Assembly (NCBI GenBank): GCA_037380845.1 | Contig: JARRRI010000057.1 | Coordinates: 1-28,830, forward strand | DNA from: Candidatus Sulfobium sp. | GTDB lineage: Bacteria > Nitrospirota > Thermodesulfovibrionia > Thermodesulfovibrionales > UBA6898 | DNA: 28,830 nt | Direction: 5' to 3' | Part shown: piece after piece, positions 1 through 28,830 of the stretch | Position numbering within the stretch: the first letter of the stretch is position 1 | Layout of the letters: every line of letters begins with the position of its first letter | Notes under the pieces: generated by a model | What the model saw: the letters and a program-made list of their open reading frames with translations, nothing else | Told to the model about the DNA's origin: nothing | The model's database searches: none | Made by a program: the position numbers and the translations under genes

Positions 1-81
1 ATTTGCTCCGGGAAGCTCCTCCACATAACCGATATAGCCGTATGGCGACTTCTGAAAGATTGCTGTTAATTTCTCCTGCAT
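1..81 (-). CDS. HicB-family (UPF0150-like) antitoxin, 5' part only, runs off the window
   Basis: Manual translation from the ATG at 81: MQEKLTAIFQKSPYGYIGYVEELPGAN..., matching the HicB N-terminal 'Y.GyVeELPGanTQG' pattern. AGGTG RBS upstream. Absent from the ORF track because it is truncated. Confidence 0.8.
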   Translation of the reverse strand, partial: MQEKLTAIFQKSPYGYIGYVEELPGAN

Positions 82-110
82 TTATATCACCTGCCTTTCC
101 TCTATATTAT

Positions 111-201
111 GCCATAACGACTTGCATCAGCAGCGGGGAATATTCATCAATGAAAAATCAAACAAGGTTATTCCCCGTCTGCTGGATGCTTTTGTTGTGT
201 G
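111..201 (-). mobile_element. Integron attC recombination site
   Basis: Minus strand reads CACACAAC-AAAA-GCATC(C)AGCAG(A)CGGGGAATA...loop...TATTCCCCG-CTGCT-GATGC-AAGTC-GTTATGG. It has AAC/GTT core triplets, an unpaired spacer and paired L boxes with two unpaired bases (G and T on the bottom strand, as in canonical attC). It lies about 20 bp after a stop codon. Confidence 0.88.
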
Positions 202-220
202 GCCGTTCATATATTCTGTT

Positions 221-583
221 TTATTTACTGCGCAGGTCAGCGACATATTGTTGCAGTTTATAATCAATAACAACTTCCTGAGCATACGGCGATTCTCTGA
301 GAGAATCTCCCAATTCGCAAAGGATGACAGCCAGATGCACACCTTCTTTAAGATTTTCTTCTACAGAATCTACAAACATTTTATGTATCTGATGTATTGC
401 ATCCTTATTCATGGAAGGCATATAAAACACTTTGATAACATTATTCCCTTGCGGCAACTGAACGCATGTAGTCAGACCTTTCAAAAGACCTTCTTTTGCC
501 GTGCTGATAACAAACTCAACATGCCCGTCACTCATGCGCGTTATGATTGTGCCGAAGGGATATCTGCCTTGCGACAATATCAT
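221..583 (-). CDS. Hypothetical cassette protein (120 aa)
   Basis: ATG at 583 has a GGAGG RBS and overlaps the stop of the upstream ORF (ATGA). The ORF ends just before attC. No family recognised. Confidence 0.65.
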   Translation of the reverse strand: MILSQGRYPFGTIITRMSDGHVEFVISTAKEGLLKGLTTCVQLPQGNNVIKVFYMPSMNKDAIHQIHKMFVDSVEENLKEGVHLAVILCELGDSLRESPYAQEVVIDYKLQQYVADLRSK

Positions 584-882
584 TTTGCCTCCTTTGGATG
601 GAGCCAACAAATATGCTCTCGATCAATCAGGACTATTTCGCCTTCCTTTAAGTCTTTTGGCGGCGCAATATTGATTGGTTCAAAGAATCTGATTTCAGCT
701 TCAAAATCATTTTCTTTTAATGCCTTTGTTATTTTTAAAAATACTGTGCTATCGCCGTATTGGGCTGAAACTTCCATGCCCGCAATCACCGGAGCATCAA
801 AACTAAGCGGCTTGGCAGTTGGCCACTTCTGGATTATTCCATGTGTTTCGCATTTGTTCCAATTTGGTCTTTTTAAGGCCAT
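580..882 (-). CDS. Hypothetical cassette protein (100 aa)
   Basis: GGAGG RBS at 891-895, ATG at 882, translationally coupled to the 221-583 ORF. No family recognised. Confidence 0.65.
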   Translation of the reverse strand: MALKRPNWNKCETHGIIQKWPTAKPLSFDAPVIAGMEVSAQYGDSTVFLKITKALKENDFEAEIRFFEPINIAPPKDLKEGEIVLIDREHICWLHPKEAK

Positions 883-1090
883 TTCAATTACCTCCGTCGA
901 AAGGATTTGTTATGCCGCTTAATATTGAATTTGATGTGACAGCGAAAGATGTTGATTGGAAGGATAAGGATTCTGTTGGTTTCATTTTAACGCCAGCAAT
1001 CGCAAGGGATATAGCCTTGCAACTTGAGAAACAAGCGCAGGAATATGATGATAATTTTCGTTTTGCCTTTTCATGTTCGTTTATATCTTG

Positions 1091-1115
1091 CACACAACTA
1101 ATTACTATGCGTATA
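1091..1115 (-). mobile_element. Putative attI site (crossover G|TTGTGTG at 1098/1097)
   Basis: TTGTGTG after the G is the exact complement of the R'' end (CACACAA) of the attC at 194-201, as expected at the start of an integrated cassette. No attC hairpin lies upstream. The site sits between the promoter/intI and the cassette. Confidence 0.6.
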
Positions 1116-1131
1116 GCCTTGAATTGCCATA

Positions 1132-1160
1132 ACAGTAACAGAGCGTTTGAGGCCTGTCAA
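1132..1160 (-). promoter_or_regulatory. Sigma70-type cassette promoter (Pc-like)
   Basis: TTGACA (1160-1155), 17-bp spacer, TACTGT (1137-1132), pointing toward the attI site and cassettes. Confidence 0.65.
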
Positions 1161-1228
1161 GATATAACTTCCCGATATATAAAAATACTTCTTGTCATAT
1201 TGTCGTAAAGTGTAGGTAATATCGAAAA

Positions 1229-1261
1229 TAACGAACTGCGTATTAACGAACTGCGTATTAA
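1229..1261 (+). repeat. Perfect 15-bp tandem repeat (TAACGAACTGCGTAT x2, then TAA)
   Basis: Directly visible, immediately before the AAGGAGG RBS of the intI remnant. Confidence 0.9.
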
Positions 1262-1279
1262 GGAGGATATCAGACAAAA

Positions 1280-1513
1280 ATGGGCCTCAAGGACACCCTG
1301 CCGGACTTTCAGGAGTTTCTCAGGGCGGGCAGGCTTGCGCCCGAAAGGAATATCCCATATCTCGCCTATTGGGCAAGCAGGTTTCTCTTCTTCATAGCTA
1401 GGAAAGACCATTCCGACACCGGCTCTCTCGTTATCGAGTTCATCGATTCTCTCAGGGGCCGGGAAGATATTGCCGACTGGCAGGTCCGCCAGGCCGAGGA
1501 GGCCCTGCTCTGA
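1280..1513 (+). pseudogene. intI: Truncated integron integrase, N-terminal extension only
   Basis: 'LPDFQEFL...PERNIPYLAYWASRFL...DWQVRQAEEAL' resembles the N-terminal extension of long IntI proteins of Desulfobacterota/Nitrospirota-like bacteria. It is divergent from the attI/attC array. No tyrosine-recombinase domain was seen downstream. Confidence 0.65.
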
Positions 1514-1848
1514 AAGCCTTCATCAGCGCAGGCTACCGCCGTTATGGAACACGCTAGTGGTCCATCTGAATACGTCTCAATCCCTGAAAACAGTGCTTCC
1601 AGATCAATCCGCCGAAAAAATGAAATCCAAAAGACGGTGGTGTGAAATTCCCGATCCGCCAGAATCAGTTTAAAAAAATTGGGAGGCTGGTGTAAAGGGA
1701 AAAGTGCTTCACAGCGCGTGACATCGCTGAGAGTCGCTACGACCGATCAAACTTAAAAGCCGAAGTGACTCCGTCCGAAATGGCAAGACCCTCGAGCTCG
1801 ATTCCGAGGTTCTTTGGGGTGGCCATGCAAGTTGTGTTCACAAAAAAA

Positions 1849-1878
1849 TGGATTCCCGATTACTACCTCGGGAATGAC
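1849..1878 (+). repeat. REP-like palindromic repeat, copy 1
   Basis: TGGATTCCCGA-TTACTACC-TCGGGAATGAC; near-identical copies at 17414 and 18845. Confidence 0.8.
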
Positions 1879-1934
1879 GACGGAAATCTCTTCTTTACGG
1901 AGTCTACATTCTAAATGAATAGCCGATGCGGTAA

Positions 1935-2147
1935 CTACTTTAAGGAGTAAATTCCCTTGAGGATCAGGAGGAGCCAGGGGATGCCGTGGAGGAAAAGGTC
2001 GAACCAGTCTATGGGTCTCACAAGCTTCCCCTTGAAGAGCATCTGGAGTTTTTCTACTATATGCGGCGGCGCAAAGGGGGCAAGCCCCAGAGTGAGGCAG
2101 ATAATGATCAGGGTGCCCCAGGATATCTTGGCAAGCACTTGTTCCAT
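1935..2147 (-). CDS. Small conserved two-TM membrane protein (70 aa)
   Basis: Two hydrophobic segments with the recurrent 'LGLAPF.PPH..EKL.ML..G.L..PIDWFDL..HG.P' pattern. Function unknown. Confidence 0.8.
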   Translation of the reverse strand: MEQVLAKISWGTLIIICLTLGLAPFAPPHIVEKLQMLFKGKLVRPIDWFDLFLHGIPWLLLILKGIYSLK

Positions 2148-2192
2148 CCGGAAATTATAACACAGGCCCGATGCCGGTATAATTTAAGCGAA

Positions 2193-3053
2193 ATGGAGAT
2201 AATACCGGGACCTGAATGGGAGACTCTCCTAAACACGACCTTGAAAGTGAAGGGCGCTGTCATGATCATGGGAACCACCGACTCCGGGAAAACAACGCTT
2301 GCGCGATACCTGATCAAGCATCTTCTTTCAGAAGGGATAAAAGTATCTCTTGTCGACACCGACGTGGGACAGACTTCTCTCGGCCTGCCCGGGACAATCA
2401 GCATGAAGGTTTTTCCCTCCCCGGAAGACCTGGAAGACTTTATGCCCGACAGGATGTTCTTTGTGGGGGTCGTAAACCCGGCAACGGCTATTCCCCTGAT
2501 AATAAGGACGGCGGGGACTGCGGTCGGGAAATGCAGGGAGAAATCGGACATTGTCCTGATGGATACGAGCGGGCTCGTCTCCGGAAGAATCGGTGAGGTG
2601 CTAAAGACGGGCAAGATCAGGGCGGTAAGGCCCGAACACATAATAGCAGTACAGAGGGAAGACGAAATCGAGCATATCCTGAAACTGGCCGGAGATATCG
2701 ATATTTCGAGAGTCGTCGCTTCTGGGACGGTGAAAAAAAGAGATACGGGGAAGCGTATACGGTACCGGGAGAAGAAGTATGAAAGTTACTTCAGAGAAGT
2801 ACAGCAGGCAGAATATCTGGTGGATTTGCGGGATACTGGCCCTTTTTACAAAGGCAGGGAGCTGAGCCCGGGACGAAGCGGTTTTCCGAAGGGGAACGTC
2901 ATAGGCCTGAACCGCGGCGACGAAACGCTTGCCCTGGGGCTTCTGACCGAAATCGGCGAAGACAGGGTAACCTTCAAATCTCCTCTTGGGTCACTGAAAG
3001 GAATAAACCGCATCGTCTTCGGAGACATCTCTTATACAGCGCCAAGCGCATAG
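2193..3053 (+). CDS. Clp1/Grc3/Nol9-family polynucleotide 5'-hydroxyl kinase
   Basis: Walker A GTTDSGKTT, DTDVGQ motif, DTSG, and basic lid 'KRDTGKRIRYRE'. Start moved to ATG 2193 because the upstream extension overlaps the divergent gene. Confidence 0.85.
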   Translation: MEIIPGPEWETLLNTTLKVKGAVMIMGTTDSGKTTLARYLIKHLLSEGIKVSLVDTDVGQTSLGLPGTISMKVFPSPEDLEDFMPDRMFFVGVVNPATAIPLIIRTAGTAVGKCREKSDIVLMDTSGLVSGRIGEVLKTGKIRAVRPEHIIAVQREDEIEHILKLAGDIDISRVVASGTVKKRDTGKRIRYREKKYESYFREVQQAEYLVDLRDTGPFYKGRELSPGRSGFPKGNVIGLNRGDETLALGLLTEIGEDRVTFKSPLGSLKGINRIVFGDISYTAPSA

Positions 3054-3123
3054 GGCATAGCGCAAAAGAACCTGCAACCTCTAGCCAATGACCAGGAACC
3101 TCTTGCTTATCGCCTATTGCCTA

Positions 3124-3936
3124 TTACCTACTGCCTATTTTTTCCGGCAGAAAATATGAAAGGGGAATTCCGGCGATTACGAGTGCGAGGATTGCCAGCG
3201 ATATTTGAGGACCGTAAAGCGTTGTGAAAGGAGGTTCGCCGCTATAAAGCGTAAATGCCGGAGCGAGGTCGAAAGGCAGCGTGTAGAGAAGTACGAGCCC
3301 CGCCAGTGAAAAGAGCGGCATTCCCAGGGCTTTCGGACGCTTTTTCAAAATGCAGTAAAGGGCACTCAGGATCGATGTGAAGAAAAGGAACTTGGCGATG
3401 AATTTCTTTACCCCTGCATCTATTCCGACACCTCCCGCCCCGGCATCCAGAAGGCTCCTTTCCAGCATTACGAACAGTGCCTCCACCTTTTCGGCGGAAT
3501 ACCCTGCAACGTAAAGGTTTCTGGACGCCCCGGAGAAGACCATCTCCACATCGGTGATAATTCCCTTGGGCAGGTTACAGGTATAAGAGAAACCGGATGC
3601 GGTCTTCGGGAGGACGGAACTGCGTGAAAGGAGACTGTGGCCCGACATCCTGATGCCGGTCCTGCTGTCTGAGACAAGGATGTTCTCTCCGGAAGCATTA
3701 CCATTAGCGGCCGTGAATCCTCCATTTGCCTTCGAGACAAAATCAGCCGAACTGTCCATGATTTTCTGGATATCTCCGTAAGTCAGGAGGAGAGGGGGGA
3801 GGGCAGCCTTTCTGGAATATAGCGCCTGCGAAAAAGCAGGTAGCTCCGAAGCCAGCAGGAATACAACCACCGCCAGGGAAAAAAATACTTGTCTGATAAC
3901 CACGATCCTTGCCGCTCCATGTCCGCCAGCCTTCAT
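3124..3936 (-). CDS. Hypothetical membrane protein (signal peptide, soluble domain, about 3 C-terminal TM helices)
   Basis: 270-aa ORF with GGAGG RBS, hydrophobic N-terminal segment ending AFS-QA and hydrophobic C-terminal segments. Confidence 0.7.
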   Translation of the reverse strand: MKAGGHGAARIVVIRQVFFSLAVVVFLLASELPAFSQALYSRKAALPPLLLTYGDIQKIMDSSADFVSKANGGFTAANGNASGENILVSDSRTGIRMSGHSLLSRSSVLPKTASGFSYTCNLPKGIITDVEMVFSGASRNLYVAGYSAEKVEALFVMLERSLLDAGAGGVGIDAGVKKFIAKFLFFTSILSALYCILKKRPKALGMPLFSLAGLVLLYTLPFDLAPAFTLYSGEPPFTTLYGPQISLAILALVIAGIPLSYFLPEKIGSR

Positions 3937-4114
3937 TCTTCCTCCACCAAAAGGTATATTGAATCAAGCGCCCTCCCGGTATAAGAGGGCGATATTTCAT
4001 ATCATAATAATTCACGAAGAAAAATCATAGTCAGGTCCGCGAGGAATTTTCGCTCGATGACGATTAAGTTGCGGGCCCGTTTATGGGCTATAATAAAGTC
4101 AGTTCGGAACGCCT

Positions 4115-6433
4115 ATGGAATGCCTCATTATAGCCATTAAAGGGATTGTCCAGGGGGTCGGGTTCAGGCCTTTCGTATTCAATCTCGCCAACCGGCTGTC
4201 TGTCAGGGGGTTTGTTACCAACACCTCCGACGGGGTGCTTATAAATGCCGAAGGCGAAAATCTGGGCGCGTTTGTCGACAGGCTTAAGAGCGATGCCCCG
4301 CCATTATCGAAGATAGTGAGCACGGAGACGGTCCCCGCGGAATTCAGGGGATACCTGGATTTTACGATAAGGGAGAGCACGGAAAGCGGCAGTTTCACTC
4401 TTGTTTCTCCGGACGTTTCGATATGCGATGACTGCCTCGGGGAGCTTTTCGACGAAAACGACCGCCGTTATCTCTACCCCTTCATAAACTGTACGAACTG
4501 CGGCCCCCGTTATTCGATCACCACTTCAGTCCCCTATGACCGGGGAAACACCACGATGAGGGTCTTCAAGATGTGCGATGAGTGCGCATCGGAATATGGA
4601 GATCCGGGTAATCGCAGGTTTCATGCGCAGCCCGACGCCTGCGCAAGGTGCGGACCCGGGATGACCTTGCTGGGCGGCGACGTTAAAGGGACCGAGCCCG
4701 TGGCGGAGGCCGTAGGAATGTTGAAGGAGGGGAAGACGGTCGCCGTCAAGGGTCTGGGAGGATTTCATCTGGCCTGTGACGCCGGAAACCCCGAAGCGGT
4801 CGCACTATTGCGGGAAAGAAAGAGGAGGAGCAACAAGCCCTTCGGACTGATGGCCCCGGATGTCGGGACAGTGAAGACCTTCTGCTACGTTTCTCCGGCT
4901 GAGGAAGTGCTGCTCCGGTCGCCGCGGAGACCCATTGTGCTTTTGAAAAAGAAAGAAGGGACGGACCTGCCGGAGGCGATCGCTCCCCACAACGGATATT
5001 TCGGCGTCATGCTCCCTTACACGCCTCTTCATTATCTGCTCTTTTATCACCCCTGCGGCGCCGGGAGGAGGCCGGAAAAAGCCCATTTCAAAGCCCTCGT
5101 CATGACCAGCGGCAATATAAGCGAGGAGCCGATCGTAACCGGCAATGAAGAGGCGATGTCGAGGCTGGCCGGCCTTGCCGACGCCTTCCTCCTTCACAAC
5201 CGCGAGATTTTCATGAGGGTCGACGACTCCGTCGTGCGGCTTGCAAATCCGGAGGCCGCTGCCGGCGGAGGAAACACCCCTTACCTGTCCTTCGTCAGGA
5301 GGTCGAGGGGATATGCGCCGGAGCCGATCCTTCTGGGCGGCGACGGTCCGGAGGTGCTGGGATGCGGGGCAGACGTGAAGAATACCTTTACGCTTACGAA
5401 GGGGCTTTTCGCCATACCGAGCCAGCATATCGGAGACATGGAGAATTTCGAGACACTGAAATTTTTCGAGGAGACACTGGCAAATATAAAATCCGTTTAC
5501 CGGGCCGAACCGAAGGTTCTCGTCCACGACCTGCACCCCGGATATCTCTCCACGCAATGGGCCCTTGGGCAGGGCGAGAAGGGGCTTAAGACAATCGGCA
5601 TCCAGCATCATTATGCGCACATTGCTTCAGTAATGGCCGAAAAGGGTATCAGAAAGAAAGTCATCGGCGTCTCCTTCGACGGCACCGGTTATGGCACCGA
5701 CGGGTCCCTCTGGGGCGGAGAGTTCCTGATTGCGGATGTCGAAGGCTTTCAGCGGGCCGCCCACCTGGACTATATCCCGCTGCCCGGCGGCGAGACGGCG
5801 ATACGGGAGCCCTGGAGGATTTCGCTCAGTTATCTCAGGGAGGCGGCCGGGGATGAGGTCTGGAAATACCTCGGGCCGACCGGTTTCATCGAGAGATATG
5901 GAGAGGAGAAGATAGCGAATATATTGAAGGTGGCCGGCGTGAAATCTTTTTCACCTCTTTCGTCGGGCGCCGGCCGGCTGTTCGATGCCGTCTCCGCGTT
6001 GACCGGCGTCTGCGACAGGAACACCTTCGAGGGCGAGGCCGCGATTGCACTGGAGTCAGAGGCGGAAGAAGATGTCAGGAACGATTACCCCGTCGACATA
6101 AAATTCAGGGACCCGATAACGGTAGATTTCTCGATGGTCATGCTCCGCATACTCGGCGATATGGAACGGGGGGAAAGGAGAGGTGTCATATCTGCCAGAT
6201 TCCACAACTCCGTCGTTTCTTCCATAGCCCGGGTCGTGCGGACGCTTTCTTCCATGCACAACATCAACCGCGTCGTCCTGAGCGGGGGCGTCTTCCAGAA
6301 TATGTATCTCCTCGAGCGTCTGCTGGGCGAGCTGGCCGACCTGGAAGTCCACATAAATGAACTGGTCCCCTGCAATGACGCTGGAATATCACTGGGTCAG
6401 GCATATATAATCAGAGAGCGGATGAAAAGGTGA
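4115..6433 (+). CDS. hypF: Carbamoyltransferase HypF
   Basis: Acylphosphatase domain GIVQGVGFRPF, zinc fingers (CDDC...CTNCGPR; CDEC...CARCGP), KGLGGFHLAC, HDLHP, QHHYAH, DGTGYG, NDAGISLGQ. Confidence 0.97.
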   Translation: MECLIIAIKGIVQGVGFRPFVFNLANRLSVRGFVTNTSDGVLINAEGENLGAFVDRLKSDAPPLSKIVSTETVPAEFRGYLDFTIRESTESGSFTLVSPDVSICDDCLGELFDENDRRYLYPFINCTNCGPRYSITTSVPYDRGNTTMRVFKMCDECASEYGDPGNRRFHAQPDACARCGPGMTLLGGDVKGTEPVAEAVGMLKEGKTVAVKGLGGFHLACDAGNPEAVALLRERKRRSNKPFGLMAPDVGTVKTFCYVSPAEEVLLRSPRRPIVLLKKKEGTDLPEAIAPHNGYFGVMLPYTPLHYLLFYHPCGAGRRPEKAHFKALVMTSGNISEEPIVTGNEEAMSRLAGLADAFLLHNREIFMRVDDSVVRLANPEAAAGGGNTPYLSFVRRSRGYAPEPILLGGDGPEVLGCGADVKNTFTLTKGLFAIPSQHIGDMENFETLKFFEETLANIKSVYRAEPKVLVHDLHPGYLSTQWALGQGEKGLKTIGIQHHYAHIASVMAEKGIRKKVIGVSFDGTGYGTDGSLWGGEFLIADVEGFQRAAHLDYIPLPGGETAIREPWRISLSYLREAAGDEVWKYLGPTGFIERYGEEKIANILKVAGVKSFSPLSSGAGRLFDAVSALTGVCDRNTFEGEAAIALESEAEEDVRNDYPVDIKFRDPITVDFSMVMLRILGDMERGERRGVISARFHNSVVSSIARVVRTLSSMHNINRVVLSGGVFQNMYLLERLLGELADLEVHINELVPCNDAGISLGQAYIIRERMKR

Positions 6434-6477
6434 TGGTTTTCAGGCAATTTGCAGAGGAGGCCGGACGTTGGAGAAAA

Positions 6478-6642
6478 GCACGGAAGTGGACTGAAAAAGT
6501 CTTGTAATGACGACATGATTTTATTTATCTTCCACATAAATGCAGCAACGGGGTTCAATGACTTGCAAAAAAATGGCCGGTGGGCCCTTCTGCGTGACTG
6601 TAAGGTGTCGCTACAAGACATTATTCAGTCCCCTTTCCGTGC
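6478..6642. mobile_element. MITE-like non-coding element with long imperfect terminal inverted repeats
   Basis: Left end GCACGGAAGTGGACTGAAAAAGTCTTGTAATGAC versus reverse complement of the right end GCACGGAAAGGGGACTGAATAATGTCTTGTAGCGAC. The 16-mer GAAAAAGTCTTGTAAT recurs at 17292-17307. Confidence 0.55.
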
Positions 6643-6737
6643 CTTATCGATTTCTTTATCCGACTCGAAGATGTACTTGACGATTTTACGGGCGGCGGCT
6701 GAGCGCTGAGAGCTGACAGTTTTTTAGGGAACTTTAA

Positions 6738-7799
6738 GTGAAACAAATAACGGAAATAGTCAAGAAATACATGAACGTCATAGGCAGGCCGGTCAGGCTG
6801 ATGGAGGTCTGCGGCACTCACACGGTGGCTATCTTCAGACACGGCATCCGGGATCTGCTGCCCGAGGGGCTGATGCTTCTGAGCGGGCCGGGATGTCCCG
6901 TATGCGTCACATCGATCGGGGACGTCGACACCGCCGTGGAATTATCGAAACGCGAAGAGATCGTTCTTACGACCTTCGGCGATATGATGAGGGTCCCCGG
7001 CAGCAGAAAATCTCTGTTTGAGGCCAAAGCAGAAGGCGGCGATGTCAGGGTTGTATACTCCCCCCTCGATGCCCTGGCGATGGCCCGGAAGGAAGGGGGA
7101 AAAAAGGTTGTTTTTTTCGCGACCGGCTTCGAGACGACAGCCCCTTCGGTAGCAGCAACGGTAGTCGAGGCCGAGAGGCTTGGCGTGGACAACTTTTATA
7201 TTTATCCGGTGCACAAGACAGTGCCTCCCGCCTTGAAGGCGCTTCTGGATTCGGGTGATGTAAATGTGGACGGCTTTATCCTGCCGGGGCACGTCTGTAC
7301 CGTGACGGGTACCGTGCCGTACGACTTCATTGCAACCGACTACCGGAAGCCCGCCGTTGTGACGGGGTTTGACGCTGTTGACATCCTCTCGGGGATCGCG
7401 ATGATTCTGCAGCAGATTTCGACAGGAAGACCTGGGGTAGAGATACAGTATTCAAAGGTGGTGAAAAAGGAGGGCAATCCCAGGGCTATGGCGGTCATGC
7501 AGCAATGCTTCGAAGCCGACGACGCCGTGTGGAGGGGCATAGGAGTGATACCCGAAAGCGGCCTCAGACTCCGGGAAAAGTACCGGGGCCGCGATATCAG
7601 GTCCGCCTGTGACGTGGAAGTGCCGGAGGCGAGTGAGCCGAAGGCGTGTTCCTGCGGTGAGGTGCTCAAGGGGATAAAGGTCCCCACCGACTGCGCCCTG
7701 TTCGGCAAGGCCTGCACGCCTGAAAAGCCGGTTGGCGCATGCATGGTGAGTTCGGAGGGAAGCTGTGCCGCCTATTACAAATATCGATCGGTTTTATGA
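6738..7799 (+). CDS. hypD: Hydrogenase maturation protein HypD
   Basis: MEVCGTHT, SGPGCPVC, GFETT, PGHV and C-terminal Fe-S cysteines (GACMVSSEGSCAAYY). GTG start. Confidence 0.97.
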   Translation: MKQITEIVKKYMNVIGRPVRLMEVCGTHTVAIFRHGIRDLLPEGLMLLSGPGCPVCVTSIGDVDTAVELSKREEIVLTTFGDMMRVPGSRKSLFEAKAEGGDVRVVYSPLDALAMARKEGGKKVVFFATGFETTAPSVAATVVEAERLGVDNFYIYPVHKTVPPALKALLDSGDVNVDGFILPGHVCTVTGTVPYDFIATDYRKPAVVTGFDAVDILSGIAMILQQISTGRPGVEIQYSKVVKKEGNPRAMAVMQQCFEADDAVWRGIGVIPESGLRLREKYRGRDIRSACDVEVPEASEPKACSCGEVLKGIKVPTDCALFGKACTPEKPVGACMVSSEGSCAAYYKYRSVL

Positions 7800-7903
7800 A
7801 CATGAAACAAGGCAACAGTTCACCGGACGCAGGGGGTTGAACATTATATATTTCCGGTGAGAGGGCGGAAGCCATGCCGCATTAAGGAGTAAGAGGTGAA
7901 TTC

Positions 7904-8902
7904 TTGGAACTGATACAGATGGGCCATGGGAGCGGCGGGAAGATGATGCACAGGCTGGTCAGGGATTATTTCGCACCGGCCTTTGACCTGAGGACCCTGA
8001 ACGACTCGGCGGTCATCGGCGATCTTTCCCCGGGGAGGATAGCGGTGACGACTGATTCCTACGTAATATCACCCCTTTTTTTCCCTGGCGGCGATATCGG
8101 CATGCTTTCGGTCTGCGGGACCGTGAACGATTTGGCTGTTTCCGGGGCAAGACCTCTGTACCTGACGGCGGGATTCATCATCGAGGAGGGGTTTCCTCTG
8201 GACGACCTGGAGAGGATCCTGCGGTCGATGAAGGCGGCCGCGGATGAAGCGGGCGTGAAGGTGGTGGCCGGCGATACAAAGGTGGTAGACAAGGGAAAAG
8301 GCGATGGGGTTTTCATAAATACCGCGGGAGTCGGGGTCGTGGAAGGGGGAGTGGACATTTCACCGCGCCACATGAGAGCCGGCGATAAGATTATATTGAG
8401 CGGGTCGATCGGCAACCACGGTGTTGCGGTGATGGCGCAGAGGAACGGCATAAGTTTCGATCCGCCCCTGGAGAGCGACGTCCGGCCCCTGAACGGACTT
8501 GCCGGGCTGATGCTCGGCAGGACGGGCAACATCCGCGTGATGAGGGACCCGACCAGGGGAGGACTGGCGACTACGCTGAAGGAGTTTGCGAACGATTCCG
8601 GCCTGGGCATAGTCGTCGAAGAGAGCCTCATAGAAGTGATGCCCGGCGTCAGGGGCGCATGCGAGCTTTTGGGCCTCGATCCGCTGTACATAGCCAACGA
8701 GGGTATACTCGTTGCCGTCGTAGAGGCAGGCGACGCCGGCATGCTCGTAGATGAAATGAGAAGGACGGAAGCCGGCGCCGGGGCCGCCGTAATCGGCGGG
8801 GTGGTTGATGCCCCTCCCGAGACTGTGTTGTTGAAAACAGAGATCGGCGGGAGTAGAATAGTTGACATGCTTACGGGAGACCAGCTGCCCAGGATATGCT
8901 GA
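7904..8902 (+). CDS. hypE: Carbamoyl dehydratase HypE
   Basis: HGSGG, TTDSYV, GTVNDLA, GDTKVV, RDPTRGG and C-terminal LPRIC. TTG start with GAGGTG RBS. Confidence 0.97.
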   Translation: MELIQMGHGSGGKMMHRLVRDYFAPAFDLRTLNDSAVIGDLSPGRIAVTTDSYVISPLFFPGGDIGMLSVCGTVNDLAVSGARPLYLTAGFIIEEGFPLDDLERILRSMKAAADEAGVKVVAGDTKVVDKGKGDGVFINTAGVGVVEGGVDISPRHMRAGDKIILSGSIGNHGVAVMAQRNGISFDPPLESDVRPLNGLAGLMLGRTGNIRVMRDPTRGGLATTLKEFANDSGLGIVVEESLIEVMPGVRGACELLGLDPLYIANEGILVAVVEAGDAGMLVDEMRRTEAGAGAAVIGGVVDAPPETVLLKTEIGGSRIVDMLTGDQLPRIC

Positions 8903-8927
8903 ATATGGACGGGACGAAAGGGTTCTG

Positions 8928-9377
8928 ATGGCCGGCAATGAGAAAGTGGTGGTGAGACTTAACGACGGCGGCCTTCTCAAGGGCTACCTGAGGGATTTTT
9001 CGCCCGGCCGGCCTAAACTGTCTCTCGATGAGACCGGTACGGCGAAGACGCTGCCGGTGAAGCTTGAAGACGTGAAGGCCGTATTTTTTGTGAAGTCCTT
9101 CGAGGGGGACCACGAGTACAGGGAGAGGAAATCCTATGGAGCGGCCCGTCCCAAAGGGCAGCGTGTTTTCGTGAAATTCAGCGACGGCGAATCGCTGGTC
9201 GGGTTTCTGGAAGGAGAGGTGCCGTGGAAGAAGGGTTTTTTTCTTTCCAGGCAGCGTGACCTCAATGGCTTTTACCTGCTGCCCGCCGATGAGGATACCA
9301 ATAATACCAGGGTCTTTGTGGTCGCATCTTCGGTGGATGACGTTACTGTGGTGCCGGCCCAGGCGGAGAACACGTGA
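8928..9377 (+). CDS. Conserved hypothetical protein (DUF6982-like, two internal beta-rich repeats)
   Basis: 'KVVVR..DG.LLKGY..DF', '[11 protein letters not shown]', 'VKFSDGE.LVG', 'GFYLLPAD...NN.RVFV'. Overlaps the pdxJ start (GTGA). Confidence 0.7.
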
Positions 9378-10105
9378 TTCTGGGAGTCAATATCGATCAC
9401 GTGGCGACTTTGAGACAGGCGAGGCTCGGCATCGAGCCGGAGCCGGCCATGGCTGCGTCCCTTGCCATACTCGGAGGTGCCGACGGCATCACCGTCCATC
9501 TGAGGGAAGACAGGAGGCACATCAATGACAGGGACCTCGAGCTGCTGAGGAGCTTCGTGCCCATCGAGCTGAACCTCGAGATGGCGGCGACGGACGAGAT
9601 GGTCGAGATAGCCTTGAAGAAGAAGCCCGACCTCGTGACCCTTGTCCCGGAAAAGAGAAGAGAACTTACCACAGAGGGCGGGCTTGATGTGAAGGCGGGA
9701 AGAAAGGCCCTCACGAAGGCCGTTAAGATTCTGAAGGGCCACGGCATCAAGGTCAGTCTGTTCATCAATCCCGACTCCGAGGATATAGAGATATCGAGGG
9801 AAACCGGCGCCGACATGGTCGAGGTACATACGGGCGGTTATGCCAATGCCAAAGGGGAGAAACAGGAAAAAGAACTCGCCCGGGTTATAAAATCGGTACG
9901 CAAGGCCGTTGAGATAGATCTTCTTGCCAATGCCGGCCACGGACTGAATTATTTCAATGTCCCGGGTATCACCGAACTGGAGGAGATTCGCGGGCTTTAC
10001 ATAGGCCACAGCATTATATCCCGCGCCGTCCTGGTCGGACTGGAGAGAGCGGTCAGGGAGATGAAGGAACTGATCGTGAGGGGCCGCAGTCAAATCAATC
10101 GCTGA
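9374..10105 (+). CDS. pdxJ: Pyridoxine 5'-phosphate synthase
   Basis: [52 protein letters not shown]. Confidence 0.98.
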
Positions 10106-10122
10106 AAGAAGACCGTTCACCG

Positions 10123-10338
10123 CAGAGACACAGAGGGCGCAGGGAGTTGAATGTTAAAAATGTCTGCTGAGAGGGCGGAAATTTTTAAGCTGCTTTCCAC
10201 CGGCGAATGACGTATGGTTATTCTTCAGCAATTTTTGTCATGCCCGAAGTTTTTTGGTCGGGTGTCCATTCTGTAATTTTGTGTAGTTAACGGTAGCGGG
10301 TAACGAGCAGAGAATTCACCGGAACCTCTGCGTCTCTG
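10123..10338. repeat. Intergenic element bounded by 14-bp inverted repeats, containing a degenerate REP-like copy
   Basis: CAGAGACACAGAGG (10123-10136) and CCTCTGCGTCTCTG (10325-10338) are 13/14 complementary. GTCATGCCCGA...TCGGGTGTCCA lies at 10237-10268. Confidence 0.5.
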
Positions 10339-10394
10339 ATGAACATATTTGATCCCGGCTTTGCAGCTCGGGTATGGAAATGTAACCTGCCTGT

Positions 10395-10766
10395 ATGATT
10401 TACGGAATCGGCATAGACATCGTGAAGACGGAGCGCATGAAGGAGGCGGTCGACAGATGGGGTGACCGTTTTCTCCGGAGGGTCTTCACCGGCAAGGAGA
10501 TAGACTACGCCTTTGAAAAGAGCAACCCGTCTCTCTCCCTTTCCGTGAGGTTCGCCGCGAAAGAAGCTCTCATCAAGGCCATAGGCTCGCGGATACCCGT
10601 TTCACTTACCGATATAGAGGTGGGGAATGCCGGCAGCGGCCGTCCCTTTATCAGTGTGAAGGGCGAACTGGATGTTTTTTTCAGAAAGGAAGAGATAAAA
10701 TGCGTCCACCTCAGCCTCAGCCACGAACGCGATTACGGCGTCGCCTGTGTAGTAGTGGAGAAGTAA
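10395..10766 (+). CDS. acpS: Holo-[acyl-carrier-protein] synthase
   Basis: GIGIDIV, RFAAKEALIKA, GRPF, HLSLSHE. Follows pdxJ as is typical. Confidence 0.96.
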   Translation: MIYGIGIDIVKTERMKEAVDRWGDRFLRRVFTGKEIDYAFEKSNPSLSLSVRFAAKEALIKAIGSRIPVSLTDIEVGNAGSGRPFISVKGELDVFFRKEEIKCVHLSLSHERDYGVACVVVEK

Positions 10767-11003
10767 TTACGCTTCACGTCTCACACGTCTCACGGTTTAC
10801 GATTATCGGCGGTCTTCAAAGCGCATAGCGAAAAGGACACAGGGTGCGGAGCAGGGCCGGGAAAAAACGGCTGTCGGCAACCGGCCCTGAGGCAATAAGC
10901 CGCCTTTGTTTTCACGATTACTCATTTCGGAGAAATTTGACATTTACCCAAAGATTCCGAAATCATACCCTTATGGAAAGTAAATGGAGGGCCCCGGTCC
11001 TCA

Positions 11004-11387
11004 TTGGATCTGAAGCATGCCCCGACTCTGGACAGAAACTCGAGGATTGATCCACTGACCGGCGAGGTGATCAGGGATGCTGATGTTGACTCCGGTGGTC
11101 CGGGACATCCGGAAACTGCCGCGGGGACCGTACACCGGCCGAGGCATTACGCTGAAATGGCCATACATGAGATCGAGACGAATACGGCTGCCAGGGCTGC
11201 CTTGATCGGATTTCTGTTCCTGATATGGACGGCATGTCTTGTCGATATCCTCCGGAACGAGTTCCGCGGCAACAATAAGCTCATCTGGTTTATCGCGGTT
11301 ACGTTTATCCCCATTGCAGGCCCGGTACTCTACCTCTTCATCGGCAGGCGGCAAAGGAAGTACAGGTTTATCCGGGATTATGAGTAG
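11004..11387 (+). CDS. PLDc N-terminal domain membrane protein
   Basis: C-terminal 'W..CLVDILRNEFRGNNKLIWF.....IP.AGPVLYLFIGR' pattern. Start codon uncertain. Confidence 0.75.
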   Translation: MDLKHAPTLDRNSRIDPLTGEVIRDADVDSGGPGHPETAAGTVHRPRHYAEMAIHEIETNTAARAALIGFLFLIWTACLVDILRNEFRGNNKLIWFIAVTFIPIAGPVLYLFIGRRQRKYRFIRDYE

Positions 11388-11516
11388 ACCAGGCGATTGA
11401 TAGTGTCAGCGCAGGCGGCTATGATTTTTACATATACGACACACCGCCTCATCACGGGCGTCCCCTGATTAAACCGGTCGGGGAGGAAGACTTCGGACTT
11501 AAGCCGCGAGGAAGAT

Positions 11517-11927
11517 ATGCACTATTCTCATATCGAAGATGCATTCATGTTTGTGAGCATGTCTCCTCCTGAGGAGAACTTCGCTTACCTCAACAGAGAA
11601 ACAGGGGAGACCTACTTTGTTTCAACATTGGGCGACTCTGATGAACTCCCGGAAGATTTTGAGGAAAACGATAAATACATGAGTATTCCCCACAAGAATG
11701 ATCTGGACCTCGGCAGGAAGCTGGTCTTCCAATTTATCTCTGTCAATCTTCCGGACGAGATCAGGAGAGTGCAGGAAATTTTCGGCAGAAAAGGAGCATA
11801 TGCCCGCTACAAGGACCTGCTGGAGTCAAAGGGGCGGCTTGAGGACTGGTATGAGTTTGAAGACAAGGCAACAGAAAAGGCGCTTCGGGAATGGTGCGGT
11901 GATAACGGCGTCGAACTGGAGGACTAG
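11517..11927 (+). CDS. UPF0158-family protein
   Basis: 'YLNRETGET', 'F.RKGAYARYKDLL...G.LEDWYEFE......LREWC.DNG'. GAGGA RBS. Confidence 0.8.
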   Translation: MHYSHIEDAFMFVSMSPPEENFAYLNRETGETYFVSTLGDSDELPEDFEENDKYMSIPHKNDLDLGRKLVFQFISVNLPDEIRRVQEIFGRKGAYARYKDLLESKGRLEDWYEFEDKATEKALREWCGDNGVELED

Positions 11928-12101
11928 TCCTGCCTGATCGAGTCAACGCCCCCTGCTTCCATTCCGCCGCCAAAAAGTAGAGCCCGTCGCAATAGTATGA
12001 CTTTACCTCCCCGCAGGTGCCTTATAATCCGTTCGGAGTCTCCGGATGACAACCGGTCACCGGTTGCATGGAATTAGCCCGGTTCATCCCTTCCGGAAAG
12101 T

Positions 12102-12110
12102 TGGTATAAT
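12102..12110 (+). promoter_or_regulatory. Extended -10 promoter upstream of nnr
   Basis: TG-G-TATAAT about 30 bp before ATG 12141. Confidence 0.5.
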
Positions 12111-12140
12111 TCGGGTATATTGTTTTTAGAGGGGGCGGAT

Positions 12141-13718
12141 ATGAAAGCTGTTACTGCCGAAGAGATGCGCGATATTGACAGGAAGACCATTGAAGAATAC
12201 GGGATATCCGGTCCTGTCCTTATGGAAAGGGCAGGGGTATCGGTAGCGAATAGGATACGGGGCCTGTTCGACAGGCAGAAGGTGGTGGTGGTCGCCGGCG
12301 GGGGAAACAACGGGGGGGACGGTATTGTCGCCGCGAGGGAGCTTTTAAACCACGGCTGGCACACCCAGGTCGTCCTCTTTTCCAAAGAGGAAAAATTGAG
12401 CCCCGATAACCGCTCACAATACAGAACGGCCAGGCAGCTGGGTGTTCCCGTCGAGTTCAGGACCCGTCTGACCCCGAGGGACCTGCACGGCGCGATCGTG
12501 GTCGACGCCCTCTTCGGCACGGGTCTGAGCAAGCCGGTCACGTCCGCATTTGCTGAGGCCATTGCATTTCTCAATAAATCGGAGGCCAGGGTTGTTTCCG
12601 TCGATATCCCCTCCGGTATTTCCTCTGATACCGCCCAGGTCATGGGTGACGCGGTGAGGGCCGATTATACGGTCACCTTCGGCCTGCCCAAGATCGGTCA
12701 TCTTCTCCATCCCGGGGCTGAATTCACCGGACAGCTCTTTGTCGAGGATATAGGCTTTCCGGACGAACTTCTTTCCTCCAGCCTTCTGAAAGTCGATGCT
12801 GTCGGAAGAAAGGACGCCGCATCTCTCGTGCCTGAAAGGCCCACCCATTCTTACAAAGGGGATTACGGTCATGTCCTGGTGGTTGCCGGGTCGAGGGGAA
12901 AGACGGGAGCCCCCTCCATGGCCGCCCGGGCATCTCTCAGATCGGGCGCCGGAATGGTTACTCTCGGCATCCCCGAAACTCTCACTGAGGTATTTCTGTC
13001 CAGGGTGGTGGAGGAGATGGTCCTTCCCCTTCCCGATACGGGCTCGGGCATAGTCTCGGAGCGGGCCTTTGATACCATTATCGAATTTCTTGACGGAAAA
13101 GCCGACGTCCTCGCCATGGGTCCGGGGATTACGACGGACCGCAACGTGATAAACCTTGTGGAGAAGCTCGTGACTGCCGTCACCGTGCCGATGGTGCTGG
13201 ATGCGGATGCCCTCAATGCGCTTTCAGGCCGGAAGGATATTCTGAAAAAGGCGAAGGCCCCGATTATACTTACTCCTCACATAGGAGAGATGGCACGGCT
13301 TCTCAGGCCGGCAGGGAAGGGCGCGGCATCTTCCCCGCCGGGCAGAGAGTCGCTGTCTGCGATCGCAAAGGACAGGATATCGACCGCTTGTTCTTTTGCG
13401 AAGGAGACGGGAGCATGCCTGGTCCTGAAGGGTGCCCCTACAATTGTGGCGGAACCGGAGGGCCGCTCGTTCATCAATACGACGGGGAATGCGGGAATGG
13501 CCACGGCCGGGTCGGGAGATGTCCTCACAGGCGTAATCGCCGCTTTCCTGGGCCAGGGATTGAGCCCGGTGGATGCCGGTGTCCTGGGCGTATACATGCA
13601 CGGGCTTGCCGGAGATATGGCCGCGTCCGGGAGGGGCATGCATTCACTTATCGCGGGGGACATTATGGATAATATGCACGCCGCCTTTGCAGCTGTCAGG
13701 GACGTCGATGGATCGTAA
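12141..13718 (+). CDS. nnr: Bifunctional NAD(P)H-hydrate epimerase/dehydratase (YjeF/Nnr)
   Basis: LMERAG, GGGNNGGDG, VDALFGTG, DIPSG; then SYKGDYGHVLVVAGS, LDADAL, LTPHIGEMARL, MATAGSGDVLTG. Confidence 0.96.
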   Translation: MKAVTAEEMRDIDRKTIEEYGISGPVLMERAGVSVANRIRGLFDRQKVVVVAGGGNNGGDGIVAARELLNHGWHTQVVLFSKEEKLSPDNRSQYRTARQLGVPVEFRTRLTPRDLHGAIVVDALFGTGLSKPVTSAFAEAIAFLNKSEARVVSVDIPSGISSDTAQVMGDAVRADYTVTFGLPKIGHLLHPGAEFTGQLFVEDIGFPDELLSSSLLKVDAVGRKDAASLVPERPTHSYKGDYGHVLVVAGSRGKTGAPSMAARASLRSGAGMVTLGIPETLTEVFLSRVVEEMVLPLPDTGSGIVSERAFDTIIEFLDGKADVLAMGPGITTDRNVINLVEKLVTAVTVPMVLDADALNALSGRKDILKKAKAPIILTPHIGEMARLLRPAGKGAASSPPGRESLSAIAKDRISTACSFAKETGACLVLKGAPTIVAEPEGRSFINTTGNAGMATAGSGDVLTGVIAAFLGQGLSPVDAGVLGVYMHGLAGDMAASGRGMHSLIAGDIMDNMHAAFAAVRDVDGS

Positions 13719-14416
13719 TGAACAGGCTCATCTTCCCGGAAAACCTTAAGGGACGGGTCAGCGCTTTTTTTACCGGCAAGAGCCCTGGAGCCGACACCGG
13801 GGAGATCGCCCGGACCCTGAAGGCCGGTGAGGGGACATTCTATCTTCCCATCCAGAAGCATACCGACAAGGTGATGGTGCTGGAGTCCTCGAGAGAGCCA
13901 AAGATTGCAGACGCCGTGATCACGCGGGAGACCGGGGTGATCGTGGGGGTGCAGGTCGCCGACTGCGTGCCGATTCTGGTCTATGACCCGAAGAGGGAGG
14001 TCATGGGCGCGGTCCACGCCGGATGGAGGGGCACGGCAGAAGGGATATTGAGGAATGTGGTCCGTACCATGACGGAGAGGTTCAGGACCGACGCCAAAGA
14101 CGTCCTCGTTGCGATCGGGCCCGGCATAAGGTGGTGCTGCTACGAAGTAGGTTATGACGTGGTGCGGGCAGTGGGCCGGGCAACCGGCGAAGGCGATTAT
14201 GTTCTCCTCAAGGGCGAAAAATATTGTCTCGACCTCCCCACGGCAAACAAATATCAGGCCCTGTCAATGGGAGTTCCCGAGGCCGGCATATGGATTTCGG
14301 GGGAGTGTACTTTCTGCAATCCGGACAAATACTTTTCCTACAGATATGCGAAGGGCTCCACGGGAAGGCAGGGCGGCTTCATCGGCAAGGTCCGTAATGA
14401 TCCGGCGGTTCCATAG
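13718..14416 (+). CDS. pgeF: YfiH/PgeF-family protein (purine nucleoside phosphorylase/laccase-domain)
   Basis: QKH, ADAVIT, VADCVPIL, AVHAGWRG, GPGIRWCCYEVG, CTFC, FSYR. Confidence 0.93.
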   Translation: MNRLIFPENLKGRVSAFFTGKSPGADTGEIARTLKAGEGTFYLPIQKHTDKVMVLESSREPKIADAVITRETGVIVGVQVADCVPILVYDPKREVMGAVHAGWRGTAEGILRNVVRTMTERFRTDAKDVLVAIGPGIRWCCYEVGYDVVRAVGRATGEGDYVLLKGEKYCLDLPTANKYQALSMGVPEAGIWISGECTFCNPDKYFSYRYAKGSTGRQGGFIGKVRNDPAVP

Positions 14417-14750
14417 TCCTTTTGGAGGCGTTAAATCAGGGAACTCCCGATTGTTTCCCTTCGGGACGAACATAACGGCGTTCTACGGTCTCCAAAAAGT
14501 CCTTCCTGAAGTGCATCTGCTCCTCCCGCGCAGTCCCGGAACAATTTTTCCGGTGTCCATGGTAAAATTACCTTAAAATTAATCAAAAAATGAGTGGACA
14601 ACCGCGGACCCGGGATGAAGGCCTCCGGATCAACAGAATGTGATATCGCAGAAATCAGACGTTTGTGATGCGCGGATGAACCGGGCGGAACCGGTATTTT
14701 TCAGTCAGGTCGCCGGTCTTTAAAATAATAGCTGGAATAAAGAGGTTCTG

Positions 14751-15200
14751 ATGATCAAAGCGAAAGACATTATGACTACCGACGTGATTACCGTCACCCC
14801 CGAAACGACCGTTGAGGAGCTCGGCAGACTGTTTATCGAAAAGCGGATAAGCGGCGCACCCGTGATCGACGACGATAACAAGCTATACGGAATTGTCACC
14901 GAGAACGATCTGATTAAACGGAACGAGCGGTTTCACATCCCCACCCTGGTGAGGCTTTTCGACGCCTTCATCCCCCTGGGGGGTGATTCTTCGATTGAAA
15001 AGGAGATCAAACGGATGTCCGCGTCGAAGGTATCGGAGATATGCGCAAGGGATGTAGTTACCGTCGGGCCTGAAACGCCTCTGACCGACATTGCAACCAT
15101 GATGTCCGAAAGGGGCCTTCATCTGTTGCCGGTGGTAAGCGCCGGAAAGCTCGTGGGGATCATAGGAAAGATGGACGTAATAAAAGGGACGGTGGAGTGA
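14751..15200 (+). CDS. CBS domain protein
   Basis: Two CBS repeats: 'AKDIMT..VITV.P', 'ISGAPVID...LYGIVTENDL', 'LLPVV..GKLVGIIGKMD'. Confidence 0.93.
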   Translation: MIKAKDIMTTDVITVTPETTVEELGRLFIEKRISGAPVIDDDNKLYGIVTENDLIKRNERFHIPTLVRLFDAFIPLGGDSSIEKEIKRMSASKVSEICARDVVTVGPETPLTDIATMMSERGLHLLPVVSAGKLVGIIGKMDVIKGTVE

Positions 15201-15640
15201 AGCTCCTGAGCGGGAGCAGTGAGGAGACGGAGGAGATAGGTTACAGACTGGGGCGGATCCTTAAGGCGGGTGACGTGGTGGGACTTTACGGCGATCTGGG
15301 GGCCGGCAAGACCACTATGGTAAAGGGTATCGCCAGGGCGTTTGGGATAGACAGGCGCGACGTTACAAGCGCCAGTTTTACCATCATCGCCGAGTACGGA
15401 AGCACTCCGCCCTTCTATCACATCGATCTTTACCGCGTGGGCGAAGGGGAGGATCTGGACAATGCGGGAATATGGGAATGTATCGGGGGGAGGTCGGTTT
15501 CCGTTGTCGAATGGGCCGAGAGACTTGGAAAGCCTCCCGTCAAGGGTTTTATCACGGTAAAAATAGAGGATGGCGGAAAAGAAGACATTCGTGAAATAAC
15601 GATTGAAGGCATAGATGAAAAAGATTGGGATAATCTGTAA
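15197..15640 (+). CDS. tsaE: tRNA t6A biosynthesis ATPase TsaE
   Basis: GDLGAGKTT, VTSASFTI, YHIDLYR, VVEWAE. Confidence 0.95.
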   Translation: MKLLSGSSEETEEIGYRLGRILKAGDVVGLYGDLGAGKTTMVKGIARAFGIDRRDVTSASFTIIAEYGSTPPFYHIDLYRVGEGEDLDNAGIWECIGGRSVSVVEWAERLGKPPVKGFITVKIEDGGKEDIREITIEGIDEKDWDNL

Positions 15641-16466
15641 ACCCGGGAGACCCGAACCCGGAGAGATATTGCGGGAACTTTTGCCCTGGCTGAGGCGCAA
15701 GGGGTATGAGACTTTTGTCGACCGGGAGGCTGCCGGAGCCCTTAATATCGAAGGGTTCACGAGAAAAGAGATCGCTTCCAGCGTCGATGTGGTCTTTGTC
15801 CTGGGTGGTGACGGAACTATGCTCTCGGTGAGCAGGGCGGTCGCGGAGAAGGGAGTGCCCATACTCGGAATCAATCTGGGGAGCATGGGCTTTATGGCGG
15901 AGATCAATAAAGACGAGCTTTATGAGGTAGTGGACGGGATCCTCTCAGGCGACTGCGCGATCGAGGAACGCCTGATGCTGACGGCGAAAATCCGGAGGAA
16001 CGGTGAGCAGATAGCCGGATACACGGTCCTGAACGATGTAGTGATAAACAAAGGAGCCCTGGCCCGGATAATAGATATGGAGACATTCATAAACGGCAAG
16101 TACGTGACCACATTCAAGGCAGACGGCCTTATCGTCGCTACGCCGACGGGTTCTACGGCATATTCCCTTTCTGCAAGCGGACCCATTGTCTATCCCACAC
16201 TGGACAGCATAGTGCTGACCCCGATCTGTCCCCACACTCTTACCAACAGACCGATCCTGCTGCCCCACGATTTCGGTATAGAGATAGTCCTGAGGACCTT
16301 GAGCGAGGACGTGTATCTGACACTGGACGGTCAGATCGGCGCCCCTCTCAGGATGGACGATGTGATAGAGATTGGCCGGGCGGACTATAAAACCAGACTC
16401 CTGATCCCTTATGAGAGAGACTATTTCGAAATATTGCGGAACAAGCTTAGATGGGGAGAGCGGTAG
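15615..16466 (+). CDS. nadK: NAD(+) kinase
   Basis: LGGDGTML, GINLGSMGFM, LNDVV, ADGLIVATPTGSTAYSLSASGP. Confidence 0.96.
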   Translation: MKKIGIICKPGRPEPGEILRELLPWLRRKGYETFVDREAAGALNIEGFTRKEIASSVDVVFVLGGDGTMLSVSRAVAEKGVPILGINLGSMGFMAEINKDELYEVVDGILSGDCAIEERLMLTAKIRRNGEQIAGYTVLNDVVINKGALARIIDMETFINGKYVTTFKADGLIVATPTGSTAYSLSASGPIVYPTLDSIVLTPICPHTLTNRPILLPHDFGIEIVLRTLSEDVYLTLDGQIGAPLRMDDVIEIGRADYKTRLLIPYERDYFEILRNKLRWGER

Positions 16467-16467
16467 T

Positions 16468-17247
16468 ATGGATGCCGGCAAGGGTAAACGGAGCATAATC
16501 GAGGATCTCAAGTCCATGTTGGAATTCTACGAGGCAATGGGGCTTGAAAAGCTGCCCATCGAACTCAGGGACCCCCCCGGTGAGGCAGGTTTTGTTCCAC
16601 CCGGAAAGGGGAAATCTTTTGTCTCATCCCGGAAGCGCGAGGCCGCCAGCAGCCGGAATTCCGGCGGACAGACTCAACAGGCTGCGGAAAAGGCGGGACT
16701 GCTGAAGGCCCTCAGGGATGAACTGGGAGATTGTGTGCGGTGCAAGCTCTCCGGGGAGAGGAAGAACATAGTCTTCGGCGATGGGAATCCGGGCGCCGCC
16801 CTGATGTTTATCGGAGAGGGTCCGGGGAGGGAGGAAGATATTCAGGGGCTGCCGTTTGTGGGAGACGCGGGCATGCTTCTTAGCAAGCTGATAGAGAAGA
16901 TGGGACTCAAGAGAAAAGATGTGTATATAGCAAATATAGTTAAGTGCCGGCCTCCAGGGAACCGCGATCCGGAAGAGGACGAAGTCGCGACGTGCCGGCA
17001 GTTTATCGATGCCCAGATAGAGATTATAAAACCCCGGGTCATCATGACCCTGGGCAGGATAGCCCTTCAGACCCTGCTCGAAAATCCGCGGCTGAAGATA
17101 TCCGCCGCGAGGGGGAACTTCACTGATTACCGCGGCATCCCGGTTATGCCGACCTTTCACCCTGCCTACCTGCTGCGTAACCCGAGGGACAAATGGCTCA
17201 CCTGGGCCGACGCGCAGAAGGTAATGGAAAGACTGCATATCGGCTGA
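16468..17247 (+). CDS. Uracil-DNA glycosylase, family 4
   Basis: Fe-S cysteines (CVRC, KCRPP..RDP, C), IGEGPG, PFVG.AG, TFHPAYLLR. Confidence 0.93.
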   Translation: MDAGKGKRSIIEDLKSMLEFYEAMGLEKLPIELRDPPGEAGFVPPGKGKSFVSSRKREAASSRNSGGQTQQAAEKAGLLKALRDELGDCVRCKLSGERKNIVFGDGNPGAALMFIGEGPGREEDIQGLPFVGDAGMLLSKLIEKMGLKRKDVYIANIVKCRPPGNRDPEEDEVATCRQFIDAQIEIIKPRVIMTLGRIALQTLLENPRLKISAARGNFTDYRGIPVMPTFHPAYLLRNPRDKWLTWADAQKVMERLHIG

Positions 17248-17413
17248 AGCGGAAATTTTACCTGATCTCGCAGAAACGCGGAAGGAACGCCGAAAAAGTC
17301 TTGTAATAGGGAAGAGATGTGACCTTCTTTGGATAACGCTCCCGCCTCCGGCACCCCCCTCTTAAGATAAGTCGAAGCGACCTTCGCGGGTATCCAGGTT
17401 CTCCTAAGAAAAA

Positions 17414-17443
17414 TGGATTATCGACTATTACCTCGGGAATGAC
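17414..17443 (+). repeat. REP-like palindromic repeat, copy 2 (degenerate)
   Basis: TGGATTATCGACTATTACCTCGGGAATGAC. Confidence 0.75.
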
Positions 17444-17489
17444 GGCCCATAAGCATTTTCGGGGAGCAATGTTAGTGCCTACCCGCTGG

Positions 17490-18797
17490 TCAGTCTTCCT
17501 CCGGTACCGGGCTGCGGGATGTGGCCAATATAATGCCCTGTCCGGGACTCAGGTCGTATGAAAAAGGAGACGGCACATCTTCCAGCCGGTTTTCAGGAGA
17601 GATGTCAGTAAGGGGGGTCCCGGTTTGAAAGTATGTCTGAAGGTCGTCGGCATGAAAACGCTGGCTGTTATGGATGTCCTTGTTCAGGATCAGGAGGGAT
17701 TCCTCCTGTGTGTGGCTCGAAGCCTTCCACATCAGCAGCACGTTGCTGTTATCGTAGTGAGGTAATTCCGTGGATGCGTCCTCCTGAAAGATAATGTGGC
17801 CGCTCTTGATCCCGTTGACCGTCTTTATATAATCGGTGAGATCGATGTCCGTCTCCTCCCAGTCTTCCGGCCTCGTCTTTACTACGTGCGGCCTTTTCCG
17901 GAAACCGAACTCGAAGCCCATGGGCATCATCAGTCCTCCCGAAAAGAGGGCAGCGAAGAGATAGCGTTGTTTGAGCCCCTCCACGTTGCCGTTGAGCTCC
18001 TCGCAAAGCCTTACGGTATCGTGGCTTTCCGGGAAACTTATAGACGGGACGATATCACGTGTCAGGGCATACTGTTTCATCAGCCAGGGGCTCCTGAAGT
18101 CCCACCATTTCGAGCTGTTGAATATATAATCGAACCCCGCACGGGCTGTTTTTATTGTAAGGTCCGGCGGACAGCCCAGGGTCTCGGCAAAAAAGAGGAT
18201 GTCGGGATGCTTTTCCCTCGTCTCATGGATCAGCCTTTCCCAGAGGCTTCGGGGCAACTGGTAGGCGGCATCGCAGCGGAAACCCGAGAAGCCGAGTTCT
18301 ACAAGGGAAGTCACAACCCTGAAGCAGAAGCCGTAAAGCCCTTCCTTGTCCCGCGTATTCCTGTGGTCGAACTTTGCCAGGTCCTTCCAGACCACCTTTT
18401 TACCGTTTTCGTCTGCGAAGGGATGGGCAACTCTGCCTTTACCTTCCCATTCAAACCATTCCGGATGTTCCTTAAGGAGGGCGGAGTCGGTGCTGCAGTG
18501 GTTAATGACCAGATCGACCATGACCCTGAGACCCATCTTTTCCGCGGACGCTATCGCTGCCTTGACCTGTTCCCGCGGCGGAGAGGAACTTTCATTGTCT
18601 ACAAGCAGAGGATTAAAGTTGAAATAATCGGCTATGGAGTAGATGCTCCCGGATTTTCCGGTTGCCTGTATGGGATTGACGAAGACCCAGTTGAAGCCCA
18701 TTTCGGCGGCCCTCGACAAGTGGCGCTCCCAGTCTGAAAAATTTCCGGCAAGCAGCGGGAAGAGATTGTAGATTATCATTTTTTCTGGTGGTCTCAT
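17490..18797 (-). CDS. GH13 alpha-amylase-family protein (GlgE-like catalytic domain)
   Basis: GH13 regions DLVINH, GFRCDAAY (nucleophile Asp), FAETLG (acid/base Glu) and ESHD. 'GSIYSI.D' and 'HPEWF' resemble GlgE. AAGGAG RBS. Confidence 0.88.
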   Translation of the reverse strand: MRPPEKMIIYNLFPLLAGNFSDWERHLSRAAEMGFNWVFVNPIQATGKSGSIYSIADYFNFNPLLVDNESSSPPREQVKAAIASAEKMGLRVMVDLVINHCSTDSALLKEHPEWFEWEGKGRVAHPFADENGKKVVWKDLAKFDHRNTRDKEGLYGFCFRVVTSLVELGFSGFRCDAAYQLPRSLWERLIHETREKHPDILFFAETLGCPPDLTIKTARAGFDYIFNSSKWWDFRSPWLMKQYALTRDIVPSISFPESHDTVRLCEELNGNVEGLKQRYLFAALFSGGLMMPMGFEFGFRKRPHVVKTRPEDWEETDIDLTDYIKTVNGIKSGHIIFQEDASTELPHYDNSNVLLMWKASSHTQEESLLILNKDIHNSQRFHADDLQTYFQTGTPLTDISPENRLEDVPSPFSYDLSPGQGIILATSRSPVPEED

Positions 18798-18844
18798 GTC
18801 TTCTCCTTTAGTAACTTACAGTCCAGCCAATCTGTATGAAAACC

Positions 18845-18874
18845 TGGATTCCCGACTACTACCTCGGGAATGAT
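18845..18874 (+). repeat. REP-like palindromic repeat, copy 3
   Basis: TGGATTCCCGACTACTACCTCGGGAATGAT. Confidence 0.8.
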
Positions 18875-18931
18875 TTTTTTCAACTTTAAGATTAACTTAT
18901 CAGGATTCTTTTCGTCAGCATAGAAGAAAAT

Positions 18932-20011
18932 TTATTCGCCCTTTCTACGCAAATAAAATTGTCTGCACGCCTCATCAACCAGCTTTTTATTCTGAGCGAG
19001 TACGGCGAGCCAGTAGTTCATTCTTTCGGCGTTTGTCCTGTCCCGCCAGTGATCAAATAAAAAGGCTGCGTCCTCAAGCGGAGTCCTGCCTTCGCCGGGA
19101 TGTATTTCAAGTGAGAAGGATATCTGATCCGGAGGCAGGATTTCAAGAGACTGCCTGACGATCGATGAAAGGCCCGAAAGGCCGTACATGAGGTCCAGAG
19201 ATCCCTTGTCCCTGAATTGAAAGGGGAGGGGTACGGTTTCCAGAAAGCTCATGTGGTCCGATACGCCGAAGACACTGGAGGATGAAAGGGGATGGCCGTC
19301 ATGGAGGTGGAAATGGAGCGGCTTTCCCAGTGTCCCCAGTTCCCTGACGACACGAAGGGTTTCGGGCAGCGCCGCCTCGACGGCGTAAGAGATGTCTTCC
19401 ATAAGACCCTTCAAACCTGGATCATCAGTCCTTATCTCGCAGACGTCCCTGCCGGCATGCATTTCTGAAAATATTTTGCGAATCTTCCATATCCCCACGT
19501 GACCGGTATCTATGCAGGCGCTGACATTCTTAAGTCCGCGTATACGGCTAAAGAGATTGATGAATACTTCAGTATCCAGCCCGGATGCGTATTCTATAAA
19601 CAGGTAAACCCCGTCCCCGCCCCGGACCATGGAGTCCAGTTCCCTCAGGGCGTCTGTATAATCGTCCGTCCGGTTCACTGCTTCCGCCTGATCATGAACG
19701 ACGAGACCGTAAATTCGGCCTGCCGCTTTCCCGGCGAAGTGGGCTATAGTCTCGCGTCCGGCCTGGTCCATGACATCAAGACCGCGCTGGAGATGTACGG
19801 CTGCGGGCGCTTCCGGGTAAGGTCTGAACTGCAGCAGATACTCGAGTTCCGCAGGCGTCTCCGCATAAAGCTCGGTCCCAATCTGTGCCTGACTGAAGCG
19901 CAGCCTTGCCAGATTCATAAGGGCATCGTCACCGTCCACCCTCTTTTGAAAAAGAGCAAGAATGCGCGGGCAGGAAGCTGTCCTGCCCTGTTTGCCTGCG
20001 GCCCGGTTCAC
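18932..20011 (-). CDS. Xylose-isomerase/AP-endonuclease-2-like TIM-barrel protein
   Basis: Candidate metal-ligand motifs FIEY, CIDTGH, HFHLHDGH, SDH and SLEIH. GTG start overlaps the PWD stop. Confidence 0.72.
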   Translation of the reverse strand: MNRAAGKQGRTASCPRILALFQKRVDGDDALMNLARLRFSQAQIGTELYAETPAELEYLLQFRPYPEAPAAVHLQRGLDVMDQAGRETIAHFAGKAAGRIYGLVVHDQAEAVNRTDDYTDALRELDSMVRGGDGVYLFIEYASGLDTEVFINLFSRIRGLKNVSACIDTGHVGIWKIRKIFSEMHAGRDVCEIRTDDPGLKGLMEDISYAVEAALPETLRVVRELGTLGKPLHFHLHDGHPLSSSSVFGVSDHMSFLETVPLPFQFRDKGSLDLMYGLSGLSSIVRQSLEILPPDQISFSLEIHPGEGRTPLEDAAFLFDHWRDRTNAERMNYWLAVLAQNKKLVDEACRQFYLRRKGE

Positions 20012-23000
20012 GGTATCCCCTGCTGGGGCCTTGACTGGACCAGACAGATCTCTTCTCCGGAGATTATGCCTTCGATGTCCTGCGGCTTTCCGAGACGTTC
20101 CTCCACGTACACAGCAATATTCGTGAGTCTTTTCCCCATGTCTTTTCTGAATTTTTCATCCGTCGAAAACCTGGTCCGGGAATAATCCATTACTTCCCTT
20201 GTTATTCCCCCATCGGGGCCGGGCAGGAAGGCCTGGCTGAAGCTCGCAAAGGAGAGCATCCGTGCTCCGGCTGCATGCCTGCTGCACACCATGCGGTAGG
20301 GTGTTCCCGGCAGTCTGCCGGAAGCGAGGACCTCGCCCAGTCCTGCTGCCAGTTCGATATACACCTCATCGCGCTCCCCTGTGACGGGGTTAACGGTGTG
20401 GATGATAAAGGCATAGTCAGGCACCCTCATCTCCTGAACCAGCACTGCCATATGGGCATCTCCGTGAGGGACCCCGAGCTGTGCCCTGTTCATTACGGCC
20501 CTCTTCGTCCAGAGGGAAGCCCAGACAGACCTGACCGCGTCACCAATCCCTTCTGCCGAAACATTTGCGACACTCTCGTAAAGACCGGCCCCCGACAGAC
20601 CTTCCAGATCTTCGCAGTTGGAGCTGGACCTTACCATCAATCTCTTCCCGGGTCCGAACGTTTTTCCCACGGCCGGTAGTAATCCATCAGGTGTTTTCGT
20701 GACCGCCATTATCTTCCTCATCCGGGCCAGTATGTCGTCCGTCTCTGCCGCCCCGGCATTGTCCAGTCTCCCGATAAGAGATCGGTATTCTCTTCCGAGT
20801 TCAGGGCTCTTCTTCAGGCACTCTTCCATCACGCCGAAAGGTATTGCCGCACTCTTCGGAGTCGTGAAACCCGCCCCGGAGCCACTGGACAGCTCCAGAA
20901 GCCTTCTGGCTCCGAAGGCCTTTCCACCGCAGCTTTCAAGTGTAATGCCGTCTCTTTCGAGAAGTCCCTTTCCGCCGGGAGTCTCAACGGCGGGAAGTTC
21001 TACATGAGCGGCAGGAGACCGCCTCTTCGCATCATTTGTCCGGCCCCCCGAAACAGTGTATCGGACGTTTTCACCCCGGGCGTCAAAGGTTATGGTCTTT
21101 CCCTTGAGGTCCCGGAGGCCGGAAAAGACTTCTTCGTCCTCGCAGCCTGCAAATACCACTCCGGCCTGCCTGGCTCGCACCGCCAGGTGGGAGAGGTGGG
21201 GTGTCTCGTGGGGCACTACTATTGCGGCAACCACTGCCGGTATTTCCTCATCTCCCTCGACTTTTTCAAGGAGGGCGATAACAGACCGGTCACGGGCCCG
21301 GGACAGGCCGGAGAGACCCGGGGCGGGCCTCAGCCTGCCGGAAACTTTTCCCGGCACGATCACGTCCCAGGGGGGGAGGGCCGCCCTTTGCCTGACAACC
21401 TTCAGCAGGAAGCCGGCAAGCTTCGAGAGCTGGAAGACCGGATGGCCCCGTATCTCCGATTCGGTGAATACCCTTACCGCCCGCTGATCGACGCCCAGCG
21501 CATGACCGAGTCTTTCGGCCCTTTCCGGAAAGAGGGACATTACTGTCTGCGTGTAGGCTTCGGAAAGCCTCAGGCTCCTGTCCACAGTCGCCTTGAGTCT
21601 GAGAAGCCGGTATCGGCTGCTGTCGTCGAATCCCTGTCGCCACGCCTCGAGTTCGGACACGATTGCCCGGCATTCCTCACGGTCGAACCCGCCGATCCGC
21701 AGATTTTCCACTGTCAGTCCCAGGCAGCGAAGGGCGCGCTCCCACGGGACCGCCTTATGAGATCTTAAGTCGCCGAAAATCCTGCTTACGAGGACAAAGG
21801 AGAAATCCTCCATGCCGGTATCGGCCGCCGTCAATTGCTGGGCCTCGGAGTCGTCCCTGCCCCGGCGGCGAACGGCGAAGAGTTCGCGGAGGCGGGTGAG
21901 AAGTTCGAATGCCTCCGTCAGGCCTTCGGAATCTTTCGCCGATGCCTTTGCGTCAAGGAAGCGGTGTATGATGCCGGCCTCCTCTTCGCCTGAAATCCGC
22001 GCGACTGCTTCAAGCTGCTCATCGAGGGACCGGGCGTTAAAGAACTCTTTCAGCTCTTCATGGAATTTCCTGAACTCCCCGATGAAGGAAGAGGGGTAGT
22101 CGGCGCCGGGAGATGTGATTCTCTCCAGGAGGCGGGATGAAGTCTCAAGGTCCTCCGGCCCGGCATTACGATGGAGCTTGTTCTGAAGGGTAGCCTTGAT
22201 CTCCCGCTTCAGCTCCTGGGGGATATCATTTCTGTGGGCGATGTCACGTATCCGCGTCAGGGGCTCGGCCCGGAGGAAGTCGCTGTCGAAGGAGGGTAGC
22301 CAGGGGTAGATCTTTCTGATGATAAAGGAGTTTTCCGGTGTCTCCATCCTGGCGAGGCGACCGAATATGTCTTTTGCCATCCGGGCATGATGGGAAGGCC
22401 GGTAGTGGCTGCCGTCTTCCGTGACCTTTACCTGACCGGTGCCCAGAAAACGAAGATAAATCGCCAGGTAGACAAGCTGCTCCCTGGTGAGGTCCGGCGC
22501 ACCGTTCGAAAAGAGATCGTGCACCCAACTGAGCTTTTCCCGCCAGCTCTTCCGTTTCCTGTCCGCGAGGGCGATGACGCGCGCAAAATCGCCTCCGGGT
22601 ATTTCCGGCTTCGGCGCCGCGGTCGCTTTGGGAGAAACGCCGATTATGGACAGGAGCCTGTTTCTCGCCTCATCGATCAGCCGGGGAGGGTCGGGCCATT
22701 GTTCAAGGATGAGGGAACCGGAGAATCTTCTCTTCTTCAGCCGGTCGATCAACCCTCTTATGCCGGAATCGTCCTTTGCGGACGGCCCCGTAAAAAGAGG
22801 AAGGTGTCTGTCGGAGTCGCCGTAATTTTCATGGAGATGAGCATGGATGATCGGCAGGTCCCCGTCGAGGAGATCAATATACCGGAGGTAATCATTGCGG
22901 GTAGCCCGGCAGATGTTGGCATGCCCCAGGTCGAGGCACATTCCGGCGGAGGGTTTTCCCCCGGTGTCATGCCCCAGAAGACGGAAGAGTTCGTTGAAAT

Positions 23001-23445
23001 CATCCGGCGTGGTCTCGGTCGTATTCTCTATCGAGAGGCTAATCCCTTTATCGGAAAGTTCATTAATGACCGGACGGACCGCTTCGGCGAAGGCCGCGGC
23101 CCCTTTTTCCTTATAGAAGTGTATGTTCATGACCACGGCCCCGATGTCACGGGCGAGACTCAACGCACGCTCCATTTCGACTTCCGACCCCTGCGTGAAG
23201 GGGCTCCATCGCCACGGGACGTGAACGGACAAACGGATGTCGTGTGCGGCAGCCGTATCTTTTATATAGACGCGCGTTTCTTCCCCGAGGTCCCCTTCAG
23301 ACCAGCCTTCTCCGCTTTCTTTCCTGTCCGGAAACCACTCGAAGGCGTCGAACCCGTTCGCTACGGCGTATTCGAAGGGCTCCGTGATGCTTCCGGCAAA
23401 CCAGGCGGTCTGGTTGCCTATTCTGAAGCCCTTTTTCTCACCCAT
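20008..23445 (-). CDS. Phosphoglucan, water dikinase (PWD/GWD3)-like protein with N-terminal TIM barrel
   Basis: PWD signatures AIYLRFLGTGQ...EDGSHYRPSHHA and PLTRIRDIAHRNDIPQELKREIKATLQNKLHRNAGPEDL; phospho-His motif PHLSHLAVRARQ; nucleotide-binding VRSSSNCEDLEGLSGAGLYES...PQDIEG...VQSRPQ. Confidence 0.9.
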   Translation of the reverse strand: MGEKKGFRIGNQTAWFAGSITEPFEYAVANGFDAFEWFPDRKESGEGWSEGDLGEETRVYIKDTAAAHDIRLSVHVPWRWSPFTQGSEVEMERALSLARDIGAVVMNIHFYKEKGAAAFAEAVRPVINELSDKGISLSIENTTETTPDDFNELFRLLGHDTGGKPSAGMCLDLGHANICRATRNDYLRYIDLLDGDLPIIHAHLHENYGDSDRHLPLFTGPSAKDDSGIRGLIDRLKKRRFSGSLILEQWPDPPRLIDEARNRLLSIIGVSPKATAAPKPEIPGGDFARVIALADRKRKSWREKLSWVHDLFSNGAPDLTREQLVYLAIYLRFLGTGQVKVTEDGSHYRPSHHARMAKDIFGRLARMETPENSFIIRKIYPWLPSFDSDFLRAEPLTRIRDIAHRNDIPQELKREIKATLQNKLHRNAGPEDLETSSRLLERITSPGADYPSSFIGEFRKFHEELKEFFNARSLDEQLEAVARISGEEEAGIIHRFLDAKASAKDSEGLTEAFELLTRLRELFAVRRRGRDDSEAQQLTAADTGMEDFSFVLVSRIFGDLRSHKAVPWERALRCLGLTVENLRIGGFDREECRAIVSELEAWRQGFDDSSRYRLLRLKATVDRSLRLSEAYTQTVMSLFPERAERLGHALGVDQRAVRVFTESEIRGHPVFQLSKLAGFLLKVVRQRAALPPWDVIVPGKVSGRLRPAPGLSGLSRARDRSVIALLEKVEGDEEIPAVVAAIVVPHETPHLSHLAVRARQAGVVFAGCEDEEVFSGLRDLKGKTITFDARGENVRYTVSGGRTNDAKRRSPAAHVELPAVETPGGKGLLERDGITLESCGGKAFGARRLLELSSGSGAGFTTPKSAAIPFGVMEECLKKSPELGREYRSLIGRLDNAGAAETDDILARMRKIMAVTKTPDGLLPAVGKTFGPGKRLMVRSSSNCEDLEGLSGAGLYESVANVSAEGIGDAVRSVWASLWTKRAVMNRAQLGVPHGDAHMAVLVQEMRVPDYAFIIHTVNPVTGERDEVYIELAAGLGEVLASGRLPGTPYRMVCSRHAAGARMLSFASFSQAFLPGPDGGITREVMDYSRTRFSTDEKFRKDMGKRLTNIAVYVEERLGKPQDIEGIISGEEICLVQSRPQQGIP

Positions 23446-26400
23446 GTTCGACGCCCACCTGCGGCCGGGCCTGAACGACGTGGAATTTTCCTCCGGAGAA
23501 CGCCCCCTCTATGTCCTGGGGAGCTCCAAGCGCCTTCTCAATGACTTCGCCTATTTCGGCGACGCCGGTCATGAAGCCCCGGCGGAAGTCCGTATCCCAG
23601 ACCATCTTTTCGTCGCTATAATCCAGGACGACACGCCTGGGTTCGGGCAGCATGAAGCTGTCGTAAAGGCCGGCCCCCGCATACCCCTCGATGTCTTCTC
23701 CGTTGGAGTCGGAGCGAAAGGTAAGACCGCCTCCGAAGAGACCGATACTCTTGCCGGGATAAGAGAGAAGTCTCGGCGCCTTGTCTCCCTTGCCCCGCAG
23801 GAAGCTTAGGGCCTTCCCCGGGTAATTCCCGACGAGCGCCTCGCCCAGGCCCAGTACTGCTTCAGCATAGACTTCATCACGGTTTCCGGTGAAGGGATTG
23901 ACGGTATGTATGACATAACTGTAATCCGCCTCGACTATCCTCTGAATGAGCACTGCCATGTAAAGGTCCTCATGGGCAATCCCTCTGGCAATGCGGCTGA
24001 GGTAAGCCCTCCTGTTCCATTTAGATGCCCAGACTTTCTTGATGCAGGTCCACGCCTCATCCCAGTTTTCAGGCCAGGGAAGGCCCGTCCCGGTCATAAC
24101 CTCTTTCAGGGCCGCCGCGAGTTCCCCGGGAGATTCAAGATCGAGGATGGTCTCCCGGAGGCTCCCGAGGACCGCTTCGTCGCTATGCCCGTCGTTCTCT
24201 CCAAGCCTGCCGATGAGTTCCCTGCATCGCCTCGAAACGTCCTCATTCTCCCTCATCCCGAGGACCTTTTCGAAAATTCCGAAAGGAATCGCTACCGAGG
24301 CCGGAAGGTATACCCAGTCGGGCACCTTGCCGTGCATCTTTTTGATGTTGTTTGATTTCCCTCCTACAATATCCGCGGTGAAGTCCCCCATCGAAACCGC
24401 GTATTTCGAGAAAGACGGAGCGCGCGGACGGGCCTGGGCAGACCTTTTCGGCGGAGTCTCTCTTTCTTCCCGGGCAGAACCCCGCTCGAACAGTACTTCC
24501 CCGGATGCATTTATTCTGAGAGTGACGGGATTCCCCCCGAGTCTTTTCAATTCGTCAAGCTTCTCAGCGCTGTAGCATACCGCAAAGAGAACGCCGGAGT
24601 TCCTGGCCCTGATTGCCACATGTGCCAGGACGTCCGTCGGATCGGGTGTGACAAGCGCCGAGACACCCTCAGGGATTTCTTCATCTCCCGCCACCTTGTC
24701 CGAAACAATGACGGTTTTCCTTTCGAAGCGTCTGCCCTGGACGGATTTCAGCGAATCGGTCAATTCAACATATCCTCCGGCTTGCCCCGGGCTGATTATC
24801 TGCCAGTCTCCCAGTTCCGCCGCCTTTCTGAGAACCGGGTTTATTTTCTGCAGGAGCATCGAAAGGGCAAAGGCCGGAGTACCGCGTACGACCTCCTCGC
24901 TGAACAGATTGAATGTCCACTCGTCGGCCCGGAAAGCCTTGCCCATAAATTCCGCCTTCGGCTGAAGGAGGCCGTAACAGCGGTCGATAAAGGAACCGAC
25001 GCCCCGGTGAATCCTGTCGATGACGGAATCCGCGTGGAGCGCCCAGTCTCTGGAGAAGCGTTCCGTCGACGCCAGGCGCTTCCAGTGGCGGAGACAGGCC
25101 CTCAGCTCCGCGTTGTCAGCCGAGATGTCCAAGATTTCGAGCATGACTTCTATCGAGTCAGCCAGTTCGTCCCGTCCCAGGCCCTCGGCGAGGTTCCGCT
25201 CCACGACAACACGGGAGTAATCCTCCAGCGCAATGTCCAGGAAGAGAAGGTCCCTTATCCTGTCCGCATGTCCCTTCATCAATCCCCTGATGCGCCTTCG
25301 GCCCTCGACTATCTTCCGGATCAACGGAACCGGCTTCCTGTCATCCCTGTGACGCCATATATGGTCCATCAGCCCGTGCATATCAGGGTCGAAGAGATAC
25401 CTCGCAGAGTGGATGGCCGTTCCCAGGTCGGTGCCGGAATGGACCTCCTTCAGAATACCCAGAAAATGTTCGAAGTCCCCTATCAGGGCGTCCTTAAGGT
25501 GGGGAACAAAGTCAGGATGCGATACGATGGGCCGTTCGTAGCTTTCGAGACGGTCTGTGGAAAGCCCTCCTTCCTCAAGTTTATCGTAGAACCTGTCGAG
25601 GCTTCCGTTGCTCTTCAGGAAAGCGATGAAGGCCTCGCAGATTACTATATCGTCCGGGGTGGCGTTATTGTGGAGCTTCTGGTGCCATTCCTCCATGAAA
25701 TGGCCGGACACTTCCTTGATATGATGGCGGTGCATGATGTTCAGCACTTCGTCCCGCACACGCTGCGCATCGCTACCCCTCCCCAGTGTCCTGAGGATAA
25801 GCCTGATCATTTCCCGGTCTCCGGGTTCGGCGTCATATAGTCCTGCCAGTTTGAGTGTCAGTCTGTCCAGGGCGTGGCCCAGTTCCCGGGGCTTGGTATT
25901 ATAATTGCGCTGCCAGTCGAGCTGCCTGATCGACGAAAAACGCAGCCAGACGAAGATCAGGGCGAGGCCGCCGGTGTTATTCCTCACCCTGTCCAGAAGG
26001 TCATAACAGAGGTTGAAGCGGTGCATCAGTGTCCAGGAGTTGCGCCCCATCTCATGTTCGATAATCTCCTCTGCGATGTCAGACAGTTCCGGACTTCCAA
26101 GTCCTTCCATGCCAGCCGAAATGGTGAGGGGTATGTAAAAATTCCTGTCGCCGTCCTTTATCCATCTGCCGGTGTCCGGTCGGTAAAGGACAAAAGATAT
26201 ACCCGAAGGCGCATCCCCGGATGCGATTCTCAGGGTGAGGCGCAGGAGGCCGTCTTCTTCGGCGAAGGGGGTGCGGACGGCTTTCCTGTCGAAGACCTCG
26301 CTGTTTGCAGGCCGCATCGCCTTCGGCGGCATTTCCCACTCAAACCGCGAACGGACCGAAACGCCCCAATGAAGGAAAAGCGGGCCTTCCAGGTCCGCAG

Positions 26401-26917
26401 CCAGACCTGCGAAGTAATTTTCCCCGTCCTTCCAGACCGCAACCGCCAGTTCAGGGCCGTTTTCCAGCCGATACCGGCGCTTATGAAGGACTTCTTCATC
26501 CGGAAGCTCCCTTTCGAGGGCCTCCCCGGGGAGAGGAGAAGTCCTCTCCGCAGGAGGGAGGTCGATCCGGTAATTTCGTCCTCCGTTATTGTCCCACCTG
26601 TCCTCATCGGGAAAGAAAAGCACAAAGTCTATTGCGAAGAGTTCCGGGGAGCGGCCTATGGTGATAAATATCCCTCTTTTTCCGTCGTGTGCCATAAAAG
26701 GAGTCTGAACGGCCCCGTCAAGGGCCGTGGTTCCCTCCGGCCAGACCGACCGCGGGGGAGCCGTCCAGCTGCCGCGTCCCTTTAGTTGCATCCCCCAGTG
26801 GAGAATGCAGTTCTTTTCGCTCTCGATCCGTATGTCTATCCTTACGGCGGTTTCGGTTGCCGACTTGTCCACAGACAGAACTATGTCTTGTTTGCTTACG
26901 AGCGTTTCCATGGGCAT
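23438..26917 (-). CDS. Alpha-glucan, water dikinase (GWD1/SEX1)-like protein with tandem CBM45-like modules
   Basis: LMHRFN, WLRF...RQLDWQRNYNTKPRE, QRVRDEVL, MEEWHQKLHNNATPDDIVICEA, VHSGTDL; phospho-His DVLAHVAIRARN; KVWASKWNRRAY, FRSDSNGEDIEGYAGAGLYDS, QDIEG, VQARPQ. Start is 26917 or 26911. Confidence 0.92.
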   Translation of the reverse strand: MPMETLVSKQDIVLSVDKSATETAVRIDIRIESEKNCILHWGMQLKGRGSWTAPPRSVWPEGTTALDGAVQTPFMAHDGKRGIFITIGRSPELFAIDFVLFFPDEDRWDNNGGRNYRIDLPPAERTSPLPGEALERELPDEEVLHKRRYRLENGPELAVAVWKDGENYFAGLAADLEGPLFLHWGVSVRSRFEWEMPPKAMRPANSEVFDRKAVRTPFAEEDGLLRLTLRIASGDAPSGISFVLYRPDTGRWIKDGDRNFYIPLTISAGMEGLGSPELSDIAEEIIEHEMGRNSWTLMHRFNLCYDLLDRVRNNTGGLALIFVWLRFSSIRQLDWQRNYNTKPRELGHALDRLTLKLAGLYDAEPGDREMIRLILRTLGRGSDAQRVRDEVLNIMHRHHIKEVSGHFMEEWHQKLHNNATPDDIVICEAFIAFLKSNGSLDRFYDKLEEGGLSTDRLESYERPIVSHPDFVPHLKDALIGDFEHFLGILKEVHSGTDLGTAIHSARYLFDPDMHGLMDHIWRHRDDRKPVPLIRKIVEGRRRIRGLMKGHADRIRDLLFLDIALEDYSRVVVERNLAEGLGRDELADSIEVMLEILDISADNAELRACLRHWKRLASTERFSRDWALHADSVIDRIHRGVGSFIDRCYGLLQPKAEFMGKAFRADEWTFNLFSEEVVRGTPAFALSMLLQKINPVLRKAAELGDWQIISPGQAGGYVELTDSLKSVQGRRFERKTVIVSDKVAGDEEIPEGVSALVTPDPTDVLAHVAIRARNSGVLFAVCYSAEKLDELKRLGGNPVTLRINASGEVLFERGSAREERETPPKRSAQARPRAPSFSKYAVSMGDFTADIVGGKSNNIKKMHGKVPDWVYLPASVAIPFGIFEKVLGMRENEDVSRRCRELIGRLGENDGHSDEAVLGSLRETILDLESPGELAAALKEVMTGTGLPWPENWDEAWTCIKKVWASKWNRRAYLSRIARGIAHEDLYMAVLIQRIVEADYSYVIHTVNPFTGNRDEVYAEAVLGLGEALVGNYPGKALSFLRGKGDKAPRLLSYPGKSIGLFGGGLTFRSDSNGEDIEGYAGAGLYDSFMLPEPRRVVLDYSDEKMVWDTDFRRGFMTGVAEIGEVIEKALGAPQDIEGAFSGGKFHVVQARPQVGVEHG

Positions 26918-27024
26918 AGAGAGGCCCTGCCTTTCGCAGTCATAAATGGGGATGGGAAGGTATTAAACACCCTTCCCTTCATCTCCTCCGTCAAGAGAGA
27001 GGAAATTCAGAACATTCCGACTGA

Positions 27025-27050
27025 ATCTGTTAACTAATATGTTATCAGAT
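27025..27050. promoter_or_regulatory. Imperfect palindrome, candidate operator overlapping a putative extended -10 for the GWD cluster
   Basis: ATCTGTTAAC-TAATAT-GTTATCAGAT, arms 9/10 complementary. The minus strand contains TG-A-TAACAT. Confidence 0.4.
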
Positions 27051-27178
27051 TTTTGCTTTATCGCCATGAAGAGGGCGGGCTGTTTCTGCGACGGCTCCAT
27101 CTTCCCGCTTTTTTCTTTCAATATGCCCGTCTTTTTTTATAAAATAATAAAAAATATAAATAGGCGGAGGTAATAAAA

Positions 27179-27436
27179 ATGGGAGAGGACATAGAAGTAG
27201 TTTCCGTTGATAAGTCGATCAATATCAAGGGCTTGGTATGCCCTTATACTTTTGTGAAGGCGAAACTTGCCATAGAATCCATGGAAGTCGGACAGGTTCT
27301 GGAGATCCTGCTGGACTATGAGGAGGCGTCCAGAAGCATTCCCAAATCGATGGAGGACCACGGGCAGAAGGTCCTCAGGGTCGAAAAGATAAATGACACG
27401 GACTGGAAACTTTTGATCAGAAAGGACAGGGAATAG
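27179..27436 (+). CDS. TusA/SirA-family sulfur carrier
   Basis: 'GLVCPY..VKAKLAI..ME.GQVLEILLD' with the CP motif. GGAGGT RBS. Confidence 0.9.
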   Translation: MGEDIEVVSVDKSINIKGLVCPYTFVKAKLAIESMEVGQVLEILLDYEEASRSIPKSMEDHGQKVLRVEKINDTDWKLLIRKDRE

Positions 27437-28239
27437 TGGATTTTACCGACGAGCAGGTCCTGCGGTACAGCAGGCACATCATACTTCCTGAGGTGGGGGG
27501 CAAGGGACAGGCCAGGATAGCGGAGGCGAAGGTCTTTATTATAGGCGCCGGGGGGTTGGGCTGCCCTGTAGGTTATTATCTTACCGCTGCCGGCGTGGGT
27601 ACGATAGCCATGATCGACAATGACACTGTCGAGATCAGCAACCTTCAGAGACAGATTGCTCACAGCATGGATACCATCGGGATGCCTAAGGTTGAGTCTG
27701 CAAAAAAGACTTTTGAGGCCCTTAACCCCGATGTTAACATTGTGGCTCTGAAGAAGAGAATATCGAAGGACGATATCCTCGGCCTGATCAGTGATTATGA
27801 TATAGTTGTGGACGGCAGTGATAATTTTCCGACGAGATATCTTGTCAACGATGCCTGCGTCATGGCGAAGAAACCGCTTGTGAGCGGGGCGATCCTTAGG
27901 TTCGAGGGGCAGGTGACGACGATAATGCCCGGTGAGGGTCCGTGTTACAGGTGCCTCTTCGAGGAACCGCCTCCCCCGGGGCTGGTGCCGTCCTGTCAGG
28001 AGGCGGGCGTCCTTGGAGTTCTGCCGGGGGTAATCGGCGGCCTGCAGGCGACCGAGGTCCTGAAACTCATCCTGGGGAAGGGAGACATCCTCAAGGGTGA
28101 GTTGCTGATATACAACGCCCTGAAGACAACGTTCAGGAAAGTAAAAGTGCCGAAGAACCCTTCTTGTCCGTTATGCGGAGAACATCCCGCCATTACGGAG
28201 CTGATAGATTACAACGATGGCTATTGCACGATGCAGTAG
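27436..28239 (+). CDS. moeB: MoeB/ThiF-family (E1-like) adenylyltransferase, no rhodanese domain
   Basis: RYSRHIIL, IGAGGLG, SNLQRQ, DGSDNFPTRYLVND, CYRC, SCQEAGVLG, CPLC. Confidence 0.9.
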   Translation: MDFTDEQVLRYSRHIILPEVGGKGQARIAEAKVFIIGAGGLGCPVGYYLTAAGVGTIAMIDNDTVEISNLQRQIAHSMDTIGMPKVESAKKTFEALNPDVNIVALKKRISKDDILGLISDYDIVVDGSDNFPTRYLVNDACVMAKKPLVSGAILRFEGQVTTIMPGEGPCYRCLFEEPPPPGLVPSCQEAGVLGVLPGVIGGLQATEVLKLILGKGDILKGELLIYNALKTTFRKVKVPKNPSCPLCGEHPAITELIDYNDGYCTMQ

Positions 28240-28385
28240 CTTGCAAAGGGCTGCGAACGGGGGCACGGTACAGGCAACACCGGGTTAAGCCGGAGCTCGG
28301 GCGACCGGCCGGAGTACCGGTCTATCCTGCTGTTGCCGCATGCGGCTTTCCGTTTGCGGCTTCTTTATGTGGCTATACGATATAA

Positions 28386-28799
28386 ATGTCGTCATTGATT
28401 ATTCCACGGACCATTTTCGACAGAATCATCTCCCACTGCGTCTCGGTCTATCCGGACGAGGCTTGCGGGATATTGGCCGGGGAAAAGGACACAGTCCGAA
28501 AGATTTACGAAATGACAAATTCCGAACCGTCGCCTGTAAGTTATTTCATGGACCCGAAGGAACAGTTTCTGGCCATGAAAGAGATGAGAAGGAGAGGACT
28601 GCATATGATGGCTGTTTACCATTCGCATCCGTCTTCACCCCCTTATCCTTCGGCGAAAGACGTGAGCCTCGCCTCTTATCCTGATTCGCTCTACATCATC
28701 GTGGGTCTTTCCGATAAGGACAGACCAGAAGTGCATGCATATACGATTGTCGAGGGGAAGGTAAGCGAAGCGGAGATGGAAGTCCTCCCCGGATCTTAA
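28386..28799 (+). CDS. M67/JAB (JAMM) metallopeptidase, Mec-like
   Basis: PDEACGIL (catalytic Glu) and YHSHP..PPYPSAKD (HxH...D Zn motif). Confidence 0.92.
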   Translation: MSSLIIPRTIFDRIISHCVSVYPDEACGILAGEKDTVRKIYEMTNSEPSPVSYFMDPKEQFLAMKEMRRRGLHMMAVYHSHPSSPPYPSAKDVSLASYPDSLYIIVGLSDKDRPEVHAYTIVEGKVSEAEMEVLPGS

Positions 28800-28830
28800 G
28801 AAACCATATCCTCAGATCTGCAATCGGATG

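Follow-up and report, generated by a model that had tools for sequence, protein, structure and literature searches.

A four-gene cluster of Candidatus Sulfobium sp. points to a bacterial operon for phosphorylating and mobilising stored alpha-glucan

Four adjacent genes of Candidatus Sulfobium sp. point to an operon through which bacteria would phosphorylate their stored glucan so as to mobilise it, a route that has gone unstudied. We consider it probable that the cluster forms a conserved operon with which bacteria use ATP to phosphorylate and thereby mobilise an intracellular alpha-glucan, with its TIM barrels serving as phosphoesterases. The ORF listing of the window (the whole stretch of DNA that was analysed, 28,830 nucleotides) places four co-directional ORFs of 1159, 1145, 359 and 435 aa on the minus strand, to which all coding coordinates below refer. 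ORF1 and ORF2 overlap by 8 bp (23438-23445) and ORF2 and ORF3 by 4 bp (20008-20011), so that the arrangement given in the preliminary description of this DNA is confirmed, and 134 bp separate ORF3 from ORF4. An intracellular system had also been proposed, and it does look so, since no signal peptides are apparent at the ORF N-termini on inspection by eye. Domain calls for all four ORFs come from a Pfam scan, and the curated family cut-offs are those of the NCBIfam models.

ORF1 (23438..26917) encodes p1, a protein of 1159 aa that, judged by its sequence, is a true GWD-family alpha-glucan, water dikinase with all five GWD domains and the catalytic residues. Its Pfam matches are Ig_N_CWD1 (twice), GWD1_pHisD and PPDK_N. 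The first CBM45-like Ig domain (residues ~8-130; 26528..26896, with approximate, estimated borders) conserves Leu-His-Trp-Gly and further Trp columns in alignment A1, and the second (residues 147-264; 26126..26479) holds the best Ig_N_CWD1 stretch; the same Pfam model also marks both CBM45 regions of cotton GWD1. The GWD-specific helical central domain (residues 268-700; 24818..26116) aligns with residues 12-466 of PDB 9ha9, the central domain of potato GWD1, at E 2.5e-87. It is followed by the phosphohistidine domain (residues 705-810; 24488..24805; PF22973 at E 1.2e-32) with His766 (codon 24620-24622), and by the C-terminal nucleotide-binding domain (about residues 830-1159; 23441..24430), which PPDK_N matches in two stretches (PF01326 at E 1.9e-28) and which carries motifs common to eukaryotic GWDs. 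His766 falls in the column of cotton H1076, a position that does not vary among 13 bacterial homologues. Residues E674, E675 and R678 align with cotton E984, E985 and R988 and lie 92 residues before the catalytic His, the same spacing as in StGWD1, where E900/E901/R904 form an E-E-x-x-R helix proposed for phosphate transfer in the covered part of PMC13553574.

The GWDs of cotton, Cyanidium, Picocystis and Mesostigma are 40-42% identical to p1 over about 1000 residues. With GWD1 (SEX1/R1; EC 2.7.9.4; StGWD1 structures 9HA9 and 9QVI) p1 has in common the order of the five domains, namely two CBM45-like, helical central, phosphohistidine and ATP-binding, as well as the catalytic His and the E-E-x-x-R helix of the plant and algal enzymes. 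Unlike plant GWD1, p1 is about 300 residues shorter and has no transit peptide and no DUF7067 inserts next to its Ig domains as far as Pfam sees, and its gene shares an operon with TIM-barrel genes. The Cys-Phe-Ala-Thr-Cys stretch by the catalytic His of plant GWD1 contains a Cys pair of which p1 keeps one, and redox control of the plant type is therefore unlikely. The GWD-specific domains, the match to 9ha9 and the identity of about 42% to cotton GWD1 (P0269) together bear out the earlier naming of ORF1 as a GWD. It had been suggested that the proteins be checked against PEP synthase and rifampicin phosphotransferase, and ORF1 is neither: the best scores against these NCBIfam models were 76.8 bits for p1 and 121.5 bits for p2, far below the cut-offs of 598-1700, and the PEP-utilizers mobile domain PF00391 had no Pfam match in p1 or p2.

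ORF2 (20008..23445) encodes p2 (1145 aa), in which a TIM barrel is fused to a second glucan-dikinase core, with Pfam matches to AP_endonuc_2, GWD1_pHisD and PPDK_N. The N-terminal barrel, here called TIM-A, spans residues 1-285 (22591..23445) according to its AF2 model and Endo-IV-like ligand set, and residues 24-262 match AP_endonuc_2. A divergent central domain (about residues 290-690; 21376..22578) was recognised by aligned motifs and by the match of residues 534-687 to PDB 9ha9 (E 1.8e-6). The phosphohistidine domain (residues 693-798; 21052..21369; PF22973) places His753 (codon 21187-21189) in the catalytic-His column. The nucleotide-binding domain (residues 838-1142; 20020..20934) is matched by PPDK_N in one stretch (profile positions 3-310), with its motifs in the canonical PEP-synthase-like order, unlike those of p1. 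The architecture AP_endonuc_2 plus GWD1_pHisD plus PPDK_N was found in all of the best 120 of 1564 p2 relatives.

ORF3 (18932..20011) encodes p3 (359 aa), a second divergent TIM barrel ('TIM-B') recognised by AF2, Foldseek, hhalign and its invariant ligands; its AP_endonuc_2 score of 21 bits is under the Pfam cut-off of 31.1. The AF2 models have pLDDT values of 87.8 (TIM-A) and 89.5 (p3), and Foldseek gave both the xylose-isomerase-like TIM-barrel fold at probability 1.00, p3 matching Endo IV, AP endonucleases and ketose epimerases. The two barrels match one another in hhalign at a probability of 93.9%. Neither the single p3 sequence nor its profile matched a PDB sequence at E <=1, one chance-level row excepted. 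In TIM-A, residues H75, H109, E140, D172, H175, H201, H203, H205, D212, H214 and E248 are invariant in 53 sequences and give the ligand pattern H-H-E-D-x-x-H-H-D-x-H-E at the strand ends (strands from the AF2 model), and p3 has an invariant His/Asp/Glu set in 30 sequences. Four of the TIM-A ligands align with Endo IV H109/E145/D179/H182, others with Mycobacterium tuberculosis Endo IV and with the H...D-x-H of the ASFV AP endonuclease, and TIM-A also conserves residues aligned to the H...D-x-H...E positions. H75, H109, E140, D172, H175, H203 (or H201/H205), D212, H214 and E248 may correspond to the nine Endo IV metal ligands. As far as such alignments can tell, both barrels conserve an endonuclease-IV-like His/Asp/Glu metal-ligand set.

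The TIM-barrel fold is shared throughout the Endo IV/AP_endonuc_2 superfamily, which includes CbiR, the ketose 3-epimerases, UlaE and MJ1311, the last being the closest solved relative of our barrels and without known function. p2 matches the CbiR model at E 2.9e-8, under its cut-off, and neither TIM-A nor p3 reached any of the curated subfamily cut-offs. The barrels differ from this superfamily in the beta-hairpin insert and long C-terminal helix of p3, and from Endo IV in a gene context that gives no pointer to DNA repair. From the ligand pattern and the context we infer that TIM-A and p3 are phosphoglucan phosphatases, and since the fold is common to epimerases and UlaE, and MJ1311 has no known function, the activity is put forward as putative. 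The role proposed would be that of SEX4, LSF2 and laforin, which combine a dual-specificity phosphatase fold with a CBM, in removing glucan-bound phosphate, and the coupling to dikinases is genetic here as it is there. There is no sequence or fold kinship with these enzymes, the bacterial candidates being xylose-isomerase-like TIM barrels with His/Asp/Glu sites.

ORF4 (17490..18797) encodes p4 (435 aa; Pfam hDGE_amylase and Alpha-amylase), which its sequence features place in GH13, with the catalytic site intact. The best PDB matches were the alpha-amylase 3dhu and GlgE (5cgm). D95/N99/H100, R174/D176, E205 and H259/D260 do not vary across 38 sequences and presumably represent the four GH13 conserved regions; D176 and E205 align with 3dhu. 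All four regions and the Asp-Glu-Asp catalytic set are shared with GlgE, maltosyltransferases and small alpha-amylases, whereas p4 differs in being only 435 aa long, in having no N-terminal or CBM domains and in being sometimes fused to a TIM barrel. It reached no NCBIfam equivalog cut-off. p4 is conserved at 65-86% across phyla, above p1.

p1 is linked to the other genes of the cluster by gene order and by gene fusions. Relatives of p1 were confirmed in 414 GTDB species genomes, mostly Nitrospirota and Desulfobacterota, and p1 has 1734 protein clusters (1564 for p2). In 49 loci p1 is complete and at least 6.5 kb of sequence lie downstream of it; all four modules are present in 25 of these, TIM-A and p4 in 7, and no partner in only 7. 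Fusion of TIM-A to the second dikinase is the rule; two loci (L051 and L060) extend this fusion to p3, six fuse p3 to p4, and in another (L075) TIM-A is fused to p4. In 300 other Nitrospirota genomes, p1 was present in 13, and TIM-A occurred in 11 of these 13 and in none of the 287 without p1, often on contigs other than that of p1 and often without a second dikinase. The TIM barrel had been treated as an accessory, which these data contradict, the barrels being the partners most tightly linked to GWD. Orthologues of p4 (at least 59% identity) were found in 6 genomes without p1 and were absent from 7 of the 13 with p1; because they occur without p1, and p1 often without them, p4 is not specific to the system. 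In the 80 loci listed, all from metagenome-assembled genomes, the commonest neighbours were DUF4912 (13), GH57 branching enzyme (13) and GT4/GT5-like transferase (11), followed by GT35 phosphorylase (9), GH57 (7) and GT5 synthase (7). The host of the window is a marsh sulfur bacterium. A check of its genome for glucan genes, as had been recommended, revealed a rich alpha-glucan toolkit consisting of two GT5 synthases, a GlgC-like gene, two GT35 genes, a GH13/GH57 island and MalQ.

The surroundings of the cluster are those of an ordinary bacterial chromosome, just as first described, since both flanks carry bacterial housekeeping genes. One flank has nadK, UDG, tsaE, nnr, pdxJ, acpS and hypF/D/E, the other ThiF/MoeB and a JAB protein. 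Positions 13353-28783 of the window, which take in the cluster and both flanks, have a collinear counterpart of 76-82% nucleotide identity in an independent Candidatus Sulfobium MAG (L003), and contigs of run X1, possibly the source sample, span both cluster borders. Together these rule out the chimeric contig that had been raised as a concern. No empty insertion site could be defined from other genera of the family, because their UDG and MoeB genes are non-adjacent.

The GWD clade, comprising p1 and all named eukaryotic GWDs, is split from the p2 family with support 100. Within it, p1 belongs to a broad bacterial clade beside the eukaryotic GWDs and is nested in no eukaryotic subclade. The base of the GWD clade is a polytomy in the FastTree tree, and in the free quick IQ-TREE tree the eukaryotes are nested among bacterial-like rows. 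A tree constrained to hold the non-eukaryotic GWD rows as one clade beat the free quick tree by 59 log-likelihood units (p-AU 0.959). We therefore rejected any claim as to the direction of transfer between bacteria and eukaryotes, including the bacterial origin of the eukaryotic pair that had been raised at first.

We propose that p1 would hold the glucan by its two CBM45-like domains, autophosphorylate His766 from ATP and pass the beta-phosphate to a glucosyl hydroxyl, by analogy with GWD1 that of C6, whereupon the packed chains would loosen. The paralogous dikinase p2 would then use His753 to attach phosphate in another type of ester, perhaps at C3 like PWD. The chains so exposed could be cut or transferred by p4. 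In the boldest step, TIM-A and p3 would act as metal-dependent phosphoesterases that strip the glucan of phosphate so that degradation can continue, a task that in eukaryotes falls to SEX4, LSF2 or laforin and would here be carried out on an unrelated fold. Against this explanation, a protein that joins a kinase to a phosphatase undoing its work would make sense only if the two act on different positions, and p1 lacks a downstream partner in 7 of the 49 loci.

ORF1 and ORF2 may instead be the bacterial counterparts of GWD1 and PWD acting in sequence, at C6 and then C3, with the barrel and the GH13 enzyme as accessories, a reading that we regard as possible and hold only tentatively. Like PWD/GWD3 (EC 2.7.9.5), p2 is a second divergent paralogue beside a GWD; it combines a His and an ATP domain with a smaller, GWD-like central domain and retains the catalytic His. 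The automatic JGI name 'phosphoglucan, water dikinase' is carried by 47 of the 120 p2 relatives listed, and 'alpha-glucan, water dikinase' by 39 of the 120 p1 relatives listed. Furthermore, the ESM Atlas cluster nearest to p2 residues 290-1145 (score 0.97) is from Streptophyta, with PPDK_N, GWD1_pHisD and CBM_20 in 12% of members, and p1 favours another cluster (0.95 vs 0.92). Such names and Atlas scores, which put p2 nearest to CBM20-bearing plant proteins, are leads only, and together with the canonical order of the ATP domain they do no more than hint at kinship with PWD. The earlier call of ORF2 as PWD fails on architecture: Pfam found no CBM20 in p2, in a scan that gave CBM_20 in P0320, and the N-terminus is instead a predicted metal-dependent TIM barrel. 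No authenticated plant PWD was among the best 150 representatives or the best 120 matches, and the only CBM20-bearing protein found among the matches listed, P0320, falls within the GWD clade. The accessory role of the barrel is further opposed by the tight coupling of TIM-A to GWD, often without the second dikinase. Somewhat unlikely, in our view, is that the barrels are isomerases or epimerases of sugars or sugar phosphates, or other non-hydrolytic enzymes, working on released phospho-sugars or glucosyl units. The top Foldseek matches of TIM-A were the tagatose-3-epimerase-like 3wqo, psicose/allulose 3-epimerases and UlaE, ranking equal to or above Endo IV; the AP_endonuc_2 family consists mostly of such enzymes, and the conserved set includes the four ligands that they need (E, D, H, E). 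However, the extra invariant residues H75, H109, H175, D212 and H214 match positions of the three-metal phosphoesterase site of Endo IV, and the superfamily includes CbiR, a proven non-DNA phosphodiesterase according to the covered part of PMC7733943. A GWD system also logically requires a phosphatase, and none of the DSPc type was found in the window's genome.

It is also conceivable, and we think quite improbable, that the phosphorylated glucan is the final product and no intermediate of degradation, serving for instance as a phosphate store or as a modified polymer for storage or the envelope, or that the dikinases tune glucan solubility during synthesis. Synthases and branching enzymes do recur as neighbours, alongside phosphorylase, and G106 has two GT4 glycosyltransferase genes after p1, but the tight link with a GH13 hydrolase or transferase and with putative phosphoesterases fits turnover better, and all known GWDs function in mobilisation according to reviews. 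Hardly credible at all is a non-glucan substrate, as for rifampicin phosphotransferase or phenolic phosphate synthetase, or an origin of the cluster by eukaryotic contamination, chimerism or recent transfer from an alga. PEP synthase and rifampicin phosphotransferase do share the ATP and His domains, whereas the domains on the substrate side, CBM45-like and central, are peculiar to GWDs and highly conserved. Lateral transfer of bacterial GWDs has been suggested in print (PMC6260743, in the part covered), but the ORFs overlap, independent MAGs have the same bacterial flanks, and the cluster is found in two one-contig assemblies (G106) and in the 4.7-Mb chromosome record of a MAG (L053). A recent algal transfer is opposed by the bacterial clade of p1, which lies inside no eukaryotic subclade.

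In the starch literature GWD counts as a hallmark of eukaryotes that store crystalline glucan, and it is said to occur only in starch accumulators in the part of PMC6260743 covered. The one description of bacterial GWD genes that we found is a figure-legend remark on possible lateral transfers in that part of the same paper; trees in supplements may show more. The machinery behind prokaryotic glycogen phosphate is called unknown in the covered part of a 2026 review (PMC13666283), and the word 'dikinase' is absent from the part covered of a 2024 review of prokaryotic alpha-glucan enzymes. An operon conserved in hundreds of bacterial species opens three questions to testing: do bacteria add phosphate to the glucan that they store, and does this glucan resemble starch; how is the phosphate taken off where a laforin/SEX4-type enzyme is absent; and from where did eukaryotic GWD and PWD come? 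At its most far-reaching, bacteria would have a complete and self-contained apparatus for reversible glucan phosphorylation in which Endo-IV-like barrels replace the dual-specificity phosphatases known from plants and animals, would store a semi-crystalline, starch-like glucan, and would have given rise to the GWD/PWD pair as operon neighbours before one or both reached eukaryotes; we consider this unlikely. Compact, intron-free and redox-independent GWDs could also serve the production of phosphorylated starch.

Scans for sigma-70 promoters and terminators over positions 17000-27600 gave sites no more numerous than in shuffled sequence. Among the sequencing runs listed as containing the stretch there was none of RNA, an outcome that counts neither for nor against expression. 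The p3-p4 spacer contains a REP-like 24-nt palindrome (18848..18871, no strand assigned), with a second copy at 17417-17440, just downstream of p4. The palindrome has 50 copies in the genome with at most 3 mismatches (0 for a control pattern), and assembly contigs end at the copy in the p3-p4 spacer.

The first gene of the cluster, p1 (23438-26917, minus strand, 1159 aa), carries two Ig_N_CWD1 domains, the GWD1 phosphohistidine domain and PPDK_N, the same Pfam families as cotton GWD1, which additionally has DUF7067. Residues 268-700 match the crystallised central domain of potato GWD1 (StGWD1; PDB entries 9ha9 and 9qvi) with an E value of 2.5e-87. Searched against 1.84 billion representative proteins, p1 had 560 matches at E 1e-30 or better, and the best 150 of these include eukaryotic GWDs with 36-44% identity over ~1000 residues. 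Matches named by look-up were cotton GWD1 and proteins of Cyanidium, Picocystis, Gloeochaete, Stentor, Mesostigma, Auxenochlorella, Chromera, Vitrella, Effrenium, Rhodomonas, Diacronema and Cymbomonas. His766 of p1 falls in the alignment column of cotton His1076, and E674/E675/R678 are aligned 92 residues upstream of it; the available text of PMC13553574 places E900/E901/R904 of StGWD1, the proposed proton donor and stabiliser, 92 residues upstream of His992. Plant GWDs have a Cys pair beside the catalytic His, whereas p1 has a single Cys there. Since the PEP synthase and rifampicin phosphotransferase models matched the ATP domain of p1 alone, and far under their cut-offs, p1 does not group with those enzymes, and together with the Pfam domains and the 9ha9 match this upholds the GWD assignment of the preliminary description. 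Dikinase chemistry is predicted for p1, as follows from its homology and conserved residues. The ESM Atlas entry for p1 begins at the third residue, a Met (26909-26917), and the true start codon may therefore lie 6 nt downstream of the listed one. A 2106-aa protein of the dinoflagellate Effrenium voratum (P0340) has an isoamylase-like GH13 module fused to a complete GWD.

The phylogeny was examined with two trees. Tree 1 had 122 rows, comprising p1 and p2 of the window, 99 of the 150 representatives (kept if they began at p1 residue 330 or before and reached residue 1120 or beyond) and 21 further rows (seven named bacterial proteins, six locus translations and eight p2 relatives), and in it three eukaryotic groups and bacterial groups formed a polytomy at the base of the GWD clade. 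Tree 2 (60 rows, IQ-TREE LG+G4; the long-branch P0355 and P0377 left out, others hand-thinned) joined all eukaryotes with an SH-aLRT of 94. A tree also uniting all non-eukaryotic rows, several of the "bacterial" ones being unnamed metagenome proteins, lay 59 log-likelihood units above the free quick search (p-AU 0.959). By these trees p1 is placed in a deep, diverse bacterial clade that is not nested in any eukaryotic subgroup, and it is thus not a recent capture from an alga; for an ancient transfer between bacteria and eukaryotes the trees fit either direction.

The second gene, p2 (20008-23445, minus strand, 1145 aa), begins with an AP_endonuc_2 barrel (residues 24-262; TIM-A), followed by a GWD-central-like region with weak similarity to 9ha9 (E 1.8e-6), a GWD-type His domain (His753) and a PPDK_N matched in a single piece (profile positions 3-310). 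It is 27-29% identical to p1, and its family forms its own clade with full support in both trees. An acidic Gly-Ala-Gly-Leu-Tyr motif precedes Val-Trp-Ala-Ser in p2 but follows it in p1 and all GWDs. This ORF, named PWD from the sequence, has a second glucan-dikinase core; p2 has no CBM20, with the barrel at its N-terminus instead, and thus lacks the defining PWD architecture. There are three leads to PWD kinship: the JGI automatic name "phosphoglucan, water dikinase" was borne by 47 of the 120 p2 relatives listed (hand count); p2 lies nearest a Streptophyta cluster of the ESM Atlas with CBM_20 in 12% of its members, p1 preferring another plant cluster; and the motif order of p2 is the canonical one, which we take to be that of plant PWD. 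A 1213-aa metagenome protein (P0320), a dikinase that carries two CBM20 modules, is placed in the GWD clade beside green-lineage sequences, and CBM20 alone is therefore no PWD marker.

The ORF listing returned this four-ORF minus-strand cluster, completed by p3 (18932-20011, 359 aa) and p4 (17490-18797, 435 aa), at coordinates identical to those first described, with overlaps of 8 bp (p1/p2) and 4 bp (p2/p3) and a 134-bp spacer before p4. The contig, which the window covers entirely, belongs to a 3.18-Mb MAG rated 100% complete and is not chimeric. The flanking genes are ordinary bacterial ones, hypF/hypD/hypE, pdxJ, acpS, nnr, tsaE, nadK and UDG on one side and ThiF/MoeB with a JAB protein on the other. 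An independent Candidatus Sulfobium sp. MAG (locus L003) is collinear with 13353-28783 at 76-82% nucleotide identity, across the cluster and both flanks; in G304, a genome of the same genus, p1 lies between MoeB and UDG with the same spacing; and both cluster borders are bridged by contigs of X1, a sequencing run that is possibly the source sample. These assemblies rule out the chimera that the preliminary description had named as a possible flaw. The X1 contigs are interrupted at just two points, a short repeat between p3 and p4 and a site inside p1 (25896-25926); at the latter they stop and resume, overlapping by ~30 nt, and word depth shows a bump, which suggests that this short sequence also occurs at another place or in another strain. 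A REP-like 24-nt palindrome is present at 18848-18871, 17417-17440 and 1852-1875, two of these copies flanking p4, and about 50 times genome-wide when up to 3 mismatches are allowed (31 forward, 19 reverse; control 0); the copy between p3 and p4 is where assembly contigs break and word depth is raised. Directly behind it, at 18873, one contig each of runs X10 and X1 has an 18-nt insertion, which is a spacer length polymorphism or strain variant.

Pattern scanning across GTDB, with each species represented by a single genome, gave 414 confirmed p1 relatives. The best 80 of these loci all come from uncultured-genome assemblies, mainly of Nitrospirota/Thermodesulfovibrionales and Desulfobacterota, with single records from Verrucomicrobiota, Acidobacteriota and Deferribacterota and one labelled archaeon. 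Setting aside 9 in which p1 is cut at a contig end and 22 with <6.5 kb downstream leaves 49. Downstream of p1, TIM-A, the second dikinase, p3 and p4 are all present in 25 of the 49, TIM-A and p4 in seven, and TIM-A, the second dikinase and p3 in three; TIM-A alone and p4 alone occur in two loci each, and TIM-A with p3 and p4, TIM-A with the second dikinase, and the second dikinase with p3 in one each, while seven loci have no partner module. The second dikinase is accompanied by a second barrel in 30 of the 31 fully viewed loci that have it. Fusions tie the parts of the cluster together: TIM-A is as a rule fused to the dikinase, although five loci have the two apart; in L051 and L060 the dikinase is joined to p3, in six loci p3 is joined to p4, and in L075 TIM-A is joined to p4. 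Among 300 other Nitrospirota genomes, evenly drawn, 13 had p1 and 11 had TIM-A, all within those 13, and the 287 genomes lacking p1 yielded no TIM-A; since related genomes are not independent, we make no statistical claim on this co-occurrence. In one family p1 and TIM-A are on separate contigs, or on one contig 650 kb apart. The latter arrangement is seen in the one-contig Nitrospirota assembly G106, where the TIM-A gene (L099) lies between NmrA-like and JAB genes and, at 6235-12287 of L100 (G106:C1:667000-686999), the GWD homologue is followed by two same-strand GT4 glycosyltransferase genes. Orthologues of p4 (at least 59% identity) were present in 12 genomes, only six of which had p1. The distribution of p1 is patchy, extending to 6 of 20 other genomes in the window's own family.

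When the 727 other ORFs of these best 80 loci were clustered without bias, the most recurrent neighbours were a DUF4912 protein (13 loci), a GH57 branching enzyme (13), a GT4/GT5-like transferase (11), a GT35 phosphorylase (9), another GH57 (7) and a GT5 glycogen/starch synthase (7). The genome of the window has two GT5 synthases, two GT35 genes, a GH13 and GH57 gene island, MalQ, and a GlgC-like gene scoring 417.9 bits (cut-off 424.9). Downstream of the cluster, at 13 of the 80 loci (L047:14710-15540 and 12 others), the DUF4912 protein adjoins the GH57 branching enzyme and is a candidate uncharacterised member of the glucan neighbourhood.

TIM-A and p3 are both modelled by AlphaFold with confidence (pLDDT 87.8 and 89.5) as (beta/alpha)8 barrels, to which p3 adds a beta-hairpin region and, at its C-terminus, a long helix, and the two families are homologous (hhalign probability 93.9%). 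They were aligned from related loci (53 TIM-A and 30 p3 sequences). In TIM-A, H75, H109, E140, D172, H175, H201/H203/H205, D212, H214 and E248 are invariant and sit at or just after the strand ends of the model. Profile alignment equates H109/E140/D172/H175 with residues 109/145/179/182 of E. coli endonuclease IV (Endo IV), H75 with the His of a Val-His-Ala-Pro stretch in the Mycobacterium tuberculosis enzyme, and the H...D-x-H stretch with its counterpart in ASFV AP endonuclease. The order and spacing of these residues are presumably those of the nine ligands of the Endo IV three-metal site. Phosphate esters of the GWD type block exo-acting enzymes, and a GWD-type system therefore needs a phosphatase. 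No DSPc-type phosphatase was found in the window's genome. TIM-A is the gene product most tightly bound to bacterial GWD, and its ligand set is like that of a three-metal phosphoesterase. For these reasons, and since a second barrel accompanies the second dikinase and the eukaryotic-type glucan phosphatase is absent, we tentatively propose that TIM-A and p3 may be phosphoglucan phosphatases, an assignment that we consider rather more apt to fail than to hold. The main rival is that they are sugar or sugar-phosphate isomerases/epimerases. Foldseek assigns both a xylose-isomerase-like fold; the top matches of TIM-A are 3wqo (MJ1311), ketose 3-epimerases, UlaE and ASFV AP endonuclease, and those near the top for p3 include many Endo IV entries. 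The four-ligand epimerase site is a subset of the nine-ligand Endo IV set. A non-DNA phosphodiesterase within the AP_endonuc_2 superfamily, CbiR, is described in PMC7733943.

The remaining gene product, p4, is a GH13 enzyme, with D95/N99/H100, R174/D176, E205 and H259/D260 invariant in 38 sequences; among solved structures it is closest to 3dhu, a small alpha-amylase, and to GlgE, and it reached no cut-off among the curated equivalog models. In the proposed scheme p4 would contribute chain cleavage or transfer. As a whole the cluster would then parallel, in function, the breakdown of transitory starch in plants (GWD, PWD, amylases and SEX4/LSF2), with a machinery built partly from unrelated parts. 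A review cites earlier work with the potato R1 protein in E. coli. We infer this scheme in all that goes beyond the dikinase chemistry of p1. These genes already bear automatic IMG labels; literature searches found no account of the operon, the TIM-barrel partners, the fusion architecture or any biochemistry. Recent reviews, in their available portions, either call the prokaryotic machinery unknown (PMC13666283) or leave it unmentioned.

Elsewhere in the window, 4115-9377 holds hypF, hypD, a hypE-like AIR-synthase-family gene and then a DUF6982 protein with a weak LSM-like match. The left end (1-3936) is low in G+C (0.41-0.47) and encodes a Clp1-like P-loop protein (1986-3053), around which lie two ORFs outside any Pfam family (122-922, plus strand, and 3124-3936, minus strand). 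Upstream of p1 and divergent from it, 26918-28799 contains a small ORF (tusA in the preliminary description), the ThiF/MoeB gene and a prokaryotic JAB gene, which are likely to be a sulfur-carrier set; MoeB adjoins p1 in three further genomes of the family (G304, G307 and G315).

Follow-up and report, generated by a model that had tools for sequence, protein, structure and literature searches.

A bacterial relative of plant phosphoglucan, water dikinase carries an N-terminal metal-binding TIM barrel and is encoded beside a GWD-like paralogue

Starch phosphorylation in plants and algae depends on two paralogous dikinases, GWD1 (EC 2.7.9.4) and PWD/GWD3 (EC 2.7.9.5), both built of a central domain, a phosphohistidine domain and an ATP-binding domain, and plant PWD in addition has an N-terminal CBM20. 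The central domain acts as the glucan handler of these enzymes, and in StGWD1 the second CBM45 lies directly N-terminal to it and is proposed to orient it on the glucan; plant GWD and PWD work without a barrel-like helper (PMC13553574). According to a 2026 review, a glucan phosphorylation machinery is not known from prokaryotes, and laforin-type phosphatases are absent from them (PMC13666283); a preprint of the same year (10.64898/2026.09.25.754361) takes GWD to be a hallmark of crystalline starch. The literature searched contained nothing relevant on a bacterial GWD combined with a barrel. Here, we describe relatives of both plant starch-phosphorylating enzymes in one bacterium, one of them fused to a metal-binding barrel.

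The window, i.e. the whole stretch of 28,830 nucleotides analysed from Candidatus Sulfobium sp. (contig JARRRI010000057.1), contains the features listed in Table 1. The arrangement GWD-like/TIM1-PWD-like/TIM2/GH13 is best explained as a four-gene cytoplasmic operon in which P0001 is a natural two-enzyme fusion. The stop codon of P0002 and the ATG of P0001 share 8 nt (ATGGGTGA), and orf359 starts with a GTG overlapping the P0001 stop codon (GTGA). The reading frame of P0001 is open throughout. Scanning the operon for promoters and terminators yielded signals at shuffle level.

Table 1: Features of the putative operon, with domains of the fusion protein given by residue.
Feature	Coordinates	Strand	Basis or remark
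P0002, GWD-like dikinase, 1159 aa	23438..26917	-	First gene of the operon
P0001, fusion gene, 1145 aa	20008..23445	-	ORF, Pfam
TIM1, N-terminal xylose-isomerase-like (beta/alpha)8 barrel, residues 1-272	22630..23445	-	Pfam, AF2, Foldseek
Candidate three-metal site of TIM1: H75, H109, E140, D172, H175, H201/H203/H205, D212, H214, E248			
Pro/Ala-rich linker, P0001 residues 269-285	22591..22641	-	Sequence, low pLDDT
All-alpha central domain of the dikinase body, P0001 residues 286-692	21370..22590	-	Homology to P0002
Phosphohistidine domain, P0001 residues 693-798	21052..21369	-	PF22973, 1.2e-25
ATP/AMP-binding (ATP-grasp) domain, P0001 residues 838-1142	20020..20934	-	PF01326, 1.1e-37
orf359 = TIM2 (P0242), second divergent metal TIM barrel	18932..20011	-	hhalign, AF2
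orf435 (P0243), GH13 alpha-glucan-active enzyme, last gene of the operon	17490..18797	-	Pfam, PDB matches

The body of P0001 is an intact dikinase of the GWD/PWD family with central, swivelling phosphohistidine and ATP-binding domains, the latter two recognised by Pfam as GWD1_pHisD and PPDK_N. The catalytic His753, which the original prediction had placed at codon 21187-21189, lies within PHLSHLAVRAR and corresponds to the histidine in the LAHVAIRAR motif of the paralogue P0002; all 31 fused homologues compared in alignment A3 retain it. The ATP-binding domain matched structures of PEP synthase and rifampin phosphotransferase (3e-21). The alignment of P0001 with P0002 starts at residue 251 and runs to the C-terminus (E = 1e-72; 27% identity across the whole body), and residues 268-700 of P0002 matched the central domain of potato GWD1 (9ha9) with E = 2.5e-87. 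By these two steps the all-alpha central domain of P0001 is homologous to that of StGWD1; its direct match to 9ha9 was weak and partial (E = 1e-6). P0002 itself consists of two CBM45-like Ig_N_CWD1 domains (7.7e-47, two stretches), a central domain, a phosphohistidine domain (GWD1_pHisD, 1.2e-32) and an ATP-binding domain (PPDK_N, 1.9e-28). CBM20 was absent from P0001 in the Pfam search, the N-terminus being occupied by PF01261. Plant PWD phosphorylates pre-phosphorylated glucan at C3; homologues of P0001 carry the label "phosphoglucan, water dikinase" through automatic annotation at the source.

TIM1 is a member of the xylose-isomerase-like/AP-endonuclease-2 superfamily, as demonstrated by the match of P0001 residues 24-262 to AP_endonuc_2 (PF01261; E = 2.6e-22, 80.2 bits against a cut-off of 31.1). 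All motifs on which the prediction of such a barrel had been based were recovered in the translation, namely FEWF (35-38), SVH (73-75), NIH (107-109), IENT (139-142), DLGH (172-175), HLHEN (203-207), DRH (212-214) and LEQW (247-250). The span assigned to it, 22640-23445, corresponds to residues 1-269 and agrees with the AF2 model (pLDDT 90.1, pTM 0.88), in which strands and helices extend over residues 8-268 and form the eight strand/helix units of a (beta/alpha)8 barrel. The Pro/Ala-rich linker reported to follow is likewise present (GVSPKATAAPKPEIPGG) and modelled with a low pLDDT of 52-59. Taken together, the barrel motifs, the Pfam domains and His753 occur in P0001 far beyond chance. The TIM1 model gave at least 500 Foldseek matches with E <= 0.001, the top ones among those listed coming from the xylose-isomerase-like superfamily; 3wqo, the uncharacterised MJ1311 protein, ranked first (E = 2e-13), and both it and epimerases, with D-psicose 3-epimerases and UlaE among the best, stood above the endonucleases. 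A complex prediction for the barrel (1-272) and its own central domain (286-692), both chains cut from alignment A3, scored 0.00 and is evidence neither for nor against a contact.

The residues of the candidate metal site (Table 1), H201, H203 and H205 included, are invariant in 35 of 35 sequences of an alignment rich in stand-alone barrels and in 31 of 31 fused sequences, and in the model they are located at the C-terminal ends of strands 3-8. In the hhalign comparison with E. coli Nfo (probability 85.7, E = 5.5e-6), H69, H109, E145, D179, H182, H216, D229, H231 and E261 of Nfo corresponded to H75, H109, E140, D172, H175, H205, D212, H214 and E248 of P0001. These are the ligands of the trinuclear metal centre of Nfo, and the residue identities were confirmed in the E. 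coli sequence. By this alignment, TIM1 retains all nine residue positions of the three-metal centre of endonuclease IV, in line with the predicted metal-binding barrel. Which of H201, H203 and H205 is placed as the ligand differs between alignments, being H205 with Nfo, H203 with UlaE and H201 with 5zhz. By profile score, sugar epimerases (UlaE, probability 89.2) and endonuclease IV are equally close to TIM1, and the E, D, H and E positions of the UlaE/DTE-type 3-epimerase site are present as E140, D172, H203 and E248. The invariant H109, H175, H205 and H214, opposite which the epimerase control UlaE carries A, N, K and K, are additions of TIM1 beyond this mononuclear E-D-H-E site. Six aromatic residues (F35, W37, W48, Y186, F218, W250) are also invariant in the 35-sequence alignment.

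The fusion was found repeatedly. PF01261, PF22973 and PF01326 occurred together in 97 of 120 among the long matches listed, and in species-representative genomes 34 of 72 complete ORFs were fused to the dikinase, compared to 30 with the barrel alone, three with the barrel fused to a GH13 enzyme and five (one of them broken) with barrel and central domain only. The fusion was seen in 11 of 41 relatives, and the architecture extends across hundreds of clusters and many phyla. That it might be an assembly or frameshift artefact of the source genome, and thus unique to this assembly, is refuted by the open frame and by this recurrence, leaving the idea a negligible probability; nothing was found in its favour apart from broken frames in the fusion gene at some long-read MAG loci (L017, L018, L028, L062). 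A search for still longer fusions, of 2005-5000 aa, gave none at E <= 1e-20, though this counts as weak evidence. Short barrel homologues numbered 1049, many of them 268 aa long and without a glucan-binding domain, on Mb-sized contigs. Supported tree branches force at least eight fusion or fission changes, the GH13-barrel fusion having arisen three times. One clade has kept barrel and central domain without the His and ATP domains; at L025, a locus of this clade, a convergent gene comes next. The barrel is an autonomous module whose presence tracks GWD-type dikinases.

By distribution, the constant partner of the barrel is the GWD-like gene upstream of it, also at loci that lack a PWD-like gene. 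At 47 of 65 testable loci the upstream GWD-like gene ended <=30 nt from the barrel start, at eight further loci it lay 31-1000 nt upstream, and at nine it was absent. Of 301 genomes of the phylum, 14 had PF22973 (GWD-type dikinase) and 12 had TIM1, the latter all contained in the former. Dikinases were present in G211 and G271, where TIM1 was not found at E <= 1e-30; these co-occurrence counts overstate the support because related genomes are not independent. TIM1 and dikinase genes were unlinked in six of the 12 TIM1 genomes. The Sulfobium genome encodes glycogen synthases, GlgB and GH57 enzymes, and a DSPc (dual-specificity phosphatase) domain was detected neither in this genome, which is 100% complete, nor in P0001.

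The product of orf359 presumably has a related fold. TIM2 and TIM1 were connected by profile-profile comparison (hhalign probability 94.6, E = 6.8e-8), and its AF2 model reached a pLDDT of 90.5. The fold assignment relied on this model and on Foldseek, whose matches to epimerases and endonuclease IV were weak, and the orf359 profile matched none of the PDB sequences at E <= 1. Residues H73, H106, E140, D168, H171, H233/235/237, D252, H253 and E302 are invariant in the alignment, which covers 36 of 37 loci, L018 having been dropped for an in-frame stop inside orf359. The gene lies directly downstream of the PWD-like gene at 34 of 36 loci, is present at one of 18 loci without a PWD-like gene, and is fused C-terminally to the P0001 homologue in 12 of 119 long matches. 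The distributions suggest that TIM1 pairs with the GWD-like and TIM2 with the PWD-like gene. The last gene, orf435, matched hDGE_amylase (5.2e-25) and Alpha-amylase (4.5e-11) in Pfam as well as 3dhu amylase (3.6e-17) and GlgE (2.8e-16) in the PDB, and GH13 regions I-IV can be read in its sequence.

The fusion had been predicted to couple glucan phosphorylation to a second activity, for which phosphoester hydrolysis, epimerisation and sugar-phosphate sensing were offered. Judging from the ligand set, hydrolysis would fit best of the three. We propose, with the chances evenly balanced, that TIM1 is a metal phosphoesterase removing phosphate bound to the glucan. It would be the counterpart of plant SEX4/LSF2 without homology to them, working like these enzymes but not belonging to their family. 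The GWD-like enzyme would phosphorylate the ordered glucan surface, the PWD-like enzyme would then add more phosphate, and the GH13 enzyme would break down the loosened chains. TIM1, as a metal-dependent enzyme of a different fold from SEX4/LSF2, would hydrolyse the phosphate esters that the dikinases place on the alpha-1,4-glucan, and together with TIM2 would remove phosphate that would otherwise block degradation. Fusion to the next gene would set the barrel at the position of the second CBM of GWD1, beside the glucan-handling central domain. Besides the recurrent fusion, the ligand set, the below-cut-off CbiR match, the autonomy of the barrel and its coupling to dikinases, the glycogen synthases, GlgB and GH57 enzymes of the genome, combined with the missing DSPc domain and hence a need for a phosphatase, were counted for this proposal. 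Counted against it were the epimerase-level profile closeness, the Foldseek order with epimerases and MJ1311 ahead of endonucleases, the shifting choice among H201, H203 and H205, G211 and G271, the nine loci without an upstream GWD-like gene, and the risk of a futile cycle if kinase and phosphatase for one ester share a polypeptide.

Alternatively, the barrel might act on soluble products, converting phospho-oligosaccharides, or the glucose 6- or 3-phosphate released from degraded phosphoglucan, as a phosphatase, isomerase or epimerase. Sugar and sugar-phosphate isomerases and epimerases abound in the superfamily, the structural and profile proximity to D-psicose 3-epimerases and UlaE points in the same direction, the 268-aa stand-alone barrels lack a glucan-binding domain, and some stand-alone barrels are unlinked to a dikinase. 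We consider this rather unlikely as TIM1 invariantly carries four additional histidines that UlaE does not have, and the recurrent fusions with glucan-handling partners (dikinase central domain, GH13) and the clade retaining only barrel and central domain favour a polymer. Even less probable is a non-catalytic, regulatory barrel whose metal centre recognises glucan phosphate, or glucan, and positions the PWD-like body, an extension of the idea that it stands in place of CBM20. Its location directly N-terminal to the central domain, like the second CBM45 of StGWD1 (PMC13553574), the many invariant aromatic residues and the stand-alone PWD-like genes, which begin ~30 aa before the central domain without a CBM of their own, are consistent with such a role. 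On the other hand, the catalytic-type ligand set is complete and invariant, the relatives of known function are enzymes (endonuclease IV, epimerases, and CbiR as a weak match below cut-off; the closest, MJ1311, is uncharacterised), and barrels occur alone, also where a PWD-like gene is wholly absent. A simple replacement of the plant targeting domain, as originally put forward, was not supported: the barrel stands alone or with GH13 in other species, its steadiest neighbour is the GWD-like gene, the PWD-like body has its own paired second barrel in orf359, and stand-alone PWD-like genes lack a CBM. Other dikinase-tied phosphoryl chemistry, such as cleavage or formation of glucan phosphodiesters or handling of the gamma-phosphate or pyrophosphate, appears highly doubtful. 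Endonuclease IV and CbiR are phosphodiesterases (PMC7733943), and translation of the barrel gene is coupled to that of a dikinase gene, but GH13 fusions and unlinked stand-alone forms do not fit a dikinase-internal role, and the plant enzymes manage without such a helper (PMC13553574).

The barrel-dikinase fusion points to a bacterial route, so far unstudied, by which phosphate would be added to a storage glucan and taken off again. More tentatively, many anaerobic bacteria, in Nitrospirota/Thermodesulfovibrionales, Desulfobacterota, Verrucomicrobiota, anammox bacteria and others, could possess a full plant-like reversible glucan phosphorylation, in which GWD-like and PWD-like dikinases each have their own three-metal phosphatase of the endonuclease IV fold (TIM1 and TIM2). 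If so, these would represent a new, non-cysteine class of glucan phosphatase, and the carriers would store, in place of plain glycogen, a glucan that is ordered and starch-like. With both dikinase types and two conserved metal barrels in one operon, the locus provides testable bacterial candidates for both halves of the cycle. Barrels acting as glucan phosphatases would extend the AP-endonuclease-2 superfamily by a new activity, offer metal-dependent tools to tailor starch phosphate and have a bearing on the origin of the plant dikinases.

Regarding known systems, the barrel comes closest to MJ1311 of Methanocaldococcus jannaschii (PDB 3wqo, "D-tagatose 3-epimerase-like protein"), which is its best sequence-profile match (E = 1.5e-11) as well as its best structural match (TM 0.67-0.73). 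Both have the pattern H, H, E, D-x-x-H, H-x-H-x-H, D-x-H, E in common, and the nine zinc ligands of endonuclease IV are reportedly conserved in MJ1311; the archaeal protein is only ~18% identical. Endonuclease IV (E. coli Nfo, PDB 1qtw) has the same fold, with its nine metal-ligand positions corresponding to invariant TIM1 residues, but the similarity is weak (hmmsearch of the barrel profile against 1qtw, E = 0.055), the nfo family model was not among the NCBIfam matches at E <= 0.01, and the gene context is glucan metabolism instead of DNA repair. Neither Nfo membership at the level of a family model nor a DNA-repair role was supported for TIM1, which is encoded in an operon of alpha-glucan genes. 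The sole NCBIfam match was CbiR (NF041277, 1.8e-9), a cobamide-remodelling phosphodiesterase and as such a non-DNA phosphoesterase of this superfamily with conserved His/Asp/Glu ligands (PMC7733943). With 37.5 bits against a cut-off of 105, and no cobamide genes nearby in the window, an assignment as CbiR was not supported either. The locus as a whole resembles the plant and algal system in its two paralogous dikinases of the same three-domain build, in the GWD1-like P0002 with its two CBM45-like domains and closely matching central domain, and in the linkage to an alpha-glucan hydrolase or transferase, here orf435. It differs in being bacterial, cytoplasmic and arranged as an operon, in a PWD-like enzyme without CBM20, and in candidate phosphatases that are metal TIM barrels, in contrast to the dual-specificity (cysteine) phosphatases SEX4, LSF2 and laforin.

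Four co-directional genes form the operon, with the fusion gene P0001 in second place. Its ATG overlaps the stop codon of the upstream GWD-like gene P0002 by 8 nt (ATGGGTGA), and the P0001 stop is in turn overlapped by the GTG at which orf359 begins (GTGA). Translation and Pfam analysis clearly confirmed that the barrel and the PWD-type body are encoded in one open frame, and all eight barrel motifs listed in the original prediction were found where it had placed them. P0001 and P0002 are paralogues (27% identity from approximately residue 250 to the end). His753 pairs with the equivalent His of P0002 and is invariant in 31/31 fused homologues. Against the crystallised potato GWD1 central domain, that of P0002 matched with E 2.5e-87 and that of P0001 weakly (E 1e-6). 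Detection of the phosphohistidine and ATP-binding domains, of the catalytic His and of the central domain assigns the dikinase body to the GWD/PWD family by sequence; the label "phosphoglucan, water dikinase" on homologues is an automatic annotation. Residues 269–285 are Pro/Ala-rich and were modelled with low confidence. Plant PWD carries a CBM20, which the domain search did not detect in P0001.

Features of the four-gene operon and domains of P0001
Feature	Position	Strand	Basis or remark
P0002, GWD-like dikinase with two CBM45-like Ig_N_CWD1 domains	23438-26917		Pfam
P0001, fusion gene, open frame of 1145 aa	20008-23445	(-)	translation
AP_endonuc_2 (xylose isomerase-like TIM barrel) in P0001	residues 24-262		Pfam, E 2.6e-22, 80.2 bits (cut-off 31.1)
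GWD phosphohistidine domain in P0001	residues 693-798		Pfam
Catalytic His753 of P0001	codon 21187-21189		within PHLSHLAVRAR
PPDK_N ATP-binding domain in P0001	residues 838-1142		Pfam
orf359	18932-20011		GTG start
orf435, GH13 enzyme akin to amylases and GlgE	17490-18797

Elsewhere in the window lie unrelated housekeeping genes (hypF/D/E, pdxJ, acpS, nnr, tsaE, NAD kinase, UDG, ThiF). A 355-aa protein upstream of hypF-hypD-hypE (1986-3053, +) contains a P-loop domain of the CLP1_P family (E 5.8e-33), which takes its name from a eukaryotic/archaeal RNA kinase. The end of the hypE-like gene is overlapped by a DUF6982 protein of 171 aa (8862-9377, +) in which a faint LSM-like stretch was seen.

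TIM1, the N-terminal barrel of P0001, is placed in PF01261 by its Pfam match. Alignment A1, consisting of this domain and 34 stand-alone homologues, yielded a confident model (pLDDT 90.1, pTM 0.88), for which the best match by structure and by sequence profile was the uncharacterised MJ1311 (3wqo; Foldseek E 2e-13, hmmsearch E 1.5e-11), followed by ketose 3-epimerases, the ASFV AP endonuclease and the sugar-phosphate epimerase UlaE. Since MJ1311 ranked before epimerases and endonuclease, and hhalign probabilities to UlaE (89.2) and E. coli endonuclease IV, Nfo (85.7), were similar, TIM1 forms a branch of its own within the superfamily, by score about equidistant from epimerases and endonucleases. 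The sole NCBIfam match, far under the cut-off, was CbiR, described as a phosphodiesterase of the same superfamily (PMC7733943). By membership tests, TIM1 belongs to none of the Nfo, CbiR and DSP phosphatase families.

Profile alignment paired Nfo H69, H109, E145, D179, H182, H216, D229, H231 and E261 with P0001 H75, H109, E140, D172, H175, H205, D212, H214 and E248. We take the Nfo positions to be the ligands of its trinuclear metal centre as numbered by Hosfield et al. 1999, and in the E. coli sequence they hold His, Glu or Asp. The nine candidate P0001 ligands are invariant in 35/35 A1 and 31/31 fused sequences; the choice among the invariant H201, H203 and H205 differs between alignments. 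In the model, the candidate ligands sit at or just past the C-terminal ends of strands 3–8, the side on which TIM barrels have their catalytic site. UlaE has A, N, K and K in place of H109, H175, H205 and H214. TIM1 is thus predicted to carry an endonuclease-IV-type three-metal ligand set as a candidate site, residues which separate endonuclease IV from the epimerases where scores do not.

A homologue search with P0001 residues 1–280, limited to proteins of 629–2004 aa, gave 395 hits, 120 of them listed, including P0001. Among the matches listed, 97/120 combined PF01261, PF22973 and PF01326, 2/120 PF01261 and PF22973, 7/120 PF01261 and GH13 domains, and 14/120, of about 690–775 aa, had PF01261 only. 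BLAST with the window proteins detected a C-terminal orf359 homologue in 12 of the 119 other matches listed (1485–1531 aa) and a barrel joined to an orf435 homologue in 7/119. Scanning one genome per species gave 240 relatives, the best 80 of which were classified by locus; they span Nitrospirota/Thermodesulfovibrionales, Desulfobacterota, Chloroflexota, Acidobacteriota, Verrucomicrobiota, Omnitrophota, anammox Planctomycetes and one Parabeggiatoa, the closest being a Candidatus Sulfobium MAG (78% identity). Among these best 80 loci, 34 showed the full fusion (two with TIM2, the orf359 barrel, as well), 30 a stand-alone barrel, five barrel and central domain only (one clearly broken) and three a barrel-GH13 fusion, and in eight the barrel frame ran off the contig end. 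Close relatives (n = 41) had the fusion in 11 cases and a stand-alone barrel in two. By domain architecture, the proposed barrel-PWD fusion is therefore real. The barrel family comprises 123 clusters in the 50%-identity representative library (E <= 1e-30), in which a 5557-aa protein, P0316, bears a TIM1-like stretch at residues 3766–3978 (E 2e-61). In the long-read MAGs L017 (two ORFs of 560 and 360 aa in place of one), L018 (stop within orf359), L028 and L062, PWD-like or orf359 frames are broken, which more probably reflects faulty assembly than pseudogenes.

Upstream DNA of 1500 nt or more was available for 65 of the best 80 loci. In 47 of these a GWD-like gene ended within 30 nt of the barrel start, in eight it ended 31–1000 nt upstream and in one farther away; nine had none upstream. 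The GWD-like gene was also kept where a PWD-like gene was lacking altogether (GWD/barrel alone or GWD/barrel-GH13). orf359 probably represents a second, very divergent barrel of the TIM1 kind, as profile-profile comparison (probability 94.6, E 6.8e-8) and its model (pLDDT 90.5; weak Foldseek matches to epimerases and endonuclease IV) indicate; its H73, H106, E140, D168 and H171 align with candidate TIM1 ligands. It lay within 600 nt after the PWD-like gene in 34/36 testable loci and occurred in just 1/18 loci without one. As TIM1 tracks the GWD-like gene and orf359 the PWD-like gene, the pattern is dikinase-barrel, dikinase-barrel, GH13, and in the window it is the first barrel and the second dikinase that are fused. 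Fused and stand-alone states were intermixed on a tree of 80 barrel domains built with FastTree, with at least 8 changes forced by well-supported branches and 20 by parsimony; GH13 fusion arose three times, and the four intact genes with barrel and central domain only formed one supported clade. In one such locus (L025) a convergent gene follows, so that His and ATP domains are genuinely absent there. Stand-alone PWD-like genes begin approximately 30 aa ahead of the central domain, without a CBM. The stand-alone barrel and the PWD-like gene are separated by ~6 kb of other DNA in a Nitrospirota MAG (L035:10429-16492), and by a gap of ~2.2 kb in L027.

In a phylum sample of 301 genomes, TIM1 (E <= 1e-30) was found in 12 and PF22973 in 14, all 12 within the 14, a count that is not a statistical test because the carriers are related (8 genera with TIM1). 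In six genomes (G026, G038, G166, G242, G268, G277) TIM1 is stand-alone and unlinked, either on a different contig or distant on the same chromosome. The two exceptions, G211 and G271 (same order, family f4), carry GWD-type phosphohistidine domains (one or two) without TIM1 at E <= 1e-30; their partner may be another one. The source genome (100% complete) has glycogen synthases, GlgB and GH57 enzymes, and a whole-genome search detected no DSPc domain. Outside the window, it contains a weak second AP_endonuc_2-like barrel (G000:C3:108133-108438, E 2.6e-6, 262-aa frame). A glycogen synthase (C3:100195-100902) and a GH57 gene (C3:102495-103238) lie a few kb away, which suggests another barrel within a glucan gene cluster.

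The barrel is a real, widespread and unstudied module. Our literature search found no description of bacterial GWD/PWD genes with such barrels, and prokaryotes appear in a 2026 review as lacking known glucan phosphorylation machinery (PMC13666283). The original prediction took the barrel to replace CBM20 and to add a second activity; the substitution was not upheld, and a second, probably phosphoesterase activity is likely. We propose that TIM1 would hydrolyse glucan-bound phosphate esters as a counterpart of plant SEX4/LSF2, a reading to which we give about an even chance. Hydrolysis of phosphate esters is suggested by the three-metal ligand set, the autonomous module and its repeated fusion to glucan domains, together with the strict association with GWD-type dikinases and the lack of DSPc in a source genome with glucan enzymes.

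Epimerases are among the closest matches of TIM1 and four candidate ligands differ in UlaE; action on soluble sugar phosphates seems unlikely. A non-catalytic barrel recognising phosphate or glucan is less probable still; its place next to the central domain favours this reading, the stand-alone barrels and the invariant ligands count against it. Other phosphoryl chemistry, which the phosphodiesterase CbiR in the superfamily would favour, ranks slightly lower, and an artefactual fusion, given its recurrence, has a negligible chance.

In potato GWD1, the His domain swings from the ATP-binding domain to the all-alpha central domain, the site of phosphate transfer to the glucan, and back, and the second CBM45 remains beside the central domain (PMC13553574). 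The P0001 barrel sits where potato GWD1 has this CBM45, adjoining the central domain. Hydrolysis of glucan phosphate esters by TIM1 would be analogous to the function of SEX4/LSF2, whereas TIM1 lies outside the DSP phosphatase families.

Follow-up and report, generated by a model that had tools for sequence, protein, structure and literature searches.

The locus described here lies in a window of 28,830 nucleotides, the whole stretch of DNA that was analysed, from the bacterium Candidatus Sulfobium (Nitrospirota) of marsh habitat. Four genes on one strand of this window form an operon (Table 1), in which GWD_A, a homologue of alpha-glucan, water dikinase (GWD), comes first and is followed by GWD_B, TIMlike_C and GH13_D. 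The start of GWD_B overlaps the stop of GWD_A by 8 nt, and the start of TIMlike_C overlaps the stop of GWD_B by 4 nt. A scan of positions 17000-27500 returned 5 promoter-like sites where 3.6 +/- 1.7 were expected, and 14 terminator-like sites where 11.8 +/- 3.7 were expected; because these counts are at chance level, no promoter or terminator was called. Searches for RNA genes in the window gave 0 Rfam matches and 0 ARAGORN genes.

Table 1. Features of the GWD_A operon, with positions in the window and the evidence for each
Feature	Position	Strand	Evidence
GWD_A (P0001), alpha-glucan, water dikinase homologue	23438..26917	(-)	open frame of 1159 codons/aa; Pfam PF23166 x2, PF22973, PF01326
CBM45-type module 1 (aa 6-120)	26558..26902	(-)	PF23166 81.5 bits, E 7.2e-23; HWG 40-42, W51, W108
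CBM45-type module 2 (aa 147-264)	26126..26479	(-)	PF23166 88.9 bits, E 3.7e-25; HWG 183-185, W194, W252
Central (glucan-side) helical domain (aa 268-700), with E674, E675, R678	24818..26116	(-)	phmmer against PDB
Phosphohistidine (swivel) domain (aa 705-810)	24488..24805	(-)	PF22973 112.4 bits, E 1.2e-32; also recovered by whole-genome family search, at 24485-24805
Catalytic His766 codon CAT	24620..24622	(-)	motif DVLAHVAIRARN
C-terminal ATP-grasp nucleotide-binding domain (~aa 840-1159)	23441..24400	(-)	PF01326 100.1 bits
GWD_B (P0002), xylose-isomerase-like metal TIM barrel (aa 24-262) fused to CBM-less GWD-type dikinase	20008..23445	(-)	PF01261 80.2, PF22973 89.8, PF01326 130.5 bits
TIMlike_C, 359 aa, distant relative of the GWD_B TIM barrel	18932..20011	(-)	PF01261 E 3.1e-4, below cut-off
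GH13_D, 435-aa catalytic-domain-only GH13 enzyme	17490..18797	(-)	PF14701 E 5.2e-25, PF00128 E 4.5e-11

The first-pass annotation of this DNA had assigned the first frame to a GWD1-type protein, and this assignment stands, the frame being open throughout and its product 40% identical to cotton GWD1 (P0151) over 1091 aligned positions. Cotton GWD1 served as our plant comparator for sequence, and potato StGWD1 for domain and residue numbering (PMC13553574); each of the five folded domains defined for StGWD1 in the portion of that paper available to us has a counterpart in GWD_A. Of the 80 related loci that extend to the 3' end, 72 carry the gene intact, and it recurs without indels in contigs from two runs of another study. 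The translation is free of any N-terminal signal-like sequence, and as such the protein is probably cytoplasmic. On the strength of domains, motifs, conservation and synteny, we consider it probable that this member of the Nitrospirota has in GWD_A a cytoplasmic alpha-glucan, water dikinase of the GWD type, with catalysis predicted from the sequence.

Two N-terminal CBM45-like repeats had been proposed, and the motif strings given for them are present in the translation. A profile scan with Pfam agrees: with each half of GWD_A scanned separately against PF23166, the Pfam model of the GWD1 Ig-like N-terminal domain that spans the CBM45 regions, both repeats scored above the cut-off of 27 bits and matched the model almost end to end. 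The same model matches the CBM45 regions of cotton GWD1, in which aa 104-215 are 30% identical to module 1. Alignment of the two repeats with each other (aa 38-120 against 181-264) gave a BLOSUM62 local score of 153, compared with a mean of 28.2 (sd 4.6, maximum 54) in 200 shuffles. H40, W41, G42, W51 and W108 in module 1, and H183, W184, G185, W194 and W252 in module 2, are invariant in all 24 bacterial two-module homologues, and across 51 bacterial, eukaryotic and paralogue rows Trp occupies the columns of W41, W108, W184 and W252 in 43, 36, 43 and 50 rows, respectively. A role in starch binding for the two conserved Trp of CBM45 is described in sections of PMC12458248 and PMC13553574. An AF2 model of the tandem consists of two all-beta modules (mean pLDDT 86.8, pTM 0.55), with which Foldseek found only generic two-Ig-domain (Fab/Ig) chains at TM <= 0.34, the top match being Arabidopsis ISA2 (9xvi_C, E 6.2e-5, TMq 0.34). 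These matches say nothing beyond 'beta-sandwich', and the fold search was dropped as a means of identifying CBM45. Neither Foldseek nor PDB sequence searches with GWD_A matched a solved CBM45 structure, and the available portion of PMC12458248 offers no structural data on this family. Among whole nearest bacterial relatives two modules are present in 25 of 68 and one in 42 of 68, and the tandem is thus the minority form.

The GWD middle domain, the catalytic His766 and the C-terminal ATP-binding domain had each been recognised previously, and all three were recovered here. The central domain matched potato GWD1 in the PDB (phmmer; 9ha9_A, E 2.5e-87; 9qvi_A, E 1.1e-86), both entries carrying the name 'Alpha-glucan water dikinase, chloroplastic'. 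In StGWD1 this domain covers aa 483-926 and contains the candidate transfer residues E900, E901 and R904 (PMC13553574, in extract). Converting StGWD1 to GWD_A numbering by a constant offset of 226, set by H992 to H766, these residues align with E674, E675 and R678 by sequence alignment rather than by structure, the two proteins reading ..lfseevvrg.. and ..ifteeiira.. at this position. The His766 motif fits the family pattern (D)(V/I/L)(L/V)(S/A)H..(V/I)RARN, and V763 and L764 before the His correspond to the V989 and L990 described as conserved in StGWD1 (same source, in extract). The order of domains in GWD_A is CBM, CBM, central, His and ATP-grasp, with the PEP/pyruvate-binding domain absent by Pfam; the His domain accordingly precedes the nucleotide domain, as had been stated. 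Taken together, the two PF23166 matches, the central domain, the His motif and the conservation of Trp agree with the proposal of the first-pass annotation that GWD_A is a GWD-type glucan-binding dikinase, as far as tests at the level of sequence reach.

The bacterial operon setting of GWD_A did not feature in the first-pass annotation, and is the main point of interest here. In GWD_B both the catalytic His motif and the ATP-grasp are intact. For TIMlike_C, hhalign against a profile of the TIM domain gave a probability of 66% (E 5.6e-5) over 62 columns that span the E, D and H positions, and a PDB search for a solved structure returned nothing below E 0.99. The nearest solved sequences to GH13_D are the alpha-amylase 3dhu (3.6e-17) and the GlgE maltosyltransferase 5cgm (2.8e-16). 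Of the 62 loci where 900 nt or more of sequence 3' of GWD_A was present, 52 encode a TIM domain there on the strand of GWD_A, and in 50 loci it begins no more than 150 nt away. Where at least 6.5 kb of downstream sequence was present (n=47), a TIM domain was encoded at 41 loci, a second dikinase at 26, TIMlike_C at 26, GH13_D at 34 and none of these at 4, counts that overstate independence because the loci are kin.

The TIM domain of GWD_B gave a predicted model with a pLDDT of 91.6, and its best PDB sequence-profile matches were MJ1311 (3wqo, 3.1e-12) followed by M. tuberculosis endonuclease IV (5zhz, 1e-4). Candidate metal ligands were labelled from the nine positions that we take to be the metal ligands of endonuclease IV. 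H75, H109, E140, D172, H175, H201/203/205, D212, H214 and E248 are invariant in 35 of 35 sequences, and eight of these positions (H75, H109, E140, D172, H175, a His of 201-205, D212 and H214) fall on conserved His, Glu or Asp of 5zhz, 6khy and 1qtw; E248 lies outside the endonuclease IV alignments and meets a Glu only in the alignment with MJ1311. In Foldseek searches ketose and L-xylulose-5-P 3-epimerases ranked as high as AP endonucleases. It is because the best structural matches are as much ketose 3-epimerase-like as endonuclease IV-like that a role for this barrel as a phosphatase is a guess.

The catalysis, substrate, phosphorylated position and partner roles proposed here are those that we infer from a mechanism modelled on plant GWD1. 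In this mechanism the C-terminal ATP-grasp of GWD_A would bind ATP, and His766 on the swivelling phosphohistidine domain would accept the beta-phosphate while the gamma-phosphate passes to water. The His domain would then swing to face E674, E675 and R678 of the central helical domain, where an alpha-1,4-glucan, kept in place by the two CBM45-type modules, would receive the phosphate on a hydroxyl of a glucosyl residue; GWD activity as defined is directed at C6 of such residues. The storage glucan of the cell itself is the likely substrate, and phosphorylation would probably serve to open chain regions that are ordered or poorly soluble, so that they can be broken down. GWD_B may add further phosphate, the metal TIM barrels are candidates for the enzymes that remove it, and GH13_D may cut or transfer chains. 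By its gene content the genome makes alpha-glucan, with two GT5 synthases, two phosphorylase-like genes, five GH57 matches and GlgB (906 bits); as this branching enzyme is a normal one, the substrate need not be insoluble and starch-like. The plant cycle also cannot simply be copied, since the genome search found neither a DSP phosphatase nor a beta-amylase. The sequence data suggest that some bacteria may phosphorylate their storage glucan.

The same dikinase chemistry might be directed to another substrate, such as imported maltodextrins or another polysaccharide, with the operon serving salvage or modification rather than a cycle of phosphorylation, degradation and dephosphorylation. The resemblance of the GWD_B barrel to sugar and sugar-phosphate epimerases (3wqo, UlaE 3cqj), the proximity of GH13_D to enzymes of the GlgE type, whose substrate is a phosphorylated sugar, and the ordinary GlgB of the genome would all be in keeping with this. 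However, the CBM45-type modules and a central domain sharing 40% identity with plant GWD1 argue for a polymer of alpha-1,4-glucan, the enzyme lacks a signal sequence and the four-gene cluster contains no transporter gene, and we consider such a role improbable. Loss of catalysis, leaving GWD_A as a glucan-binding pseudo-enzyme with a regulatory or scaffolding role, is more improbable still. It could be argued from Ala765, which replaces Ser immediately before the catalytic His and is matched by Ala in only 7 of 51 rows, but Ala at this position is also found in the eukaryotic rows Cryptomonas, Stentor and Chromera, while none of the 51 aligned rows, whether bacterial, eukaryotic or paralogue, departs from His766, Arg770 or Arg772, and the ATP-grasp aligns to the C-terminal end of cotton GWD1 without large gaps.

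Because eukaryotes hold the best-known members of this family, a possible origin of GWD_A from algal or plant DNA, misbinned or misassembled into a bacterial genome, was also considered. This reading is refuted as far as the ORF, contig, homologue and tree data go, and we give it practically no credence: the gene is a single uninterrupted ORF that overlaps its neighbour, the same contig carries hypF, hypD, hypE, pdxJ, acpS, NAD kinase and UDG, a relative is encoded in 128 of 141 pattern-matched stretches of prokaryotic genome records, and a match whose E is given as 0 occurs in 13 of 41 related genomes. Our trees recover the main bacterial clade as monophyletic; it is nested in none of the eukaryotic groups sampled and is separate from every eukaryotic clade (SH-aLRT 98). 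The direction of an ancient transfer is a distinct question. It is a serious possibility, to which we give somewhat less than even weight, that a eukaryotic GWD was transferred once, long ago, into bacteria and then spread between phyla, so that bacteria were not the source of the eukaryotic enzyme. The legend of a 2018 tree proposes that some bacteria could have acquired GWD by LGT (PMC6260743, seen as the legend), the bacterial and eukaryotic clades form an unresolved polytomy, and a single clade of all 23 bacterial rows is not rejected (p-AU 0.502). Eukaryote monophyly is equally not rejected (p-AU 0.579), both AU tests (LG+G4, 940 columns) sharing the weaknesses of a model simpler than site-heterogeneous PMSF. 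With GWD_B as outgroup, two bacterial sequences (Auribacterota and Margulisiibacteriota) branch first, although they are flagged as long branches, and GWD_B, the paralogue, is itself bacterial, as is the operon.

A bacterial cycle of reversible glucan phosphorylation, with the TIM barrels as a new class of glucan phosphatase and a bacterial origin of GWD and CBM45 followed by transfer to the ancestor of starch-storing eukaryotes, is a combination that we put forward tentatively and regard as rather doubtful in its entirety. Were it true, reversible glucan phosphorylation would not be a eukaryotic invention, and a widespread bacterial operon would run a cycle of its own, in which storage glucan would be phosphorylated by a GWD with CBM45 modules and by a second dikinase, and dephosphorylated by metal-dependent TIM barrels in the place of the cysteine-based phosphatases SEX4, LSF2 and laforin. 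Passages of the starch and glycogen literature take GWD as a mark of starch-storing eukaryotes, CBM45 is treated as confined to plant GWD1 and AMY3 in the text of PMC12458248 available to us, and an excerpt of a 2026 review argues that prokaryotic glycogen may be without phosphate esters because prokaryotes are without laforin (PMC13666283). Full-text literature searches, with subscription-only papers and bioRxiv supplements outside their scope, found no study of or biochemical datum on a bacterial GWD, the only mention found being the legend in PMC6260743 cited above. We note that JGI annotation already names such bacterial genes "alpha-glucan, water dikinase". Phosphorylation of storage glucan by bacteria appears never to have been tested in the literature. 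With an intact GWD, complete with its two CBM45 modules, encoded in a conserved operon across several bacterial phyla, three questions become open to direct experiment: whether bacteria phosphorylate storage glucan, what removes the phosphate, and where starch phosphorylation originated. The compact bacterial enzyme may also suit structural work on full-length GWD better than the plant enzyme, as it is without the long flexible linker; of plant GWD only the central domain has been crystallised so far, according to the part of PMC13553574 available.

The TIM barrel of GWD_B can be likened to endonuclease IV and MJ1311-type xylose-isomerase-like barrels, but unlike these is fused to a dikinase. 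Phosphoglucan, water dikinase (PWD, GWD3, EC 2.7.9.5), an analogue of GWD_B, carries CBM20. GWD_B, a second GWD-type dikinase without CBM45 that is encoded beside the first, has a metal TIM barrel in place of this module. With the CBM45 of plant GWD1 and of the plastidial alpha-amylase AMY3, the modules of GWD_A have in common a length of about 115 residues, the Trp of HWG, a second Trp and the presence of two N-terminal copies, while differing in that they sit in a bacterium and are closely spaced, with 143 aa from W41 to W184 compared with 326 +/- 22 in angiosperm GWD1 and 192 +/- 5 in AMY3 (values from part of PMC12458248). The 'full GWD1 architecture' of the first-pass annotation therefore holds for the five folded domains of StGWD1 and their order, and fails for the inter-CBM linker with its two DUF7067 repeats and for the redox Cys pair, features typical of plant GWD1 rather than definitional. 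Cotton GWD1, Nymphaea GWD2 and Picocystis have PF23229, which is absent from GWD_A at E <= 0.1. At the positions of the plant C1003/C1007 pair (CFATC disulfide; PMC13553574, in extract), GWD_A has Leu777 and Cys781, and so only the second Cys. GWD_A is also shorter than plant GWD1 (1159 compared with 1471 aa) and lacks a transit peptide. In contrast to plant GWD1 (GWD1/R1/SEX1, EC 2.7.9.4), it is encoded in a bacterial operon with TIM-barrel enzymes, and yet it retains the catalytic His motif, the V and L before the His, the EE..R of the central helix and the Trp of the CBM modules.

The frame of GWD_A, a homologue of the GWD-type alpha-glucan, water dikinases, is uninterrupted over 1159 codons and carries, from N- to C-terminus, the Pfam families PF23166, PF22973 and PF01326. 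The first-pass annotation had placed here two CBM45-like N-terminal repeats, a GWD middle domain, a catalytic histidine, His766, and a C-terminal ATP-binding domain after the His domain. Both repeats, scanned separately, exceed the 27-bit cut-off of PF23166, and they align to each other with a score of 153, against 28.2 +/- 4.6 (maximum 54) for 200 shuffles. Across residues 268-700, GWD_A matches the central-domain crystal structures of potato GWD1, StGWD1 (9ha9_A, E 2.5e-87; 9qvi_A, E 1.1e-86). These results, together with the domain order and the His766 codon (see table), agree with that reading, which was therefore correct in all coordinates checked.

Features of the minus-strand dikinase cluster and of its first product, GWD_A
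Feature	Position	Strand	Details
GWD_A	23438-26917	-	first gene of four
PF23166, alpha-glucan water dikinase 1 Ig-like N-terminal domain	two stretches of GWD_A		Pfam
GWD_A repeat 1	aa 6-120		PF23166 81.5 bits, scanned alone
GWD_A repeat 2	aa 147-264		PF23166 88.9 bits, scanned alone
PF22973, GWD1 phosphohistidine-like domain	GWD_A aa 705-810		112.4 bits
PF01326, PPDK-type AMP/ATP-binding domain	GWD_A, after PF22973		100.1 bits
His766 of GWD_A	24622..24620	-	codon CAT, within DVLAHVAIRARN
GWD_B	20008-23445	-	start overlaps GWD_A stop by 8 nt
TIMlike_C	18932-20011	-	4-nt overlap with GWD_B
GH13_D	17490-18797	-	134-nt gap before; catalytic-domain-only GH13 enzyme

By BLASTP, cotton GWD1 is 40% identical to GWD_A over 1091 aligned positions (query 118-1154, cotton 403-1471), and module 1 is matched separately at 30% identity (query 11-121, cotton 104-215). 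StGWD1 numbering converts to that of GWD_A by a constant offset of 226 (H992 to H766), the cotton alignment being gapless from query 619 to 798. Through this offset V989 and L990, given as conserved in StGWD1, become V763 and L764, and by sequence alignment the candidate transfer residues E900, E901 and R904 become E674, E675 and R678 (PMC13553574). H766, R770 and R772 are invariant in all 51 rows of an alignment in which bacterial and eukaryotic members stand beside paralogues, and H40, W41, G42, W51 and W108 of module 1 and H183, W184, G185, W194 and W252 of module 2 in 24 of 24 bacterial two-module homologues; these include the 'HWG' tryptophans, described as the carbohydrate-binding residue of CBM45 (PMC12458248). 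An AF2 model of the tandem (aa 1-275, from a 24-row alignment; mean pLDDT 86.8, pTM 0.55) has two all-beta modules, for which Foldseek returned only generic two-Ig-domain chains (TM <= 0.34), and Foldseek and PDB searches with GWD_A gave no match to a solved CBM45. The sequence comparisons support reading GWD_A as a genuine GWD-type dikinase, intact and carrying two CBM45-type modules.

Downstream of GWD_A, GWD_B is by Pfam a fusion of a xylose-isomerase-like TIM barrel with a GWD-type dikinase that lacks CBMs, and the nearest solved relatives of GH13_D are an alpha-amylase and GlgE. The window is bacterial DNA, carrying on its plus strand hypF, hypD, hypE, pdxJ, acpS, genes for an NAD(P)H-hydrate repair enzyme and NAD kinase, and a UDG. 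The host genome (3.18 Mb, 104 contigs) is rated 100% complete and 1.82% contaminated; the closest named locus is titled Candidatus Sulfobium sp. (77% identity), and the rating 'same genus' applies to a genome whose copy is 78% identical. In two runs of another study, X9 and X10, contigs contain 74% and 70% of the words sampled from the region and align on it with a few substitutions but without indels; the runs listed for the region included none from RNA. Two GT5 glycogen synthases, GlgB (906 bits), five GH57 matches and two phosphorylase-like genes indicate that the host makes alpha-glucan; a normal branching enzyme being present, they provide no argument for an insoluble, starch-like product.

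Elsewhere in the window, the intergenic region between TIMlike_C and GH13_D contains a hairpin with an 8-bp stem, ATTCCCGA...TCGGGAAT (18848-18871), with a T-run behind it on the plus strand. Many metagenome contigs stop or diverge there, and the summed depth of metagenome contigs in this bin is about 5x that of the flanks (87.7 versus ~16 in X1), the picture expected of a short dispersed repeat common to other places or organisms. Divergent from GWD_A, plus-strand ORFs at 27179-27436, 27436-28239 and 28386-28799 encode, respectively, a TusA-like small protein, an E1-like enzyme of ThiF/MoeB type and a product with a JAMM-like HSHPSS motif. Judged from their translations, they resemble a module for sulfur-carrier or ubiquitin-like activation; synteny of the first two is confined to L013, L014, L015 and L053, all of them Sulfobium-like loci. 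At 1986-3053 (plus strand) this bacterial host encodes a 355-aa protein that matches the CLP1 P-loop polynucleotide kinase domain of eukaryote/archaeon type (PF16575, E 5.8e-33). Positions 1-1900 have a G+C of 0.41-0.47, against 0.52-0.61 elsewhere, only short overlapping ORFs of non-coding appearance, and no tRNA or Rfam match, and may represent non-coding or degraded sequence where the contig ends.

In a scan of prokaryotes with one genome per species, 128 of 141 pattern matches encode a relative, and the best 80 of these 128 were kept. Record titles place the relatives in Nitrospirota, Thermodesulfobacteriota/Deltaproteobacteria, Candidatus Scalindua, Verrucomicrobiota, Chloroflexota, Terriglobia and others. 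Two loci, L018 and L087, have archaeal titles ('archaeon isolate', 'Promethearchaeota archaeon') and lie on contigs of 4.4 and 4.2 kb whose names give very low coverage; mis-binning seems more likely here than an archaeal GWD. Among the best 80, a TIM domain comes next downstream of GWD_A on the same strand at 52 of the 62 loci with a complete GWD_A and at least 900 nt downstream, at a distance of 150 nt or less in 50. Where at least 6.5 kb is available (n = 47), the TIM domain is present at 41 loci, a second dikinase at 26, TIMlike_C at 26 and GH13_D at 34, and four have none of the cluster partners, counts that overstate independence because the loci are kin and were chosen by similarity. 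As related loci such as L030, L031, L041, L044 and L051 show, TIM barrel and second dikinase occur fused (21 of the 47), as separate genes, or as a TIM barrel alone beside GWD_A, and the fusion is thus one of several natural layouts. L085 has its GH13 gene upstream of GWD_A. Two HW[GA] motifs are present in 25 of 68 whole GWD_A frames, which exclude three cut at the 5' end, one motif in 42 and none in 1; the tandem two-module protein is a minority form, even where the record title is Sulfobium. A match with E reported as 0 occurs in 13 of 41 genomes of the order, the host's own included, and seven more give weak matches to the ATP-grasp only.

Homologues are numerous: a word-indexed search gave 1353 proteins at E <= 1e-10 from 7999 candidates scored, and an exhaustive search gave 6675, 1634 and 560 representatives (50% identity) at E <= 1e-3, 1e-10 and 1e-30. 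Many of the 1353 are labelled 'alpha-glucan, water dikinase' by JGI, and NCBI labels are 'PEP/pyruvate-binding domain-containing protein' or 'hypothetical'. A full-text search of the literature found no study of bacterial GWD. A review suggests that prokaryotic glycogen may be without phosphate esters, since laforin is absent (PMC13666283), and one figure legend states that LGT could have given some bacteria GWD (PMC6260743).

The origin of the family was approached with a FastTree phylogeny of 121 rows and an IQ-TREE LG+C20 PMSF phylogeny of 51 rows and 1142 columns, both rooted on GWD_B; the 51 were picked from the 121 so that every FastTree clade is represented, after prior removal of representatives below 950 aa. 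Cluster look-up labelled 30 representatives, including eukaryotes (Gossypium, Nymphaea, Picocystis, Mesostigma, Cymbomonas, Volvox, Cyanidium, Gloeochaete, Cryptomonas, Rhodomonas, Diacronema, Stentor, Vitrella and Chromera) and one sequence each from Nitrospirae, Auribacterota and Margulisiibacteriota. Both trees recover a main bacterial clade (SH-like support 100 and 98) that contains the window and every named bacterial GWD_A and joins four or five eukaryotic clades in an unresolved polytomy; the first to diverge are the sequences from Auribacterota and Margulisiibacteriota, whose long branches are flagged. Under LG+G4 with 940 columns, neither a single clade of all 23 eukaryotic rows (p-AU 0.579, its likelihood 5.05 above the free search) nor one of all 23 bacterial rows (p-AU 0.502) was rejected. 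The bacterial family was not recently acquired from any sampled plant or algal group, and an old transfer may have run in either direction.

The TIM barrel of GWD_B, modelled by AF2 with pLDDT 91.6 and pTM 0.91, has as invariant residues in 35 homologues H75, H109, E140, D172, H175, H201, H203, H205, E206, D210, D212, H214 and E248. Its top PDB match in a profile search is MJ1311 (3wqo, 3.1e-12), followed by M. tuberculosis endonuclease IV (1e-4), ASFV AP endonuclease (4.7e-3) and E. coli endonuclease IV (0.033). In the endonuclease IV alignments H75, H109, E140, D172, H175, one histidine of H201-H205, D212 and H214 fall on conserved His, Glu or Asp, positions that we take to fit the trinuclear-metal site of that enzyme. 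E248 lies beyond these alignments, opposite a Glu only in that with MJ1311, and is at most a candidate ninth metal ligand. TIMlike_C shows a weak relationship to this barrel (hhalign, probability 66%, E 5.6e-5). A phosphate-removing role for the barrel is favoured only in that it is tightly linked with the dikinases and that the host genome, rated complete, gave no match to a DSP-type phosphatase and no beta-amylase; this role is a hypothesis, since Foldseek ranks ketose and L-xylulose-5-phosphate 3-epimerases equally high with AP endonucleases.

The 'full GWD1 architecture' of the first-pass annotation holds for the folded domains, as all five described for StGWD1 (CBM45_1, CBM45_2, central 483-926, His 931-1050 with H992, and ATP-binding; PMC13553574) are also found in GWD_A, but does not extend to the linking repeats or fully to the redox cysteines. 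PF23229 (DUF7067) repeats lie between both CBMs in cotton GWD1, Nymphaea GWD2 and Picocystis GWD, whereas a Pfam scan of GWD_A gave none at E <= 0.1; the translation lacks a transit peptide, and no signal-like sequence was seen in it. The C1003/C1007 pair of StGWD1, presumably its redox switch, corresponds to Leu777 and Cys781, and with Leu777 in place of C1003 the plant-type disulfide cannot form. Judged from its sequence, GWD_A is a compact bacterial member of a known enzyme family, in a conserved operon and with predicted activity, substrate and partners: it has 1159 aa where cotton GWD1 has 1471, and its HWG tryptophans are 143 residues apart, in contrast to 326 +/- 22 in angiosperm GWD1 and 192 +/- 5 in AMY3 (PMC12458248).
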